NCBI GenBank assembly: GCA_021203905.1
Contig: JAJQAG010000004.1
Location: forward strand, 129,939 to 193,938
DNA length: 64,000 nt
Origin: Coprobacillus sp.
GTDB taxonomy: Bacteria; Bacillota_I; Bacilli_A; RFN20; CAG-826
Direction: 5' to 3'
Shown here: positions 1 through 64,000 of the stretch, piece after piece
How positions within the stretch are numbered: the first letter of the stretch is position 1
Layout of the letters: every line of letters starts with the position of its first letter
Program-made: the position numbers and the translations under genes
The notes under the pieces: generated by a model
What the model saw: the letters and a program-made list of their open reading frames with translations, nothing else
Database searches by the model: none
Told to the model about the DNA's origin: nothing

Positions 1-131
1 CTTCTCTTTTTACAGACACTATCTAATAAAATACTATAAAATAGTATTCTTTTCAATAAAAATATATCTTTTAATTTTATCAAATTAAAGGGTATATTCA
101 GGGTTTTTTCATAGATTTTTAATACATAGTA

Positions 132-1136
132 TTAAATAAGTGTTTGTTGATAAGGAAGGGAGAGATGATGATACGCTTTGATGGTGGCCACTCTTCCCTT
201 CTGGGTTCTATCGATAAATCCTATCTGAATAAGATAGGGTTCATAGACGTCTTCTAGGTTATTAACTTCCTCTCCAATAGCATTAGCGAGTGCTTCCACT
301 CCGACAGGCCCACCTTTAAATCTTTCAATAAGAGTTTTAAGGTAGCGGACATCAACATCATCGAGTCCGATAGCGTCAACCTTAAGAGCCTCAAGAGCTT
401 TTAAAGCATCTTCTTTAGTGATGTGATCTTTTCCTTCGTAGTTAGCAAAATCCCTCACTCTCTTATAAAGACGATTGGCAATTCTTGGAGTTCCACGACT
501 TCGAAGGGCAATCTCGTGGGCGGCATCTTTATCAATACTACATTTAAGAACTTTAGCGGTTCTATTGACAATCTGTTCCATCTCTTCAATGGTGTAAAAA
601 TTAAGTCTCTCCGTAAAACCAAATCTTGTTCTTAAAGGTAAGGAGAGATCACCCGCTCTGGTGGTAGCCCCGATTAAAGTAAAGGGTGGAAGATCGATAT
701 TAATCTCTCTTCCTCCAGAATCTTTTTGGACAACCACTGTGAGTTTAAAATCTTCCATAGCTTCATATAAGACTTCCTCACAAACTCTAGGAAGGCGATG
801 AATTTCATCGATAAATAAAACATCTCCAGGTTCTAAAGAAGTTAAAATTGCCGCTAAATCTCCAGTTTTTTCAATACTTGGACCACTCACAGCGTGGATT
901 TTCGCGTGCATTTCATTGGCAATGACATACGCAAGAGTTGTTTTTCCAAGTCCGGGAGGTCCATAAAAAAGAATGTGATCAAGAGCCTCTTCTCTATGAA
1001 GGGCGGCTCCAATAAAAACCTTAAGGTTCTTCTTGAGAGCATCTTGACCCACATAGTCATCGAGACTTAAAGGACGAAGAGTAACCTCTTCTTCTTTTTC
1101 ACTTTCATTGACATTGGCGTCAAGTAATCTCGACAT
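132..1136 (-). CDS. ruvB: Holliday junction branch migration ATPase RuvB
   Basis: 334-aa ORF with an AAA+ Walker A (GPPGLGKTT) and RuvB-type N/C domains; sits next to ruvA. Confidence 0.95.
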
Positions 1137-1137
1137 T

Positions 1138-1689
1138 TTACTTCCTCAATTTCGCTAAAGCGGCTTTTAAGATTTCTTCGGTTGTTCCATTAGGAATATT
1201 AATGGTGGCGAGGGTTCGATCAATCGCCGCTCCCTTAAAGCCTAAACCTTTTAAAGCCTCATAGACTTCATCATAGACACTAGGATCACCTTTAGTTCCT
1301 GTTATCTCTCCCTTTAAGTCGAGAATAATTTGACTCGCGGCTTTAGAACCAATCCCAGGAAGTTTCTTTAAAAAGGCCACATTATTGGCACTGATCGCAT
1401 CCATCACCGCTTCTGGAGTGGTGCTACTGAGAGCACTAATCACAGTCTTTGGACCCAAGCCTTTAACTTTGATAAGAGAGAGAAAGACACTCTTTTCACT
1501 TTCACTTGAGAATCCGACTAGGTATTCTTCATCTTCTTTCACGACATCATAAGTATAGATTTTGACTTCTTCCCCAATGTGATATTCATCAAGGTGAGAA
1601 ACATAAATAGAATAAGCGACATCATGAACATCGAGGATGACTTGATCCCCATCTTTTTCTGCGACAATTCCTTTTAAGTAGTAAATCAT
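1138..1689 (-). CDS. ruvA: Holliday junction DNA helicase RuvA
   Basis: The track ORF runs to 1782, but the RuvA-like sequence begins at the internal Met (MIYYLKGIV..). AAGGAG lies 9 nt upstream of that Met. The upstream extension is low-complexity and overlaps another small ORF. Confidence 0.85.
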
Positions 1690-1702
1690 TTCTTCTTTCT
1701 CC

Positions 1703-1798
1703 TTAAAACACGAGTACAAAGATAATAATAAGAATGAGGATGACGATGGCGGCCACGAGTCCGGCGACAAGAGCGATATCAAATTTATTCTTATCCAT
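1703..1798 (-). CDS. 31-aa hydrophobic membrane peptide (MDKNKFDIALVAGLVAAIVILILIIIFVLVF)
   Basis: Hand-translated; it is below the track's size cutoff. Its ATG overlaps the obg stop as TAATG, and its own stop overlaps the ruvA RBS. It has a charged N-terminus followed by one TM segment. Confidence 0.4.
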   Translation of the reverse strand: MDKNKFDIALVAGLVAAIVILILIIIFVLVF

Positions 1799-3078
1799 TA
1801 TTCAACATATTCGAAGATGAAGTCATCGAGTTGGACTGTATCTCCATCTTTCGCTCCCATTCTTTCTAATTCATCATCCACTCCCACTCTTCTTAAATGG
1901 GAGATGAGTTTGAGCATTCCCTCATCAGTGGAAATGTTACACATTTGATAGTACTTCTCTATTCTATCACCACTGATGACGAAATAATCAGATTTTACTT
2001 TTGTAATTTCAAATTCTTTCTCTTCTTCGCCGAGAGTATAGACCTTGATGGTCTCTTCCTCTTCATCTTCTGTATAAAGAGGGAACATCGGAGTGGTCTT
2101 TAAGGTTTCAAAGCATTTATCGATGAGTTTATCCACTCCCCAGCCTCCTAAAGCGGAGATTTCAATTATCTCTTTTTTCACTTTCTTTCTTAAGGAAGCG
2201 AGTCTCTCTTTACTTCCTTCTTCATCCATCTTTGTGGCGACAAGGATCATCGGTCTCTTAAGAAGACCAAACCCATATTCTTTGAGTTCTTTATTAATGG
2301 TTTTATAGTCTTCATAAGGATCTCTCCCCGTATCAGACATATCAATAAGATGGACAATGACACGACATCTTTGAATATGACGGAGAAATTGTAAGCCTAA
2401 ACCTTTACCAAGATGGGCTCCCGCGATTAAACCAGGAAGATCTGCAGCCACAAAGGAATCATTACCATGTACCACTACTCCTAGGTTAGGCACTAAAGTG
2501 GTAAAAGGATAATCCGCAATCTCGGGTCTGGCGGCGCTTATGACACTAAGAAGAGTGCTTTTCCCAACACTTGGAAGACCCACAAAACCAACATCCGCAA
2601 GAAGTTTTAATTCAAGAACTAAACGTTTTGTTTCTCCAGGCGCTCCATTCTCCGCGACTTTTGGCGCTTTATTGACAGAGGACTTAAAGCAAGTGTTACC
2701 TCTTCCACCACGTCCTCCTTTCGCCACACAGATCATCTTCCCATCTTCGTTTAAATCTCCAAGGAATTCATTATCCTCTTCTAGGTAAACGACTGTCCCA
2801 ATAGGAACATCGACGATGACATCTTTTGCCGCTTTTCCGTAGCGGTTTTCTGGACCTCCATTTTCCCCATCCTCTCCAATAAAGGTTTTAGAATGACGAA
2901 AATTATATAGGGTATTTATTGTTTTGTTTGCTCTGAAATAGATGGATGCGCCACGACCGCCATTTCCTCCACTTGGACCTCCATGAGAGACATATTTCTC
3001 TCGATGGAAGGCAATCATCCCATCTCCACCTTTTCCGCTTCTAACTTCAACTATGGCACGATCGACAAATAATGACAT
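1798..3078 (-). CDS. obg: GTPase Obg/CgtA
   Basis: 426 aa. Gly-rich Obg fold at the N-terminus (GGDGGNG-like GKGGDGMIAF), G domain (GLPSVGKSTLL), and an OCT tail. Confidence 0.95.
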   Translation of the reverse strand: MSLFVDRAIVEVRSGKGGDGMIAFHREKYVSHGGPSGGNGGRGASIYFRANKTINTLYNFRHSKTFIGEDGENGGPENRYGKAAKDVIVDVPIGTVVYLEEDNEFLGDLNEDGKMICVAKGGRGGRGNTCFKSSVNKAPKVAENGAPGETKRLVLELKLLADVGFVGLPSVGKSTLLSVISAARPEIADYPFTTLVPNLGVVVHGNDSFVAADLPGLIAGAHLGKGLGLQFLRHIQRCRVIVHLIDMSDTGRDPYEDYKTINKELKEYGFGLLKRPMILVATKMDEEGSKERLASLRKKVKKEIIEISALGGWGVDKLIDKCFETLKTTPMFPLYTEDEEEETIKVYTLGEEEKEFEITKVKSDYFVISGDRIEKYYQMCNISTDEGMLKLISHLRRVGVDDELERMGAKDGDTVQLDDFIFEYVE

Positions 3079-3179
3079 AAGGTTATTATACCCATTTTTA
3101 TTCGTATAAACAAAGTTTATTTACGAATAAGTAAACCTGTTTTATCATTAAATCTATAAAGGAAGTTTGTGTTTAAGGA

Positions 3180-3464
3180 TTAGTCTGCGACCACACAGAC
3201 ACATTTCTTTCTTCTTCCCATTCTCTGGTAGTGAACAGTGCCATTAACTAGAGCGAAGATGGTGTCATCTCCACCTTTCTTGGTATTGGTCCCTGGATAA
3301 ATCTTTGTTCCTCTTTGACGGTAAATAATTGATCCAGCATGGCACCATTGCCCATCGGCGACTTTAGCACCTAAACGACGGCCCGCGCTATCACGGCCGT
3401 TCTTGGTACTCGAGGCACCTTTATGGGATGCGAATAATTGTATATCTAATTTAAACATCATCAT
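3180..3464 (-). CDS. rpmA: 50S ribosomal protein L27
   Basis: 94 aa with a conserved L27 core (GGDD..). Confidence 0.9.
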
Positions 3465-3480
3465 CGGTTACCACCTTTCT

Positions 3481-3804
3481 TTAATCTATGGTCACCACTT
3501 CACTGACGGAGACATATTGGGGATAACTTTCTTTAATTGTCTTTAGAGAAGTTAACATTGTCTCGATGACCACTTTGTCATGCTCGCTTGGTTCTTCTTT
3601 GGCCACCAAGCTCGCATATCCACTTTCGAGTTGGAGAGAGAATTTATTGCTGTCTTGGAGAGAATTGAATCCTCCAGTGACGATACTTGAGACAGCGGCA
3701 CATATGAGATCTTCACCTTTTTCAGCGCTTCCACTATGACCAGTGACGAGAAGTGTTACCGGAGTGGTGCTATGATTTGAATAGGTGTAGACAACTTTAA
3801 TCAT
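3481..3804 (-). CDS. prp: ribosomal-processing cysteine protease Prp (YsxB-like)
   Basis: 107 aa containing [20 protein letters not shown], lying between rplU and rpmA as in Firmicutes. Confidence 0.8.
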
Positions 3805-4115
3805 TTGGTGTTGATACTTTCAATGACTAAGCATGTGTAGGGCTGACGATGGCCCATGGTTTTTCTCTCATTGGTTTTTGCTCGATAATGGAAAACGCGA
3901 ATTTTTCTTTCTTTGCCCTGTTTTTCCACTGTAGCGGTGACACTAGCGCCACTCACATAGGGTTTCCCAACAGAGTTTTTCTTACCGTCAGAGATGAATA
4001 GCACTTTATCGAGAGTGACACTTGAACCCTCTTCAGCGGGAAGTTTTTCAACATAGACATGTTGACCAACCTCGACACGGACTTGCTTTCCACCCGTTTC
4101 AATGATTGCGTACAT
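3801..4115 (-). CDS. rplU: 50S ribosomal protein L21
   Basis: 104 aa beginning [11 protein letters not shown].., the canonical L21 N-terminus. Confidence 0.93.
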
Positions 4116-4262
4116 TACTTGGCCTCCTTATTTTAAATTCACTAAGGACTCGCTATGAAGGTCGAGAAGAATCTCAGTTAGTAAACCTTTTCTAGGCGGT
4201 TGTAGCTAGTGAGGCTAAACAACGCTTGATACTATAACATAGTTATAATATGCCCGCAAGAA
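4116..4262 (-). promoter_or_regulatory. rplU operon promoter (TTGCGG-17-TATAGT) plus a ~110-nt structured leader (possible L21-leader-type element)
   Basis: Promoter hexamers read on the minus strand. There is a long untranslated leader ahead of the rplU RBS (AAGGAGG). Confidence 0.35.
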
Positions 4263-4276
4263 GTTTTTTAAGAGGG

Positions 4277-4972
4277 TTAGAGTTTTTTATAGATGATGTC
4301 TTTATTATCCGCAAACGAATAATAACCTTGACCAGAGATGATAATGTGATCGAGAAATTCAATTCCGACTTTTGCACTATCCTCTAAAAGAAGGAAGGTG
4401 AAATTGATATCATAGTCACTCGGTGTGACCACCTTTTGACCAGAGGGGTGATTATGAATAATGTAATACTTTTTCCCTCCTCTCTTTAGTATTTCCCCTA
4501 AAATTTCATTTTCATTCACCGACATATCACTACTGGTTCCTTGGTAGAGATCGCTCTCATGAATGATCCTTCCACTTTTAGAGATGGAGACGACGATAAG
4601 GTGTTCTTGTCCTTCGTCTCGAAATAGGCTTTGGTATTTGTTAATGAGGTATTCTTTGATATCCCCAATCGAGGCACACTCTTGAATCTGATAGTTGTAT
4701 CTTTTAGCGATTTCTATGACCGCGGCAATCTTGGTGGCATTGATCTTATTAATCCCTTCATGGGCCACTAAATCATCCATGGTCATTTCTCCTACTTTTA
4801 CTAGTCCTCCTTCCATTAAAATAGATTGACTTATCTCAATCGCGGACATCTTCTTAGTTCCACTAGAGATAATCAGAGCGACGAGTTCTGTATCAGAGAG
4901 GGCGCTAATCCCATAACGCATGGCTTTTTCTCTCGGTCTGAGTAAAGGTGGGATGTTTTTTATCTTTCCCAT
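4277..4972 (-). CDS. radC: RadC-like JAB/MPN domain protein
   Basis: LRPREK..ISALSDTELVALI N-terminal motif and a JAMM-like HNHPSG..PSxxD. I moved the start to the Met whose ATG overlaps the upstream ORF's stop as TAATG; the track start is 4993. Confidence 0.8.
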   Translation of the reverse strand: MGKIKNIPPLLRPREKAMRYGISALSDTELVALIISSGTKKMSAIEISQSILMEGGLVKVGEMTMDDLVAHEGINKINATKIAAVIEIAKRYNYQIQECASIGDIKEYLINKYQSLFRDEGQEHLIVVSISKSGRIIHESDLYQGTSSDMSVNENEILGEILKRGGKKYYIIHNHPSGQKVVTPSDYDINFTFLLLEDSAKVGIEFLDHIIISGQGYYSFADNKDIIYKKL

Positions 4973-5154
4973 TAAGCCCACTGAAATTCCCATCCACCAG
5001 GGATGGTGACCTCTCCACTGTTACTGGTGGCAATACGACAGACAAGAGCGGCAACTACCGCTGCGGCAAGGATTGCCATTACTGCGGTAAGAGTTATGGC
5101 TTCACCAACGACCTCTTGACGCATCTCGTCATCATTCATTTTTGTTAGTGTCAT
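4972..5154 (-). CDS. 60-aa single-TM small membrane protein
   Basis: Strong RBS (AAAGGAGGAAAAAGA-ATG), an Ala/Val-rich TM segment, and a stop that overlaps the radC start. Confidence 0.55.
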   Translation of the reverse strand: MTLTKMNDDEMRQEVVGEAITLTAVMAILAAAVVAALVCRIATSNSGEVTIPGGWEFQWA

Positions 5155-5229
5155 TCTTTTTCCTCCTTTGTCTATATATTCATTAGTAAGAGATTTCTCT
5201 CTTTTGGGAGAAAAATGTTAAAGAAAAGA

Positions 5230-5258
5230 CACAAAAGAAAAAATCACCGAAGTGATTC
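5230..5258 (-). terminator. rho-independent terminator after valS
   Basis: Hairpin AATCAC-TTCG-GTGATT followed by a T-run on the minus strand. Confidence 0.6.
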
Positions 5259-5285
5259 TCTCTTTTATATACAAAGTATATAAAC

Positions 5286-7865
5286 TTACTTTAACTTAGA
5301 GAGCAAGGCCTTGAGATTCTCTTCGTGTTTCTTCTTCTTCGCTTGCTCAAGCTCGACCTTTTCTTTTGGGGCTTTAGAGACAAAACTTGGATTAGAGAGT
5401 AAGCTCTCACATCTATTGATCTCACTCTTAAGATATTCTATCTCTTTTAAGATGGCGTCTTTGTCAGTCTCTTCTTCTACAATTAAGAGATCAAAACTAG
5501 AGAATGTATAGAGAGAACCTTCTTTCTTAGAGATGTTTTTATCATTAATTGTGAGCTCATCTGTAAAGGTAAATCTCTTAAATAAAGGAGTAATATCATA
5601 ACTATATAGACCTTTATAGTTGAGAGAGACGACTAACCCTTGATTGGGAGAGATTTTTCTCTCAATTTTATAGTTTCTCACGACCTTAATAGCACTCACT
5701 AAAGAATCTATGAGTTCATCACTCTCTTTATTAACCCACTTTGCGTGATACTTAGGATAGGTTTCTAAGTTCACACTTTCTCGGTGAGAAGGAAGTGATA
5801 AATAGATCTCTTCACTGATAAAAGGAGTAAAAGGAGAGAGCATTAAAACAATATTCTTAAGGCAATAATAGAGGACTTGATAAGTAACCTCTCTCTCCTC
5901 ACTTTGAAGAGAAACTTTACTCATCTCGATATATGTAGAGCAGAAATCATCGTAGACAAAGTCATAGAGAAGAGAACTCGCTTGATTAAAGTTATAGTGT
6001 TCCATATGGGTGGTGACCTTCTTTGTCACCTCTTCCATCTTATTAATAATCCATTGATTAAGAGGAGATAAGTCTAAACGAGAGAGATTCTTTACTGGTT
6101 TAAAGCCTTCTGGTAAGACACTTAAGACATAGCGTGCGGAATTATAGACCTTATTTAAGTAATTAGAGGCCGCAACGACCTTATTTTCACTATATCTCAT
6201 GTCAAGACCTGCTGCGGTATTCGTGGTAAGGAAATATCGAAGAGCATCCGCACCATATTTATCGATAACCACAAGGGGATCCACTCCATTACCTAAGGTT
6301 TTTGACATCTTTCTTCCTAATTCATCACGACAGAGACCATGAATGATGACATTACGGAAAGGAATCTGGTTATTAAAATGGAGAGATTGGACCATCATAC
6401 GACTGACCCAGAAAAAGATTATGTCATATCCTGTAATAAGAGCGGAGGTTGGGAAATAACGCTGAAATAATGGATCTGTAGTATCAGGCCAGTTTAAAGT
6501 GGCAAAGGGCCAAAGAGCACTTGAGAACCAAGTATCTAAGACATCACTATCTTGTTCGTAGTTATTAATATCTTTTGGGGCCTCTTCACTAACGATGACA
6601 GAGCCATCAATCTTTGAATAATACGCTGGGATACGATGTCCCCACCTAAGTTGACGAGAGATACACCAATCTTCGATATTATCCATCCAGCGGATAAGAG
6701 TATTATTAAATCTTTGTGGGATAAAATTCACTTTCCCTTTACCCTTTTGTGTCTCAATGACTTTTTGGGCAAGAGGTTTCATCTTCACAAACCATTGTTT
6801 GGAAATCATTGGTTCCACAACAGCGCCAGAGCGCTCACTATGTCCCACAGAGTGAGTGATGGTTTCTTCTTTGATAAAATCATCATTATCTATTAGTTCT
6901 TTTAATAAAGCTTCACGACAATCATATCTATCTAGGCCTTGATATTTCCCGCAGTGCTCATTCATCTTCCCATCTAGCGTCATAATCACAGGTTTCTCGA
7001 GATGATATTTCTCCCCAATAAGAAAGTCATTAGGATCATGAGCGGGTGTACATTTCATCACTCCCGTTCCAAAACTAACATCGACATATTCATCACAAAT
7101 TACTTCAATTACTTCTTTATTTGCGGGATTTATCACTTTTTTACCGATATATTTTGTATATCTTTTATCTTTAGGATTCACTACAAGACAGACATCTCCA
7201 AACATGGTCTCGGGTCTTGTTGTGGCCACTGTGAGATATTCATCACTATCCACTAAACGATACTTAAAGTAATACATCTTTCCTAGATCATCGCTATGGA
7301 TAACTTCAACATTACTTAAAGCGGTCATCTGCACTGGATCCCAGTTTATGATCCTCTGTCCTTGATAGATAAGTCCTTCCTTATACATTTGGACAAAGAC
7401 TTTCTTTACCGCTTTTTGCATCCCCTCATCAAGGGTGAATCTTTCCTTAGAATAATCAAGGCTTAATCCAAACTTCTTCCACTGCTCATGAATGCTAGAT
7501 GCATACTCATCTTTCCATTGCCAAGCGTAGGTTAGGAATTCATCACGACTTAAATCATGAGGATTAATCCCACTATTTCTGAGTTTCTCACTGACTTTAG
7601 CTTCAGTAGCAATACCCGCATGATCCATTCCTGGAAGGAATAAGACATCATATCCTTTCATTCTTTTATAGCGGCAGATAATATCTTGTATGGTCGTGTC
7701 CCAAGCATGTCCTAAATGGAGTTTTCCGGTCACATTAGGGGGAGGAATAACGATGGAATATGGTTTCTTAGTGAGATCACCACAAGTAAAATAACCTTTC
7801 TGACACCAGGTTTCATACTTCCCTTCTTCCACTTTTTTTGGATCGTATCTTTTATCCATAACCAC
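5286..7865 (-). CDS. valS: valyl-tRNA synthetase
   Basis: 859 aa with a HIGH-type motif (PNVTGKLHLGHA) and KMSKS (KMSKTLGN). The C-terminus is a coiled coil. Confidence 0.97.
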   Translation of the reverse strand: MVMDKRYDPKKVEEGKYETWCQKGYFTCGDLTKKPYSIVIPPPNVTGKLHLGHAWDTTIQDIICRYKRMKGYDVLFLPGMDHAGIATEAKVSEKLRNSGINPHDLSRDEFLTYAWQWKDEYASSIHEQWKKFGLSLDYSKERFTLDEGMQKAVKKVFVQMYKEGLIYQGQRIINWDPVQMTALSNVEVIHSDDLGKMYYFKYRLVDSDEYLTVATTRPETMFGDVCLVVNPKDKRYTKYIGKKVINPANKEVIEVICDEYVDVSFGTGVMKCTPAHDPNDFLIGEKYHLEKPVIMTLDGKMNEHCGKYQGLDRYDCREALLKELIDNDDFIKEETITHSVGHSERSGAVVEPMISKQWFVKMKPLAQKVIETQKGKGKVNFIPQRFNNTLIRWMDNIEDWCISRQLRWGHRIPAYYSKIDGSVIVSEEAPKDINNYEQDSDVLDTWFSSALWPFATLNWPDTTDPLFQRYFPTSALITGYDIIFFWVSRMMVQSLHFNNQIPFRNVIIHGLCRDELGRKMSKTLGNGVDPLVVIDKYGADALRYFLTTNTAAGLDMRYSENKVVAASNYLNKVYNSARYVLSVLPEGFKPVKNLSRLDLSPLNQWIINKMEEVTKKVTTHMEHYNFNQASSLLYDFVYDDFCSTYIEMSKVSLQSEEREVTYQVLYYCLKNIVLMLSPFTPFISEEIYLSLPSHRESVNLETYPKYHAKWVNKESDELIDSLVSAIKVVRNYKIERKISPNQGLVVSLNYKGLYSYDITPLFKRFTFTDELTINDKNISKKEGSLYTFSSFDLLIVEEETDKDAILKEIEYLKSEINRCESLLSNPSFVSKAPKEKVELEQAKKKKHEENLKALLSKLK

Positions 7866-8055
7866 TCCTAGAAGAAATAAAAAACGTCCATCTTAAGGAC
7901 GCTCATCACGCGGTACCACCTTAATTCGCTACACCGTAACGCACTTCATTTATTGTTTTGTTCTCCAAAGCGACCTTCGTTATACTTCTTCACCAGGCTT
8001 CCACCATCCCCAGCTCTCTATACAAGATGGATATAACTACTCCTCTTCTTCACCG
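7866..8055 (-). promoter_or_regulatory. T-box riboswitch leader of valS
   Basis: On the minus strand, AATTAAGGTGGTACCGCG matches the T-box consensus, followed by a terminator hairpin and a U-run just before the valS RBS. Upstream promoter is TTGAAT-17-TATAAT. Confidence 0.8.
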
Positions 8056-8119
8056 AACACTCTTATTATAATAAGAGAACAACCTTAATTCAATATCTCA
8101 AATATCAAATACATGATAT

Positions 8120-8148
8120 TTAAAAGTCCCACAAAGTGGGACTTATAT
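8120..8148 (-). terminator. terminator hairpin after the XRE regulator gene
   Basis: Perfect 9-bp stem AAGTCCCAC-aaa-GTGGGACTT, then TTTTAAAT on the minus strand. Confidence 0.5.
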
Positions 8149-8196
8149 TATATATAATGTCGGGAAACACATATATACATTTAATTAAGCTTTAGC

Positions 8197-9210
8197 TTAC
8201 TTTGTCCTCGCCCTATCAGAAGCTAAACGATAAGGATTCTCGTTCTTTGCGACTAAATGGATGGTGTCAACATGCTTATAGGCACGATGGACCGCTACTG
8301 GGAAAGCAAAGATTGAGAAGAGAGCGGAAACAAAGAACGCGGCAAGGAAAGCCACGATAACAAACAAGAGACTTACAAGGAAGAAGAATAATTTAATCGT
8401 AATTAAGAAGATTATTCCTCCTACTGACCAGCCAAAGATTACTCCTGGCATCCTCACAAATCCCCAGCTTGCAACCTCTGTAAACATCTCACCCACAAAG
8501 GTATTATCCACACCCACAGTGAAGACAAATGCAAGCATGACATACGCTCCGGCAATACTTCCGATGCAAAGTCCTAAGCAGAGACCGAGATTATCGTGCT
8601 CGGCAATACCGGCAACTAGCATCGCCACAAAGGTGATAGAAGCAAGGGTAATTGCCCAAGCCCAGGATCTCTTTCTTCTTCTTAGATGCTTTGATTTCTC
8701 ATTCGCAATCCAGTTTTCTCTTCTCTTCATGAAGCAATCGTCACAAAGAGTCCAACCTTTTCTTCCACCTTTCCCTGTGGTGGATTTCTTGACATGCATA
8801 GTTTCGCCTTCAAGAATTGGTTTTTGACAATCATCACAAACACCAATTTGTCTCTTTGTGAGTTGCTGATATAGCTCTTCATCAATGACTCTTGTGGGAG
8901 CACTTCCTTGTGGCGCCGCTTGACTAGTAGCGGGCGCACTTGTAGTTTGACCACTGCTCACAGGGCTTTCTCCTACAAGGGCACTTGCCGGTGATGTCGG
9001 TGTTACAGCTGTTTTTGTGGAGTATAAGTCATCAATCGTGACATTAAAAATTTTCGCGAGTTTCGCCACAGTATCGAGATCTGGTTCGCTATTACCAGTC
9101 TCCCATTTAGAAACCGCTTGTGTAGTTACGTAAAGCTGACTCGCGAGATCGCTCTGCGAGAGATTATGAAGCTTACGATAGTATTGGATTCTTTCCCCTA
9201 TCTGTGACAT
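8197..9210 (-). CDS. membrane-anchored XRE-family HTH transcriptional regulator with a Cys4 zinc-ribbon and a polytopic C-terminal membrane domain
   Basis: N-terminal HTH_3 (LSQSDLASQLYVTTQAVSKWETG), a Ser/Thr/Pro/Ala-rich linker, CDDCQKP..CDDCF, then 4-5 predicted TM helices. Confidence 0.75.
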   Translation of the reverse strand: MSQIGERIQYYRKLHNLSQSDLASQLYVTTQAVSKWETGNSEPDLDTVAKLAKIFNVTIDDLYSTKTAVTPTSPASALVGESPVSSGQTTSAPATSQAAPQGSAPTRVIDEELYQQLTKRQIGVCDDCQKPILEGETMHVKKSTTGKGGRKGWTLCDDCFMKRRENWIANEKSKHLRRRKRSWAWAITLASITFVAMLVAGIAEHDNLGLCLGLCIGSIAGAYVMLAFVFTVGVDNTFVGEMFTEVASWGFVRMPGVIFGWSVGGIIFLITIKLFFFLVSLLFVIVAFLAAFFVSALFSIFAFPVAVHRAYKHVDTIHLVAKNENPYRLASDRARTK

Positions 9211-9280
9211 AACTCACCTCCTAGTTGATAGCATAAATATAAAGCGAAAGAGATAATAATGTAAATAATTTAACCTAAAA

Positions 9281-9316
9281 TCAACTAACGGTTGATAGAA
9301 ATCAACCATTGGTTGA
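9281..9316. promoter_or_regulatory. two tandem palindromic operator-like sites TCAAC-N5-GTTGA
   Basis: TCAACtaacgGTTGA (9281-9295) and TCAACcattgGTTGA (9302-9316). Their centres are 21 bp apart. They lie upstream of the XRE regulator promoter. Confidence 0.5.
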
Positions 9317-9328
9317 CACCTTTATAAG

Positions 9329-9907
9329 TTAAAGGACACTCTCAATCATTCCTTTTAGAGTGGAGAGGGACTTTCTATCGCTAGAACTAGTAAAAAGATA
9401 TTGGGTGTCTTTTCCCACTTGATCAAGACTTTTTAGACAGGCGACTTTCTCCTTTTGGGTGAGCTTATCAGCTTTGGTAAAGACGATGATAAAGGGGATG
9501 TGATAGTAATTGAGATAGTCAATCATCTCTAAATCAATATCTAAGATTCCCCTTCGACTATCAATGAGAAGAAAAGTACATTTTAGGGTTTTTACTTTTT
9601 CAAAATAAGAGGTCATCAAGCAAGCAAAAATCTCAGCTAGCTTGACACCTTTTGCGGCGTATCCATATCCCGGAGCGTCCACTAAATAGAATGCATGATC
9701 GACATCAAAGTAGTTTAAAAGCGTCGTCTTGCCAGGAGTCGAGGAAACCTTCGCTATCCCCTTGTTTTCCACTAAAGCGTTAATGAGGCTACTCTTCCCG
9801 ACATTAGAACGGCCAACAAAAACCACCTCTTTACTATAAAGAGATGGCTTATTGGTCACATCGTTAACACTTTTAACAAAAGATGTATTTCGAAAATTAA
9901 TCATCAA
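9329..9907 (-). CDS. engB: ribosome biogenesis GTPase EngB/YsxC
   Basis: 192 aa with a G1 motif (GRSNVGKSSLIN); immediately downstream of lon, as in B. subtilis. Confidence 0.9.
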   Translation of the reverse strand: MMINFRNTSFVKSVNDVTNKPSLYSKEVVFVGRSNVGKSSLINALVENKGIAKVSSTPGKTTLLNYFDVDHAFYLVDAPGYGYAAKGVKLAEIFACLMTSYFEKVKTLKCTFLLIDSRRGILDIDLEMIDYLNYYHIPFIIVFTKADKLTQKEKVACLKSLDQVGKDTQYLFTSSSDRKSLSTLKGMIESVL

Positions 9908-12232
9908 TTATTGAATGAATGCTGTGGCGACAGCATCATCCACAGTGGTCATAAACTTAATGGTTAAGTTATCTTTGACCTCATCAGGAAGTTCTTCAAC
10001 ATCCTTCTTGTTTTCTTTTGGAACGATGATGGTTTTAATCCCACTTCTTAGGGCTGCTAAGGACTTCTCACGAAGTCCACCGATAGGAAGAGCGTGACCT
10101 CTTAGAGTCACCTCTCCTGTCATCGCCACATCAGGATTAACGGGTTTGCGACTGAGACAAGAGATGATTGCTGTGGTAATGGCGACACCTGCACTTGGGC
10201 CATCTTTAGGAACCGCTCCTTCAGGAACATGGATATGAATATCGTTGTTCTCAAAGATATCGGGATCAATCCCGTATTTCTCAGCATTGGCTTTCACATA
10301 ATCAAGAGCGATTGAGCAGCTCTCTTTCATGACGTCACCAAGGTTTCCAGTAACGACAAATCCACCCCTTCCTTTGAAGTAGTTAACCTCGATTGGAAGG
10401 ATTTCTCCACCATATTGAGTGTAGGCTAAACCAGTCACCACTCCAATCTGCTGTTCTGGTTCCTTCTTACTCTCTTCAAAGATTTCGGTGCCGAGATATT
10501 CAACGACTCTCTTTTCATCGACATCGACATGTTTAATTGAAGGATCTTTGACAATAGAAACCGCAATCTTGCGGAGACAAGAAGCAATTCTTCTCTCTAG
10601 CTCACGAACACCCGCTTCTCGTGTATAGTAACGGATGATATATAGATAGGCATCATCACTAAAAGAAACTTGTTCAGTGGTTAAACCATTGAGTTCCACT
10701 TGCTTCTGATATAAGTGCTCTTTGGCAATCATGAGTTTCTCATATTCGGTATAAGAAGAGAGTTCAATGAGTTCAAGTCGATCTCTTAAAGGATCAGGAA
10801 TATCTTCAAGGCTATTCGCAGTGCAGATAAATAAGACATCGCTTAAATCATAGGGTTCTTCAATGAAGTTATCGTTAAAGGCATTATTTTGTTCAGGATC
10901 AAGCACTTCAAGAAGCGCACTACTAGGATCACCATGATAAGAATTGGCGAGTTTATCGATTTCATCGAGAAGGAAGACAGGGTTATTCGCGCCTGCTCTC
11001 TTCATCCCGCTGATGATTCTTCCAGGCATCGAACCGACATAAGTTCTTCTATGACCTCTAATCTCCGCTTCATCACTGATACCACCTAGGGAGGCTTTGA
11101 CAAACTTACGACCAAGAGCTCTTGCAATGCTCTTACTTAAAGAGGTCTTACCACATCCCGGGGGACCATAGAAACAGAGAATCGGGGATTTGAGATTTCC
11201 CGTCAACTGTTTGACTGCGAGATACTCAATAATTCTCTTTTTGGGTTCTTTAAGACCATAGTGGTCTTCATCAAGAATCTTCTCGACATTATCAAGATTA
11301 TCGTTATCTTCGGTTTTTTGATACCAAGGAAGAGAGAGAAGAGTGTCTAAATAAGAAAGCACTAAAGCGCCTTCCAAACTTCCTTGAGGCATCATCTCAT
11401 ACTTCTTCGCCTCGGCGTGAACTTTGGCTTTGACGTTCTCTGGATAAGGATTCTCATCCGCTTTCTTGACGTAAGCGTCGATGTCATCTCCTTCTCCTTC
11501 GTCCTCTCCAAGTTCTTTCTTAATGGCTTTAAGTCTTTCTCTTAAGAAGTAGTCTCTTTGACTCTTTTCCGTGCTCTCTCTAATTGAAGATTGAATATCT
11601 TTTTCTATCTCTGTTTGTTGTTTTTGAGAGAGAAGTCCATCGGTGACTAAATCACAGAGAGATTCAATATCTTCCGCTTCGAGTATCGCTTGCTTTCTCT
11701 CCGTGGGGAGAGTTAAAGCGCCCGCAATCATATAGCAAAATAAGTCAGCATTTTTAATTCTTCCAAGGGAATTAAGATTCTCTCTGGGCATGGTGGACAT
11801 GACATCAGGCATAGATTCCATAAGGGATGTTAAGGAATCGATAACCGCTTTCCCTTTCGCATCATCGAAAGGATGGAGTTTCACCACTGTCCCTTCACAG
11901 ACAAAGAACCCATCTTCATTCATAAAGACATTCTCTAAGGTGACCTTATCAAGAGGTTGCATTCTCACTTTAAGGTTCTTGCCTTTAGGAGAAGTTGAGA
12001 CAATCTTACATAATGTCGCACTTTTATAGACATCATCACCGGTGACCTCTTCAAGGTCACTGCTATACTGGGTCGTCACAAAAATAAGGGAATCGCTGCT
12101 CTCTTGCGCCGCTTTTATCGCGTTGAGAGAGATATCTCTACCCGCATCAATATTGGTGGTAACACCAGGATAAAGCACCACGCTCTTAGTGACTAAGAGT
12201 GGGAGTATCATTTTTTCGTCTTGTTCAGCCAT
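9908..12232 (-). CDS. lon: ATP-dependent Lon protease
   Basis: 774 aa with an LON N domain, Walker A (GPPGCGKTS) and a proteolytic Ser site ([10 protein letters not shown]). Confidence 0.97.
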
Positions 12233-12265
12233 TGTTATACCTCCTTACTAATTAAGACACTTATA

Positions 12266-13546
12266 TTAGTCATTCTCACGATATAACAAATCTTCAATAC
12301 GAGTAAATCTCACTTGGCTGCGGAATTGTTCAACTTGAGAAGCTAGAGCTTCTCTGACTTGATCAATTTCCATATGATAGGCTTCCGCCATCTTGGCGTA
12401 TTCAAACTCAAGATCGGCGTCTTCAATGACAATATCTTCAATTTGACCAATCTTGTCTAAGATAAAGAAGTTGGTGACGTTCTTCGTCGCTCTCTCACGG
12501 AGTTGAGCCATGAATTCATCTTCACTTTGACCAACGATTTGGAGATATGACTCAAGGTCAAAACCAGATTGGGCCATCTGCTCTTCCTGACTCTCTCTCA
12601 TAGAGTCCGTCTCTTGATCAATAATTTCATGAGGAATATCAATAGAAGAATGACTAATAATCTCATCTAAGACTTTACCAATGTAGTCACTCTTGAGTTT
12701 GTTGCTCTTCTGTTGAAGAAGATCTTGTTTAGTGTGCTCCCTAAATTGCTCAACCGTCTTAATGCCGTCATGGTTAAGACCTTCAATAAAGGCATCAGTT
12801 AATTCTGGTAATTGTTTGGTTTTCACTTCGTGAACATCTGTGTGAAACACGGCGTTCTTACCCGCGAGATTCTCCACATATTGTTCAGGGAAGGTAATCG
12901 CGACATCGACATGTTGATCAGGCTCCACGCCGACAAGTTGTTCTTCAAAACCCGGAACAAAGGATTGAGAACCTAATTCGAGTTCATAGTTGGTAACTGT
13001 CCCCCCTTCAAAAGGTTCTTCTTCACCCTCAAGGACTCCTACGGCATCGATGACGACGACATCGCCTAATTCCGCTTTACCCTCTTTAATTACAAGAGTA
13101 GCGTTCTCGCTTTGAGTCTTCTTGAGGCTCTCTTCCACTTCTTCATCACTGACTGTGGCTTCTTCTTTGCCCACTTCAAGGCCTTTATAAGGACCGATTT
13201 CAATGATGGGTTCAGTGGTGACCATAAACTTCATGGCTAACTCATCGTTAGAGCATTTTGTCACCATGACATCAGGTGAGGCAAAAGGATGAACATCCTC
13301 TTTTTTAATGGCCTCCACAAAGAGATCATTAATGATGGAGCTAATGGCTTCGTTCCACACTTTACTATCACTAATCTGTTCTTTGACGAGGTTTTGGGGA
13401 GCTTTGCCTTTTCTAAAACCTTTGATTTCGACATCTTTTGCGAGTTTATCAAAAGCTTTCTTTTGGGCGCCTCTCCACTGCTCGGCGTCAACCTCAACTT
13501 CAAGTTCAAGATGAGTATTATCTGTTTTTGTTACTTTGGTTTCCAT
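12266..13546 (-). CDS. tig: trigger factor
   Basis: 426 aa with the Tig N-terminal ribosome-binding region (GFRKGKAP), a PPIase domain and an acidic C-terminus. Confidence 0.95.
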   Translation of the reverse strand: METKVTKTDNTHLELEVEVDAEQWRGAQKKAFDKLAKDVEIKGFRKGKAPQNLVKEQISDSKVWNEAISSIINDLFVEAIKKEDVHPFASPDVMVTKCSNDELAMKFMVTTEPIIEIGPYKGLEVGKEEATVSDEEVEESLKKTQSENATLVIKEGKAELGDVVVIDAVGVLEGEEEPFEGGTVTNYELELGSQSFVPGFEEQLVGVEPDQHVDVAITFPEQYVENLAGKNAVFHTDVHEVKTKQLPELTDAFIEGLNHDGIKTVEQFREHTKQDLLQQKSNKLKSDYIGKVLDEIISHSSIDIPHEIIDQETDSMRESQEEQMAQSGFDLESYLQIVGQSEDEFMAQLRERATKNVTNFFILDKIGQIEDIVIEDADLEFEYAKMAEAYHMEIDQVREALASQVEQFRSQVRFTRIEDLLYREND

Positions 13547-13619
13547 GTTTTACCTCCAGGTTCACACACAAATATATTGTATTATAAAAATTAATTTTTA
13601 TACAACCCCTATTTGAGAT

Positions 13620-14552
13620 TTAAAAATTCTCACTACTCTCTTTAATTTTATTGATTAAAGTTAAGACTTTATCAGGGTTGGCATTCCACATTCCCACGAT
13701 GTTTTCAAGAGTTAACTGATCATCAGTTTGCATATAATCTCTTGCGACAATATGAAGAGCGCATCCAAGGTTAGATAGTTCATCACTCTTACTTGAGGGG
13801 AAATAATAGAGATAGTAAAGGGGATAGAGTGATAAAGCGATATTGACCAAGGAAGAATCATTGATATTCGATTGAAGGGAATACGCTAGCTTCCTCAATT
13901 CTTCTCCTCCCCTTAAGACTTCGTAATCTTTTAAGGTCACAGTGATACTTTGATTATCCTTATTAGAGAAGGTAATATCCTTACTGTATCCTTTGGATAC
14001 AAGAGTGAGAAGGGCAAACATACGGACACTATAAGAGAAAGTAGAAACACAGAGATTAAGAAGGGGATCAATACAATCGAGGAAGTTATTCTCATCCACT
14101 TCATTCATCGTCGAGATAAGTTCACTCTCATCTCGAGAGGTGGTTAAGATTGAGGCAATCTCATTGCCGCTCTTTTTCTGCATGCTCTCGTAGTATTCTT
14201 TCTCTTTTTGCTTTATCTCCTTTGGATAGGATTGAAGCATCTCTTCCACTTCTTGACTCTCATATGGGAGAGTGGCATAGAATTCCATTCTCTCTTCCGC
14301 TTCTTGAAAGAGATTAGCGGCGAGAAGAGATTCAATGTTGGTCTTGATAAGAAGAGAGAGTCTCTCTTTAAGGATGTCAAACTTCTTATCGATGAGCTTT
14401 CTCGCCTCTTCAAATTGGGCGGTGGCGTATAAAGAAAGAAGGCGACAGAAGAGGAAATCAATATCATCATTTCCTTCAGTGGCCTTTAAAACAAGGTCAT
14501 ATTGACCCTTCTCTAAGAGAGAATATAAGTTATCAAATTCTTGTTTTTCCAT
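13620..14552 (-). CDS. hypothetical protein (310 aa, mostly alpha-helical)
   Basis: Long ORF with no family I can recognise; sits downstream of tRNA-Arg. Confidence 0.5.
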   Translation of the reverse strand: MEKQEFDNLYSLLEKGQYDLVLKATEGNDDIDFLFCRLLSLYATAQFEEARKLIDKKFDILKERLSLLIKTNIESLLAANLFQEAEERMEFYATLPYESQEVEEMLQSYPKEIKQKEKEYYESMQKKSGNEIASILTTSRDESELISTMNEVDENNFLDCIDPLLNLCVSTFSYSVRMFALLTLVSKGYSKDITFSNKDNQSITVTLKDYEVLRGGEELRKLAYSLQSNINDSSLVNIALSLYPLYYLYYFPSSKSDELSNLGCALHIVARDYMQTDDQLTLENIVGMWNANPDKVLTLINKIKESSENF

Positions 14553-14608
14553 TATATCTAGTAGTTTTTTAGTATATTTATATATAACCCACTCTCTTAA
14601 AAAAAGAG

Positions 14609-14685
14609 TGGCGCCCTCGAGGCGACTCGAACGCCTGACCCACAGCTTAGAAGGCTGTTGCTCTATCCAACTGAGCTACGAGGGC
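14609..14685 (-). tRNA. tRNA-Arg (anticodon TCT)
   Basis: Cloverleaf folded by hand: acceptor GCCCTCG/CGAGGGC, D-arm GCTC-AGTTGGATA-GAGC, anticodon loop CTTCTAA, T-arm AGGCG-TTCGAGT-CGCCT, discriminator G, encoded CCA. Confidence 0.85.
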
Positions 14686-14734
14686 ACGGACACTTTCTTT
14701 ATATTAAACATCTATGATGTTAAATGCAATTCTT

Positions 14735-16489
14735 TTATGAGGTGTGAAATAAGTTATAAAGGTTAGTGGCAACATCTTTAGGAAGGATCTCTTCTAGGTC
14801 GCTTAAAGTGGCGTTATGAAAGAGTTCTAGACTTGGATAAAGAGCGAGAATTTTCTCTTTTCTCTTCTCTCCAATCCCACTTATTCCATCTAGATATGAC
14901 TTTGTCATATGCCTAGCCCTTGTCTCATGATGATACTTAATCGCAAAGCGATGGACTTCATCTTGCATCCTTGTAAGTAGGAAGAAGAGAGATTCATCCT
15001 CAATAGTGATGACTTGGTTATCTAAGGTCACTATTCCTTTGGTGCGGTGCCTCTCATCCTTATAGAGTCCATAGATAGGAATATCTAAACCTAAAGTACT
15101 GAGTACTTTAGCACCGACTTCTAGTTGGGTGATACCCCCATCCACAAAGATGAGATCAGGACGTTCTGTCTCTTCACTGATCATCCTCTTATATCGTCTG
15201 GTCATAATCTCTTCCATATCTTTGAGGTCATCTCTCGCATCGTCTTCATTGAGTTTGTACTTTCGATACATTGAGGGGCACTTCTCTCCATTGATAAAGA
15301 CCACCATGACACCCACAGGATCACTACCCGCAATATGGGAATTATCAAACATCTCAATTCTTGTGGGAAAAGAAATATGGAGGAGATCCGCTAACTTAGT
15401 AAGAAGCTCTTCTTTCCCCTCATCGATGCGAGCACTTAAGAAGTATTGATCAAGAGCGTTATTCGCGTTCTCTTTCGCTAGAACCACTAAATCATATATC
15501 GGCCCTTTTGACTTATTGGTGATATTACAAGAAAGGTAAGATTCTAATTCTTCAATCACACGATCGTTATTTATAACGATTTCTTTCGGAAGAGGATGAG
15601 ATTGATAATACTGTAAGATGAGGTCAGCGACCTCTTCTTCTTGGTTTAGAAAGGTTTCGACGACAAAAGACTTTTTGGCGAGTAACACTCCATTGACATA
15701 AGAGAAGATAACTAAAGATAAGAGGTTCTCCCTCGTAGAGAAGGCAAAGATGTCACGATTGAGCTTATCTTTCATCTCGACATTTTGCTTCGCACTGATA
15801 TGATCGATAGAATCAATGATATCTTTATATTCTTGAGCGAGCTCATAATTCATGGAGGCGCTCGCTTCTTTCATCTTATTTTCGTATTCTCTTCTTTCCT
15901 TGGCGGTGTCTCCACTTAAAAAGCGTCTGATTTCTTCAATCATCTCTTTATAGGTAGATTCTTCAATCTTATTGATACAAGGAGCGAGACACTGCCCTAG
16001 ATGATAATAAAGACAAGGAGAAGAGGGAATTCTCTGACATTTCCTCAAAGGAAAGATCTTATTAAGTAAATCTAGGATTTGGTGGATATTCGCACCACTA
16101 GGGAAAGGTCCAAAGTAATAGTAACTAGGATTCTCAGTATTTCTTTTAATCGTGAGATAGGGATCTTCTCCCTTTTTTAAAGCGATATAGGGATAGTGAC
16201 TATCATCTTTAAGGAGGATGTTATATTTCGGATGATGATGCTTAATAAGATTCATCTCTAAGACGAGGGCTTCTTTCTCATTCTCCGTGATAATCGTATC
16301 AAAGTGATGAGCTTCACTCGCCATCTTGGCGACTTTCCCATATTGCTCACGAAGGAAGTATTGACTCACTCTTTTATATAAGTCTTTAGCCTTTCCAATA
16401 TAGATAATCTTATTATCCTGGTTATACATTAAATACACTCCAGGGAGGTGTTTGAGATTAGAAATACAAGAGGCGATTAAATCAGTCAT
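14735..16489 (-). CDS. uvrC: excinuclease ABC subunit C
   Basis: 584 aa with an N-terminal GIY-YIG domain (GVYLMYNQDNKIIYIGKAK), a UvrC RNase H-like domain and a C-terminal HhH. Confidence 0.95.
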   Translation of the reverse strand: MTDLIASCISNLKHLPGVYLMYNQDNKIIYIGKAKDLYKRVSQYFLREQYGKVAKMASEAHHFDTIITENEKEALVLEMNLIKHHHPKYNILLKDDSHYPYIALKKGEDPYLTIKRNTENPSYYYFGPFPSGANIHQILDLLNKIFPLRKCQRIPSSPCLYYHLGQCLAPCINKIEESTYKEMIEEIRRFLSGDTAKERREYENKMKEASASMNYELAQEYKDIIDSIDHISAKQNVEMKDKLNRDIFAFSTRENLLSLVIFSYVNGVLLAKKSFVVETFLNQEEEVADLILQYYQSHPLPKEIVINNDRVIEELESYLSCNITNKSKGPIYDLVVLAKENANNALDQYFLSARIDEGKEELLTKLADLLHISFPTRIEMFDNSHIAGSDPVGVMVVFINGEKCPSMYRKYKLNEDDARDDLKDMEEIMTRRYKRMISEETERPDLIFVDGGITQLEVGAKVLSTLGLDIPIYGLYKDERHRTKGIVTLDNQVITIEDESLFFLLTRMQDEVHRFAIKYHHETRARHMTKSYLDGISGIGEKRKEKILALYPSLELFHNATLSDLEEILPKDVATNLYNLFHTS

Positions 16490-18773
16490 TAAAAGTCACC
16501 ACTGTCGCTCCCATGGAACCCTCATAATCGTTTCCATATCGATAGGAGAGACCTTTCTTCGTCTTTAAATAATCCCACACGGCTTTTCTTAAAGCTCCCG
16601 TTCCATAACCATGGATAATCCTTACGCTCTTTAATTTATGTAGTATTGCCTCATCGAGGTATTTATCAAGAGCGGCAATCGCTTCATCCGTGCGGTAACC
16701 TAAAAGATTAATCTCACTCGGCATTGATCCAGTTATCTTCTTATCGATATTAATACTAGAGACCACTCTTTGTTCTCCTTCTTCTTCTTTTTTCGTGTTT
16801 TTAAGTGGGGCTTTTACACTCATCCCTTCACTGGTAAGAATAGTTAATGTTTCTCCTTTTATCGCTTTCACTCTTCCTTTTAAGGAGAGAGAAGGAATCG
16901 AGACATAATCTCCCACATGAATATCATCATCAAACTCTTCATCATCTTCATTCTCTCTTAAAGCGTTGACTCTCCCTTTCGCTTGAATGACATCGTTGAG
17001 TTTAACTTCTCTCTTATTAAGATCCTTCATAATCTCATTAAGTTCTTCTTCGGTGCCTTTTAAGAGCTGTTCTTTCTCTTCTTTAACTTCTTCTAGTAAG
17101 AGAGACTTTCTTCTTTCAAGAGTCTTCTTCTCGTTATTTAATTCCTTTTCTTTTTTCTCTAAATCTTGTTGTTTCTCATTTAATTGTTTAGAAAGATTCA
17201 TATTAACCACTAACTGGTTAGTGAGCTCATCGAGCATTTGTGCGCTCTCGCTCTCTCCACTTCTCTCTTTAGCGGCTTGGACAATATCTTGTTTAATGCC
17301 AAAGCGAGACGCTACCTCAAAGGCATAACTCTTTCCAGGTACTCCTTGAACAAAGATATAAGTGGGTGAGAGTTCTCTCTCATCAAATAGCATCATTCCA
17401 TTACTAATCCCCTCTTGTTGGTAGGCATATTCTTTAAGTCCTGAGAAGTGAGAAGAGATTAAACAAAACACTCCTTTAGAGTGAAGATAACTAACAATAG
17501 AGATGGCTAAGGCTTCTCCCTCTTTTGGATCGGTACCTGTTCCTAGTTCATCGATAAGCACTAAATCATGACTGGTGACATGATTAAGAATCTCACTGAT
17601 ATTTGACATGTGAGCGGAAAAGGTTGAGAGATTATCACTTAAAGACTGTTGATCTCCAATATCAATATAGATGTGATTAAAGTAGGAGAGTTTTCCCTCT
17701 TCAACAGGAATCATCAACCCACATTGATTCATATAGATAAGAAGACCAATAGTCTTAAGAGAGACAGTTTTACCTCCCGCATTAGGACCAGAGATAATAA
17801 TGATTTGATTATCTTTATCAAGAAGAAAGGAGTTAGCAACGACTTTCGTGGGATCAATCAAAGGATGACGGGCTCTTTTTAAGGAGATGACTTTTTCCTT
17901 TTCTAGTGATAGCAAAATGGATCCACTCTTTTTCCCATACTTCGCCTTGGCTTGGAGAAAATCAATCTCCCCAATCACCGAGTTATTATGAATAATCTCT
18001 TCTTCTTGTAAGAGACACATATTGGTAAGTCTTAATAAGATCTTTCTCTCTTCACTGGCTTCCTCAATTTTAAGTGCGGTGATGTCATTATTAAGTTGGA
18101 CAATCTCTAAAGGTTCAATAAAGGTGGTGTTGCCAGTTTGTGAGATATCATAGACTATCCCCGAGATTTTATTCTTATACATGGTCTTAATAGGTAAGAC
18201 ATAATGACCATCCCTCATCGTCATATTCTCATCACTTAAAAGAGAAGAATACTTATAAGAAATCTTGGTGATGGTGTCATTTAATTCTGTTTCTTTGCTT
18301 TTAATTTTCTTTCTAATCTGGGCAAGGTCCACTGACGCAGTATCTAAGATTGTTAAAGCGTTACTGATAGTCTTTTTAATCTCTTTCATTAAAGAAGAGA
18401 GATCTGAGAAAGAATCAATTAAAGAGGTGAGATAAGGATAATCTACTTTCTCCACTTTTTTATAGAAGGTGATAATCTCATTACTAAGAACAATATCATC
18501 ATAGATATTCATTAAATCTTGAGGAGTTAGAAGTCCTGATTTATGCGCGATATCGATGATTTTAATCGCGGATTTAGACATACTTAAGGGAAAAAGAGAG
18601 TGCTTTTCATTAAGATTAATCATCTCTTGTAGTTTCTCTTTTTCTTTTATAAGTTCTTCTTTTGAAAGCATGGAAAGAGAAGAGATTCTCTCTTTTCCCA
18701 CTTCCGTTGTGGCCTCAAAAGAGACACTCTCGAAAATATCACGAACTTGAAAAGTAGATATCAAATCTTGCAT
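16482..18773 (-). CDS. mutS2: endonuclease MutS2 (Smr-domain)
   Basis: 763 aa with a MutS ATPase domain (GPNAGGKT), a long coiled coil and a C-terminal Smr domain. Confidence 0.93.
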   Translation of the reverse strand: MQDLISTFQVRDIFESVSFEATTEVGKERISSLSMLSKEELIKEKEKLQEMINLNEKHSLFPLSMSKSAIKIIDIAHKSGLLTPQDLMNIYDDIVLSNEIITFYKKVEKVDYPYLTSLIDSFSDLSSLMKEIKKTISNALTILDTASVDLAQIRKKIKSKETELNDTITKISYKYSSLLSDENMTMRDGHYVLPIKTMYKNKISGIVYDISQTGNTTFIEPLEIVQLNNDITALKIEEASEERKILLRLTNMCLLQEEEIIHNNSVIGEIDFLQAKAKYGKKSGSILLSLEKEKVISLKRARHPLIDPTKVVANSFLLDKDNQIIIISGPNAGGKTVSLKTIGLLIYMNQCGLMIPVEEGKLSYFNHIYIDIGDQQSLSDNLSTFSAHMSNISEILNHVTSHDLVLIDELGTGTDPKEGEALAISIVSYLHSKGVFCLISSHFSGLKEYAYQQEGISNGMMLFDERELSPTYIFVQGVPGKSYAFEVASRFGIKQDIVQAAKERSGESESAQMLDELTNQLVVNMNLSKQLNEKQQDLEKKEKELNNEKKTLERRKSLLLEEVKEEKEQLLKGTEEELNEIMKDLNKREVKLNDVIQAKGRVNALRENEDDEEFDDDIHVGDYVSIPSLSLKGRVKAIKGETLTILTSEGMSVKAPLKNTKKEEEGEQRVVSSINIDKKITGSMPSEINLLGYRTDEAIAALDKYLDEAILHKLKSVRIIHGYGTGALRKAVWDYLKTKKGLSYRYGNDYEGSMGATVVTFND

Positions 18774-18824
18774 AGGAATAAGTTTAGCACATATTTTTAA
18801 TTTAAAATATGCTAAACTAGAGGC

Positions 18825-19694
18825 ATGGCAAGTGGCTACTTAACACTCTTAGTCAATGAAGATGAAAGAGAAAAAATCACCACTCTTTTCGCTGACTATG
18901 AAAGACAATGTGGAGAGGTATATTGCACTCACCACTACGAAAGAGAGGGTTATCAAGTAAAACTCTATCAATCGAAAAAAGGAGATAAACTCGTGATTCA
19001 AGGACCAGATCCTATCGAGTTTCGCAATAAATATCTCTCTTTTATTGATGTGTGGGCGTGTGAAGAGAGTCAAATTGGAAGTGATGAGGTAGGAGTGTGT
19101 GATTTCCTTCTCCCTTTAGTGGTGGTTTCTGTCTATCTTGATAAAAAAGATGTCAGTAAGATCGAAGAATATGGAATAAGAGATAGTAAGAAACTCTCTG
19201 ATAGTTATATCCTCTCTATTGGTCCAAAGCTTGTTAAAGAATTTGCTTTTTCGAAGTTAACAGTCTCTAATGAAAAATACGATGAATTAGTGAGAGGGGG
19301 AGAAACCACTCACACGATTAAAGCGAAGCTTCATAATCGTGCTATCGGAAATATTCATAAACAATTCCCACAGTGTGAAAATATCTTTCTTGATCAATTC
19401 GTGAATGAGAAAAAATACTTTGAATATCTAGAAAATGAAGAGGAAGTTGAAAGGAATATCTCCTTTTTAACAAAGAGTGAGACCTACTATCCGAGTGTCG
19501 CTTTAGCTAGTGTCATCGCTCGATACTCTCTTTTATTGGAAAAGAAAAAACTCGAAGAGAAATATCACATGACTTTCCCAGCGGGAGATGGGAAAGAAGC
19601 GGATAACGCCACAAAGAGATTTGTAGCGAGATATGGAAAGGAAGAGTTACATAAAGTAGCAAAAACCACTTTTAAGAATTTCAAAAATATTTAA
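18825..19694 (+). CDS. rnhC: ribonuclease HIII
   Basis: 289 aa with an RNase HII/HIII catalytic core (DEVGVCDF..) plus an ~80-aa N-terminal extension. Confidence 0.8.
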   Translation: MASGYLTLLVNEDEREKITTLFADYERQCGEVYCTHHYEREGYQVKLYQSKKGDKLVIQGPDPIEFRNKYLSFIDVWACEESQIGSDEVGVCDFLLPLVVVSVYLDKKDVSKIEEYGIRDSKKLSDSYILSIGPKLVKEFAFSKLTVSNEKYDELVRGGETTHTIKAKLHNRAIGNIHKQFPQCENIFLDQFVNEKKYFEYLENEEEVERNISFLTKSETYYPSVALASVIARYSLLLEKKKLEEKYHMTFPAGDGKEADNATKRFVARYGKEELHKVAKTTFKNFKNI

Positions 19695-19705
19695 GGAAGA
19701 TAGAT

Positions 19706-20608
19706 ATGCTTATCCATGTTAGTGACGAGGTACAAGAAGCCCTAGATAATCATCAACCAGTGGTCGCTCTAGAGACCACTATTATTTCTCATGGGATGCC
19801 CTATCCCACAAATGTCGAGACCGCCCTTAAAGTGGAAGAGACAATTCGTTCTTTTGGAGTGGTTCCCGCCACTATCGGTATCATTGATGGGATTCCCACT
19901 GTGGGTATGAACAAAGAACAAATTGAAGAGTTTGGAACCAGAAAAGGAATTAAGAAAGTCTCAAGAAGAGATTTAGCGAGTGTCTGCGCAAATAAACAAT
20001 GGGGCGCCACGACTGTCAGTGGAACCATGATTATCGCCAAAGAAGCGGGGATTAAAGTCTTTGTCACCGGAGGAATCGGTGGGGTGCATCGTGGAGCGGA
20101 AACCACCATGGATATATCTGCGGATCTAGAAGAGCTCGCGCAAACAAATGTTGCCGTTGTTTGTGCGGGACCAAAAGCTATTCTTGATTTAGGATTAACC
20201 CTAGAATACTTAGAGACAAAAGGGGTGACAATCGTTGGTTATCAGACCAATGAACTCCCCGCTTTTTATACAAGAGAAAGCGGCTATCCTGTGGATGTTA
20301 AATGTGACAGCCCAAAGGAGATTGCGGATCTCATTAAGATGAAGAATGAATTGCATCTTGAAGGGGGAATGCTCATCGCTAATCCAATCCCTCAAGAATA
20401 CGCGATGAATAAACTTGTGATGGACTACGCTATTGATCAAGCCATAGAAGAAGCAAACGAGAAAGGAATTAAGGGGAAAGACTTAACGCCATTTCTCCTC
20501 TCTCGAATTAGTGATATCACTGGGGGAGAGTCTCTTGAAAGCAATATTCACCTCATTATGAATAATGCTGTCCTTGGAGCACAACTAGCCCTTGAATTAG
20601 AAAAATAA
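19706..20608 (+). CDS. psuG: pseudouridine-5'-phosphate glycosidase
   Basis: 300 aa of the IndA/PsuG family (VVALETTIISHGMPYP..). Confidence 0.85.
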   Translation: MLIHVSDEVQEALDNHQPVVALETTIISHGMPYPTNVETALKVEETIRSFGVVPATIGIIDGIPTVGMNKEQIEEFGTRKGIKKVSRRDLASVCANKQWGATTVSGTMIIAKEAGIKVFVTGGIGGVHRGAETTMDISADLEELAQTNVAVVCAGPKAILDLGLTLEYLETKGVTIVGYQTNELPAFYTRESGYPVDVKCDSPKEIADLIKMKNELHLEGGMLIANPIPQEYAMNKLVMDYAIDQAIEEANEKGIKGKDLTPFLLSRISDITGGESLESNIHLIMNNAVLGAQLALELEK

Positions 20609-20632
20609 ATCATTTTATTCCTTTTTTAGAGG

Positions 20633-21085
20633 TTATTTGGATGATTCGTCATCCTTTTTTGCTAATTTATTCATCCAAAAAGGAACCTGAAAATAGGAGG
20701 CTTCATCCATATTCATCACAAAGCCATTCACCGTGAAGTTTTTCTTGATGTCTCCCTTTTTAAAGGTGAGAGTGTAAAAACCAAGCACCACTCTTTCAAT
20801 CCCCCCAAGATTGATAAAGTGATAACCCATAAGTCTCTTTTCTATTTCTTCTTTCTCCTTCTCATCAAGACAGAGGGAGTAGTCATATTTAAGAGAGTTA
20901 TATTCCCTGAGATAACTATCGACATCTCTTGAAGTGGGAGACATAAATAGTTCTCCGGTTTCTTCGTTTTTATCAACGAGAAGAAAGGGTTCATCATCGG
21001 TCTGATAAATATAGTTTCTTCCCCTGAATTTAGCGGTCAGTAAATAACGACCTTTTAAAAGATAAAAGTTCCCAATTTCTAACAT
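20633..21085 (-). CDS. hypothetical protein (150 aa)
   Basis: No recognisable family. It is preceded by the conserved ~25-nt motif described in the findings. Confidence 0.5.
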   Translation of the reverse strand: MLEIGNFYLLKGRYLLTAKFRGRNYIYQTDDEPFLLVDKNEETGELFMSPTSRDVDSYLREYNSLKYDYSLCLDEKEKEEIEKRLMGYHFINLGGIERVVLGFYTLTFKKGDIKKNFTVNGFVMNMDEASYFQVPFWMNKLAKKDDESSK

Positions 21086-21148
21086 AAAAAACCTCCTTGT
21101 CTATATATTCATTAGGGAGGTTTAATGCTAATCTCGGACATCAAATTA

Positions 21149-22063
21149 TTAGTCACTGTTAAAAGGTTCGAGTGAATCGAGAATATTTTTAAAATATTCT
21201 GGGAGAGGACTATTAAAGGTCATCTCTTCTTTTGTAGTGGGATGAACAAGGGTTAACTGGTAGGCATGAAGCATCTGTCCATTGGGGCTGAGAGGTTTAA
21301 CATTCTTTTCACCATATAAAGGATCACTTTCAATGGGATAACCAAGATAGGCAAGGTGCACTCTAATCTGGTGAGTACGGCCGGTCTCTAGATCACATTT
21401 AATAAGGGTGTGACTCTTATATCTTTTAACCACTTCAAAGTAGGTCACCGCGCTTTTACCCCCTCTGACCACCGCTTGTTTCATGGGATACTTTTTATCT
21501 TTATCAATGGGTAAATCAATCTTCGCTTTATTCTCCTTAATGTTTCCTCTCACCAGAGCATAGTAACTTCTTCTCATCGTGTGATCTTCAAGTTGCTGTG
21601 AAAGAAAGGCATGAGCATAGTCATTCTTCGCCACACAGACGAGTCCAGAGGTATCTTTATCGATGCGGTGGACAATCCCAGGACGAAGATCCCCGTTTAA
21701 AGTGGAGAGTTGAGCGAAATGATAGGCAAGAGCATTGGCCATGGTGTGGGTCTCATTACTGATTCCAGGGTGCACTACCATACCCTGAGGTTTATCCACA
21801 ATGATAATGTCATCATCCTCATAGACAATATTAAGGGGAATATCTTCTTTAAGAAGAGTGACTTCTTTCTCGACCTCTTCCACACTGATTTCATCATCAA
21901 GTTTAGTGATATAAGAAGGTTTGACTTTAGTGTCATTAACTAACACTCCCCCTTCTTTAATAAGTGTGGCAATACTACTTCTGGACATATTAGGAAAAGA
22001 TAAGGCCAAGGCCTTATCAATTCTCATATCTTTAAGGTAATCGTCAACTTTTACTCTTTCCAC
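21149..22063 (-). CDS. rluD: 23S rRNA pseudouridine synthase, RluD/RluA family
   Basis: 304 aa with an S4 domain and the catalytic motif HRIDKDTSGL. Confidence 0.92.
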   Translation of the reverse strand: MERVKVDDYLKDMRIDKALALSFPNMSRSSIATLIKEGGVLVNDTKVKPSYITKLDDEISVEEVEKEVTLLKEDIPLNIVYEDDDIIIVDKPQGMVVHPGISNETHTMANALAYHFAQLSTLNGDLRPGIVHRIDKDTSGLVCVAKNDYAHAFLSQQLEDHTMRRSYYALVRGNIKENKAKIDLPIDKDKKYPMKQAVVRGGKSAVTYFEVVKRYKSHTLIKCDLETGRTHQIRVHLAYLGYPIESDPLYGEKNVKPLSPNGQMLHAYQLTLVHPTTKEEMTFNSPLPEYFKNILDSLEPFNSD

Positions 22064-22886
22064 GAGAGGTCTTCTCCTCTATGGTTTCTTTAGTTGGGGT
22101 CTCTACGGGGGCGACTACAACGTCCTCAACCTTTTCTTCTTCTTTTGGATTTGTGGATTCCTCTCCATGTATTAAAGCGTCCATCTGAGCTTGATGAAGC
22201 GCCACTTCGCTCTTAGCTTTCTCTTCTTTCTCTTTCTTACTTTGTTTTCCGTCCCAGACAAAGAGCCAAATGATAAGCATAATCACTCCGACGACTAAGC
22301 AGGCATCCGCCCAGTTAAAAGTGGGGAACTCATAATTTCCAAAGTGGAAAGCAATCCAATCAATCACTCCACGAGTGCTCCCACTGACACCTAAATAGGA
22401 GGAAGTATAGAAGGCTCGATCAATCAGGTTTCCAATACAGCCCGCAAGAATAATCATGCAACAAGCTCTCGCAAATTTGGGAATCTTTTTATATTTGACT
22501 GCAAAAACAGTAATGATTACTACTGCGGCAATAACACTAATACCAACAAAAACAATGATATTTGCAGTGTAATTACCAGTATCTATTCCAAAAGCCATCC
22601 CATCATTGATGACATATTTTACCCCAAGGAAGTTATTAATAAGCCAGATCTCTTCGCCTTCACTGCTATAGTAGTAAGGAACATAGTCCTTAATTAAAGT
22701 TTTGGTGACGATATCGATAATAAACATCAAAACGAAGAGCCAAATAAAAGACTCGAAGATCCACTTCCAAGTAGCATCCCATTTAGGATGTTTCTTGACA
22801 GTAGCGGTTACTTCTTGTTCGGAAACCTGTGCGCTCTCTACGGGTGTGGTTTCAATAGGAGTTTCTTCCTTGACTTTCTTTGGCAT
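22044..22886 (-). CDS. lspA: lipoprotein signal peptidase II with N- and C-terminal extensions
   Basis: LspA core (NxGxAFG-like, GNLIDR) flanked by a K/E-rich tail and an acidic N-terminal extension. I moved the start to the Met with GGAG 9 nt upstream whose ATG overlaps the ileS stop as TAATG; the track start is 22922. Confidence 0.8.
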   Translation of the reverse strand: MPKKVKEETPIETTPVESAQVSEQEVTATVKKHPKWDATWKWIFESFIWLFVLMFIIDIVTKTLIKDYVPYYYSSEGEEIWLINNFLGVKYVINDGMAFGIDTGNYTANIIVFVGISVIAAVVIITVFAVKYKKIPKFARACCMIILAGCIGNLIDRAFYTSSYLGVSGSTRGVIDWIAFHFGNYEFPTFNWADACLVVGVIMLIIWLFVWDGKQSKKEKEEKAKSEVALHQAQMDALIHGEESTNPKEEEKVEDVVVAPVETPTKETIEEKTSRGKSKS

Positions 22887-25621
22887 TACTTTTTCTCCAT
22901 GAGATGATGACATCTTGGGCAAAGATATGAATCTTTCTCTACCTCTATGGCGTCATAATCATAGTTCCAACATCTCTCACAATAGTGTCCACTATGACGA
23001 TGGACATCAATGATTGAGTGGTTATATTCATCTCCTTTAATTTCTTCTTTATAGATATTAAATCCGGAGACGACAAAGAGATTCTTTAAATCTTCTTTGT
23101 TTATTTTATCAAATAAGTGGGAAATATTTACATCTTTTATGAAAATATTTACTTCCGCTTCTTGACTAGAACCAATAGTTCCTTTTTCTCTCTCCACTTC
23201 AAGTGCCTTTAAGACTTCACTTCTTAAAGCCTTAAAGAGTTCGTATTCCAAGAGAAGAGCGTCATCCACTTCCCCCTCTTTTGGAAAGTCGAGCAATTGG
23301 ACATATTCCTCTCTTTTCCCAGGAAGATTCTTATTAAATTCGTCCATGGTGAAAGGAAGAATAGGATTAAGTAATCTTAAGATAGATTCTGAGACGAGAT
23401 ACATCACTGATTGCATCTGGTTCCTTCTCTTTGAATCTTTTTCATCACAATATAAAGTGTCTTTAGCAATATCTAGATAGAAGGAAGATAAATCACTAGA
23501 AAGGAAAGTCGTAATATAACTCATTCCGTTCGCGTAGTTATATTCATCAAAACTCTTTCTCACTTCTCTCTCGACATAGTGTAAACGATTAAGGATATAG
23601 GTATCCACAAGGGTAAAATCACTAGTAGTATTCTTGGGATCAAAGTCCACAAGATTCCACGACATAAACTTTAAAGTATTACGGATTTTACGATAGACTT
23701 CACTTACTTGTTTAATGATATCTTCACTCATTCTCACATCGCTTTGATAGTCGATTGTCCCGCAGTAAAGACGAACGACATCGCTACCATACATATCTAT
23801 CACTTTAAGTGGGTCAGTACCATTACCTTTAGACTTAGACATCTTCTCCCATTTTTCATCCATGATAAACCCATGGGTGACCACGGCATCATAGGGGGCG
23901 TGACCATAGACTGCGGTCGAGATAATAAGGGAAGAATTAAACCATCCACGATACTGATCGCTCCCTTCTAAGTAGAGATTTGCGGGGAAATTTAAACCTT
24001 TATCGACGATATTGTACATAAAGGAAGAACCACTATCAAACCACACATCCATGATATCGACTTCCTTAGTAAATATCCCGTGGGGAGAATGAGAATTTTT
24101 ATAGCCTTTAGGGAGTAAATCTATCGGGTCTTTTTCATACCATACATTTGACCCATTTTCTCTCACTAATTTAATAATATTATCAAAGACTTCTTTCTCA
24201 ATAATGGGAGTCTTATCTTCACAGTAAATAATGGGGATAGGAACACCCCACGCTCTCTGACGAGAGATACACCAATCGCTACGATCTTTAATCATATTGA
24301 CCATTCTTACTTCTCCCCAACTTGGGTACCATTTTACCTTATGAATTTCATTTAGAAGCTTCTCTCTAATGGGTTCAATTGAGCAGAACCATTGATCCGT
24401 CGCTCTAAAGATTAAAGGTTTATTAGTTCGCCAATCATGAGGATAGGAGTGAATAAAGGTTTCATGTTTTAAAAGATGTTGATTCTTCGCGAGAATATCA
24501 AGAACGACATCATTTCCTTTCTCGTAGAATAAACCACTTAACTCTGCTCCGACACTCTCATCAAAATATCCCTTCTCATCCACTGGGCAATAAGGTTCAA
24601 TCCCATATTTTTGACAGACAATAAAATCATCCACACCATGTCCACCAGCGGTATGGACAAATCCCGTTCCAGCGTCATCGGTAACATGAGTTCCAAGAAT
24701 AATGGGAACTACTCTCTCATAGAAAGGATGAGAACATTTAACAAGTTCCACTTCTTTTCCCTTAAATTCCCGAATGAGTTTCACATCTTTAAGATTAAGT
24801 TCATTCACTAATTTATCTTTTAGAGAAGTAAGGAAGGCTAAGTTTCCTCTGTTTGTACAATACACTCCATAAGTAAAATCTGGATGAGCGGATATCGCCA
24901 TATTTGCAGGTAAGGTCCATGGGGTGGTGGTCCAAATAACCACTTGATCACCTTTGTTTAAGATGCCATTTCCTTCAATGACATCAAAGGCCACATAGAT
25001 AGAGTGGCTTTCAACATCTTTATATTCAATCTCTGCTTCTGCTAAAGCGCTTTCACTACTCGGGGACCAATAGACAGGCTTAAGGCCTTTATAGATAAGA
25101 CCATCAAGCGCCATCTTGGCGAAACACTCTAGCTGGCTAGCTTCGTATTCTTTTAAAAGGGTGAGATAAGGTTTCTTAAAATCTCCCACGACTCCTAAAC
25201 GTTGGATTTCTTCTTTTTGTCTTTCCACTTGCTCCAAAGCATAGTCTTTACATTGGTCACGGAACTGGACAATAGGTGTGGTCTTTCGATTGATTCCCAT
25301 CGCTGTGACTTTATTTTCAATAGGGAGACCATGGGTATCCCAACCAAAGACAAAGGGTGTTTGATAACCACACATATTCTTATAACGGATGGTGATATCT
25401 TTAAGCACTCGATTAAGCATATGCCCACAGTGCATATCTCCGTTAGCGTAGGGCGGTCCATCATGGAGAGTGTACTCTGGACACTCTTTTCTTTTCTCCA
25501 TCATTAAAGAGTAGAGATCCTCATCTAACCACTTCTTGATAAGAACTGGTTCTTTAGAAGGGAGGTTTCCTCTCATCTCAAAATTACTTTTATTCATCAG
25601 TAAGGTGTCTTTATAATCCAT
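22886..25621 (-). CDS. ileS: isoleucyl-tRNA synthetase
   Basis: 911 aa with HIGH (PYANGDMHCGH), KMSKS and a C-terminal zinc cluster (CERC..CPRC). Confidence 0.97.
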   Translation of the reverse strand: MDYKDTLLMNKSNFEMRGNLPSKEPVLIKKWLDEDLYSLMMEKRKECPEYTLHDGPPYANGDMHCGHMLNRVLKDITIRYKNMCGYQTPFVFGWDTHGLPIENKVTAMGINRKTTPIVQFRDQCKDYALEQVERQKEEIQRLGVVGDFKKPYLTLLKEYEASQLECFAKMALDGLIYKGLKPVYWSPSSESALAEAEIEYKDVESHSIYVAFDVIEGNGILNKGDQVVIWTTTPWTLPANMAISAHPDFTYGVYCTNRGNLAFLTSLKDKLVNELNLKDVKLIREFKGKEVELVKCSHPFYERVVPIILGTHVTDDAGTGFVHTAGGHGVDDFIVCQKYGIEPYCPVDEKGYFDESVGAELSGLFYEKGNDVVLDILAKNQHLLKHETFIHSYPHDWRTNKPLIFRATDQWFCSIEPIREKLLNEIHKVKWYPSWGEVRMVNMIKDRSDWCISRQRAWGVPIPIIYCEDKTPIIEKEVFDNIIKLVRENGSNVWYEKDPIDLLPKGYKNSHSPHGIFTKEVDIMDVWFDSGSSFMYNIVDKGLNFPANLYLEGSDQYRGWFNSSLIISTAVYGHAPYDAVVTHGFIMDEKWEKMSKSKGNGTDPLKVIDMYGSDVVRLYCGTIDYQSDVRMSEDIIKQVSEVYRKIRNTLKFMSWNLVDFDPKNTTSDFTLVDTYILNRLHYVEREVRKSFDEYNYANGMSYITTFLSSDLSSFYLDIAKDTLYCDEKDSKRRNQMQSVMYLVSESILRLLNPILPFTMDEFNKNLPGKREEYVQLLDFPKEGEVDDALLLEYELFKALRSEVLKALEVEREKGTIGSSQEAEVNIFIKDVNISHLFDKINKEDLKNLFVVSGFNIYKEEIKGDEYNHSIIDVHRHSGHYCERCWNYDYDAIEVEKDSYLCPRCHHLMEKK

Positions 25622-25860
25622 ACTCTCTCCTTAAAAAGAAATAAAAAGCATCCATATCTAAGGACGCTTTCGCGCGGTACCACCTTAGTTCTAGAGAACC
25701 CTCTCTAGCGCTTCATTAGCCTAATAACGTTTAGAAAACGGAGACTTACTCTTAGTTCAGTACTCATAAGAAGGAGTGATATCTATACATCTCTTTCTTG
25801 TTGACCTTTCCATCCACTGCCAACTCGCTGTAAGGGGGTGATATATAAACTTGTCTCCTA
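25622..25860 (-). promoter_or_regulatory. T-box riboswitch leader of ileS
   Basis: The minus strand reads AACTAAGGTGGTACCGCGCG (T-box), then a terminator hairpin and a U-run upstream of the ileS RBS. Confidence 0.8.
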
Positions 25861-25990
25861 ATTGCTTACTAACAAGCAAGATTATTATAGAAATAAAGTT
25901 TCTATAACGCAAGGAAGTTTATAAATAGTATTAGACAGACTATGCTCTAATATCGATAAGTATGTTCCACTTTTAAGCAACTATTTTGCA

Positions 25991-26392
25991 GTGGCAACCC
26001 CAGATTACAGAACTTATCAAGATATGAACGATAATGTAATCCGTTACAACACTTACAGGAATCGATGGATTGGTGCGTATCTACAAGAACGGGGAATCAA
26101 AGTCATTCCAACCATTGGGTGGGGTAGTAAGCAAACCTTTAAGTATGCCTTTTCCGGGGTGGAAAAAGGAAGTGTCGTGATTGTCTCCACAATTGGTTGC
26201 CAAAAAGTTAAGAAAGATTTTATAAGGGGGTATAACAAGATGCGAAAAGTTATTAAACCATCGATAGTTATCGTTTATGGGAAACTAATCCCAGGAATAA
26301 AAGGCAAAATCATAAATTTTGCTTATGAAGACGCATTTTTAGGACATGATATATCCAATCATATCGAAAATATCAAAAAGGGGGTAAAATAA
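25991..26392 (+). CDS. hypothetical protein A (133 aa) with a GTG start and no obvious RBS; may be the C-terminal remnant of a larger protein
   Basis: First gene of the opposite-strand cassette. The motif IPTIGWGSKQTFKYAFSGVEKGSVVIVSTIG is not assignable to a family from sequence alone. Confidence 0.4.
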   Translation: MATPDYRTYQDMNDNVIRYNTYRNRWIGAYLQERGIKVIPTIGWGSKQTFKYAFSGVEKGSVVIVSTIGCQKVKKDFIRGYNKMRKVIKPSIVIVYGKLIPGIKGKIINFAYEDAFLGHDISNHIENIKKGVK

Positions 26393-26394
26393 AC

Positions 26395-26805
26395 ATGGGT
26401 GGACGAGGAGCATTTGCCGATTCTAACAATCAAAATTTCACCTTTGTTGAAGGTGGCCAAACTTACCGAACAATTAAAAAATATAAAGGGTTTGAAACAA
26501 TCGAAAAAATTGATCAAACCAAAAATACTGCTATCCCTTTTTATTCCCATTCTGGAAGCAACATATATGTAGTAGTCCAACAGAATAAGATTAAAAATAT
26601 AACAGTGTACGGAGAAAACCACAATGTAGTTACAAGTATTGATTTTTACAAAAAGCACCACGGAGTGATTCCCCATACGCATCCTCATGGGATTCATACA
26701 AATGATGGACCCGGAATCCCACCAACAGAAGAAGAATGGAAGTTGATACGATACATCAAAAAGAAAACGAGGTTAAAATGTTTCAATGATCAAAGCACCA
26801 ATTAA
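26395..26805 (+). CDS. hypothetical protein B (136 aa), His-rich HTHPHGIH motif
   Basis: Good RBS (AAGGGGG), Gly-rich N-terminus (MGGRGAF); its 3' end overlaps ORF C by 20 nt. Confidence 0.5.
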   Translation: MGGRGAFADSNNQNFTFVEGGQTYRTIKKYKGFETIEKIDQTKNTAIPFYSHSGSNIYVVVQQNKIKNITVYGENHNVVTSIDFYKKHHGVIPHTHPHGIHTNDGPGIPPTEEEWKLIRYIKKKTRLKCFNDQSTN

Positions 26806-27283
26806 TTATTATGGCGAATGCAAATCAATTAATATCTTCTATGACTACTACTATCCACTAAAGAGTGTTGAAGATTTTTGCAATGTCTGCATGGTTTTTG
26901 AGTACGATGGTGTCCTCTATCTTCTAGATGAGGAGATGGTGGATCCAGACATATTTCCTAACAATAAAAATGACGGATGCGATTACTCCATGAGAAGAAT
27001 CTACCGCTTGAAGTTACAAGACGACGGAACTTACCAAAGAACTTTACTTGCTACATATAGAACACTAGCAAAAGTCCTCACGGAATGGAAAGTAGACGGT
27101 GTCCCCTTAGAATCCATGTTTGGAATGGACAATATGAGAGTAATCGAAATGTATTCTCGAGAGTATCGAGAAGAAAACACACTAAACTTTAAAGAATATG
27201 CCGAGAGGTATAAGAGAAATAATGAACCAAACGACAAAAAGACCAAAAAACACAAAAAGAAATGGTGGGAAAAATTGCGATGA
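26786..27283 (+). CDS. hypothetical Tyr/Asp-rich protein C (165 aa), paralog of D
   Basis: Shares the pattern FY..YY..P..D..F.Y.G..Y..EE..DFPN..DG.DY..R..Y.L..DG with ORF D; K-rich C-terminus. Confidence 0.5.
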   Translation: MIKAPINYYGECKSINIFYDYYYPLKSVEDFCNVCMVFEYDGVLYLLDEEMVDPDIFPNNKNDGCDYSMRRIYRLKLQDDGTYQRTLLATYRTLAKVLTEWKVDGVPLESMFGMDNMRVIEMYSREYREENTLNFKEYAERYKRNNEPNDKKTKKHKKKWWEKLR

Positions 27284-27663
27284 CAGACAATCACTTTGAT
27301 TCACTAGATGAATTCTACAATTTATACTATGAACGCCGCCCTTATCCTGGACCCGATTACATGGATATGGATTTCTATTACAAAGGAAAGTTTTATTGGT
27401 ACATGGAAGAAGGCATCATGAGAGAAGATTTTCCAAATTTATACCACGATGGGGGAGATTATGCCGTTAGAATTGCTTATGAATTGATACCAGAAGATGG
27501 GAAGCCGATGTCGAAAGAAAAGTACGATTTTACAAAGTGCAAGTGTATATTATTAGGAAAATATCGCTTGATGGAGGATATTCTCAATGATTGGATAATC
27601 GATGGGAAGCCATTTAAAGATGTCCTCATTGATAAAGAGACACATATTTACGATATTAGATAG
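27280..27663 (+). CDS. hypothetical Tyr/Asp-rich protein D (~127 aa), paralog of C
   Basis: Start probably at the internal Met (MTDNHF), which has GGTGGGA upstream; the track start is 27262. Ends at a bidirectional terminator. Confidence 0.5.
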   Translation: MTDNHFDSLDEFYNLYYERRPYPGPDYMDMDFYYKGKFYWYMEEGIMREDFPNLYHDGGDYAVRIAYELIPEDGKPMSKEKYDFTKCKCILLGKYRLMEDILNDWIIDGKPFKDVLIDKETHIYDIR

Positions 27664-27671
27664 TTCCTATT

Positions 27672-27705
27672 AAAAAAAAAGGTGGCTGGGCCACCTTTTA
27701 TTTAT
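27672..27705. terminator. bidirectional rho-independent terminator
   Basis: A9-GGTGGC-TGG-GCCACC-T-run. Serves ftsZ on the minus strand and the cassette on the plus strand. Confidence 0.7.
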
Positions 27706-28808
27706 TGTTTCAAGAAAGAGGGGAGAATGTTAGATTTATCTAACTCCTCCTTCTCTTCACTCTTTTCTGGCTCACTCTCTTCAATGGGAGCCTCCTCAAT
27801 AGTAGGACGAGTAATTGGATCCACAAGCAAGGGTTGAGAGAAATCCATCTCTTGTTCAAAGTCCGCGGCAATGACACTGACGATGATTTCATCATCGAGT
27901 TGATCATTAATGCTCACTCCAAACTTGATATCAATATCTCTTCCCGCGGCTTCGATAAGATATCTCACCGTATCTTGAGCATCAAAGAGAGAGACATTAG
28001 TGCCACAAGTCACAGAGACAATGGCGCGTCTTGCTCCAGCAACACTGGCTTCTAGTAAAGGAGAGGAGATGGCGCTTAAAGCGGCGTCTTTTGCCCGATT
28101 AGGTCCTTTTCCATAACCACTACCAATGAGTCCCACTCCAGAATGTTGAAGGGTATTTCTCACATCCGCAAAATCGAGGTTGATAACTGCGGGGAGTAAG
28201 ATGAGATTCACCACTGTCTTCACAGATTGCGATAAGACTTTATCGCTTTCCGCAAAAGCACTAGGAATAGGAATTGTTCCCACATTTCTAAGGAGTTGAT
28301 CGTTAGAGACGACAATAATTGAGTCGACATTTTCTTTAAGTTTATTTAAGCCATCGATGGAGTTATTGATCCTTGTCTGTCCCTCAAAGGTAAAAGGACG
28401 AGTGACAATGGCCACGACTAGCGCACCTGCATCTTTCGCGATACGAGCGACCACCGGAGCGGCGCCTGTACCAGTGCCACCACCCATACCGGCAGCGATA
28501 AAGACAAGATCCGCACCATTAACCATCTCTCTAATGGCGTCAGCGCTCTCTTCTGCGGCTTTTTCTCCGACTTCAGGAACACCCCCGGCTCCTAAGCCTC
28601 CCGTCGTGTTCTCTCCTAAAACTGTCCTATTTGATGCTTTAGAAGAGGAGAGAGCTTGTTTATCAGTATTCAAAACATAGAAGGTGACATTAGCAATTTC
28701 ATCATCAATCATACGATTGACAGCATTGCTTCCTGCTCCCCCCACACCAATGACGACAATTTTGCATGCGGGTTCAAAATTATCTAAGTCATAGTTCCCA
28801 CTAGCCAT
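27702..28808 (-). CDS. ftsZ: cell division protein FtsZ
   Basis: Tubulin signature GGGTGTG with a GVGGAGSNAV N-terminus. The start is probably the Met of MASGNYDL; the track start at 28874 runs into ftsA. Confidence 0.93.
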   Translation of the reverse strand: MASGNYDLDNFEPACKIVVIGVGGAGSNAVNRMIDDEIANVTFYVLNTDKQALSSSKASNRTVLGENTTGGLGAGGVPEVGEKAAEESADAIREMVNGADLVFIAAGMGGGTGTGAAPVVARIAKDAGALVVAIVTRPFTFEGQTRINNSIDGLNKLKENVDSIIVVSNDQLLRNVGTIPIPSAFAESDKVLSQSVKTVVNLILLPAVINLDFADVRNTLQHSGVGLIGSGYGKGPNRAKDAALSAISSPLLEASVAGARRAIVSVTCGTNVSLFDAQDTVRYLIEAAGRDIDIKFGVSINDQLDDEIIVSVIAADFEQEMDFSQPLLVDPITRPTIEEAPIEESEPEKSEEKEELDKSNILPSFLKQ

Positions 28809-30030
28809 TGTTACGACCTCCTTTAGAAGATGTACGTGTTCCAGTAGGATTGGCTGCTGGACGAGTATCTTCATAAATATTCTTATATTTAGAGTTTGTT
28901 AAAACTGCTCCTAAGACATTGTAGAGATTGGGTTTTCTCGCTCCTAAACTCGTGGGTACGGGAGTGGTGATATTCTTTGAACTCACTATCGGAGAGAGAT
29001 AGGAGACGAGTCCATTAAGACGGGCTCCACCCCCGATTAAGACCATCGGGAGAGAGCGGTAAAAGTCTTTCTCTTCCTCTTCATAACCCGCGAGTAAGAC
29101 ATCTATCGTCGTATTGAGATGATTGATGAAGGTTTCAAGTTCTTCTTTGACAAGATCATTTAGTTCAGAAGCATAACAGACCTTCCCCTCTTCGCTTGTA
29201 TAGATGGGAACTTGGAAACGCATTTGCTTCTTATCATAGCCATAGAGACATTTAAGCTCTTCGGCTTTTTCCATAGAAACACTAAGATGATGAGCGATAT
29301 GTCTCGTAATACTATTCCCACCCCAGGCAAACTGTTGAGAGGAATATAGCACTCCATCGCCAATAAGAGAAACAGTAGTCATCTCTCCACCGATATCCAC
29401 TAAGAAGTAAGCACTAGGGGTTGTGGGTTGAGTAGCGAGTAGTTCGCAAGCGGCAAAAGGTGCCACTACCATTCGAGAGATAGATAATCCCGCTTCAAGA
29501 ACCGCTCTACGATAACTATCAATAAGAGGGATGGGGAGAGTGTGAAGTTTCGCTCGCATGGTTAGTCCCGTAGAAACTAAACCAATAGGAGGGGTTATAT
29601 ACTCCTTCCCATCATCGACAATGAAGGTGTCAGGGATAATATCCACACAATCATTATTGAGTTCCGCCGGAAATTTATCTTTTCTAATCAAAGCGTATAA
29701 GTTCTTAATATCTATCGTATCGATTCTTCCTTCTGGAGAGACAATCGTCGTGAACTTATCATTGTTAAAGACCACAAGACCATTAGGAGGAAGCACTAAG
29801 ATAACCTCTTGAACGAGGACCGAGATCTTTGCATCAGGATCTTCAAACTTGGTTAAAGAACTAATCTCTTTGACAAGTTTGGCTTTATCAACGATGGAAC
29901 CATTCTCGATGACACCAGAAAGAGGTTTCTCCTTCACATAGATAACATACACTTGTCCTTCATTTTCAAAACCTTCAAGAAGTTTGAGAGATGAATCCGA
30001 AATTTCAAGAACAAAGACAGGTTTTTTCAT
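28801..30030 (-). CDS. ftsA: cell division protein FtsA
   Basis: 409-aa actin-like ATPase fold (DIGGEMTTVSL, VLIGGGARL). Confidence 0.85.
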   Translation of the reverse strand: MKKPVFVLEISDSSLKLLEGFENEGQVYVIYVKEKPLSGVIENGSIVDKAKLVKEISSLTKFEDPDAKISVLVQEVILVLPPNGLVVFNNDKFTTIVSPEGRIDTIDIKNLYALIRKDKFPAELNNDCVDIIPDTFIVDDGKEYITPPIGLVSTGLTMRAKLHTLPIPLIDSYRRAVLEAGLSISRMVVAPFAACELLATQPTTPSAYFLVDIGGEMTTVSLIGDGVLYSSQQFAWGGNSITRHIAHHLSVSMEKAEELKCLYGYDKKQMRFQVPIYTSEEGKVCYASELNDLVKEELETFINHLNTTIDVLLAGYEEEEKDFYRSLPMVLIGGGARLNGLVSYLSPIVSSKNITTPVPTSLGARKPNLYNVLGAVLTNSKYKNIYEDTRPAANPTGTRTSSKGGRNNG

Positions 30031-30333
30031 ACTGCTATTTTATAACTTTCGACTAATATTATACAAGAAATTAGTAAAATCATAAAATATAATTTTATAG
30101 TCTACTAAATATCTACTATTTTTCAACTTTTAAAAGTGGTCAGGCCCCACACTACTACGATGATCGAAACAAAAGAAAAACCCCATACATAAGGGGGATA
30201 GTACGGGGTTAGAGGCAGGAAGACACCTGTCTTAAGGAGGTTATATTATAACAACATTTCTGTCGATATAATTAACTTACATTACCAGTATTTTAACATT
30301 GATATTTTATCTCGTCAATACCTAAAAATAACC

Positions 30334-30576
30334 TTATTCATCAAATGGGGATTCGTAAGATAAAACATCAATAGAAGAGGTTTCAAGATTCTCCACGACT
30401 TCTGTGTGAACAGTCGAGGTTTTGTTATTTGAAAGATATGTAGGGATAGTGATGATAGCGCCGATTGAAACGAACAATAAAGTAATGAAACTGATGTTTC
30501 TTAAGCGATAGTAGCTTGCGGTCCTGTTGTACTTAATAAGTTTGTCTTTCATCGTGTTTCCTCTACTTTCTTTCAA
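30334..30576 (-). CDS. 80-aa single-TM protein in the FtsL position
   Basis: Basic N-terminus, one TM helix (ISFITLLFVSIGAIITI), short extracytoplasmic tail. Lies between rsmH and ftsA. Confidence 0.45.
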   Translation of the reverse strand: MKESRGNTMKDKLIKYNRTASYYRLRNISFITLLFVSIGAIITIPTYLSNNKTSTVHTEVVENLETSSIDVLSYESPFDE

Positions 30577-31501
30577 TCACTCTTAGCTTTGCGCTCTTAC
30601 ATCTGGGATTAGCTTCCACCTCTTCTTCACTCGGGGTGATCACCTTATTGTTGATTAACCTATAATCAACATCCCTATTTATCTGCGGTCCATTGATTCT
30701 ATCTCCTTGGACGACGGCATACTTTCTAAATGTTTGTTTCACTATCCTATCTTCTAGGGAATGGAAGGATATTACTGCAAGTCGGCCACCACTATCTAAG
30801 AATGGCAAGACCTTCTCTAAGGTTTCTCTTAGGACATTGAGTTCATCGTTTACTTCAATACGGAGAGCTTGAAATACTTGTTTAGCGGGATGACCGGGTT
30901 TAGATAACTCCTTACTGGGCTTGCTCTTTTTAATGATCTCTACGAGTTCAAGTGTGCTTTCAATCGGTTTCTTTTCTCTTTCTAGGACAATGTTTCGAGC
31001 AATGCTTGAGGAGTATTTCTCTTCTCCATATTCTTTGAATATCTGGGTGAGTCTCTCTTGCGAATAGGTATTAACAACTTCTCTTGCGCTCAAGGGATTG
31101 TCTTTATCCATTCTCATGTCAAGAGGTCCATCTTCTCGATAAGAGAAGCCTCTCTCACTCTCATCAAACTGGTTTGAGCTGACCCCAAGATCCATAATCA
31201 CTCCATCGACAGAAGTTGTTCCTAACTCCTTTAAGATGGTGTCAACATGGACGAAGTTATCTTTGATAAGGGTGAATTTCTTTGAGATGTGATTAAGTCT
31301 CTCACTAGAGGCTTTTATCGCCTCTTCATCTTGATCAACCCCGATAAGATAACCTGTCGTGAGACTCTCAAGGATTCGTGAAGCATGTCCTCCTCTTCCT
31401 ACGGTGAGATCAAGATAGATTCCTTCGGGCTTAACTTTTAAGAGAGAAATAGTCTCCTCAACTAGGACTGGTAGATGTCCGTAATCCTTATCACTCGCCA
31501 T
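30563..31501 (-). CDS. rsmH: 16S rRNA (cytosine1402-N4)-methyltransferase RsmH
   Basis: MraW family (HLPVLVEE.., GGHA, DLGVSSNQ). The start is probably the Met of MASDKDYGHLPVL; the track's N-terminal extension overlaps mraZ. Confidence 0.9.
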   Translation of the reverse strand: MASDKDYGHLPVLVEETISLLKVKPEGIYLDLTVGRGGHASRILESLTTGYLIGVDQDEEAIKASSERLNHISKKFTLIKDNFVHVDTILKELGTTSVDGVIMDLGVSSNQFDESERGFSYREDGPLDMRMDKDNPLSAREVVNTYSQERLTQIFKEYGEEKYSSSIARNIVLEREKKPIESTLELVEIIKKSKPSKELSKPGHPAKQVFQALRIEVNDELNVLRETLEKVLPFLDSGGRLAVISFHSLEDRIVKQTFRKYAVVQGDRINGPQINRDVDYRLINNKVITPSEEEVEANPRCKSAKLRVIERK

Positions 31502-31931
31502 GATCAATGAGTTCACCTGCGACTTCTTCATAAGAAGAATCAGCTTCTTTTTCGTATTCGAGATACTTCGTACGATCCCAAATTTCAATGTGGTCCACCA
31601 CTCCAAGGATGAAAATATCTTTTCCGATTCCATACCTGGTGATGAGGGCAGTGGGTATCGTCACTCTTCCAAGCTTATCAACCTCTAGTTCATAGGTAGA
31701 AGAGAGTTGGGTTCTTATGTAAGAGCGGCTCTCCTTCTTTTGAAAAGGAAGAGAGTTTATTTCGGTAATTAAGTTATTAAATGCTTCGGCGCTATAAAGA
31801 GAAAGCGCTCCATCATATCCCTTCATGATATAAAGAGGAGAGGAGACCTCTTCTCTCATCCTTTTAGGGATGACAATGCGGTTCTTTTCATCAAGTGAAT
31901 GTTCATAACGACCAAAAAACATATTTACCAC
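31491..31931 (-). CDS. mraZ: transcriptional regulator MraZ
   Basis: 146 aa with two DxxxR-type MraZ repeats (LDEKNRIVIP.., VDKLGRVTIP). Confidence 0.9.
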   Translation of the reverse strand: MVNMFFGRYEHSLDEKNRIVIPKRMREEVSSPLYIMKGYDGALSLYSAEAFNNLITEINSLPFQKKESRSYIRTQLSSTYELEVDKLGRVTIPTALITRYGIGKDIFILGVVDHIEIWDRTKYLEYEKEADSSYEEVAGELIDHGE

Positions 31932-32055
31932 TTTTTCCCACTTTTTACCACTTGACTATATTATAAATAGCATTTTAAAAGTTTGACAACACTTATTTTG
32001 ATAAAAATAAAAAGCCCTCCAAAAGGAGAAGCTATGTTACAGATGAGAAGATTGG

Positions 32056-32547
32056 TTATAAGTCGAGATTATCTAAGACATCAAAGGGAGATGATTTATC
32101 TTCTTCTCTCTCTTTCTCTAGTTCATCTTCTGTTAAGACTCGATAACCTTTTCCACCTTGAGGGAGGCTCGCTCCTGGTTTGTGGAGATGGAAAGGAACT
32201 GTCGCCACAATGATGGAGTGGATGACATCATCGAGATTGATATCTCCATTCTTTTCTATCGTATCAATCCCCTCTTCTTCGTTTCCATTAAAGGAGAAGA
32301 TAAAATCTTCTTTCTCTTTTCCATGATACTCCACCTCTTCTAGGGTATAACTACAAGGAGCAAGAGCCACAAACTTGACACTCACGGTAAGATAAAGTAG
32401 TTCCCCCACTTTGGTGACATCAACATCAGCGTGACAACTCCTTACCCCTAATATATGGACGGGATCAAACTGCTCTGACTTAAAAGAAGGGTCATAAGAA
32501 ACCCTTTCTTTTTCATTTTCTTTATATGTATAGAAGTTGATTTTCAT
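32056..32547 (-). CDS. DUF177 (YceD/YlbN-like) protein, putative
   Basis: 163 aa, acidic, with an L-x-C-x-x-x-LEE pattern; operonic with pheST. Confidence 0.4.
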   Translation of the reverse strand: MKINFYTYKENEKERVSYDPSFKSEQFDPVHILGVRSCHADVDVTKVGELLYLTVSVKFVALAPCSYTLEEVEYHGKEKEDFIFSFNGNEEEGIDTIEKNGDINLDDVIHSIIVATVPFHLHKPGASLPQGGKGYRVLTEDELEKEREEDKSSPFDVLDNLDL

Positions 32548-34940
32548 TAGCTACGAAGCACCGCTTTAAAACGACGATTTAATTCAAACTTAATATTGTC
32601 TTCAACTTGTGTCACTTCTTTATCTTCTAGGGTGTGAGTGTCACTTCCATAAGTAATAGTAATGGCGACACTCTTAGTGCCGCTCGCAATCCCCTTTCCT
32701 TCATAGACATCAAAGACTTCACAAGAGGTGACAATCCCGTTAGCGGTCTTAGTAATAAGATGAAGGAGTTCTTGACTAGTGACCTCTTTTGAGACAATAA
32801 GAGCGAGGTCGTGACTAATAGTGGGATATTTAGAGATCTTTTCCATCTTCGTGGTGCTGACCTTAAGAGCAAAGATATCATCAAGAACGACCTCAGCGAG
32901 TAAAACATTATTCTTTCCAAGGTCGTATTTAGTGATGGTCGTTGGATGAAGCTCTCCAAAATAACCAATGGTCTTACCAGCGATGGTGATAAGAGCGCTC
33001 TTTCCTGGATGGAGCTCCTCCACTTGATCATTACTAACAATCTTATAACGGCTAGCGTCCACTCCTAAGGTTTCAAAGATTCCACAAACAAGTCCTTTCA
33101 AGTCATAGAAGTCATAAGGACGAGTGACGAGAAGTCCTTGTTCATGTTTATCATTAACAAGAGCGATACATAAATGATGAGTATAGCTATTCTTTGTGGT
33201 TATCTCACTAATTTCAAATAGGGCCATATCCTTGGTTTGACGAGAGATGTTATAAATAACATTCTTCATCATGGAGTGGGCTAAACTCGTTCTTACCACC
33301 ACATGATCGTCTGTGAGGGGATTCATCACTTTATAAGCATCATGATCAAAGATGGTAGTAAAGGTTTCGTCGTACTCTTTCTCACTTAATAAAGTGTAAG
33401 AGAGACACTCATCTAAACCTTGATTTAAAAGATAATCACTAACAAGGTTAATCTTGATGGCACTTTCACTTAAAGAACCCTCACTACTCTCAAAGGTGGG
33501 AAGAATAGAGGGCACGTGCTCATAACCAAGGAGACGAATGACCTCTTCACTAAGATCTTCCCATCTCTCAATATCAAGACGATAGCTGGGGACAGTACAG
33601 ATAAACTTATTCCCTTTATCCGTAACTTTAAAGTTGAGTCTCTCAAGAGCTCCTTTAATCTCCTTAGGAGAGAAAGAAGTGGCAAGACGAGAATTTATCT
33701 TTTCATAAGTGGTTTCAATTTGAATGGGTTTTTCTTTTTCACTTTGATAAATGATAGTTTGCGAGAATTGCTCTCCCCCACAGAGTTGTTTAATTAAACT
33801 CGAGGCATAATCAATGACAAATTCAGACTGAAAGTGATTGGTCCCTTTCACAAAGCGAGAGGAAGATTCACTACTTAAACCAAGTCTCGTGGAAGTATGT
33901 CTAATCGTCACCGCATAGAAAGAGGCCGCTTCAATAACAATGTCTGTGGAACCACTATCAACCGCACACTCTAAAGAACCCATCACTCCACCGAGACACA
34001 TTGCCCTCTCTTTGGAGCAGATACAAATATCTCCTTTGATGACATCATATGATTTAGTGTCAAGAGCGACAAAGCTTCCTTCATAGTCATCTCTCGCCAC
34101 AAGTTTTCTCTCGGGGAGTTTATTAACATCATACATGTGTAATGGTTGACCGGTAATAAGCATGACATAGTTACCGATATCGACAATATTATCAATGGAT
34201 CTCACTCCCATCGCCATGAGATATCTCTGCATCCATAAAGGAGATGATCCAGATTTAATTCCTTTAATTTCTTTGCCACTGAATTGAGGGCATTTTTCTG
34301 TTTCAGAGCCCACTTTAAAGTCGGTTTTATAGGTTTCAAGATGTTCGACTTTTATAGGATAAGTAGGACGAGAGAAGATTGCTCCCGCTTCTTTAGCGAT
34401 ATTTAAGATCGAGAGAAGATCAGGACGATTCGCTAAAACTGAAAGAGAGAGAACATAATCATCTAAAAGAAGATAATGTAAGACATTCTCTTCTCCCACT
34501 GGAGCAGCACTATCAAGTTCAATAATTCCCTCTAAATCTTTATCACTTAAATACTTACGATCAAGGCCAAGTTCAAGATAGGAGCAGCACATCCCGTGAG
34601 ATTCCACTCCTCTAATAGTGGATTTACCAATCTTTCCACCGATTAATTCACAGCCTTCAAGGGCCACGACCACTTTAAGTCCACTTCTTACGTTAGGAGC
34701 ACCGCAGACAATTTGTTGGGTGCCATATTTCTGACCAAGATTGACACTTAAAACATGAAGATGAGTGCCTTCTATCTCTTCACAAGTTAAGACTTCTCCA
34801 ATACAGAGTTTTGTGCCATACGCTAAAGGTCTAGTCCCTTCCACTTCAATGCCCGCAAAGGTAAAACCATGGGCAATCTCTTCGACGCTTAAGCCCTCTA
34901 AATCCACAAACTGTTTTAAACAATTAAGAGAGACTTCCAT
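32547..34940 (-). CDS. pheT: phenylalanyl-tRNA synthetase beta subunit
   Basis: 797 aa with a tRNA-binding N-terminus, B3/B4, B5 and FDX-ACB domains. Confidence 0.93.
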   Translation of the reverse strand: MEVSLNCLKQFVDLEGLSVEEIAHGFTFAGIEVEGTRPLAYGTKLCIGEVLTCEEIEGTHLHVLSVNLGQKYGTQQIVCGAPNVRSGLKVVVALEGCELIGGKIGKSTIRGVESHGMCCSYLELGLDRKYLSDKDLEGIIELDSAAPVGEENVLHYLLLDDYVLSLSVLANRPDLLSILNIAKEAGAIFSRPTYPIKVEHLETYKTDFKVGSETEKCPQFSGKEIKGIKSGSSPLWMQRYLMAMGVRSIDNIVDIGNYVMLITGQPLHMYDVNKLPERKLVARDDYEGSFVALDTKSYDVIKGDICICSKERAMCLGGVMGSLECAVDSGSTDIVIEAASFYAVTIRHTSTRLGLSSESSSRFVKGTNHFQSEFVIDYASSLIKQLCGGEQFSQTIIYQSEKEKPIQIETTYEKINSRLATSFSPKEIKGALERLNFKVTDKGNKFICTVPSYRLDIERWEDLSEEVIRLLGYEHVPSILPTFESSEGSLSESAIKINLVSDYLLNQGLDECLSYTLLSEKEYDETFTTIFDHDAYKVMNPLTDDHVVVRTSLAHSMMKNVIYNISRQTKDMALFEISEITTKNSYTHHLCIALVNDKHEQGLLVTRPYDFYDLKGLVCGIFETLGVDASRYKIVSNDQVEELHPGKSALITIAGKTIGYFGELHPTTITKYDLGKNNVLLAEVVLDDIFALKVSTTKMEKISKYPTISHDLALIVSKEVTSQELLHLITKTANGIVTSCEVFDVYEGKGIASGTKSVAITITYGSDTHTLEDKEVTQVEDNIKFELNRRFKAVLRS

Positions 34941-35980
34941 TACGATACCTTCTTTTTAAATTGTTCGAGGAAACGTACATCATTAGTGTAGAATCTCCTG
35001 ATATCATCAATGCCATACCTAAGCATGGCCACTCTTTCAATCCCAATTCCAAAGGCAAATCCACTATAAACCTCTGGATCGTAACCATTTATTTTAAGAA
35101 CATTAGGATGAACCATCCCTGCTCCTAAGATTTCAATATAACCATTCTTACACATAGAGCAACCCTTGCCCCCACAATTTCCACAAGAGACATCAACCTC
35201 CACACTCGGTTCGGTAAAGGGGAAGAAAGATGGACGGAAGCGGACTTCTCTCTTTTCTCCAAACATCGCTTTGGCAAAAACCTCAAGAGTGGCTTTAAGA
35301 TGAGCCATATTAATTCCCTTATCCACCACTAAACCTTCGATTTGAGCGAATTGATGAGAATGCGTCGCATCATCATCATCTCTACGATAAGTCTTCCCTG
35401 GGCAAATAATCTTAAAGGGTTTCCCTGCTTTTTCTTCCATCACCCTCGCTTGAATGTTAGAGGTTTGACTACGGAGAAGTAAGTTTTCATTTATGTATAA
35501 AGAATCCTGCATATCTCTCGCGGGATGATCTTTAGGAATATTCAATCTTTCAAAATTGTAGAGGTCACTCTCTACTTCTGGTCCTTCTTTAACTTCGTAT
35601 CCCATCTTAAGGAAGATATCGGCAATTTCATCACGGATGATATAGAAAGGATTCTTCGCTCCAATGCTATTACCTCTTCCTGGAAGAGTGATATCAAGTT
35701 TCTCGTGGGCAAGTTTTTCATTGAGCTCTTCAAGAGTTATTTCTTCTGACCTTGACTCAAAAGCGGAGGTTAACTCCTCTCTTAAACGAGATAAGAGACT
35801 TCCGTACTCTCTTTTTTCCTTATCAGAGAGAGAAGGAAGTTGACTGGTTAAGAGAGCAAGTTCTCCTCTTTTTGCAAAAAAGCGATTACGAAAAGTGGTG
35901 ATATCCGCACTCGAGACAATCTTACTTAACTCTGCAAAAGCAGTCTTTCTTAATTCTTCAATGTTATCTTTTAAACTCAT
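34940..35980 (-). CDS. pheS: phenylalanyl-tRNA synthetase alpha subunit
   Basis: 346 aa with class II motifs (FRPSFFPFTEPS, GFAFGIGIERVAML). Confidence 0.95.
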   Translation of the reverse strand: MSLKDNIEELRKTAFAELSKIVSSADITTFRNRFFAKRGELALLTSQLPSLSDKEKREYGSLLSRLREELTSAFESRSEEITLEELNEKLAHEKLDITLPGRGNSIGAKNPFYIIRDEIADIFLKMGYEVKEGPEVESDLYNFERLNIPKDHPARDMQDSLYINENLLLRSQTSNIQARVMEEKAGKPFKIICPGKTYRRDDDDATHSHQFAQIEGLVVDKGINMAHLKATLEVFAKAMFGEKREVRFRPSFFPFTEPSVEVDVSCGNCGGKGCSMCKNGYIEILGAGMVHPNVLKINGYDPEVYSGFAFGIGIERVAMLRYGIDDIRRFYTNDVRFLEQFKKKVS

Positions 35981-36028
35981 ACCTTGTTATTTTATCATAC
36001 AAGAGTTTTATAAAAAACTAGAAATTTT

Positions 36029-36757
36029 TTATAACTTTGTGCCATTTATAAAATAAAACATGACAATTCCCGCACAGACTGCAACATTAAGGGAATCGAT
36101 GTCATTCATTTTGATACTGATTCTTCTATCCGCGAGATTAACTACTTCCTCACTCACTCCATGGGCTTCGCTTCCAAAGACTAAAAGGTAGGGTTCTTTC
36201 ACTCTCGTATCCACAAGGGTATCTTCATTGAGGGGAGTGGTCACATAAATAGTATGGGTGCGTTTATAATCTTGAACGGATCCTTGCTTAATGGGGAGGG
36301 AGAAGATAGCCCCTTTTGAAGCGGAAACAACCTTAGCGTTATAGATAGAAACACAATCACTTGAGAGCACTACTCCATCAAAACCAAGAGCGAGAGCAGT
36401 CCTTAAGATAGTTCCCATATTTCCTGGATCTCTGACACCATCAAGATAAATGAGCTTATCTTCCTTACTGAAAGGAACCTCTTCCATCTTAGAAATAAAA
36501 ACCACTTCTTCATTATTGACTAAAGAAGAGATCTTTTCTAAGACATTAGTGGGTACGACAATTTGTTCAATATCCCCAACATTTTCTAACTCTTTTGTGG
36601 TAAAAATCGTTTCCACCACTCCTTGTTTAAGTGCCATTTCCAGATTGAATTTTCCTTCACACAAAAACTTCTTTTCGCTTTTGGCAAAAGAAATATTCTT
36701 AAGCTTAACAGTGTACTTAATTAAAGGATTAGTAAGAGAAGTAATTTCTTTAGTCAT
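36029..36757 (-). CDS. TrmH/SpoU-family RNA 2'-O-methyltransferase
   Basis: 242 aa with SpoU motifs (DGVRDPGNMGTILRTALALG, GSEAHG). Confidence 0.85.
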   Translation of the reverse strand: MTKEITSLTNPLIKYTVKLKNISFAKSEKKFLCEGKFNLEMALKQGVVETIFTTKELENVGDIEQIVVPTNVLEKISSLVNNEEVVFISKMEEVPFSKEDKLIYLDGVRDPGNMGTILRTALALGFDGVVLSSDCVSIYNAKVVSASKGAIFSLPIKQGSVQDYKRTHTIYVTTPLNEDTLVDTRVKEPYLLVFGSEAHGVSEEVVNLADRRISIKMNDIDSLNVAVCAGIVMFYFINGTKL

Positions 36758-37397
36758 TGCGGATTCCTTTTTTCAAACTCTTCTGTATTTCCCGATAATT
36801 TGGACAATACTTATACACGATATTATAGAAGTTTTGGGAGTGGTCAAAATAGAAATAATGGGCTAATTCGTGAACGATAACTGTGTCAATAATCTCAGGA
36901 TCATAATGAACAAGCATCATCGCAAAAGTTAAAGTGTGAGTCTTAAGAGAGTTCGTGCCCCATCTAGTCTTCATCACTCTCACTCTTACATTATATGGCT
37001 CTTTGATAGACATTAAATCCTCGTAATAGTTCACTCTTCCCACTAAATATTCCTTAAACATCTTCTTAAGTTTCCTATCAAGTTCTTCCTTTGATTCATA
37101 TTCAATGGAGGGATAATTAGTAAAATCGATGGAACCATTAGGAAGAGTTAAATCCGCTTTACGACCAAAGATATAGATAAATTTGTCAGTGTATAAAACT
37201 TGTGCTTCCGCTTTATCAACGAGCTTTCTCGCAAACTTATCAAGACCTTCGCGGATCTTCTTTTCACTTGTTAAATAAGGACAGGTTACTTTGAATTTTC
37301 CATCAAAAAATCTGTAGCGGATGCTCTTCATTTGTTTGGGGTAAATATTGACGATATAATCCACTCCATCAAGGCTATAAGTAATCTGATTTTTCAT
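36750..37397 (-). CDS. YgjP-like (DUF45) zinc metallohydrolase
   Basis: 215 aa carrying HELAH in VIVHELAHYFYFDHSQNF. Confidence 0.7.
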   Translation of the reverse strand: MKNQITYSLDGVDYIVNIYPKQMKSIRYRFFDGKFKVTCPYLTSEKKIREGLDKFARKLVDKAEAQVLYTDKFIYIFGRKADLTLPNGSIDFTNYPSIEYESKEELDRKLKKMFKEYLVGRVNYYEDLMSIKEPYNVRVRVMKTRWGTNSLKTHTLTFAMMLVHYDPEIIDTVIVHELAHYFYFDHSQNFYNIVYKYCPNYREIQKSLKKGIRND

Positions 37398-37450
37398 CGC
37401 TTTATTATAACTTGATTTGACCTTTAATTTATATATAAAATTAAGGAGCG

Positions 37451-37915
37451 ATGAAAAAAGAAAAAATCCTTATCTCCTCTTGTTTGGTGGGCGATAAAGT
37501 TCGCTACGACGGGAGAAGTAATCAAGTGGATTCTCTTGATGAACTTCTCGAGAAGTATGAACTCGTCCCTTTTTGTAGTGAAGTTGAAGGAGGATTACGT
37601 GTTCCTCGAGCTCCGAGTGAAAGAGAAGGAGATAGAGTAATTAACTCCTTAGGTAAAGATGTCACAAAGCAATACCACCTTGGAGCGGAGAGGGCTTTAA
37701 ATATCTGTAAGTATTTAGGAATCACGAAAGCGATTCTTAAAGATAAGTCTCCCGCTTGCGGAGTGTATGAAATCTATGATGGAACCTTTGCCCACAAAAA
37801 GAAAAAAGGCGAGGGCACTACCACCGCCTTACTTCGAGAAAACGGCATCACTGTCTATAGTGAAAAAGATATCCCTCAATTACTTAATAATTCGAATTTT
37901 GACGCTGATGATTAA
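37451..37915 (+). CDS. DUF523 (TudS-like) Fe-S protein
   Basis: 154 aa with an ISSCLVGDKVRYDG N-terminus and a conserved Cys triad. Confidence 0.6.
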   Translation: MKKEKILISSCLVGDKVRYDGRSNQVDSLDELLEKYELVPFCSEVEGGLRVPRAPSEREGDRVINSLGKDVTKQYHLGAERALNICKYLGITKAILKDKSPACGVYEIYDGTFAHKKKKGEGTTTALLRENGITVYSEKDIPQLLNNSNFDADD

Positions 37916-38375
37916 CTTGCATCTTTTTAAGATAAGCTTCAATTAATTCATCCATTTCAAATCCGAGGGGATGGATAAGAGAGAGAAAACAACTAAAGGC
38001 CTTCATATAGGTCCTTTCATTTTGTTTTTTAAGGAAAGAAAGAACAAGATCATAGAGATGGAGGAAGTGTTGGTTCACATCATCTTTATCCTTACTATAG
38101 GGAATATGGTAACTCTTCACTCCAATATCGATGCCAAGAGAGAGAAAGAAATGCACTCCATCACTATATTCGTCAAGAACTCTTTCTTTGCTCTCGCTGC
38201 CTTTATTGCTCCAATATTTAAAGCATCTTGTGGAATTAATGAGTTCCCCAATTTCCACAAGCAAAGCAAGGAGCCTTCTCGTCCTCGTTGAGGCATAAGT
38301 GACATTATGCCTTTCACAAATTTCCGTATCTAAGTTCTTTTGAAGAGCATAGAGAGAAGAGAGATCAACTTCCAT
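37884..38375 (-). CDS. MazG-like/dimeric-dUTPase-like all-alpha NTP pyrophosphohydrolase, putative
   Basis: 163 aa with an ExxE-type motif (LVEIGELIN) and a KYWS motif. Its 3' end overlaps the DUF523 gene convergently. Confidence 0.45.
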   Translation of the reverse strand: MEVDLSSLYALQKNLDTEICERHNVTYASTRTRRLLALLVEIGELINSTRCFKYWSNKGSESKERVLDEYSDGVHFFLSLGIDIGVKSYHIPYSKDKDDVNQHFLHLYDLVLSFLKKQNERTYMKAFSCFLSLIHPLGFEMDELIEAYLKKMQVNHQRQNSNY

Positions 38376-40789
38376 TAGTCATCCCCCGTCACCTTGTGGA
38401 GGTGCCAAATATCTTGGACGTATTCTTCAATGGTACGATCACTAGTGAAGTAACCACTATTGGCGACATTCATTAAGCACATCGTTGCCCACTTATCATG
38501 GTTAGCGTAGAGCTTTTGAATCTTTTCATTGGCAGTGACATAAGCATCAAAATCTTTGAGAATGAAGTAGTTATCACGACCATTCATAATCTCATCAAAG
38601 ATCATTCTGAAGCGGTCTTGATGATAGAAGCACCATGGTCCATTAAAGAGAGAATCAAGAACGTTTTTAATGCGATAATCACTATTATAGATATCCCATG
38701 GATCATATTTTCCAGAGTTAGCTAACTCCTCTACTTCTTGCGCGGTTAAACCAAAGATGACAGCGTTATCTTTTCCGCAGGCATCGACAATCTCGATATT
38801 CGCTCCATCAAGAGTGCCAAGAGTAACTGCTCCATTCATCATAAGCTTCATATTAGAAGTTCCACTGGCTTCTTTACCAGCGGTTGAAATCTGAACGCTG
38901 ACATCGCTTGCGGGGATAATGAGCTCCGCAAGGGTGACACCATAGTTCTCAATAAAGACCACTTTGAGATACTTATTGGTTTCTTCATCCGCATTAACGA
39001 CATCCGCTACCGCTAAGATTAACTTAATAATCTCTTTAGCGTATTCATAACTTGGCGCCGCTTTTGCGCCAAAGAAGAAGGTCATAGGATGAGGTCGATA
39101 TGAAGGATCATCTTTCATCTTTTGATAGAGGTACATGACATAGAAAATATTTAAGAGTTGTCGCTTATAAGCATGGAGTCTCTTAATCTGGACAATAAAG
39201 ATAGAATCAGTATCGACATCAATGCCATTATGTTGTTTGACATACTCCGCTAATTTGACTTTACTATCGTGCTTAATTTCTTGAAAATCCTTCAAAACTT
39301 CCTTATCTTTAGCGAATTTCTCAAAATCTTTAATCTTACTAAAGTCTGTAATCCAGTCCTCTCCAATACATCTTGTAATGAGATCTGCTAGTTCGGGATT
39401 AGCATTTAATAACCACCTTCTATGGGTGACACCATTGGTCTTGTTATTAAATTTAGTGGGGTAGTATTCATTAAAATCTTTAAAGGTAATTTGTTTTAAG
39501 ATGTTGGTGTGGATTGAGGCCACACCATTAACGGAGAAGGCGGTGACAATGGCAAGATTACACATATGGATTTGTCCATCTTTAATAATCGCCATGCTCT
39601 GTTTCTTTTCTTCGGAAACATGCTTCTCAGTAAGCTCAATCATGAAGCGACGATTAATCTCTTCAATAATCATATAGACACGAGGAATAAGGGTCTGGAC
39701 ATATCTCACTGGCCACTTCTCAAGGGCTTCTGGCATCACTGTGTGATTGGTAAAGGCCATGCAGTGGGTGACCTCTTTCCAAGCATCATCCCACTCCATA
39801 TTGTAGTCATCGAGAAGAATTCTCATCATCTCCGGGATGGCAAGGATCGGATGGGTATCGTTGAGTTGGAAAACATATTGATCGCTGATGCCCACCACGG
39901 TTCCGTGATGCTTATAATATGATTTCACTGTGGATTGCACTCCCGCCGAGACAAGGAAGTATTGTTGACGGAGTCTTAAAAGTTTCCCGTGCTCGGTCGT
40001 ATCATCAGGATAGAGACCATGACATAACTCTTCAATTGAGTGTAAATACTCCTCAAAAGAAGTGTTTTTAGGAAGATTTTCAGTTGAGGGCTCCGCATTC
40101 CATAGTCTTAAATAGTTAGTAATTTGATTACGATATCCGACGACAGGAACATCATAAGGAACCGCGGTGATATGAAGAGCGTTACCCGTCTTCATCCCAT
40201 ACGTTCCATCAGGTTTAAGATAGCTTTCAGGGTTTCCATAGAACTGGACATCGACCGCATATTTTATTCTTCTTATCTCCCAGACATTCCCGTTGGTGAG
40301 CCATTGGTCAGGAAGTTCTTCTTGTCTTCCTTGATCGAGTTTCTGACGGAAGAAACCATAGTGATAACGAATCGTGTTACCATGACCGATATAGCCCAAA
40401 GAGGCAATCGAATCGAGGAAGCACGCAGCGAGACGACCAAGTCCACCATTACCGAGACCCGCATCACTCTCAAGCTCTTCGAGTTCATGAATATTAATTC
40501 CTAAATCTTTGAGTCCATCTTTCGCCACTTGATAGATGCCAAGATTTTGCATATTGTTCACTAAAAGTCTGCCAATAAGGAATTCCATAGAGAAATAAAT
40601 AAGGGTTCTCTCGTGTTTACTCACAGTGAGATTATGAGTTTTGACATAGTCAACATTCGCGTAATCTCTCACCATTTCCCCTAAGATTTGATATTGCTCG
40701 GTGGCGTGAGAGTTATAGACATCCACGCCATATCTCTCAATCATTCGTCGAGTAAACTCTTCCTTAAAATCATTTTTACTATCAAACAT
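38375..40789 (-). CDS. glgP: glycogen phosphorylase
   Basis: 804 aa with the PLP-site motif EASGTSNMKLMMNGA. Confidence 0.95.
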   Translation of the reverse strand: MFDSKNDFKEEFTRRMIERYGVDVYNSHATEQYQILGEMVRDYANVDYVKTHNLTVSKHERTLIYFSMEFLIGRLLVNNMQNLGIYQVAKDGLKDLGINIHELEELESDAGLGNGGLGRLAACFLDSIASLGYIGHGNTIRYHYGFFRQKLDQGRQEELPDQWLTNGNVWEIRRIKYAVDVQFYGNPESYLKPDGTYGMKTGNALHITAVPYDVPVVGYRNQITNYLRLWNAEPSTENLPKNTSFEEYLHSIEELCHGLYPDDTTEHGKLLRLRQQYFLVSAGVQSTVKSYYKHHGTVVGISDQYVFQLNDTHPILAIPEMMRILLDDYNMEWDDAWKEVTHCMAFTNHTVMPEALEKWPVRYVQTLIPRVYMIIEEINRRFMIELTEKHVSEEKKQSMAIIKDGQIHMCNLAIVTAFSVNGVASIHTNILKQITFKDFNEYYPTKFNNKTNGVTHRRWLLNANPELADLITRCIGEDWITDFSKIKDFEKFAKDKEVLKDFQEIKHDSKVKLAEYVKQHNGIDVDTDSIFIVQIKRLHAYKRQLLNIFYVMYLYQKMKDDPSYRPHPMTFFFGAKAAPSYEYAKEIIKLILAVADVVNADEETNKYLKVVFIENYGVTLAELIIPASDVSVQISTAGKEASGTSNMKLMMNGAVTLGTLDGANIEIVDACGKDNAVIFGLTAQEVEELANSGKYDPWDIYNSDYRIKNVLDSLFNGPWCFYHQDRFRMIFDEIMNGRDNYFILKDFDAYVTANEKIQKLYANHDKWATMCLMNVANSGYFTSDRTIEEYVQDIWHLHKVTGDD

Positions 40790-40840
40790 AAGTGATCCTC
40801 CTTTCCAAAATAAAAAATAGGATGAATAGTTTGGTATTAA

Positions 40841-42700
40841 TTATTTAACTTTTTTAAAGATACACGCGGCAAGAGTGCCAAGCTTAATAGTGATGTGATA
40901 GGGTTTTCCTTCACTACCACCTAAACCAGTGGTAAGGGGGAGACCATTATATTGGTTCCACCCACCATAGACATCTTTATCACTATTAAAGATTTCTTCG
41001 TACTCCCCCTCTTCTATGACGGGAATGTCATAGTCGGGGTAAAACTCTGTCGTCATATTAAAGACAAACACCAAGAGATCATCATCCACTTTTCTTTGGA
41101 AAGCAAAGACAGATTGATCTCTGTTATCCACCATCAACCACTGGAAATGAATGGGATTATATTCTTCCCAGTACATGGCTTTTTCATGACAATAAATTCT
41201 ATTTAAGTCTCTTACAGTTCTTGAGACAGAATCATGCTTTGGATAAGACTTCAGATTCCAGGGGAGAGATTTATTTTCATTCCACTCATCAAAGGAACCG
41301 AGTTCGTTACCCATGAAGTTGAGTTTTTTACCAGGATGTGCAAACTGATAAGTATATAAGTTCCTTAATATGGCAAACTTACAATCATAGTCACCCCAGA
41401 GTTTATTAATAATAGTTCCCTTTCCATGCACGACTTCGTCGTGACTAAGGGGAAGAAGGAAGTTATCAGAATAGAAATATGCCATCGAGAAGGTGAGTTT
41501 GTTGTGGTCATATTTCTTATATATCGGATCAAGAGAGTAATACTTAAGGGTGTCGTTCATCCATCCAAGGTCCCACTTATAATCAAAGCCAAGACCTCCT
41601 TGATCTGTGCCTTTGGTCACCAAAGCGTAGTCACTCGAATCTTCCGCAATCATCATCACGGTGTCGTGAGCGATATGCATCTTCCCATTGAGTCTTTTAA
41701 TAAACTCCACCGCTCCTTCATTAAGGCCGTTACTCTTATCCCCATTATAGAAGATGATATTAGAGACCGCGTCCACTCTAATACCATCAAAGTGGTAATA
41801 ATCAACAAAGAAGTTCATCGCACTCATAAGGAAGCTTCTCACTGGATCTTTTCCAAGGTCAAATTGGAGGGAACCCCAAGGAGAAACTCTCCATCTATTT
41901 GAATATTCAAATAGTTTTGTGCCATCAAAATCCGCAAGAGCCCACTTATCGTTAGCGAAGTGAACAGGAGCAAAGTCTAAGATGACTCCGATATTAGCCT
42001 GATGTAAACGATCAATTAAAGACATTAATTGGAAGGGGTTTCCATACCTTGAATCCACTGAATAGAAACCTGTGGCTTGATAGCCCCAGCTTCCGTCAAA
42101 GGGATATTGAACAATCGGCATAATCTCAATATGGGTAAACCCATGTTCTTGAATATAAGGAATAAGATAATCCGCGATTTCTTCATAGGAGAGGACATGA
42201 CCATCCATAGCTCTCCCTTTCCAACTTCCAAGGTGCATTTCATAGATTGACATGGGTTGATCAAAGTTACGACTTCTTGACGCTAACCAAGGATCATCAT
42301 GCCACATGAAGTTATTGATATCGAATAACCTGGAACAAGTTCCAGGACGGAGTTCACTATAAAAAGCGAAAGGATCCGCACGATCAACATAGTTCCCTTT
42401 CGCATCTTTAAAATGGAATTTATATGATTGATAACTCACGAGGTGAGGAACAAAGACTTCCCACACTCCGCAGTCATCAACTTTGTGCATCTTATCTCTT
42501 CCGACATCCCACTCATTCCACTCTCCAATGACAGAGACGTCACTCGCACATGGAGCGTATAATCTAAATACAACACCATCTTCTTGGTCAAGTTTCACAA
42601 AGTGGGCACCAAAATACTTGTATGCCTCAAGTGTCTGACCCATAAGGAAGTCGTAAAGTAAACCAAATGCCATATTTAGAAACGAATGATTGAATATCAT
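40841..42700 (-). CDS. glgB: 1,4-alpha-glucan branching enzyme
   Basis: 619 aa, GH13 with a CBM48 N-terminus and catalytic GFDGIRVDAV. Confidence 0.9.
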   Translation of the reverse strand: MIFNHSFLNMAFGLLYDFLMGQTLEAYKYFGAHFVKLDQEDGVVFRLYAPCASDVSVIGEWNEWDVGRDKMHKVDDCGVWEVFVPHLVSYQSYKFHFKDAKGNYVDRADPFAFYSELRPGTCSRLFDINNFMWHDDPWLASRSRNFDQPMSIYEMHLGSWKGRAMDGHVLSYEEIADYLIPYIQEHGFTHIEIMPIVQYPFDGSWGYQATGFYSVDSRYGNPFQLMSLIDRLHQANIGVILDFAPVHFANDKWALADFDGTKLFEYSNRWRVSPWGSLQFDLGKDPVRSFLMSAMNFFVDYYHFDGIRVDAVSNIIFYNGDKSNGLNEGAVEFIKRLNGKMHIAHDTVMMIAEDSSDYALVTKGTDQGGLGFDYKWDLGWMNDTLKYYSLDPIYKKYDHNKLTFSMAYFYSDNFLLPLSHDEVVHGKGTIINKLWGDYDCKFAILRNLYTYQFAHPGKKLNFMGNELGSFDEWNENKSLPWNLKSYPKHDSVSRTVRDLNRIYCHEKAMYWEEYNPIHFQWLMVDNRDQSVFAFQRKVDDDLLVFVFNMTTEFYPDYDIPVIEEGEYEEIFNSDKDVYGGWNQYNGLPLTTGLGGSEGKPYHITIKLGTLAACIFKKVK

Positions 42701-42810
42701 TCTCTACTAAAAGTATAATGAGAACGGGTCAAATTTCATACTAAAAATTAATCTAAGATAATTTTTTATATGAGATGTGATATAGTAAAGAAATTAGAGA
42801 CGAGGTAGTT

Positions 42811-44025
42811 ATGGCAAAAGTAATGACAATCAATTCCGGAAGCTCCACTGTAAAGTTTAAACTTTACGAAATGCCGGAAGAAAAAGTTTTATGTTCAGGA
42901 AACTGTGAAAGAATCGGTGAAAAAACCGGAATTTTCACCTTTAAATGGGGTGATCAAAAAGAAGTCGATGACAAGATTGTCTTTCCCACTCACGGAGAGG
43001 CCGCTCAAAAGGTGATTGCCACCATTAAAGAAAAAGGAATTATTAAAGACTTTAGTGAAATAGAAGCCATTGGTCATCGTATCGTCCAAGGTGGTAAATA
43101 CTTCAGTGAGAGTGCTCTCTTTACAGAGGAGAACGAGAAGCTCATTGAATCTCTTATTCCTCTCGCTCCTCTTCATAATGCCGCACATTTAGCGTGCTAT
43201 CGAGCTTTTAAGGAAGTCTTACCCGATACTCCCGCCATTGCGGTCTTTGATACTGCGTATCATCAATCTATGGAAGAAGAGGATTATCTCTTTGCCATTC
43301 CTTATGAATTAAGTGAGAAATATAGCATCAGACGTTATGGAGCCCATGGCACCAGTCATCAATATCTCGCTCAAGAATGTAAGAAATACTTAGGTAAGAA
43401 TAAAGATCCCAAGATTATTACTTGTCATATTGGTTCAGGTGCCTCTATCACCGCGACAAGAAACTATAAATGTGTAGCCACTTCTATGGGACTTACACCT
43501 TTAGGGGGCATCATGATGGGGACAAGAACTGGAGATATGGATCCAAGTGTCTTTAATTATCTTGTTCAAGTCACTGGTCAGAGTGCGGAAGAGGTCTATC
43601 AGATGCTCAATAAGAAATCTGGCTTACTCGGTGTCAGTCAAATCTCTAATGATTCGAGAGATGTCTACGCGGCATTTGAAGCGGGTGACCCCAGAGCCAT
43701 TAGAACGATTAAACTCTTTAATCGACGTATTGCCGACTACATCGGACAATACTATGTCCGTCTAGGAGGATGTGATATCCTTGTGTGGTCCGCGGGAATT
43801 GGAGAGAATGAACCGAGGACAAGAAGAGATGTCTGTCGTCTCCTCCACGATTCTCTTGGAGTGGAGATTGATGAAAAACTCAATGAGACAATCCACGGCA
43901 CAGAAGCTGTCATCTCCACAAAGAAGAGCAAGATTAAGGTTGTGGTTATCCCCACAGATGAGGAAGTGATGATTGCTAGAGATGCCTTAAGAATTGCTAC
44001 CTCCTTAAAAGAAGGAAAGAAATAA
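42811..44025 (+). CDS. ackA: acetate kinase
   Basis: 404 aa (MAKVMTINSGSSTVKFKLY.., HLGSGAS-like). Confidence 0.95.
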   Translation: MAKVMTINSGSSTVKFKLYEMPEEKVLCSGNCERIGEKTGIFTFKWGDQKEVDDKIVFPTHGEAAQKVIATIKEKGIIKDFSEIEAIGHRIVQGGKYFSESALFTEENEKLIESLIPLAPLHNAAHLACYRAFKEVLPDTPAIAVFDTAYHQSMEEEDYLFAIPYELSEKYSIRRYGAHGTSHQYLAQECKKYLGKNKDPKIITCHIGSGASITATRNYKCVATSMGLTPLGGIMMGTRTGDMDPSVFNYLVQVTGQSAEEVYQMLNKKSGLLGVSQISNDSRDVYAAFEAGDPRAIRTIKLFNRRIADYIGQYYVRLGGCDILVWSAGIGENEPRTRRDVCRLLHDSLGVEIDEKLNETIHGTEAVISTKKSKIKVVVIPTDEEVMIARDALRIATSLKEGKK

Positions 44026-45020
44026 TGGCGAAAGAAAAAAGCGAAATTCAAAAGTATCAAAACCGATATAGTGAGCAATACAAACATATTCTCTCTAAAA
44101 TTGAGCAATACGATAATATCGTCATCTTCAGGCATATAATGCCTGACTATGATTGTCTTGGAACGCAAATTGGTCTTTATACATGGATAAAAGATAACTA
44201 TCCACATAAGAATGTAAAGATTGTTGGGGATAATCATGTGACCTTTACTCCAAGACTCTTTCCCGTGATGGATGTTTTACATGATGGAGATTTTGAGAAA
44301 CCATTTCTCGCTCTTATAGTGGATGCCTCTAATGCCTCAAGAGTGGCGGATCCAAGATGGGAGAAAGCGGAATATAAGATTAAGATTGATCATCACCCTG
44401 ATGTGGAGAACTTCACTGACTATAAATTAGTGGATGACAAGATGGTCGCTTGCGCGGAACTGCTCTGTAATATGCTCTTTGGCGTAAAACATAAAGTGAT
44501 GAGTGAAGAAGCCGCCAAATACTTCTTTATTGGAATCATAGGCGACTCTGGAAGATTACAGTATCCTTCCACGACTGTCCATACCTTTGAGATTGTGGAA
44601 AAGTTAATGAGATGTGGGATAAATATTGATAAGATTTATCAAAACATGTATGTGAAGAAAATTGAAGATCTCAACGTTACCGCTTACATCTTAAATCACT
44701 TCACAGTCAGCGACCATGGTGTGGCCTATTATATCCTTGATCTTGAAACCCAGGATCGTCTTCATATCACCACTGAAAGAGGGAAGGAGAATGTCAATCT
44801 CTTCTCTAACATTGATGGCATCAATGCCTGGTGCTCAATCACAGAAGATGGGAAAGATCACTGTTGGAGAGTCTCAATAAGAAGCAAAGAGAAAGCCATT
44901 AATGGTGTGGCGGCGATGTTTGAAGGCGGAGGTCATGACCATGCCTCCGGGGCAAAACTTTGGTCTTTGGATGATCTACCAAGACTTATAGAAGAACTCG
45001 ATAAACTCTTTATTGAGTAA
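44025..45020 (+). CDS. nrnA: DHH-DHHA1 phosphoesterase, NrnA-like (oligoribonuclease / pAp phosphatase)
   Basis: 331 aa with a DHH N-terminus (HIMPDYDCLG) and DHHA1 GGGHDHASGA. Confidence 0.8.
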   Translation: MAKEKSEIQKYQNRYSEQYKHILSKIEQYDNIVIFRHIMPDYDCLGTQIGLYTWIKDNYPHKNVKIVGDNHVTFTPRLFPVMDVLHDGDFEKPFLALIVDASNASRVADPRWEKAEYKIKIDHHPDVENFTDYKLVDDKMVACAELLCNMLFGVKHKVMSEEAAKYFFIGIIGDSGRLQYPSTTVHTFEIVEKLMRCGINIDKIYQNMYVKKIEDLNVTAYILNHFTVSDHGVAYYILDLETQDRLHITTERGKENVNLFSNIDGINAWCSITEDGKDHCWRVSIRSKEKAINGVAAMFEGGGHDHASGAKLWSLDDLPRLIEELDKLFIE

Positions 45021-45037
45021 GAATAAAACAAGAAGCA

Positions 45038-45072
45038 AAAATACCTTTATCACAAAAAGGTATTTTTCTTTA
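45038..45072 (+). terminator. rho-independent terminator after nrnA
   Basis: ATACCTTT-atcacaa-AAAGGTAT followed by TTTTTCTTT. Confidence 0.6.
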
Positions 45073-45103
45073 TAAGAAAAGGTAGAGAGTTTATAATAAA
45101 CTT

Positions 45104-48100
45104 ATGTTTACACCCTTAAGAATTATTACTGGTTATACTTTTCTTTCTAGCGGTTTATCGGTTGATAAAACTGTTGGATATTTAAAGAAAACCAATTATC
45201 TCGGAGCGGGCATTTGTGACCGTGGGGTTTTATATGGTTTAGCAGAGTTCTATCACCTCATGAAAGGCATTGATAAAAAACCCATTGTGGGTATAGAACT
45301 CGTCATTGATTCTTTAGTGTGCGCGATTTACATCATTAGTGAAGAGAGCTATCGCGATATGTGTCAATTAAGCGCACTGCTCGATGAGTATGAAGTCTCC
45401 TTAAAAGACATTGAAAGATTCACGAAGAACTCCCTTGTCGTGATCGATACAAGCACAGATTCTTTCCAAGCCTTGTTTGAGAATGACCTAGAGATGAGAA
45501 AGAAACTTCTCTCTTTTTCAAAAGCCTTTAAAGAATGCTATTTAGGAATCGAAGTCATTAGCAAAGAAGATAAACTTAAAGCGGATCGCGTCAGAAAGTT
45601 TGCTCGTCAATATCCCTATCCTTTAGTGGCTTTCCCTAAGATCCGCTACAAAAAAGAAGAAGACGCCATCTCAATTAAGATCGCAGAGGCTATAAGAGAT
45701 AGTGCTAATCTTGAAGAGAAAAGTGCTACTGGAGAAGAGTGCTTCCACGATGAAAGTTATTATCAGCAAAGATATACAAAAGAAGAAATTGATAACACGG
45801 AGAAGATTCTTTCTTCCTCTACTTTTGATTACTTTATGAAGAGAGGAAAAATGATCCATTATTCCGATGAAAGCGATAAAAACCTTTTAAAAGAGAGGGC
45901 TTTTAAAGGACTAGAAAGTAAAAACCTTGCAAATCAGGAATATGTCGAGAGATTAAACTATGAACTCGAAGTTATTGAAGAAATGGGCTATAACGACTAC
46001 TTTTTAGTGGTGGCCGATTATGTGAGATATGCGAGAGAAAATCATATTCTAACCGGTCCTGGAAGAGGTAGCGCGGGTGGTTCTCTTGTCGCCTATGCCC
46101 TGGGGATTACCACAATTGATCCCATAAAGCATAGTTTGAGATTTGAAAGATTTTTAAATAAATCTCGTAAGTCCATGCCAGATATCGATGTCGATTTCGC
46201 GGATAATCGTCGTGATGAAGTCGTTGAGTATGTAAGAGAGAAGTATGGAAAGAATCGAGTAGCTAATATCGTTACTTTCCAAACTATTGGCGCGAAGCAA
46301 GCTCTAAGAGATATCGGAAGAGTCTATCAATATAAAAACTCCCATATCGATCGACTTTGTAAAATGCTTGGGAAAAGCGATGTTAGTTTAAGAGAGAGCT
46401 ACCTCACAAACAAGATATTTAAAGAAGAGGTTGATCGCGATAAGTATGTCTTAGAGATTGTCACCTTAGCCTCTAAGATTGAAGGTCTTCCCCGACAAAG
46501 TGGCCAACATGCCGCGGGTATTGTTTTAAATGATGAACCCCTAGAGAACGCTATCCCCATCACTAAGGATTTTGATGGTAACTATATTGTCCAATATGAG
46601 ATGACATACCTTGAAGAAGATGGATTCTTAAAGATGGATTTTTTAGGACTAAAGAACCTCACTATTATCGATAACTGTGTCGCTCTCATCAACAGAACTG
46701 AACATCTCCATCTCGATCCCTTTAATCTCGATTGGGACAAGAAAGAAGCATATGAAGTTATCTCTCGCGGAGAGACCATGGGTCTCTTCCAGATAGAAAG
46801 TGAAGGTATGCTTAAATCAATAAGAGAAATCCAACCAACCTGTTTTGATGATATCGTCGCCCTGCTCGCTCTCTTTAGACCTGGACCCATGAGCTCTATC
46901 CCTATGTACGCAAAAAGAAAGAAAGGTTTAGAGAAAGTCACCTATCTCTCTAAAGATATGGAAAGGATTCTTGCTCCAACCTATGGAATTATCGTCTATC
47001 AAGAACAGATTAACGAAATCGCTACCACTATGGCGGCTCTTAGTCCTGATGAAGCGGATAATTTTAGAAGAGCAGTCTCGAAAAAGGATGCCACCAAAAT
47101 GGTGGGTCTTGAGAGAGAATTCATCGAAGGAGCAAAGAAAAATGGTTATAGCGAAAAAGATAGTAAAGAGACCTTTAAGCTCATCGAAAAGTTTGCAGAA
47201 TACGGATTTAATAAATCACATGCTGTAGGTTATGCAGTGGTAACGGTTGAGATGGCGTACCTTAAAGCCTTATACCCCTTACAATTCTATGCTTGTATCC
47301 TTGATAGCACCTCAGGTAGCGATCCTAAGTTCAACCAATATCTTGTGGAGATGAGAAAGAACAATTACAATGTCGCTCTTCCTTCTATTAACTACTCCAC
47401 GGCGAGATTTGAAATTAAAGATAATACTCTTCTTTATCCATTAACTGGAATTAAAGGACTTAATGTCCCTAATGCCTACGATATCTTAAGAGAAAGAGAA
47501 ATCAACGGAAAGTTCGAAGACTTCTATTCGTTTGTGACGAGAATGTTCCCCTACCACTTCACGGAAAACATGGTCACTAAACTTATTGATGCAGGAGCCT
47601 TTGATGAGATGAATCCTTCTCGTGCTTCTTTAAGAGCGTCAATTCTCTATGCTTTCCAACTTGCTAAACTCTCCGTTGGAGAGAATGGACAACTTACTTT
47701 AGGATTATCTCTCCCGAAACCCAAGATTATCGTCGATAAAGATGACTTAAAAGACAATCTCGAGAGAGAAAAAGAATGTTTAGGGACAAATCTCTCTAAG
47801 AGTCCACTCTCTTATAGACAAGATTTACTTGCCGCTAATGAGGTCACACCTCTTGAAAAGGTGACGGCCTATAATAAGACCTATAATGTCGCGGGAATGG
47901 TTCTCTCAGTAAAAAAGATAACCACTAAGAATAAACAGAATATGGCATACATTAAGATCTTTGATGATGTCACTGAACTAGAAGTCACTGTATTCCCATC
48001 ACTATATGAGAAAGTCTTTGATTTACTCACTAACTACAATTGTCTCCTTATTAGAGGAAAGAAAGATCAACAATCCTTTATCGCGGAGGACATTAAACTA

Positions 48101-48118
48101 TTAGAGGAGAGCATCTAA
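45104..48118 (+). CDS. dnaE: DNA polymerase III alpha subunit, DnaE-type
   Basis: 1004 aa with a PHP-like N-terminus, the pol III alpha catalytic core (PDIDVDF) and an OB fold. Confidence 0.92.
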   Translation: MFTPLRIITGYTFLSSGLSVDKTVGYLKKTNYLGAGICDRGVLYGLAEFYHLMKGIDKKPIVGIELVIDSLVCAIYIISEESYRDMCQLSALLDEYEVSLKDIERFTKNSLVVIDTSTDSFQALFENDLEMRKKLLSFSKAFKECYLGIEVISKEDKLKADRVRKFARQYPYPLVAFPKIRYKKEEDAISIKIAEAIRDSANLEEKSATGEECFHDESYYQQRYTKEEIDNTEKILSSSTFDYFMKRGKMIHYSDESDKNLLKERAFKGLESKNLANQEYVERLNYELEVIEEMGYNDYFLVVADYVRYARENHILTGPGRGSAGGSLVAYALGITTIDPIKHSLRFERFLNKSRKSMPDIDVDFADNRRDEVVEYVREKYGKNRVANIVTFQTIGAKQALRDIGRVYQYKNSHIDRLCKMLGKSDVSLRESYLTNKIFKEEVDRDKYVLEIVTLASKIEGLPRQSGQHAAGIVLNDEPLENAIPITKDFDGNYIVQYEMTYLEEDGFLKMDFLGLKNLTIIDNCVALINRTEHLHLDPFNLDWDKKEAYEVISRGETMGLFQIESEGMLKSIREIQPTCFDDIVALLALFRPGPMSSIPMYAKRKKGLEKVTYLSKDMERILAPTYGIIVYQEQINEIATTMAALSPDEADNFRRAVSKKDATKMVGLEREFIEGAKKNGYSEKDSKETFKLIEKFAEYGFNKSHAVGYAVVTVEMAYLKALYPLQFYACILDSTSGSDPKFNQYLVEMRKNNYNVALPSINYSTARFEIKDNTLLYPLTGIKGLNVPNAYDILREREINGKFEDFYSFVTRMFPYHFTENMVTKLIDAGAFDEMNPSRASLRASILYAFQLAKLSVGENGQLTLGLSLPKPKIIVDKDDLKDNLEREKECLGTNLSKSPLSYRQDLLAANEVTPLEKVTAYNKTYNVAGMVLSVKKITTKNKQNMAYIKIFDDVTELEVTVFPSLYEKVFDLLTNYNCLLIRGKKDQQSFIAEDIKLLEESI

Positions 48119-48119
48119 T

Positions 48120-50723
48120 ATGGCAAAGCTCATACTCGTTGATGGTAATTCCTTATTGTTTAGAGCATTCTACGCTACGGCATACTCTTCTCCTAATGGG
48201 ATTATGAGAACTTCTAGTGGTGTCCCCACAAACGCAATCTTCTCTTTTAGTGCGATGATTAATCGCATCTTAAAGGATCTTAATCAAGGGGACTATTTTA
48301 TGGTGGCTTTTGATGCGGGTAAAAAGACCTTTAGGAATGAAGAGTTAGAAACCTATAAAGCGAATCGAAAAGCCGCACCAGACGAGCTTGTCAAGCAATT
48401 CCCCATTGCCAGAGAATTCCTTAAAGCTCTCAATATCTTTCAATTTCAAGAAGAGGGGTATGAAGGGGATGATATTATTGGTTCGCTATCTTCGATAGCG
48501 GAATCACAGAATATCAAGACCATTATCTATACTTCAGATAGAGATTTCCTTCAATTAGTGAATGACAAGATTAACGTCAATATCCTTATTAAGGGGATGA
48601 GTGATACAGAATTATATGATACCCAAAAAGTCTATGACAAATATGGGTTTGGACCAGAGTTTATACCAGACTACAAAGGATTAAGAGGTGACAGTGCAGA
48701 TAACCTAAAAGGCATCAGTGGCGTGGGTGAAAAGACCGCTTCAAAACTTATTGAAACCTATGGTGACTTCGATAGTATCGTGAAGGCCATGGAAAATGAT
48801 ACTTCTAAGGTTGGCCAATCAATCATCGCAGAGCAAGATCAAGGAAGACTCTGTAAACAACTTGGTATCATAAGAAAAGATATTGAATTACCTTTTGACC
48901 TTAAAGATACACTTTATGAGGGCTACTCTTTTAATCACATTAAAGAGTTCTGTGATAAGTATGAGCTTAAGACCTTTCTCAATCGTCTCATTAATAAATG
49001 GAAGAGAGATGATGAAGAGGAGGAGATGGTTGTTTCTGATATTAGTGAACTCGATACCAAAGATGTGAATGAGATTGGAATTGCTATCGATCTTGAAGAT
49101 GAAGAGGATTACTACAACTCCCCTATTCTTGGGGTGGGATTACATATTAAAGATAAGAACTTCTATGTCGATATCCCCACACTTAAAAAGACAAAAGATC
49201 TTCTAGATCTTTTAAGAAACGAAAATGTCAAGAAATACTGCTACGATTATAAATGCATAAAGGTGGCCCTATCCACGCAAGGAATTGAGATTAATGGATT
49301 AGCATTTGATATCTTAATTGCCACCTATCTCCTTGATACCTCTCTTAATAAGAATGCTGAACATATCTTCTCTTACTTTGGAGAGAATATCTCATCGAGA
49401 AAAGATAACACCATGTCGCTTCTTGATATGGATAACTCCTTAACCACTACCAAGATTGCCTACTTTAGTTATAAGCTCGCTCCTAAAGTGGTCACTGATC
49501 TCTCGATTAGTAAGATGCTAGATTTATATAATGATCTCGAATTACCACTTGTTGATACCTTAGCCAATATGGAAATAGAGGGTTTCCCACTAGATAGAGG
49601 AGAGCTAGAAGAATATGGGAAGCAATACCAAGAGATAATTAACGAGAAAGAGCAAGAGATATACCAATTAGCGGGTAAGGAGTTCAATCTTAATTCTCCA
49701 AAGCAACTCGCGACTCTATTGTTTGAAGATCTTGGACTCTATGATAGAAGCGGAAATGGTTCCACTTCAGTAGAGAATCTCAATGAAATCAGAGAGGAAC
49801 ATCCTATCATCCCCGCGATACTAGAATATCGAAAGTACTTTAAACTCCTCTCTACCTATGTCAATGGCTTGACCGCTCATATCAGAGAGGATAATAAAAT
49901 CCACGCTCAATTTAACCAAGCTCAGACCCAGACAGGAAGATTATCATCTTCTAATCCCAACCTTCAAAACATCCCTGCCAGAGATGAAGAAAGTAAGTTT
50001 ATAAGAAAAGCTATGCACTATGAAGATGAGAATCTAGAGATATTATCTCTAGACTACTCGCAAATTGAATTACGAGTGCTCGCGCATATGTCAGGATGCC
50101 AAACCATGATAGATATCTTTAATTCAGGTTTAGACATTCATGGAGAAATGAGTAAAAGAATCTTCCATCTTGATGGTGAACCCACAGCGGAGCAAAGAAG
50201 AAAAGCTAAAACAGTAAACTTTGGTATCATCTACGGAATAAGTGATTGGGGTTTAGCGGATCGTCTTTCTATCCCTTTAAAAGAAGCCAAAGAAATCATC
50301 ACTTCCTTCTATAAGGAATTCCCAGAAATAGAAGCCTATCTTAATAAGATTAAAGAAGCCGCTAATAAAGATGGTTATGTCTCCACAATTATGGGAAGAA
50401 GAAGATATTTATCGGGAATTAATGATAGTAACTACCAAGTAAGAGAATTCCAAAAGAGAGCGGCGGTCAATGCTCCAATACAAGGTAGCGCCGCGGATCT
50501 TATTAAAACCGCAATGGTGAAATGCGAAAAGGCTTTAAAAGAAAAAGGACTTGAAACGAAGATGATCCTTCAAATCCATGATGAGCTTATCTTTAAGGTC
50601 CCAGTTAAAGAAAAAGAAATCGTCTTACCACTTCTTAAAGATATCATGTCAAATGCCTTAAAACTCAATGTTCCCTTAGAGGTAAACGGAGGCTTTGGCA
50701 AGGATTGGTATGAAGCAAAATAG
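48120..50723 (+). CDS. polA: DNA polymerase I
   Basis: 867 aa with a 5'-3' exo N-terminus and pol A motifs (DYSQIELR, QIHDEL). Confidence 0.96.
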   Translation: MAKLILVDGNSLLFRAFYATAYSSPNGIMRTSSGVPTNAIFSFSAMINRILKDLNQGDYFMVAFDAGKKTFRNEELETYKANRKAAPDELVKQFPIAREFLKALNIFQFQEEGYEGDDIIGSLSSIAESQNIKTIIYTSDRDFLQLVNDKINVNILIKGMSDTELYDTQKVYDKYGFGPEFIPDYKGLRGDSADNLKGISGVGEKTASKLIETYGDFDSIVKAMENDTSKVGQSIIAEQDQGRLCKQLGIIRKDIELPFDLKDTLYEGYSFNHIKEFCDKYELKTFLNRLINKWKRDDEEEEMVVSDISELDTKDVNEIGIAIDLEDEEDYYNSPILGVGLHIKDKNFYVDIPTLKKTKDLLDLLRNENVKKYCYDYKCIKVALSTQGIEINGLAFDILIATYLLDTSLNKNAEHIFSYFGENISSRKDNTMSLLDMDNSLTTTKIAYFSYKLAPKVVTDLSISKMLDLYNDLELPLVDTLANMEIEGFPLDRGELEEYGKQYQEIINEKEQEIYQLAGKEFNLNSPKQLATLLFEDLGLYDRSGNGSTSVENLNEIREEHPIIPAILEYRKYFKLLSTYVNGLTAHIREDNKIHAQFNQAQTQTGRLSSSNPNLQNIPARDEESKFIRKAMHYEDENLEILSLDYSQIELRVLAHMSGCQTMIDIFNSGLDIHGEMSKRIFHLDGEPTAEQRRKAKTVNFGIIYGISDWGLADRLSIPLKEAKEIITSFYKEFPEIEAYLNKIKEAANKDGYVSTIMGRRRYLSGINDSNYQVREFQKRAAVNAPIQGSAADLIKTAMVKCEKALKEKGLETKMILQIHDELIFKVPVKEKEIVLPLLKDIMSNALKLNVPLEVNGGFGKDWYEAK

Positions 50724-50731
50724 AGGTTAAA

Positions 50732-52123
50732 ATGCCAGAGTTACCAGAAGTCGAAACAATTCGCAATATCTTAAAATCCATTGTGATTGGAAAAACCATT
50801 TCAAACGTGGATGTTTTTCGTGAAAAAACTATTTTAAGTGATGTGAATGAATTCAAAAATAATTTAGTGGGAGCCACGATAAAAGATATAGAGAGAAAAG
50901 GGAAATTTCTCATCTTTGTTTACGACAATAATTACGCTTTACTCTCTCACCTACGCATGGAAGGAAAGTATTATCTCTTAGAGGAAGAGACACCAAATAC
51001 TAAGTATGCTAGAGTGGTCTTTCACTTTACAGATAACACCAAATTGTGCTTTGATGATTCGCGATGCTTCGGGATTATGAAATTAGCAAAAACAGCGGAA
51101 ATTTACGAAGAAAAAGAATTAAAAAGCTTAGGATTAGAGCCTTTTGAAATTTCTGATGTCGATTTTTTGATGAAACGGAATAAGAAAAGTAATAAACCCA
51201 TTAAGTCAACCTTGCTAGATCAAACTCAAATTGCTGGTCTTGGGAACATTTATGCGGATGAAGTTCTCTTCTATAGTGGTATTAACCCACTAGAAAAAGC
51301 GAAAGATATAACTAAAGATCAATGGAAAACGATTATTAAAAATGCCGTTATTATTTTAAATAACGCGATTAAAGATGGAGGCAGTACAGTGCATTCCTAT
51401 CACCCCGCTGATGGAATTGACGGCAATTTCCAAACAAAATTAAAAGCGTACGGAAAACGAGGAGAAAATTGTCCCAATTGTGGACACGAATTGTATTATA
51501 AAAAGATTAATGGACGAGGCTCTACTTATTGCCCGATGTGTCAAAAGAAGCAACACCCGCCTATCTTTGTTGGTTTAACTGGTCCTATCTCTAGCGGAAA
51601 ATCTGTTGTTCTTGAAATATTCAAGAGAGAAGGTTGCTCTGTTCTTTCATGCGATGAGGTGGTTCATGAGTTATATAAACAACCAGAGGTTATTACAAAA
51701 ATCTCCTCTATCACGGGCTTAAAATTTGGAAATGAAGTTGATAGAAATGCTTTACGAGAATACACAAACGGCAATCTTAAGGCTCTAAAACGCATTGATA
51801 ATTACATCCATCCTCTTGTGAGAAAGTATGTAAGCGAATTTCTTGATGAAGCCTGTGGTAGCGCTGTTGTGGAAGTTCCACTTCTTTTTGAAAGTCATTT
51901 CCAAGATCTATTTGATTACATTGTCGCAGTTTCTATCTCTAAAGATAGGCAGTTAAAATACCTTAGAGCGAGAGAAGAGCATTTTGAAGAAATGCTTGAA
52001 TTAAACGGAAAAGAAAACACCTTCTACACAGAGAAGGCGGATTATGTCATAAAAAATGACGGAGATTTAGAACAACTTTCGAAGGAAGTTAAGACTTTTC
52101 TTCGTAAAGTCCAGCGAGATTAG
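50732..52123 (+). CDS. mutM-coaE: formamidopyrimidine-DNA glycosylase fused in-frame to dephospho-CoA kinase
   Basis: Residues 1-~275 are Fpg (N-terminal PELPEVE, H2TH, zinc finger CPNCG..CPMCQ). They run straight into a CoaE P-loop (IFVGLTGPISSGKS) with no stop between. Confidence 0.8.
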   Translation: MPELPEVETIRNILKSIVIGKTISNVDVFREKTILSDVNEFKNNLVGATIKDIERKGKFLIFVYDNNYALLSHLRMEGKYYLLEEETPNTKYARVVFHFTDNTKLCFDDSRCFGIMKLAKTAEIYEEKELKSLGLEPFEISDVDFLMKRNKKSNKPIKSTLLDQTQIAGLGNIYADEVLFYSGINPLEKAKDITKDQWKTIIKNAVIILNNAIKDGGSTVHSYHPADGIDGNFQTKLKAYGKRGENCPNCGHELYYKKINGRGSTYCPMCQKKQHPPIFVGLTGPISSGKSVVLEIFKREGCSVLSCDEVVHELYKQPEVITKISSITGLKFGNEVDRNALREYTNGNLKALKRIDNYIHPLVRKYVSEFLDEACGSAVVEVPLLFESHFQDLFDYIVAVSISKDRQLKYLRAREEHFEEMLELNGKENTFYTEKADYVIKNDGDLEQLSKEVKTFLRKVQRD

Positions 52124-52979
52124 AAACCACAATCTCATGGTCACAATCAAGAGCAATAAGATCGACGAGATCTTTTGCTTTGTATCGAGAATCTTTACTC
52201 ACAGTAATATAGTGTTCAAATAATTCATTAAAGGAGAACTTTGAAACATAAATTGTTTCAAGTTGTCTCTCATTTCTAAACTTAATAATCTTTTTGATGA
52301 TTTGATCACGGATGTAATCATTCGCAAATTCTTCTCCAAAATTATCCAAGACGAGAAGATTACAGCGGGAGTATCTTTTAATCATCTCTTCTCTCTCTTC
52401 TTCACTAGCTTTATTCATTTCGTTAATGCGGTAGACACTATCAAGATAGCAGATTTTGTCCACTCCATCTTTAGCGATTTCATTCGTAATCGCGGTGGCT
52501 AGATATGACTTACCAGTATTCTCCGCTCCTTGAATATAAGTAGACTTACGATCAAAGTAGGCTCTTTGAATGGCATCATATCTCTTCTTAGAGGTATCAA
52601 GATTTCCGGTCTTAATATCAAGAATGTCCCACTCTTGGGGATAATCTCTAAGAATGTATCTTGTATTTAGTGTGGTTAACTTAAGGATTTGTTGGCAGGG
52701 AATAAATAGTTCTTCCACCACTCCAGAGTGAACTTTGATATTACTGGTGACAAAGCTCTCTTTCGAGCACTTTTCAATTCCAGGACATTTGGAACAAATT
52801 AAATGATCACAGACATAGTCATAAACACTGTAAATATATTCATCAAGGAGCTTCTCATCAAGATTAGCGGGTAATGGAACTTCTTTTTCGTGCTTTTTAA
52901 TAAAAGCTTTCATCGAAGCAATTTGCTTGGTGTCTCTTTTTATTCCTAATTCATCGATGTTGATATTAATCTTTTCCAT
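52089..52979 (-). CDS. dnaI: primosomal helicase loader DnaI
   Basis: 296 aa with an N-terminal zinc-binding domain and an AAA+ domain (GAENTGKSYLATAI). Confidence 0.8.
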   Translation of the reverse strand: MEKININIDELGIKRDTKQIASMKAFIKKHEKEVPLPANLDEKLLDEYIYSVYDYVCDHLICSKCPGIEKCSKESFVTSNIKVHSGVVEELFIPCQQILKLTTLNTRYILRDYPQEWDILDIKTGNLDTSKKRYDAIQRAYFDRKSTYIQGAENTGKSYLATAITNEIAKDGVDKICYLDSVYRINEMNKASEEEREEMIKRYSRCNLLVLDNFGEEFANDYIRDQIIKKIIKFRNERQLETIYVSKFSFNELFEHYITVSKDSRYKAKDLVDLIALDCDHEIVVSNLAGLYEEKS

Positions 52980-54228
52980 GGCTTATTGAGTTGATGAGAG
53001 CGTCCCAATCCTCCTTACTGATTTCATCGTCTTCTTCCTCACCTTTCTTAGAAGGAGTATGAGGAGAAGGAAGTTTAGTGGTCGTGTTATAAAGATACTC
53101 AAAAGCATCTTTTGCACAAGTGCATTTCTGTCTCTTTAGTGAGGCTCCTACCTTATCAAGGTAGGAAAACTTAAGAATGTTATTACAACGATCAAGGGTA
53201 AATTCAATTAAAGCGTTTAAGACTGAATTCGCTAAACCATACTTCATAGAAATATAGTTAATGGCTTTGATATCTGAGTCTGCGGGGGTGGTATAACCTT
53301 GTAAACGAGAGAGGTAATCAGTGGGTGAAAGGGTTTCACAAGTGTTGATCTTCTCTCCTAGTTCTGTTGTGGAGGAAACCTTATCACCACTTGATTTCTC
53401 CTTGGGAGTGTACATCACTCTATCGTGATGATAGAGAAGGATTTGACTAAGTAAGGTGTCAAAGTCCACTCTCTCACCTTTTGGTTTCTCACTATCGTAG
53501 ATCTTAAGGAAGATCTCCGCTCCTTGTTCTTCTTGAATTCCATTAAGAGTGAAGAGGGAGACAAGGCGATTGAGTTCGTCTCTTGTTAGAGCGTCTTGAT
53601 AATAGGCATAACCCCCATTCTTCTCTTTAACAAACTGGAAGAAGAGATCAACATCAAATTCAGAAACTATGTTTCTGGTACGGCGACTCTTCATCTTTTT
53701 ATTGTGGGAAGTCGTAATATCAAACATCGCACTATCAATATCCGCGATCCCAAAGGCTTCTTGGAAATTAGAGGTGATGTCATCGCCTTCATCATGACCT
53801 TCACTAAGATAATATAAAGACTTAATTCTCTCCGCTTCATCTTTTCCAAGAGAACTTTCAAAAAGAGAACTTCGATAGGGATCCACAAAGAATTGACTAG
53901 GAACGACAGGGGCTCTTAATTCATAGTGGTAGATGCTCGCTCCATTAGTGGTTTCAAGTTTTGTCTTAAGAAGTCCAATCCCTTCTAGTTTTTCTCTTGC
54001 ATCCATAAAGGTTTGAGAATTCATCTTGAGACGATTCCAAAAGTTTTCGTGAGTGGATAAGGAGAAGACTTCTTGATTTCTTGCTTCCGCCATAAAAGAA
54101 AAATATAAAGCCACGGCTTCATATCCAATAATGGGTTGATAGAGATTAACAAGAGTCTCTCGATCGTAGTCCGCAACGAGAGAACCAAATCTCACACTAA
54201 AGTAATCTTGTCCACTTACTATTACCAT
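52966..54228 (-). CDS. dnaB: replication initiation/membrane attachment protein DnaB (B. subtilis type, DnaD-like domains)
   Basis: 420 aa. The N-terminus (LYQPIIGYEAVALY) resembles Bsu DnaB; it sits upstream of dnaI. Confidence 0.75.
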   Translation of the reverse strand: MVIVSGQDYFSVRFGSLVADYDRETLVNLYQPIIGYEAVALYFSFMAEARNQEVFSLSTHENFWNRLKMNSQTFMDAREKLEGIGLLKTKLETTNGASIYHYELRAPVVPSQFFVDPYRSSLFESSLGKDEAERIKSLYYLSEGHDEGDDITSNFQEAFGIADIDSAMFDITTSHNKKMKSRRTRNIVSEFDVDLFFQFVKEKNGGYAYYQDALTRDELNRLVSLFTLNGIQEEQGAEIFLKIYDSEKPKGERVDFDTLLSQILLYHHDRVMYTPKEKSSGDKVSSTTELGEKINTCETLSPTDYLSRLQGYTTPADSDIKAINYISMKYGLANSVLNALIEFTLDRCNNILKFSYLDKVGASLKRQKCTCAKDAFEYLYNTTTKLPSPHTPSKKGEEEDDEISKEDWDALINSISHGKD

Positions 54229-54315
54229 ACCCTCTTATTATCTAGAAAAGAAAAGGACTATTCAACCAATAATGTTTACATTATTTGACGGTGGAAAACT
54301 TCTCCACCATCTAAT

Positions 54316-54373
54316 TGTGAATAAGTGTTCCACCAAATAAGGCTTTTATGAGTCCTCTTCACATTTATCCACA
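54316..54373. promoter_or_regulatory. two DnaA-box matches in the dnaB / pfkA divergent promoter region
   Basis: TGTGAATAA (reverse complement TTATTCACA) at ~54316-54324, and the exact consensus TTATCCACA at ~54365-54373. Confidence 0.4.
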
Positions 54374-54479
54374 TTTCATTTTGTGCATAACTTTTTCTCT
54401 CCCCTTTGAAATTATTTAAATAATTTACAAAAGGAGAGCGGTAATATACACTATTAGATAGTAAAGGACACGTCTAATT

Positions 54480-55439
54480 ATGGGAAAAAGAATCGCTATT
54501 TTAACTAGTGGAGGTGACGCTCCAGGAATGAATGCGGCAATCAGTGCCATTGTGAGAAAAGGCCTTGATTGTGGGCATGAAATGTTTGTGGTCTACGATG
54601 GTTTCTTAGGCCTCGTCAATGGAGATATCAAACAAGTGGATCGAAAGTTTGTCTCCGGAATCATCAATAAAGGTGGCACTGTGATTAGAACCGCCCGTTA
54701 TCCTGAGTTTGCGGATGTCAGAGTCCAAAAGAAAGCCGTTAAAGTACTTGAAGAAAATAAAATAGATGTCCTCATCGGTATTGGAGGAGATGGAACCTAC
54801 CATGGTCTTTTAGGTCTCCACAATTGTGGAGCGAAGGTGATTGGTCTTCCTGGTACTATCGATAATGATATTGCCACTAGTGATGAAACCATAGGCTTCA
54901 ACACCGCTCTCAACACCATCTGTGATGCCCTTGAGAAATTAAAAGATACTTCCTCTTCTCACTGCCGTTGTGCGGTTGTGGAAGTCATGGGTCGTTATTG
55001 TGCAGATCTTTCAATCTACGCTGCGATTGCAGAGAGTGCGGAGTGTTTAGTGTGTTATGACCACATTATGCCGGATGAAGAATTATTTGAAAGAATTAGA
55101 AAAGTTAAAGAGAGAAAGAGTCACTGCTTAGTGGTGGTTAGTGAGAACTTGCTCGATATTAATGAACTCGCGAATAAGATTGAAGAAGCGACAGGATTTG
55201 AGGCAAAACCAGAAGTTTTAGGTCGTCTCCAAAGAGGTGGAGATCCATGTCCTCAAGATCGAATCTTAGCCGCGAGACTTGGTTGCTATTCCATTGATTT
55301 AATCAACCAAGGTGTCAGTGGAGTGGTTGTCGGCACCAAGGGAACTGAAGTTGCCGCAACAGGAATTAAAGAGGGCTTCGAGCTTCCTCGTACTGATCGT
55401 ACCTCCTATTTTGAAATTGCCGATGTGCTTGGAAAATAA
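54480..55439 (+). CDS. pfkA: ATP-dependent 6-phosphofructokinase
   Basis: 319 aa (ILTSGGDAPGMNA, GGDGT). Confidence 0.95.
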   Translation: MGKRIAILTSGGDAPGMNAAISAIVRKGLDCGHEMFVVYDGFLGLVNGDIKQVDRKFVSGIINKGGTVIRTARYPEFADVRVQKKAVKVLEENKIDVLIGIGGDGTYHGLLGLHNCGAKVIGLPGTIDNDIATSDETIGFNTALNTICDALEKLKDTSSSHCRCAVVEVMGRYCADLSIYAAIAESAECLVCYDHIMPDEELFERIRKVKERKSHCLVVVSENLLDINELANKIEEATGFEAKPEVLGRLQRGGDPCPQDRILAARLGCYSIDLINQGVSGVVVGTKGTEVAATGIKEGFELPRTDRTSYFEIADVLGK

Positions 55440-56291
55440 ATGAAACAAGTAATCTCACTCGATATTGGTGGAACAAATTTACGGGCCGCTTTAGTGGATA
55501 GTGATTACCATATTCTTAATGTGGTAAGAATGCCAAATCGTTGCTATGGAGATAAGAAGAAATTCTATAGTAATGTTATTGAAATCATCCAACAACTAGA
55601 GCCAGATTTTGATGATGTCATCAATATCTCTTTAGGAGTTCCAGGAAGAGTAAGAAACGATGGTTTTATTGAAGGACTCGCTAATGTGGGAATTAGTGAT
55701 ATCAACCTGGTGAGAGTCTTAAATAGAAAGTTTCATAAAGATGTCTACATCCGTAATGATGCGGAGATGGGTCTTCTTGCGGAAGCCGTTTTAGGCGAAG
55801 GAAAAGGCTATGATGGAGTGTATTTCATCACCATTTCCACAGGAATTGGAGGCGCTTTTGCCTTTAAGGGGCACCTTAAAAACTATGGTAAAGAGATTGG
55901 TCATATCCCAGTCTTAATTGATGATAACTACTACGAGTTGGAAAAGATGTGCTCAGGAGAGGGGATTAAGAGACTTTGTAAACTATATGATTTAGATGTG
56001 AGCTCAGCGTCAGAATTCTTCTCGATGGTGAGAAGTAGTGAGAAGAAGTCTCTTGTGGTCTTTGAAAAGTGGCTTGAGATCTTCTCACGTCTCCTTCGTT
56101 ATGTTAAAAGAGTCTATAATCCAGATATCTTTACCTTTACTGGAGGAGTCTTTAAAAACAAGGATTTAATCTTTTCTAGATTAAAAGAAATGAATCCTGA
56201 CTTAAATATGGTAGAATGTTATTTTAGAGAGGACGCGGGACTTATCGGTTCTGCGGTCTACGGATTTAGTCAAATGGAGGAAGAAGAATGA
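55440..56291 (+). CDS. ROK-family sugar kinase (glucokinase-like)
   Basis: 283 aa with an N-terminal DIGGTNLR. Abuts pfkA and overlaps thrS. Confidence 0.7.
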   Translation: MKQVISLDIGGTNLRAALVDSDYHILNVVRMPNRCYGDKKKFYSNVIEIIQQLEPDFDDVINISLGVPGRVRNDGFIEGLANVGISDINLVRVLNRKFHKDVYIRNDAEMGLLAEAVLGEGKGYDGVYFITISTGIGGAFAFKGHLKNYGKEIGHIPVLIDDNYYELEKMCSGEGIKRLCKLYDLDVSSASEFFSMVRSSEKKSLVVFEKWLEIFSRLLRYVKRVYNPDIFTFTGGVFKNKDLIFSRLKEMNPDLNMVECYFREDAGLIGSAVYGFSQMEEEE

Positions 56292-58057
56292 AAATAGTCT
56301 TACACGATGGAAGTATCAAAGAAGTTGATCAAAATTCCACAGAAGCTTTTAACACTCTAAATCACTCCACCGCTCACCTCCTTGCCGAGGCTGTTTTAGC
56401 CCTATATCCTGATGCAAAACTCTCGATAGGCCCTAGTATTGAAGAGGGCTTTTATTATGATATCGATTTTGGAGACACTCCCTTTAGCGAAGATGATTTA
56501 GCCCCAATTGAAAAGAAAATGAAAGAAATATCCGCGAGAGGATATGATATTAAATACATGACTATGACCAAAGCGGCGGCTTTGGAATACTTTAAAGACA
56601 ATCCTTATAAGGTGGAACTAATCACTAATCTCAGTGATGGGGATATTACCGCTTTTAGACAAAATGATTTTATAGATCTTTGTCGAGGACCACATGTCTT
56701 AAATAGTAACTTGATTAAGCACTTTAAGCTCACCTCTGTCGCCGGAGCATACTGGAGAGGTGACAGCCACAATAAACAACTTACAAGAATCTATGGCACC
56801 AGTCATTTTAGTGAAGAGTCTCTTCAAAACTACCTCACCCTTGTAGAGGAAAGAAGGAAGAGAGATCATCGAGTTCTTGGCAAACAACTCGATTTATTTA
56901 TGCTCTCGGAATACGGTCCTGGATTCCCCTTCTGGCTTCCTAACGGAATGGTAATTCGTACAGAAATCGAGAATTTAATCAAGGAAATGCTAAGAAAATA
57001 CGATTATCAGTTAATTTCCACACCAATTGTATTAAGTAAAGAATTATGGGAGACATCAGGTCATTGGGACCACTACCAAAAGAATATGTATCTCACTCAT
57101 GTCGATGAGAGAGAGTTTGCCATTAAACCAATGAACTGTCCTGGAGCCATCCTCGTCTATAACTCCACTCTCCACTCCTATCGAGATTTACCAGTGCGAT
57201 TAGCGGAGTTAGGACTAGATCATCGTCATGAAGCGAGTGGTGCTCTCAATGGTCTTTTTAGAGCGAGAGCCTTTACCCAAGATGATGCTCATATCTTTTG
57301 CACCAGTGCCCAGCTAAGGAGTGAAATCACCCGATGTGTGAAGTTCTTTGATGAAGTCTATTCTCTCTTCCATCTTGATTACACTGTGGAATTATCCACC
57401 CGACCAGAGAAAGATTATATCGGTTCCGTGAGTGTCTGGAATAAGAGTGAAAAAATTCTTGAAGACGCCATAAAGAAAACAGGAAAACCTTATGAAATCA
57501 ATCCTGGAGATGGAGCGTTCTATGGACCAAAACTCGACTTTAAAGTGAGAGATAGCATGAATCGAGTGTGGCAATGTGGCACTATTCAACTCGATATGAA
57601 TCTCCCTCATCGTTTTGGATGTAGTTATATTGACGCCAGCGGGAATAAGGTTGAACCCATTATGATTCATAGAGCGTGCCTTGGTTCTATCGAGAGATTT
57701 ATTGGGGTGCTCATCGAGCACTTCGCTGGAGCCTTCCCCCTTTGGCTCGCACCAATCCAAATAGCAATCCTTCCCGTTAATAACGAGTTCCATTTAAGAT
57801 ACGCAAAATCACTAAAGACAAGTTTAGAGAAACTTGGTTTTAGAGTGAGTCTTGATGAGAGCGAAGAGAAGCTTGGTTATCGTATGAGAAATGCTCAGAT
57901 GAAGAAAATTCCCTACACTATCGTTATCGGAGATAACGAGGTCACAAATAAAACCTTAACTTATCGCACATATAAGGATAAAGAACAGGTCACTGTTCCC
58001 GTTGGTGATTTTAAGAAGAAGATTAAAATCGAAAGAGACCAAAGAAAACTCAATTAA
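56288..58057 (+). CDS. thrS: threonyl-tRNA synthetase (short form, reduced TGS domain)
   Basis: 589 aa with an HSTAHLL editing-domain motif and a class II core plus anticodon-binding domain. Confidence 0.93.
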   Translation: MKIVLHDGSIKEVDQNSTEAFNTLNHSTAHLLAEAVLALYPDAKLSIGPSIEEGFYYDIDFGDTPFSEDDLAPIEKKMKEISARGYDIKYMTMTKAAALEYFKDNPYKVELITNLSDGDITAFRQNDFIDLCRGPHVLNSNLIKHFKLTSVAGAYWRGDSHNKQLTRIYGTSHFSEESLQNYLTLVEERRKRDHRVLGKQLDLFMLSEYGPGFPFWLPNGMVIRTEIENLIKEMLRKYDYQLISTPIVLSKELWETSGHWDHYQKNMYLTHVDEREFAIKPMNCPGAILVYNSTLHSYRDLPVRLAELGLDHRHEASGALNGLFRARAFTQDDAHIFCTSAQLRSEITRCVKFFDEVYSLFHLDYTVELSTRPEKDYIGSVSVWNKSEKILEDAIKKTGKPYEINPGDGAFYGPKLDFKVRDSMNRVWQCGTIQLDMNLPHRFGCSYIDASGNKVEPIMIHRACLGSIERFIGVLIEHFAGAFPLWLAPIQIAILPVNNEFHLRYAKSLKTSLEKLGFRVSLDESEEKLGYRMRNAQMKKIPYTIVIGDNEVTNKTLTYRTYKDKEQVTVPVGDFKKKIKIERDQRKLN

Positions 58058-58083
58058 CATCACTTTCAAAGTGGGAGGAAAGA

Positions 58084-60000
58084 ATGCTTCAACAGATTAC
58101 TCTCTCTTGTCTATTACTTATCGGAAACATGGCGGGTCTCACTGCCTCTTTTTTTACAAATGATGACGAAATGTATAGAGAAGGGTGTTGCCTTATTGAT
58201 GCACCGTATGCGAGTTGCCTTGATAATGAAAGAGAGATTACGGGGGTTGATGAAACATACATTCTCACTGTAAGTGAAGAGGTTAACTCTCTTACCTATC
58301 GAGGAGAGGTGACACTCCTCGAGTATACGATTAAAGAGGGAACAGAAGTTACATGCCTCTTGACTGATTTTATTGATTTAGGAAATATCATCTTTGATTT
58401 TTATCATGATGAAGAGTACATCGCTTCCTACGCTTTGTACTTTGCTAGAGATGACGAAGGGGCCTTTTATTCAAGCGGGAGAAGCCTTGACTGTGCAAAA
58501 TCTCTCGCGGGTCAAGAACTCGGTTATGTTTTTCTTGCGAGTGAAGAAGAGCCAGAAGAAGAGTTAGAAAGCGAGACTTCAAGTGGTCACCGAACCCATG
58601 GAAAGATCTATGGCTACTTTAAGTGGATGGACGATGATGAACAGATTCATCCACTTGTGGGAGCAAAAGTAAAATTAAAAGTAAGAGGAAGCTTCTATAG
58701 TGAAACAACCTATACAGATGATAATGGTTACTACTGTTTTGAGTATAGTAATGTTTTCTACTATGGCTCAGGAATGGCAACAGTTACCTTAAGTTTAGAG
58801 AATGATCTTATTAAAGTTAAAAACTCAAATGTCTATGCCTATAAATACAAACTACAAAAAAGAGATGTTACCTATGAACTATCACAAACCTTCTCCCCTG
58901 AACAAGATGGTGATTTTGGAAAGGCGGCATCAATCTTTCAAGGATTCTATTGCTTTTCCAAAGTAGCGAAAGAATTTGACTACAAGAATAAATTATCTAA
59001 GATTTCCATTATTTATCCTTCTAGTCGGGTGATGTTAATGTCGTTCATGTGGGGAGAAAGAAAAATCGAGGTGGCCAACTATATAGAGAAAAGTGGCTAC
59101 CCAAAAGCCTATGCCTCGTGGGATTCATTTGGGCATGAATATGCTCATTTTGTATGCGCTCGCTACGGATTCTTTTCTTGGTCATCTTCTAATATAGCCC
59201 ACAACAGCATCATAAATCGTATTGAATTGATTATCTTAAATGATGGTGACTCCGCGAGAAAAGCAAAAAGAGTCTCCACTCGTTTGGCGTTTAATGAAGC
59301 CTGGGCCGCCACTTGGTCGGTATTAATTCAACAGTACTTTGATGATGAATGGAAAAGTGTCGCCACAGTGGGAGATAGTTGCTATACCAACTCTTCGGGA
59401 GTAGATGATGATTTTGATGACTATGACACTGACCACCCCGAAAGATATGGGGATAGTGAGGAGTTAGCTCTCTCTAAGATTCTCTATAAACTCGCCACTT
59501 TTGAAACCGATGAATATGATAAATTTTCCCTGGGATTTGAAGAGTTTTGGAGAATTTCTTACGAAAATAAGACAAAGTCTCTCTATGATTTTATCGATGC
59601 GATGTATGAGCAAGGATATAGTAAGAGTGATCTTGGACTTTTACTTGGTCAATTTAATGTCACCCCAAATAAAATCCAAATCACTAATTACTATTTAGAT
59701 ACCTGCCCTACATTAACTTGGTCAGCTTATATGGGAACAGCATACTTTAACTATAATCGTTTTGATATCTATTTCCTTGATGACAATGGAAACGAGATCC
59801 TAAAAAAGAAAGTCAAATCACATGGAGAAGTTACTTGTTCCTACACCTTAAAAGAAGAGGATTGGCAATTAATTCTCGATTCATGTCAAGAGTGCTTCTC
59901 TATCAATATGGTGGTGTGGCAAACAACTTATCGAGATACTGGGGGTTATTATACAGAAACCTTTAGTTATGATCTACCCACTCAATACTATTATCAATAA
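58084..60000 (+). CDS. secreted HExxH-motif protein with a CarboxypepD_reg-like beta-sandwich (putative zinc metallopeptidase), paralog 1
   Basis: 638 aa with a signal-peptide-like N-terminus, VGAKVKLKVRGSFYSETTYTDDNGYYCFEY and HEYAH. Confidence 0.5.
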   Translation: MLQQITLSCLLLIGNMAGLTASFFTNDDEMYREGCCLIDAPYASCLDNEREITGVDETYILTVSEEVNSLTYRGEVTLLEYTIKEGTEVTCLLTDFIDLGNIIFDFYHDEEYIASYALYFARDDEGAFYSSGRSLDCAKSLAGQELGYVFLASEEEPEEELESETSSGHRTHGKIYGYFKWMDDDEQIHPLVGAKVKLKVRGSFYSETTYTDDNGYYCFEYSNVFYYGSGMATVTLSLENDLIKVKNSNVYAYKYKLQKRDVTYELSQTFSPEQDGDFGKAASIFQGFYCFSKVAKEFDYKNKLSKISIIYPSSRVMLMSFMWGERKIEVANYIEKSGYPKAYASWDSFGHEYAHFVCARYGFFSWSSSNIAHNSIINRIELIILNDGDSARKAKRVSTRLAFNEAWAATWSVLIQQYFDDEWKSVATVGDSCYTNSSGVDDDFDDYDTDHPERYGDSEELALSKILYKLATFETDEYDKFSLGFEEFWRISYENKTKSLYDFIDAMYEQGYSKSDLGLLLGQFNVTPNKIQITNYYLDTCPTLTWSAYMGTAYFNYNRFDIYFLDDNGNEILKKKVKSHGEVTCSYTLKEEDWQLILDSCQECFSINMVVWQTTYRDTGGYYTETFSYDLPTQYYYQ

Positions 60001-60070
60001 CCAATATTGCGAACAATATTGTTGAATATAATCTCTATAATTTTAGATAATATAAAGAGGAGTTATACGA

Positions 60071-62014
60071 TTGTTTCGTCAGTTATTGCTTTCTTGTCTT
60101 TTAGTGGTTAGTTCTCTCTCAGGGATGGTGACAACCTCTATTTTTACTAACTCCTACGAATACGATAGTGGTGATTACATTTGTGATGACTCTCCTTATG
60201 TGAGTTGCCAAGATAATGAGAGAGAAGTAACGAATAAAAAAGAATCCTATGTTTTTGTGGCGAGTCAAGAAATTGACAGTGTCAAATGGGAGGGAGAGGT
60301 CACCCTTAGCCACTACGAAATAAGAAATGAAAATGAAATGACTGCCATTGTCACTAATTATATCGATCAGGGAGAAATTACGTTCCACTTCTACTATCAA
60401 AAGGAATACGTCTGCTCCTATGCTTTATATTTTGCTTGTAGTGAAGATGGAACATTCTATTCCAGCGGAAGGACACTCGATTGCGCAAAAATGCTTGCGG
60501 ATCAACAAGTTAACTACACCTTTTTAAGTAATGATGAAGAAGAGGAAGATGAACTTGTCACTATAGAAGAGAGCACTTCCTTTGGTTTTGGAACCCATGG
60601 TAAGGTCTATGGGTGGTTCCACTGGTGTGGCGATGATGGTGAATCCTATCCCCTTGTAGGAGCGAGGGTCACCTTAAGAATTGGGGGGAGTTGGTATAGT
60701 CAAGTCACCCATACAGACGAAGATGGATATTATTGCTTTGAATATCAAAAGGTTTGGTATTTAGGAAGCGGTCGTCCAACAATCACTCTCCGCCTTCAAA
60801 ACGAGAAAATAAAAGTGAAATCTTCAGGAGTCTATGCCTATAAGTTTAAGATGGCGGAAAAAGACACGACGATGGAGTGTTCGCGAACCTTCACCATTGA
60901 AGAAGATGGAGATTTTGCCAAAGCCGCAGCTCTTTTTCAAGCGGGTTATCTCTATTCTAATTTTGCCTTTGAACATGACGAAGGTGGCATTCTCAAATCA
61001 TGTAAAATAAGATATCCTTCGAATTATGACACTATCTGTTATACCGAAAACATTCGAAGAATAAATATCCCTAATACCATTAATGAAAACTCACCCTCTT
61101 GTTACATGGCGTGGGATACAATTGGGCATGAGTATTGTCATCATGTCCAGGCTTGTCACAAAATAGATCATGTTAGTAAGCACCACAATTCTGCTTATAA
61201 CGACATCGACTATCTCATTGATCGATCTTATTCGACCATGAATAAAGTCAAACATGAGGGAACGACTCTCTCTCTCGATGAGGGATTTGCCACTTATTGG
61301 GGAGTGGTAGCCCAACAGTCCTTTGACCCTAGATGGTGGTATGTCCCCACAGTGGGAGATGCATCCTACACCTCAAGTGGGGGCGCCAATTATAGTTTAG
61401 ATGTCTATTACGATTCCCAAAGCCGTAACCTTGGAGATTGCCAAGAGAGAGCAATTGCTAGAATTCTATATAAGCTCACTTCCGATAAGATTGATACCTA
61501 TGACCGCTTTGCCCTTGGTTTTGATACCATCTGGGAACTCTATGAAAAATATTTACCCACCACCATGAGTGAGTTTATTAACATTCTCTATGAGCAAGGT
61601 TATGACAAATATGATCTTGGACTCTTGCTTGGTCAGTATGGTGTCACCCCGAGTAGCATGAACATCACAAATAATAGCTATGATACATGCCCTACATATA
61701 CGTGGTCGACCTCTTCTGGGAGTAAATACTTCCAATATAACGAATTTGACTTTGTCATCCTCTCTAATGAGGGAGAAGAGTTAATAAACCACCATTTCGT
61801 CTCCGATAATGATGAAGACACCTATTCTTACACTCTCAGTGAAGAAGAGTGGCAACTCATTCAGAATTCCACTTCCCAGTTGTACTATGCCTATCTGGTG
61901 ATGTGGCAAACTGATGATTTTGTCACCGGAGGTTACTATTCAAACTTATATACCTTCTATCTTCCAAGACGGATTGTGATTATTCCGAGACCCGGGGATC
62001 TGATTATCACTTAA
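60071..62014 (+). CDS. secreted HExxH-motif protein, paralog 2 (TTG start)
   Basis: 647 aa, collinear with paralog 1 (YALYFA..FYSSGR.LDCAK, TDEDGYYCFEY, HEYCH, LGLLLGQ). RBS GAGGAG. Confidence 0.5.
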   Translation: MFRQLLLSCLLVVSSLSGMVTTSIFTNSYEYDSGDYICDDSPYVSCQDNEREVTNKKESYVFVASQEIDSVKWEGEVTLSHYEIRNENEMTAIVTNYIDQGEITFHFYYQKEYVCSYALYFACSEDGTFYSSGRTLDCAKMLADQQVNYTFLSNDEEEEDELVTIEESTSFGFGTHGKVYGWFHWCGDDGESYPLVGARVTLRIGGSWYSQVTHTDEDGYYCFEYQKVWYLGSGRPTITLRLQNEKIKVKSSGVYAYKFKMAEKDTTMECSRTFTIEEDGDFAKAAALFQAGYLYSNFAFEHDEGGILKSCKIRYPSNYDTICYTENIRRINIPNTINENSPSCYMAWDTIGHEYCHHVQACHKIDHVSKHHNSAYNDIDYLIDRSYSTMNKVKHEGTTLSLDEGFATYWGVVAQQSFDPRWWYVPTVGDASYTSSGGANYSLDVYYDSQSRNLGDCQERAIARILYKLTSDKIDTYDRFALGFDTIWELYEKYLPTTMSEFINILYEQGYDKYDLGLLLGQYGVTPSSMNITNNSYDTCPTYTWSTSSGSKYFQYNEFDFVILSNEGEELINHHFVSDNDEDTYSYTLSEEEWQLIQNSTSQLYYAYLVMWQTDDFVTGGYYSNLYTFYLPRRIVIIPRPGDLIIT

Positions 62015-62059
62015 AAGGGGGCACTCAACATCTGAAATTAAATAGACGAATGATAGGTG

Positions 62060-62232
62060 TTGACACATTATTGTTAATAATGTAAACTAACAATCGCAAT
62101 AGATAGAAAGTAGAGGCACCCGCTTCTCACCAGATCGATAAATCGGTTGGTCAATCGCTATTATGAAATACTTACTTATATTCATAAGATGATTACGGGT
62201 GCGGCTACGCATCCGTTTTATTTAGGAAGGAG
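62060..62232 (+). promoter_or_regulatory. infC-rpmI-rplT promoter and L20-type autoregulatory leader with a terminator/attenuator hairpin
   Basis: TTGACA-17-TAAACT; a 7-bp hairpin TTATGAA..TTCATAA; then GGTGCG-GCTA-CGCATC followed by GTTTTATTT just 5' of the infC RBS. Confidence 0.5.
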
Positions 62233-62237
62233 ATGAT

Positions 62238-62804
62238 ATTATCCCAGGCAATTACAATGGTGGTTCAAATAAGAATAGCAACCCACAGAAACCTAACAGA
62301 GATTTAGTAAATGAAGCTATCCACTTCTCCAAAGTCTTGGTCATTGGACCAGAAGGAGAAAGTTTAGGAGAGATGAGCGCTCAAGAGGCCCTAGATAAAG
62401 CCAGTGAGTATAACCTTGACTTATACTGTGTCGCCGCTAACGCTAATCCCCCAGTGTGTAAAATCTTAAATTACAATAAGTTCCGCTACGATCAGAAACG
62501 TAAGGAAAGAGACCAGAGAAAGAACCAGCACATTGTGGAGATAAAAGAGATTCAACTCACCCCTCAAATTGGAATCCATGATCTAGAAATCAAAGCCAAG
62601 AGAGCGAATGAATTCCTTCTTGATGGAAACCGCGTCAAGATTAGAGTGATGTTTAGGGGAAGACAACTATCCCATGTTGATGTGGGTCAAGAAACCTTGG
62701 ATAAATTTCTTGCCTTAGTAAGTGAAAATGGAGAGTTAGAAAAGGAGCCAGTTCTTGATGGAAGATGGCTCAATGGAGTAATTATTCCAAAAAAGAAGAA
62801 GTAA
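62238..62804 (+). CDS. infC: translation initiation factor IF-3 (non-AUG ATT/ATC start)
   Basis: The track ORF begins at an internal TTG. An in-frame extension back to an ATT ~7 nt after the AGGAAGGAG RBS gives the canonical RDLVNEAI..VLVIGPEGE N-terminus. Confidence 0.85.
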   Translation: MIPGNYNGGSNKNSNPQKPNRDLVNEAIHFSKVLVIGPEGESLGEMSAQEALDKASEYNLDLYCVAANANPPVCKILNYNKFRYDQKRKERDQRKNQHIVEIKEIQLTPQIGIHDLEIKAKRANEFLLDGNRVKIRVMFRGRQLSHVDVGQETLDKFLALVSENGELEKEPVLDGRWLNGVIIPKKKK

Positions 62805-62818
62805 GGAGAATATGAAAG

Positions 62819-63013
62819 ATGCCAAAAATGAAAAGTAAAAAGGCTCTTACAAAAAGAGTCAAAGTGTCCGGCACTGGGAAAATCATGAGACATCATGCTT
62901 ATACCAGCCATAATGCCCACTCTAAAACAACCAAACAAAAGAAGCAGCTCTCTCAAGCCGCAGTGATGGATAAGACCGATGTCAAGAGAGAGAAAGAGCT
63001 CATTCAGAAATAG
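62819..63013 (+). CDS. rpmI: 50S ribosomal protein L35
   Basis: 64 aa (MPKMKSKKALTKRVK..). Confidence 0.93.
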   Translation: MPKMKSKKALTKRVKVSGTGKIMRHHAYTSHNAHSKTTKQKKQLSQAAVMDKTDVKREKELIQK

Positions 63014-63025
63014 GAGGCATAAACC

Positions 63026-63370
63026 ATGAGAGTAAAAGGTGGAACTGTTTCCCGTAACAGAAGAAAAAAGACATTAAAGAGAGCCAGTGGATACTACGGA
63101 AGTAAGCACTTGCTCTATAAGACCGCTCATGAGCAAGTGATGCATTCACTTCACTATGCCTATCGTGATCGTCGTCTTATTAAGAGAGACTTTAGAAAAC
63201 TCTGGATTAAGAGAATTAATGCCGCGTGCCGTTTAAACGGAATCTCCTATTCCGTGTTCATGCACGGACTTAAAACTAACGGCATTAACATCAATAGAAA
63301 GATGCTCTCAGAAATGGCAATTAATGATCCCGCCGGATTTAAAGAGCTCGTTCAGATTGCTAAAAAATAA
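63026..63370 (+). CDS. rplT: 50S ribosomal protein L20
   Basis: 114 aa ([15 protein letters not shown]..). Confidence 0.95.
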
Positions 63371-63384
63371 CTTCTCTAAAGTTA

Positions 63385-63420
63385 AAGAAAAAAAGACACA
63401 GCGATGTGTCTTTTTTTCTT
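63385..63420. terminator. bidirectional rho-independent terminator
   Basis: A-run, then AGACACA-gcga-TGTGTCT, then a T-run; sits between rplT and the convergent thiI. Confidence 0.75.
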
Positions 63421-64000
63421 AATTAATGATTTCTACCTCAGCTTTTTCAATGGCGGTTTTTATCATCGCCTCATAATCAATTTTAGCTTCAAATTTTCTT
63501 ATTTCATCGAGTTTTGGAGCAGTTTTTGGATTTTTTGGAGCGAATATTGTGCAACAGTCTTCAAAGGGGCGAATGGAGATATCATAGGTTTTGATGTGCT
63601 GTGCTACTTTGATAATCTCAAGTTTATCCATGACCGCAAGTGGACGAATAATAGGGAAGTTGGTTACCTCATTTATCGCTTGTAGAGAATCGAGGGTTTG
63701 AGAGGCCACTTGACCCACACTCTCTCCGGTGGCAATGACTTTACAATGTCTCTCTCTAGCGACTTTCTCTGCAATTCGATACATCATCCTTCTCATGATG
63801 GTGATGCAATAGCTCTCATCAATGTTTTTATAAATCGCTTCTTGAATCTCCGTAAAGGGGATAATTGTGAGACGAATCTGACTTTGGTATTTCGTTAGAG
63901 TTTTAAGTAGGTCTCTAATCTTATAGATAACTCCGACATTAGTGTAGGGAGGAGAAGCAAAATGAATACACTCAAGAGTGATGCCTCTTCTCATAAGTAA
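63419..64000 (-). CDS. thiI: tRNA 4-thiouridine synthase ThiI, C-terminal part (truncated at the window edge)
   Basis: PP-loop/ThiI C-terminal region (HFASPPYT.., VIATGESVGQVASQTL). The ORF runs off the end of the window. Confidence 0.75.
   Translation of the reverse strand, partial: LLMRRGITLECIHFASPPYTNVGVIYKIRDLLKTLTKYQSQIRLTIIPFTEIQEAIYKNIDESYCITIMRRMMYRIAEKVARERHCKVIATGESVGQVASQTLDSLQAINEVTNFPIIRPLAVMDKLEIIKVAQHIKTYDISIRPFEDCCTIFAPKNPKTAPKLDEIRKFEAKIDYEAMIKTAIEKAEVEIIN

Follow-up and report, generated by a model that had tools for sequence, protein, structure and literature searches.

A partly decayed gene cassette between ileS and ftsZ of a Coprobacillus-like bacterium may derive from a phage-related toxin-antidote-like module

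DUF4417 is a phage-associated domain of unknown function. In phages it is often fused to ParB-CTPase/nuclease-type domains, as are methyltransferases (bioRxiv 10.1101/2025.10.10.680097). Among described toxins, Ntox24 (PF15529) is an all-beta domain with a conserved Tyr, His and His, and is found both in polymorphic toxins and in toxin-antitoxin-like pairs (Zhang et al. 2012, PMC3482391). On the regulatory side, CapH/CapP-type regulator pairs are known to activate immune operons in response to DNA damage (bioRxiv 10.1101/2022.04.27.489752; 10.64898/2026.05.16.725639).

In the window (the whole 64-kb stretch of DNA that was analysed), the interval between ileS and ftsZ holds four tightly packed plus-strand ORFs, A to D, set opposite to housekeeping genes that all run on the minus strand (lspA, rluD and ftsA as well as ileS and ftsZ; Table 1). 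This layout stands as it was given in the preliminary description, including the tight packing (an overlap of 20 nt between B and C, and of 22 nt between C and D when counted from the first ATG of D) and the end of the array at a bidirectional terminator, which serves ftsZ too and combines a 10-bp stem, 5 of its pairs being G-C, with T runs on each strand. The other boundary is the T-box leader of ileS, which matches the Rfam model over its full length (1-219) with 84.4 bits and E 7e-19, below the gathering score of 93; a terminator-like hairpin is at 25671-25644. The leader marks how far the housekeeping side extends, and the ileS promoter has therefore to be within approximately 25873-25916. 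A codon and GC check gave no anomaly of composition (GC3 0.31-0.40 for the cassette versus 0.35-0.39 for the flanks), and recent horizontal acquisition as judged by composition is rejected, since the GC3 of the cassette equals that of its flanks. Between ileS and ftsZ there is neither an integrase nor any structural gene, in the window as in the sister species introduced below, and the insert is not flanked by att-like direct repeats, just by short repeats at chance level.

Table 1. Coordinates of features at the ileS/ftsZ junction (positions within the window)
Feature	Position	Strand	Description
ileS	22886-25621	-	left housekeeping flank
T-box leader of ileS	25657..25872	-	Rfam T-box
Deletion junction	25917..25930		~12-14 nt of filler replacing 1450 bp of the sister species
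5'-truncated DUF4417 gene	25925..26392	+	frame open from 25925
ORF A as first read	25991-26392	+	133 aa, GTG start
Gene B	26395-26805	+	136 aa, intact, strong RBS AAGGGGG; proposed effector/toxin
Gene C	26786-27283	+	165 aa, overlaps B by 20 nt; proposed antidote
Gene D	27262/27280-27663	+	133/127 aa, paralog of C
Bidirectional intrinsic terminator	27677-27699	both	ends cassette (+) and ftsZ (-)
ftsZ	27702-28808/28874	-	right flank

A sister species (L082) carries at the same junction the order CI/HTH regulator (294 aa), DUF4417 (221 aa), B, C and D, in which the regulator is an HTH_3/Phage_CI_repr protein; this intact cassette occupies L082 3929-6876, and another intact copy is that of L120 3155-5734. 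Comparison with the L082 locus accounts for ORF A, which had been read as a C-terminal module orphaned from a larger protein. That reading holds, although the accompanying suggestions that it is a toxin tip, and that it belongs to no nameable family, do not: ORF A matches Pfam DUF4417 (PF14386) at E 3.9e-33, its 114.9 bits clearing a gathering cutoff of 28.9. The match covers profile positions 69-176 of 183, i.e. the domain is not full length, and on a local profile it spans positions 72-220 of 231, while the intact gene of the sister species (L082 4943-5608) matches positions 8-175. ORF A is thus the 3' two-thirds of a DUF4417 gene. By blastn, window 22218-25916 corresponds to L082 6-3696 and window 25931-30099 to L082 5147-9310; the intervening 1450 bp were removed by a clean deletion that took the CI/HTH regulator gene together with the first ~204 nt (~70 codons, the 5' third) of DUF4417. 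As such, neither an HTH repressor nor an M78 peptidase is present in the window. The truncated DUF4417 gene has no native start codon, ribosome-binding site or promoter in the window, and is therefore probably a pseudogene remnant. Other searches with ORF A matched phrog_8680 and phrog_940 in PHROGs, the latter annotated as 'nuclease', and an AGT DNA glucosyltransferase at a level that is not significant (E 0.11); the DUF4417 profile found no significant relative in the PDB by sequence.

Gene B is one of a small family of stand-alone, His/Tyr-rich proteins of ~130 aa that almost always adjoin DUF4417. Its N-terminus bears a conserved MGGRGAF, and Tyr58, Tyr72, His88 and His94 are each at least 90% conserved across 40 sequences. 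An AlphaFold2 model of B is beta-rich, with seven strands and one C-terminal helix, and has no solved fold relative; the B profile likewise returned nothing significant from the PDB by sequence. In BFVD, the top match, labelled 'Glycosyltransferase', is not significant (E 3e-3), and two phage minor capsid proteins match part of B weakly in fold (E 0.04). The His cluster of B had been loosely likened to JAMM/metal sites; a JAMM/metalloprotease identity finds no support in Pfam, NCBIfam or structure. With respect to Ntox24, B scores 18.6 bits (E 0.0024), below the gathering cutoff of 24 bits, as does the family consensus at 19.1 bits; among 40 family members, 9 reach E<0.01, with 1.4e-4 as the lowest E-value. 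B also displays the Ntox24 signature of an all-beta fold with Y, H and H, which is a loose signature and so weak evidence. Among 64 representative homologs, nearly all are stand-alone and ~60-155 aa long, and none is fused to a trafficking or secretion domain, nor did the MuF genes of the phage loci yield a B-like domain. The single large match, the 891-aa P0046, has just short repeated matches; it is a beta-helix protein, a YD/RHS-repeat origin was rejected and the match is spurious. Finally, no promoter-like site turned up upstream of B in the window, and with the regulator and promoter region gone B, C and D may be silent here.

Genes C and D are paralogs, as originally described (29% identity, E 4e-12), and belong to a partner family of 83 clusters that has no Pfam match. 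C is a divergent member of this ~120-aa family (E 2e-46 against the local profile) with an extra Lys-rich C-terminal tail of ~45 aa, and it aligns by hhalign with the gene downstream of B in another locus (L086) at a probability of 81% and E 1.2e-5. For D, the start at 27280, which gives an ATGA with a 4-nt C/D overlap, is the more likely one, given a GGTGGG Shine-Dalgarno-like motif and the agreement with a 127-aa gene in the sister species. Neither protein matches Imm50, Imm53 or other Pfam immunity families, and a search of the PDB by sequence with their profile gave nothing significant.

That A to D are real genes, and not chance ORFs, follows from the orthologs at the same junction in the sister species and from their dN/dS values over a divergence at which dS is above 1: 0.055 for the A remnant, 0.087 for C and 0.045 for D. 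Selection on A, C and D has been purifying. B has evolved two to three times faster than C and D (dN 0.216 with dS saturated, versus dN 0.085-0.103). The FtsZ proteins of the two cassette-bearing species are 96% identical by tblastn and 97% in the codon alignment. Within the sister species, two near-clonal assemblies differ over 6950 bp solely by a 1-nt deletion, a GGG/GG indel that frameshifts B at codon 2; the same null allele is present in a third assembly, and hence in two of the three. The ftsZ/ileS junction was first taken to be conserved, and this is so in part: the two genes are directly adjacent in 22 of the 37 more distant relatives that hold both, but the arrangement is not invariant, as the remaining 15 have 1-5.7 kb of other genes between them. 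These inserts (spoIIGA-sigE-sigG, a large lipoprotein/nuclease, HTH-membrane proteins) are unrelated to A-D, which are absent from all 15 occupied junctions. The block is absent from the 37 more distant relatives and present in the sister species, which upholds its description as a lineage-specific insert.

The same genes recur far beyond this lineage. A metagenome survey confirmed 176 stretches, from which 80 loci, amounting to 36 B clusters at 95% identity, were examined. C lies directly after B in 79 of these 80 loci, a figure that describes one clade only because the loci were chosen by similarity to island-type B (38-47% identity); the two genes overlap by 4 nt in 75, and DUF4417 is immediately upstream of B in 73. 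DUF4417 likewise adjoins B in all ten phage or island loci first examined, and also in Streptococcus phage A25, where the pair (A25_22/A25_23) sits just upstream of the terminase genes. Phage copies of the pair are placed either directly before TerS/TerL or between the portal and MuF genes, and C is absent from all eight late-operon copies (L085, L087, L092-L096, L113). B and C occur without DUF4417 in L119, L136 and L141/L144, the B-C pair is tandemly duplicated in L122, and C is found on its own in L097-L101 and L110. C and D, originally called immunity-like, do behave like paralogous antidote genes tied to B. One family member, P0006, occurs on contigs of ~500 bp only, which carry no gene context.

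The settings of the chromosomal copies are varied. In many unrelated genomes the self-contained cassette stands alone among housekeeping genes; some DUF4417-B-C triplets directly follow type I restriction-modification loci holding the candidate defence pair PDC-M10, and another setting is that of an opposite-strand insert inside a prophage head module. Where enough upstream sequence is available, an HTH repressor and M78 metallopeptidase precede the cassette in 26 of 48 loci, and these regulators match PADLOC models for capH (E 1.7e-13), capP (E 6.5e-9) and a fused RmrA (E 4e-40). By comparison, PADLOC-DB 2.0.0 has no match for A, B, C or D of the window, nor for the full-length DUF4417, B and C of L082 and L104. 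These contexts fit the earlier suggestion of a compact defence or toxin-antitoxin-type module.

We propose, at a probability of about one half, that an undescribed but widespread cassette of phage origin, which acts as a toxin-antidote or defence module, is represented here by a copy in partial decay. The full cassette would comprise, in order, an HTH repressor, in some cases accompanied by an M78 peptidase, then DUF4417, B and C. The cassette would have entered the ileS/ftsZ junction before the Coprobacillus-like species split from its sister species, and the partner gene would have duplicated there to give C and D. In the window genome the deletion of 1.45 kb would later have taken out the regulator along with the native promoter region and ~70 codons at the start of DUF4417, so that B, C and D stayed intact next to a DUF4417 remnant (ORF A). 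In such a module B would be a toxic effector of small size whose active site is formed by Tyr and His, perhaps a nuclease very distantly akin to Ntox24; C and D would be protein antidotes, translationally coupled to B, that bind and thereby neutralise it. A repressor of CapH/CapP or ImmR/ImmA type would keep the operon of the intact cassette low and release it upon DNA damage or phage infection, which would make this an abortive-infection or addiction-type module. Phages carry DUF4417 and B only in their late operon, where an antidote would not be needed because the cell is about to die. Indirect hints at the toxicity and neutralisation of B are that near-clonal strains include a null allele of B and that phage late operons lack C. 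Against the toxin-antidote reading, it leaves the part played by the tightly linked DUF4417 unexplained, and a toxin in a phage late operon would be unusual.

Other explanations have to be weighed against this one. It is conceivable, if rather unlikely, that DUF4417 and B form a phage-derived two-protein DNA or nucleotide enzyme, for instance one of modification or anti-restriction at the start of packaging, with C as a regulatory or specificity subunit and the chromosomal copies as domesticated modification or exclusion modules. The constancy and position of the DUF4417-B pair in phages, the ParB-CTPase/nuclease-type fusions of phage DUF4417, the 'nuclease' annotation of phrog_940 and the triplets that abut type I restriction-modification loci would all suit such an enzyme, as would the glycosyltransferase hints for A and B, were these significant. 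An enzyme of this kind does not readily explain, however, why B-C repeatedly persists where DUF4417 is missing (or truncated, as in the window), why C accompanies 79 of 80 chromosomal copies and none of the eight phage copies, or why B-C is duplicated and C also stands alone; the DUF4417 profile has no PDB relative by sequence.

Still less probable, in our judgement, is that the block is a dying fragment of a prophage or mobile element that has no present function and whose ORFs are intact because the time for decay has been too short. The window copy does have a truncated DUF4417 and has lost its regulator and promoter region, B is frameshifted in two of three sister-species assemblies, and both B and DUF4417 are phage families. 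However, the low dN/dS values (0.045-0.087) have been maintained over a divergence with dS above 1, and the cassette has been kept at one site in two species. Furthermore, neither an integrase, a structural gene nor an att-like repeat lies in or beside it, its GC3 is that of the flanks, and the same self-contained unit recurs among housekeeping genes of many unrelated genomes. A classical polymorphic-toxin/immunity locus, in which the tip of a secreted multidomain toxin is encoded here and followed by an array of immunity genes, had been raised in the preliminary description and is now largely refuted, with very little probability left to it. It could draw on the sub-threshold similarity of B to Ntox24, a domain of T7SS, MuF and RHS toxins, on the small downstream paralogs C and D, which look like an immunity array, and on the weak fold match of part of B to phage minor capsid proteins. 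Yet the B homologs are almost all stand-alone, the lone large one being the unrelated beta-helix protein; upstream of B there is no LXG, WXG, RHS or MuF domain or signal peptide, ORF A being DUF4417; the MuF proteins of the phage loci hold no B-like domain, and C and D fall in no Pfam immunity family. The locus is as such not a canonical polymorphic-toxin locus.

If the toxin-antidote reading is correct, the cassette would represent a conflict module of three genes, so far undescribed and common among Firmicutes of gut and rumen, that links a phage late-gene pair with DNA-damage-responsive CapH/CapP-type regulators and with restriction-modification islands. It would also give a first functional handle on DUF4417, add a toxin fold without a solved relative, and amount to a natural experiment in which the antidote gene is found only where the cell must survive. 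More tentatively, the regulator-DUF4417-B-C unit could be a new anti-phage system of these Firmicutes, stress-induced and of the abortive-infection type, which was recruited from a late-gene pair of phages and has B as a toxin fold lacking a solved relative and C as a new antidote family; were this so, DUF4417 and B would serve A25 and similar phages as a weapon or for host takeover. The window copy is itself degraded, and mainly marks how such cassettes lodge and decay within a core cluster of cell-division and translation genes.

The comparison with described systems is one of partial likeness throughout. As in CapH/CapP (ImmR/ImmA, DdrO/IrrE) immune operons, an HTH repressor and M78 peptidase, separate or fused, directly precede about half of the cassettes; unlike these operons, DUF4417, B and C belong to no described immune system, and the regulator of the window copy has been deleted. 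The cassette regulators are moreover co-directional with the operon, whereas those of CBASS are usually divergent. The phage pair A25_22/A25_23, and the pre-terminase pair of other Firmicute siphophages such as Roseburia phage Jekyll, share the abutting order of DUF4417 then B, but lie in a late operon without C, whereas chromosomal copies have C and a regulator of their own. With Ntox24 systems the cassette shares a small, all-beta B with Tyr, His and His, a small partner gene immediately downstream, and a link to phage head-gene neighbourhoods (MuF); it departs from them in a profile match of 18.6-19.1 bits versus a cutoff of 24, in a B never fused to a trafficking domain, in a partner from a new family and not Imm50 or Imm53, and in the DUF4417 gene that nearly always comes before B. 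Type II toxin-antitoxin systems are comparable in their adjacent, translationally coupled small genes (B and C, with a 20-nt overlap in the window and a 4-nt one in 75 of 80 loci), in their patchy, mobile distribution with copies in defence islands and as prophage inserts, and in that the putative antidote C occurs alone while the putative toxin B has null alleles. In contrast to those systems, the putative antidote is downstream and shows no recognisable DNA-binding domain, a separate HTH(/peptidase) gene seems to have taken over autoregulation, and a third conserved gene, DUF4417, lies within the unit.

The four small plus-strand open reading frames between ileS and ftsZ are what a deletion has left of a cassette of phage origin, one that is mobile, self-contained and widespread among Firmicutes of gut and rumen; the surrounding rluD, lspA, ileS, ftsZ and ftsA all run on the minus strand. 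The preliminary description of the block was accurate, since the ORF coordinates, the gene overlaps (20 nt for B/C), the terminator and the paralogy of C and D (29% identity, E 4e-12) were all recovered. The start of D is most likely at 27280, given its ATGA overlap with C, a GGTGGG ~10 nt upstream and the 127-aa call in the sister species. The start of ftsZ is placed at 28808 (MASGNYD...) by alignments and by the 368-aa annotation in the sister species; the 390-aa mechanical ORF (27702-28874, minus strand) reaches 22 codons upstream into ftsA. The lspA ORF (22044-22922, minus strand) encodes 292 aa (275 aa in the sister species), extended by ~60 aa at the N-terminus and ending in a Lys/Glu-rich tail; signal peptidase II is usually ~160 aa long. 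In the window, Rfam scores exceeded the gathering threshold only for an L21 leader and one tRNA gene, and the ileS T-box matches its model end to end despite a sub-cutoff score.

Features of the window and of the loci compared with it
Feature	Sequence	Position	Strand	Remarks
L21 ribosomal-protein leader	window	4135-4211	-	Rfam, 39.7 bits
tRNA gene	window	14612-14685	-	Rfam
ileS	window	22886-25621	-	
T-box leader of ileS	window	25657-25872		84 bits, E 7e-19; Rfam gathering score 93
ORF A	window	25991-26392	+	GTG start, 133 aa
Gene B	window	26395-26805	+	136 aa
Gene C	window	26786-27283	+	165 aa
Gene D	window	27262 or 27280 to 27663	+	133 or 127 aa
Bidirectional terminator	window	27677-27699		
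ftsZ	window	27702-28808	-	
Intact cassette, in order	L082 (sister species)			HTH_3/Phage_CI_repr 294 aa; full DUF4417 221 aa; B 136 aa; C 162 aa; D 127 aa
DUF3990 + DUF3791 gene pair between hsdS and hsdR	type I R-M loci	L103 1776-2611; L104-L106 784-1712; L151/L153 143-1077; L091 1119-2092		

A sister species whose FtsZ is 96% identical (tblastn) carries a larger, intact cassette at the same junction, and by blastn the two loci are collinear except for a clean 1450-bp deletion that joins window positions 25916 and 25931 (missing stretch, L082 3697-5146). With it went the regulator, the two candidate promoter regions and ~70 codons from the start of DUF4417. No promoter-like site was found ahead of B in the window. 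ORF A, whose frame is open from 25925, matches Pfam DUF4417 at E 4e-33 over profile positions 69-176 of 183, and this partial match together with the deletion identifies it as a 5'-truncated DUF4417 gene. The earlier suspicion that A is the orphan C-terminal module of a larger protein was thus borne out, while the statement that none of the four ORFs belongs to a nameable family does not hold for A.

Over 6950 bp, two sister-species assemblies differ by a single nucleotide, a G missing from the GGG just after B's ATG (ATGGGTGGA in L082, 5610-5620, versus ATGGTGGA in L001, ~70-80, and L084, ~2164). Codon 2 of B is thereby thrown out of frame; this null allele is also present in a third assembly and reflects either selection against B or an on/off polymorphism.

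Among more distant relatives (FtsZ 57-79% identical), 37 loci held both ftsZ and ileS, and nothing related to A-D was found at the junction in any of them; the insert is lineage-specific, as had been proposed. The junction itself is less fixed than was then assumed: the genes are directly adjacent in 22/37 loci (gap 127-327 bp), and the other 15 hold 1-5.7 kb of other genes, namely a same-strand large lipoprotein/nuclease, spoIIGA-sigE-sigG, or small HTH-membrane proteins. The interval is repeatedly remodelled in this clade. The lipoproteins (550-1040 aa, with an endonuclease-like region) occur in L005, L007, L008, L011, L012, L016, L017, L020 and L026; by sequence appearance, spoIIGA-sigE-sigG is accompanied by a small SepF-like gene (L027 9210-11785, L043 9088-11760, L030 9802-12433). 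In three distant relatives (L034 13683-14225, L038 9174-9701, L044 9566-10102), proteins of 175-180 aa, HTH-like at the N-terminus and with transmembrane segments at the C-terminus, adjoin ileS on the strand opposite ftsZ, sharing the cassette's position and orientation, yet they are unrelated to A-D.

The GC3 of the cassette does not differ from its flanks, and no att-like repeats flank the block. Between the window and the sister species, dN/dS was 0.055 for the A remnant, 0.087 for C and 0.045 for D, against 0.03-0.07 for FtsZ, IleS and FtsA; for B, dN was 0.216 and dS was saturated. These low ratios indicate that purifying selection has acted on the cassette genes over most of their past and that the deletion is comparatively recent.

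A word-indexed search of 5.8 billion sequences returned only B's own ortholog. When HMMER was run over all 1.84 billion cluster representatives, 64 relatives emerged, almost all of them stand-alone proteins of ~60-155 aa; the single large match was an unrelated beta-helix protein. Family members share a conserved MGGRGAF N-terminus, and Tyr58, Tyr72, His88 and His94 are almost invariant among them. DUF4417 adjoins B in 10/10 phage or island loci first examined. The two genes also stand side by side in Streptococcus phage A25, where A25_22 and A25_23 come immediately ahead of TerS, TerL and portal. In Roseburia phage Jekyll they are found ahead of TerL, and in MT837048 between portal and MuF. 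C is missing from all eight phage late-operon copies.

A metagenome scan with the B alignment confirmed 176 stretches, of which the best 80 (36 clusters at 95% identity) were examined; these were picked by similarity to island-type B proteins, and the counts describe that clade. A C-family gene lies directly 3' of B in 79 of these 80 loci (4-nt overlap in 75), and DUF4417 directly upstream in 73. An HTH protein and an M78 peptidase, separate or fused, lie directly upstream in 26 of the 48 loci with at least 1.3 kb of upstream sequence, and the regulators match PADLOC capH (E 1.7e-13), capP (E 6.5e-9) and RmrA (E 4e-40). CapH/CapP, ImmR/ImmA and DdrO/IrrE pairs respond to DNA damage by lifting the repression of immune operons or mobile elements (bioRxiv 10.1101/2022.04.27.489752; 10.64898/2026.05.16.725639). 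Some cassettes stand alone among housekeeping genes (L120, L122, L133), others directly follow type I R-M loci with an embedded candidate defence pair, PDC-M10; one lies beside serine recombinases (L090), and another was inserted into a prophage head module, on the strand opposite to it (L108). In the R-M loci the DUF3990 and DUF3791 genes (PADLOC PDC-M10A/B) sit between hsdS and hsdR, with the DUF4417-B-C triplet directly downstream of hsdR. B-C is kept without DUF4417 in L119, L136 and L141/L144, is duplicated in tandem behind a single HTH/M78 pair in L122 (5001-6555, DUF4417-B-C-B-C), and C stands alone in L097-L101 and L110. One 7.8-kb record labelled 'Bacteriophage sp.' (L086, GenBank MT837061) contains no phage structural genes and looks like a bacterial chromosomal fragment, with an HTH-M78-DUF4417-B-C cassette between genes that appear pstS-like and pstC-pstA-pstB-like. 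The window's C also has a ~45-aa Lys-rich C-terminus (27131-27283, …KKTKKHKKKWWEKLR), conserved in the sister species, and other family members stop near …TEILGKD; this tail could be a nucleic-acid binder.

We infer that B is a putative toxic effector and that C and D are its putative antidotes. The main reason is the distribution of C, which accompanies B wherever the cell has to coexist with it and is lacking in phage late operons; translational coupling, duplication of B-C as a unit, solitary C genes, B null alleles next to C and D genes that are intact, the more rapid evolution of B, stress-responsive repressors and defence-island neighbourhoods all point the same way. DUF4417 may have come with the phage pair as a co-effector, and the papers that a full-text search showed to mention the domain give it no function. 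That DUF4417 and B instead make up an enzyme with DNA or nucleotides as its substrate and C as one of its subunits would suit their constant pairing and is conceivable though unlikely; somewhat less probable still is a functionless remnant, which the truncated A and missing promoters would fit and the low dN/dS of A, C and D would not. A classical polymorphic-toxin locus, one of the readings put forward in the preliminary description with A as a toxin-tip-like fragment, is very improbable, as A is a truncated DUF4417, B is almost always stand-alone and a trafficking domain is absent. The toxin-antidote reading gives a functional lead on the phage late-gene pair of DUF4417 and B, and the window locus, though decaying, exposes a common candidate system.

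PADLOC 2.0.0 holds no model for DUF4417, B or C. We place the cassette among regulated toxin-antidote/defence cassettes, of which the window copy is a degraded example. Its likeness to CapH/CapP-regulated immune operons is limited to the regulators, which are deleted in the window, and type II TA modules share its logic but differ in architecture. The B family, at best a tentative member of Ntox24, fits the description 'all-beta; Y, H, H' given to that domain; Zhang et al. (PMC3482391) report Ntox24 from T7SS, RHS and MuF toxins as well as from TA-like pairs. Ntox24-type toxin/partner pairs and the uncharacterised A25 gp22/gp23 pair are among the closest named relatives of the cassette.

Follow-up and report, generated by a model that had tools for sequence, protein, structure and literature searches.

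What two large collinear genes encode, and how they came to lie between thrS and infC, are the questions raised by this locus, which we analyzed within a 64,000-nt stretch of DNA (the window). The first-pass annotation had described two ORFs of ~640 aa at this site as secreted HExxH proteins and putative metallopeptidases. Our best reading is that the family is new and the enzyme type familiar; with a probability of about 0.7, ORF1 and ORF2 encode exported, multidomain zinc metallopeptidases, i.e., gluzincin endopeptidases of an unannotated clan MA family.

Two tandem paralogues between thrS and infC

The upstream flank is thrS (56288..58057, + strand), encoding a 589-aa threonine-tRNA ligase. 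The source annotation gives the same name (threonine--tRNA ligase), and a 95%-identical orthologue matched the Pfam models tRNA_SAD, tRNA-synt_2b, and HGTP_anticodon. The stop codon of a ROK kinase gene overlaps the thrS start. ORF1 (58084..60000, + strand; 638 aa; ATG start) begins 26 nt after the thrS stop codon; this gap contains a GGGAGGA ribosome-binding site and lacks a terminator. ORF2 (60071..62014, + strand; 647 aa) has a TTG start preceded by a Shine-Dalgarno-like AGAGGAG, and its counterpart P0003 is likewise 647 aa long with an identical start. Both ORFs were found exactly where the first-pass annotation had placed them. Downstream, a TTGACA promoter-like site at 62060 lies ahead of a probable L20 leader RNA (RF00558; 62102..62230, + strand), which opens the infC-rpmI-rplT unit and forms the downstream boundary of the insertion. 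The leader scored 58.6 bits with the Rfam covariance model against a gathering score of 58.7 (E = 9e-10; 1-127 of 127 covered); it lies as expected, upstream of infC-rpmI-rplT, and its sequence is conserved in loci L001, L079, and L081. For the downstream flank, infC (IF3; 62238..62804, + strand), ATT 62238 is a more probable start than TTG 62337.

ORF1 and ORF2 form a tandem pair of genuine, expressed-looking paralogues that share their domain order and are referred to as the "HEYAHF" and "HEYCHH" types, respectively. BLASTP aligned them at 45% identity over 620 aa (E = 0). Paralogy is thus clear, but the earlier wording "deeply diverged" overstates what is a moderate distance. The C-terminal motifs ILYKL and DLGLLLGQ were recovered in both ORFs, and HEYAH (residues 351-355 of ORF1) aligned with HEYCH (residues 353-357 of ORF2), as had been noted. 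A motif in the β domain is also shared, but the string first reported was one residue off; the correct form is T[YH]TD[DE][ND]GYYCFEY, represented by TYTDDNGYYCFEY in ORF1 (58708..58746, + strand) and THTDEDGYYCFEY in ORF2 (60707..60745, + strand).

The suggestion that the pair was inserted into the thrS-infC neighborhood was borne out by four relatives (L079, L081, L082, and L083) that have identical flanking synteny and an empty site. Because infC directly follows thrS in relatives whose ThrRS is 87, 81, and 68% identical, the ORF1/ORF2 pair is a lineage-specific insertion. Three copies occupy the same thrS-infC site in a sister species (L001-L003), and the L20 leader is kept downstream of the array. 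In our reading of its history, the array was inserted after the thrS stop codon and ahead of the promoter and L20 leader of infC, in a single lineage of an uncultured gut bacillus with a probably reduced genome; it then duplicated and diverged much faster than its neighbors, most strongly in the catalytic domain. ORF1 and ORF2 evolve ~9 times faster than the flanking genes, and their dN/dS of ~0.14-0.17 indicates that the array genes are under purifying selection. The locus is a natural setting in which to compare two or three paralogues that diverge fast while keeping their predicted catalytic residues. A wall-less, reduced genome, as proposed earlier, fits the local gene order, since within the 64-kb window mur/pbp genes are absent from mraZ-rsmH-ftsA-ftsZ and mreBCD is absent after radC; however, a window of this size cannot prove it, and the NCBI label of the MAG is Coprobacillus sp.

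A widespread family with a conserved HExxH site

An exhaustive profile search returned 2139 representatives, counted as clusters at the 50%-identity level, at E ≤ 1e-3, with 757 passing E ≤ 1e-30; almost all come from MAGs of Bacilli and Clostridia that inhabit gut and rumen. The family is found mainly in uncultured lineages that live with a host and need external nutrients (RF39/RFN20-like Bacilli, Anaeroplasma, Acholeplasmatales, and Christensenellales). Of 161 retrieved homologues, 158 carried HExxH and the other three were fragments; the chance expectation for this motif is ~0.01 in a protein of such composition. Among 100 diverse members sharing ~20-57% identity with the ORF1 catalytic domain, D347, H351, E352, H355, and E405 (ORF1 numbering) are invariant, and Y353, H373, Y434, E460, and D479 are nearly so. 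ORF1 itself deviates from the family consensus at several near-invariant positions (Y321F, H356F, and T409A).

In ORF1, the HEYAH motif (H351 E352 Y353 A354 H355; 59134..59148, + strand) is predicted to supply two zinc ligands and the catalytic base, and the invariant E405 (59296..59298, + strand), which lies in NEAWA (ExxA), is the predicted third ligand. The corresponding elements of ORF2 are HEYCH (H353 E354 Y355 C356 H357; 61127..61141, + strand) and E404 in DEGFATYW (ExxA; 61280..61282, + strand). In the mechanism that we propose, the hydrophobic N-terminus would direct the protein across the membrane, Zn2+ would be bound by the two HEYxH histidines (H351 and H355 in ORF1) together with the Glu of the next long helix (E405), and E352, as general base, would activate the water bound to the zinc. 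D347, Y353, H373, Y434, E460, and D479 would probably position the ligands and stabilize the transition state. If active, the family would represent a widespread class of secreted gut and rumen proteases that is now annotated only as "hypothetical protein."

The predicted structure of ORF1 was obtained with AlphaFold at a pLDDT of 84.8 for the full-length protein; the catalytic domain (residues 261-529; 58864..59670, + strand) reached a pLDDT of 92.3 and a pTM of 0.91 and was predicted to adopt a thermolysin-like, two-lobe zincin fold. It consists, in order, of a backing helix (272-297), three β-strands within 307-331 (predicted at 307-313, 320-322, and 327-331), an active-site helix (346-361) that contains HEYAH, and a glutamate helix (391-418) that contains E405. 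Sequence and predicted structure thus place HExxH on a helix, an ExxA Glu on the glutamate helix, and a backing helix next to a β-sheet with three or more strands, all of which are criteria for a gluzincin. Both ORFs also fit the zinc-protease signature pattern. In Foldseek searches, the best match of the catalytic domain was Pseudomonas aeruginosa LasB/pseudolysin of family M4 (probability 1.0; E = 5e-3; TM 0.52/0.48; 277 columns), and the top two matches were both LasB (PDB 9fqd and 8cr7). Recognizable weaker matches were mostly gluzincins (selecase, jannalysin, EryP, lethal factor, and PepN) but included non-peptidase chains at E ~0.5-10, e.g., a mycobacterial transcriptional regulator. The resemblance of the modeled domain to solved gluzincins is at the level of fold only (E = 5e-3; TM ~0.5). 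The earlier proposal of a metallopeptidase is strengthened by the conservation of HExxH in the family, the invariant third-ligand Glu, and the predicted thermolysin-like fold; none of the findings that the first-pass annotation had named as refuting it was made.

Predicted export, accessory domains, and a possible lipoprotein partner

Hydrophobic N-termini, as previously described, are seen in both ORFs, and a strongly hydrophobic N-terminal segment occurs in 115 of 144 full-length family members. In ORF1, this segment (residues 1-25; 58084..58158, + strand) was modeled as a helix at 2-25 with low pLDDT and lacks K/R; it could act as a cleaved Sec signal or equally as a signal anchor. In bacterial lipoproteins, a charged n-region and a hydrophobic h-region precede a lipobox Cys that lies at about residues 15-35. 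The sole early Cys of ORF1 is residue 9 (LSC), too near the N-terminus, and with no lipobox at a usable distance, ORF1 and ORF2 were rejected as bacterial lipoproteins; a lipobox-like site was found in only 8 of the 144 family members. Lipoproteins are processed in this organism, given that the window encodes LspA (22044..22922). Longer family members carry the accessory domains LRR_5, Flg_new, and PPC, as is common in proteins that are secreted or exposed on the cell surface.

A homologous small lipoprotein gene, encoding ~200-250 aa, was located ≤200 nt away at 35 of 75 family loci, and 46 of 47 such genes shared the strand of their peptidase-like neighbor. Tannerella forsythia potempin/KLIKK pairs, in which lipoprotein inhibitors are encoded beside their target peptidases (PMC9890683), show the same arrangement of a secreted peptidase gene next to a small lipoprotein gene that is seen at half of the family's loci elsewhere. 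By analogy, the family could comprise envelope proteases, directed at self or at competitors, under the control of a cognate lipoprotein, in which case the copies in the window would be orphaned effectors, with a partner that has disappeared or is encoded at another site. We regard this as unlikely. None of the known inhibitor families matched the lipoproteins, which are also unrelated in sequence to potempins, and no homologue of them occurs in the 64-kb window or in L001. The proposal bears on how the protease would be controlled and what it would attack, and it can hold alongside the zinc-metallopeptidase reading rather than in place of it. If the family is active, the frequently adjacent lipoprotein would be a candidate for a new family of protease partners, possibly inhibitors. 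A similarly tentative extension is that the family usually functions as a two-gene module with a cognate, membrane-anchored lipoprotein (inhibitor, anchor, or chaperone), typical of uncultured, reduced-genome gut Bacilli and Clostridia, and that in the present, probably peptidoglycan-less lineage the module lost its lipoprotein, came to lie in the thrS-infC spacer, and grew into a tandem array with catalytic domains that are diversifying fast; the locus might then be a host- or competitor-facing effector locus under diversifying pressure.

Three further folded domains surround the catalytic domain of ORF1. An N-terminal β domain (residues 40-148; 58201..58527, + strand; model strands 43-131, pLDDT >90) leads into an acidic linker modeled at low confidence (residues 149-168; 58528..58587, + strand; pLDDT ~56-60 at residues 150-168) and then into a putative transthyretin/CarboxypepD_reg-like β-sandwich (residues 169-260; 58588..58863, + strand) that includes the shared motif given above. 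The Cna-B/CarboxypepD_reg-like assignment made for this motif is suggested by fold, the full-length model matching UafA and PA1324 in this region with Foldseek, and by sub-threshold Pfam matches to CarboxypepD_reg in both ORFs (E = 0.057 and 0.12; 13-14 bits vs. a cut-off of 32.3) and to SdrD_B in ORF1 (E = 0.11). Other family members matched TTR-52 (best 1.2e-5), SdrD_B, CarboxypepD_reg, and SpaA. The C-terminal domain (residues 530-638; 59671..59997, + strand) was predicted to be an FN3-like β-sandwich and matched the FN3 domains 8fn9_F and 6x39 (target TM 0.56-0.58). These three domains probably serve in substrate binding or as a prodomain.

Since β-sandwiches of kinds common in Gram-positive adhesins (UafA, SdrD B-type) make up three of the four folded domains, the proteins might instead be pseudo-peptidases, in which a non-catalytic, zincin-like binding module accompanies surface adhesion by these β-sandwiches. 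ORF1 without the near-invariant H356, T409, and Y321 would suit such a role, as would the observation that, of all domains, the catalytic one differs most between ORF1 and ORF2. Nevertheless, the three predicted metal ligands and catalytic Glu are invariant in the 100 sequences and kept in both ORFs; residues so strictly kept would not be expected in an inactive scaffold, and we consider an adhesin improbable.

Comparison with defined metallopeptidase families

No peptidase model in Pfam or NCBIfam matched either ORF at E ≤ 1 or, with the exception of one marginal Reprolysin_5, any of 55 family members at E ≤ 0.01. Profile searches found no peptidase among PDB sequences, and the core of ORF1 and ORF2 had no Pfam, NCBIfam, or PDB sequence match. 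These empty searches agree with the initial impression that no named peptidase family could be recognized. What is new, then, is a family with >2,000 representatives that is unnamed in Pfam, NCBIfam, and the sources searched and has no PDB sequence match; the proposed chemistry is not new, zincin metallopeptidase chemistry being well understood.

A very divergent member of a defined family (M4 thermolysin, M1, M9, M36, or M60-like) would be a second, equally improbable alternative. M4 is the nearest by fold: the LasB match spans the whole of mature LasB, and LasB and thermolysin are secreted, as ORF1 and ORF2 are predicted to be. With hhalign, the thermolysin profile aligned over the preceding β-strands, HExxH, and the Glu helix, placing HEYxH on HELTH (H142, E143, H146) and E405 on E166, at P = 9e-4 and a probability of 22.6%. 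However, the second His and the Glu ligand are 49 residues apart in ORF1, 46 in ORF2, and 37-71 across the family, compared with ~18-20 in M1 and M4 (19 in thermolysin), and the insert holds the near-invariant H373 and an extra helix. In addition, neither the ORFs nor family members matched Pfam Peptidase_M4 or M4_C, the FTP/PepSY propeptide is absent, and the accessory domains differ, being N-terminal β, transthyretin-like, and FN3-like domains. Membership in MEROPS M4 was rejected on the spacing, the lack of a Pfam match, and the presence of NEAWAAT/DEGFATY instead of NExxSD.

The best matches of the full-length model were M1 aminopeptidases (IRAP, ERAP1, and PepN; E = 1e-5, probability 0.96-0.98, with a TM of ~0.2 over the whole chain), in which an N-terminal β domain likewise precedes a thermolysin-like catalytic domain. 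DEGFATYW of ORF2 also resembles the M1 third-ligand motif NEGFA(T/S). In contrast to M1, the C-terminal ERAP1-like helical domain is absent, and membership was rejected for want of the GxMEN (G.MEN) motif and of a Pfam match, and for a spacing of 46-49 vs. HExxH-x18-E. Metzincins, defined by HExxHxxGxxH/D plus a Met-turn, were rejected, as HEYAHFVCARY (ORF1), HEYCHHVQACH (ORF2), and the consensus HEYGHHVQxxxG have the Gly and third His out of register.

A precedent for a gluzincin outside the MEROPS families is the elastase FP0506 of Flavobacterium psychrophilum, which was assigned by HExxH, a downstream ExxA Glu, and the order of backing helix, β-sheet, active-site helix, and glutamate helix (PMC6414381). 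FP0506 differs in being a 296-aa lipoprotein that is confined to Flavobacteriaceae and has a relative in the M48-like structure 3C37, and no sequence relationship to the ORF1/ORF2 family was seen. As in FP0506, the Glu of ORF1 (E405-A-W-A) and of ORF2 (E404-G-F-A) lies in an ExxA motif, and the assignment of both proteins to the gluzincins is likewise made by motif and fold.

Tandem ORFs with a predicted gluzincin domain

Two collinear ORFs were found on the + strand between thrS and infC. ORF1 (58084-60000; 638 aa) begins with ATG 26 nt after the thrS stop codon and has GGGAGGA upstream, and ORF2 (60071-62014; 647 aa) begins with TTG 70 nt after ORF1 and has AGAGGAG upstream. The first-pass annotation had placed both ORFs exactly and had proposed that they encode tandem secreted HExxH proteins; we confirmed the observation, and its interpretation was supported. 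The two predicted proteins share 45% identity across 620 residues, the HEYAH of ORF1 (residues 351-355) aligns with the HEYCH of ORF2 (residues 353-357), and both contain ILYKL and DLGLLLGQ. A β-domain motif that had also been proposed is indeed common to both, although the string as originally written was off by one residue and should read T[YH]TD[DE][ND]GYYCFEY. The chance expectation of an HExxH is ~0.01 per protein of this composition. Other ORFs in the span were short shadow ORFs only, and no further paralogs were found across the rest of the window. Identical entries for both, LUC31_03175 and LUC31_03180, exist in a MAG labelled Coprobacillus sp. by NCBI and carry the name hypothetical protein. 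ORF1 and ORF2 most likely encode a pair of exported putative zinc endopeptidases that belong to an unannotated family of gluzincins (i.e., zincins with Glu as third ligand).

The full-length model of ORF1 (pLDDT 84.8, pTM 0.83) consisted of an N-terminal helix predicted with low confidence (residues 2-25), a β domain (43-131), an acidic disordered linker (about 150-168), a β-sandwich (169-256), an α/β catalytic domain (263-525), and a second β-sandwich (531-630). Within the modeled catalytic domain, a long helix (272-297) was followed by three strands (307-331), the HExxH helix (346-361), and a long helix bearing E405 (391-418), an order that matches the canonical gluzincin layout summarized in PMC6414381. 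When the whole model was searched using Foldseek, M1 (aminopeptidase N family) aminopeptidases were the top matches (E 1e-5, probability 0.96-0.98), with low TM values attributable to the many domains of the model, and the β-sandwiches matched UafA/SdrD-type, PA1324, and FN3 domains. A separate model of the domain (residues 261-529), built from 100 sequences, had a pLDDT of 92.3 and a pTM of 0.91, and its best matches among solved structures were those of LasB/pseudolysin (E 5e-3, probability 1.0, TM 0.52/0.48, 277 columns). The matches that followed were much weaker (E about 0.5-10). Gluzincins made up most of the recognizable ones (selecase, jannalysin, abylysin, EryP, anthrax lethal factor, and PepN), alongside a transcriptional regulator of mycobacterial origin and a few further chains that are not peptidases. 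As an independent check, real sequences of M4 (the thermolysin/LasB family) were retrieved and compared with the family by hhalign profile comparison (P = 9e-4, probability 22.6%). In this alignment, WDVIGHEYGHHVQ was paired with IDVVAHELTHAVT, the upstream strands aligned too, and LAWxExW fell on GAINEAI, thereby placing E405 on E166. The similarity to M4 is real but distant, lying at the level of fold or clan and not of family membership.

Conservation of the predicted zinc ligands and catalytic base was assessed in a set of 100 sequences with about 20-57% identity to the catalytic domain of ORF1. D347, H351, E352, H355, and E405 (ORF1 numbering) were invariant in 100/100, with each of them present in both ORF1 and ORF2, and Y353, H356, H373, K395, Q416, Y434, G456, E460, and D479 were at least 90% conserved. 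Relative to the consensus, ORF1-type copies carry Y321F, H356F, and T409A. The gap from the second His to the Glu ranged from 37 to 71 residues across the family (49 in ORF1 and 46 in ORF2).

Family extent and adjacent lipoprotein genes

A word-indexed search returned only 15 relatives; with an exhaustive profile search, 2139 cluster representatives passed a cutoff of E<=1e-3, and 757 passed one of E<=1e-30. Scanning one genome per species yielded 73 family loci, nearly all of them in gut or rumen MAGs (Bacilli, Erysipelotrichaceae, 'Mollicutes', Anaeroplasma, Acholeplasmatales, Clostridia, and Christensenellaceae); a few family loci came from Planctomycetota or Acidobacteriota. Upon cluster look-up, the name in the source records was 'hypothetical protein' throughout. 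The core of ORF1 and ORF2 matched no Pfam or NCBIfam model and no catalytic family, and a Pfam search of 55 diverse family members likewise produced no model over the core but accessory domains only, with longer members carrying extra LRR_5, Flg_new, PPC, or transthyretin-like domains. PDB-sequence profile searches using full-length and domain alignments identified no peptidase, and a literature search on the motif HEYGH returned nothing relevant.

A strongly hydrophobic N-terminal segment was present in 115 of 144 full-length members, and a lipobox-like site in only eight. ORF1 and ORF2 were themselves rejected as lipoproteins, since their Cys at residue 9 occurs too early for a lipobox; their N-termini may be either a cleaved signal or a signal anchor. 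Elsewhere in the family, 35 of 75 loci (L004-L078; e.g., L008:5246-5851, L021:7457-8068, and L006:657-1277) had a gene for a small lipoprotein (about 200-250 aa, with a canonical lipobox) no more than 200 nt away, either upstream or downstream. These genes were often duplicated, and 46 of 47 shared the strand of the neighboring peptidase-like gene. Three BLAST clusters of the lipoproteins were mutually related (hhalign probability 97%, 96%, and 87%), and the lipoprotein family had no match in Pfam. When the window and L001, a sister-species assembly, were searched in six frames with an HMM, no such gene emerged, and the idea that the N-terminal β domain of the two ORFs is a fused form of the partner lipoprotein was dismissed (hhalign probability <1%, no BLASTP match). 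In Tannerella forsythia, potempin lipoprotein inhibitors are encoded beside KLIKK peptidases (PMC9890683). The likeness to that system, a lipoprotein gene adjoining a peptidase or peptidase-like gene, is one of analogy only. The lipoprotein could serve as a cognate inhibitor or an anchor. The proposed chemistry of ORF1 and ORF2 is of a known kind, but the family is undescribed, as are its architecture and its putative lipoprotein partner.

Insertion and divergence of the array

The flanking gene order was polA, fpg-coaE, dnaI-like, dnaB-like, pfkA, ROK kinase, thrS, the array (i.e., the inserted paralogs), infC, rpmI, rplT, and thiI. That the pair is an insertion, as the first-pass annotation had suggested, was borne out by four relatives with the same flanking synteny in which a probable L20 leader and infC come immediately after thrS (L082, L079, L083, and L081, with ThrRS 87, 81, 81, and 68% identical to that of the window, respectively). 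The array was carried only by the window and by three assemblies of one sister species (L001-L003; ThrRS 95%), whose array comprises three copies (640, 637, and 737 aa). The sister's middle copy (L001:11929-13855, L003:3400-5326, L002:3440-5353) has no counterpart in the window. One of the three assemblies has it intact (637 aa), whereas in the other two it is broken into pieces of 225 and 405 aa, owing either to incipient pseudogenization or to an error of assembly. The insertion point lies after the thrS stop codon and before the promoter-like TTGACA of infC at 62060. Delivery by a mobile element was rejected, as there were no flanking repeats, no tRNA gene, and no GC shift relative to the flanks; the only repeats found derive from paralogy, with a spacing of about 1993-1999 nt. 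The array was most likely inserted and duplicated in one lineage and is fast-evolving.

Evolutionary rates were determined for the window versus L001. Flanking genes had dN of 0.01-0.09, dN/dS of 0.02-0.09, and amino-acid identities of 84-99%. Compared to their nearest L001 counterparts, ORF1 and ORF2 had amino-acid identities of 60-65%, dN of 0.27-0.31, and dN/dS of about 0.14-0.17, ratios that are rough because dS is saturated (about 1 or more). The two ORFs are under purifying selection and are therefore real genes, with amino-acid change at approximately nine times the rate of thrS. The least conserved domain was the catalytic one (58864-59670 in ORF1), with 41-57% identity versus 52-85% for the β domains. 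Its faster divergence was seen in both paralog and ortholog comparisons, and the catalytic residues were all retained. This pattern suggests that specificity may have diversified.

Flanking genes and division cluster

The infC-rpmI-rplT unit starts with a probable L20 leader (62102-62230; Rfam 58.6 bits, E 9e-10), which was the sole Rfam match of note. The infC frame is open from ATT at 62238, directly past a GGAGA ribosome-binding site, and the part of the frame between 62238 and 62337 codes for the N-terminal sequence conserved in IF3. Translation thus probably begins at the classic AUU codon and not at the TTG at 62337 of the ORF list. The predicted ThrRS (thrS, 56288-58057) is 589 aa in length and shows no N-terminal TGS domain in Pfam. 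There is a 4-nt overlap between thrS and the stop of the ROK kinase gene, and positions 52000-64000 yielded no T-box leader, which suggests that pfkA, the kinase gene, and thrS share a transcript. No terminator precedes ORF1, so thrS and the array may also be co-transcribed.

The division cluster in the window consisted of mraZ-rsmH-ftsA-ftsZ only (27702-31931) and lacked intervening mur, pbp, or ftsW genes, and radC was followed directly by rplU-prp-rpmA-obg (1798-4993), with no mreBCD or minCD. Both clusters look reduced, an arrangement of the Mollicutes type. A lack of peptidoglycan is predicted for several uncultured orders of Bacilli that are relatives of Erysipelotrichales (PMC10868615). 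Given this gene order and these orders of Bacilli, the earlier description of a wall-less, reduced genome is consistent with the window, although 64 kb is too short for proof. The Mollicutes-like order is also consistent with a peptidoglycan-less lineage, despite the genus name applied by NCBI. Between ileS and ftsZ, a run of small + strand ORFs was observed (25621-27700), with a DUF4417 match at 25991-26392 and no Pfam match for several of the others. A single 463-aa ORF (50732-52123) appears to be a fusion of Fpg/MutM (Fapy_DNA_glyco + H2TH) with dephospho-CoA kinase (CoaE), and the same fusion was present in all relatives examined (L001, L079, L080, L081, and L083).
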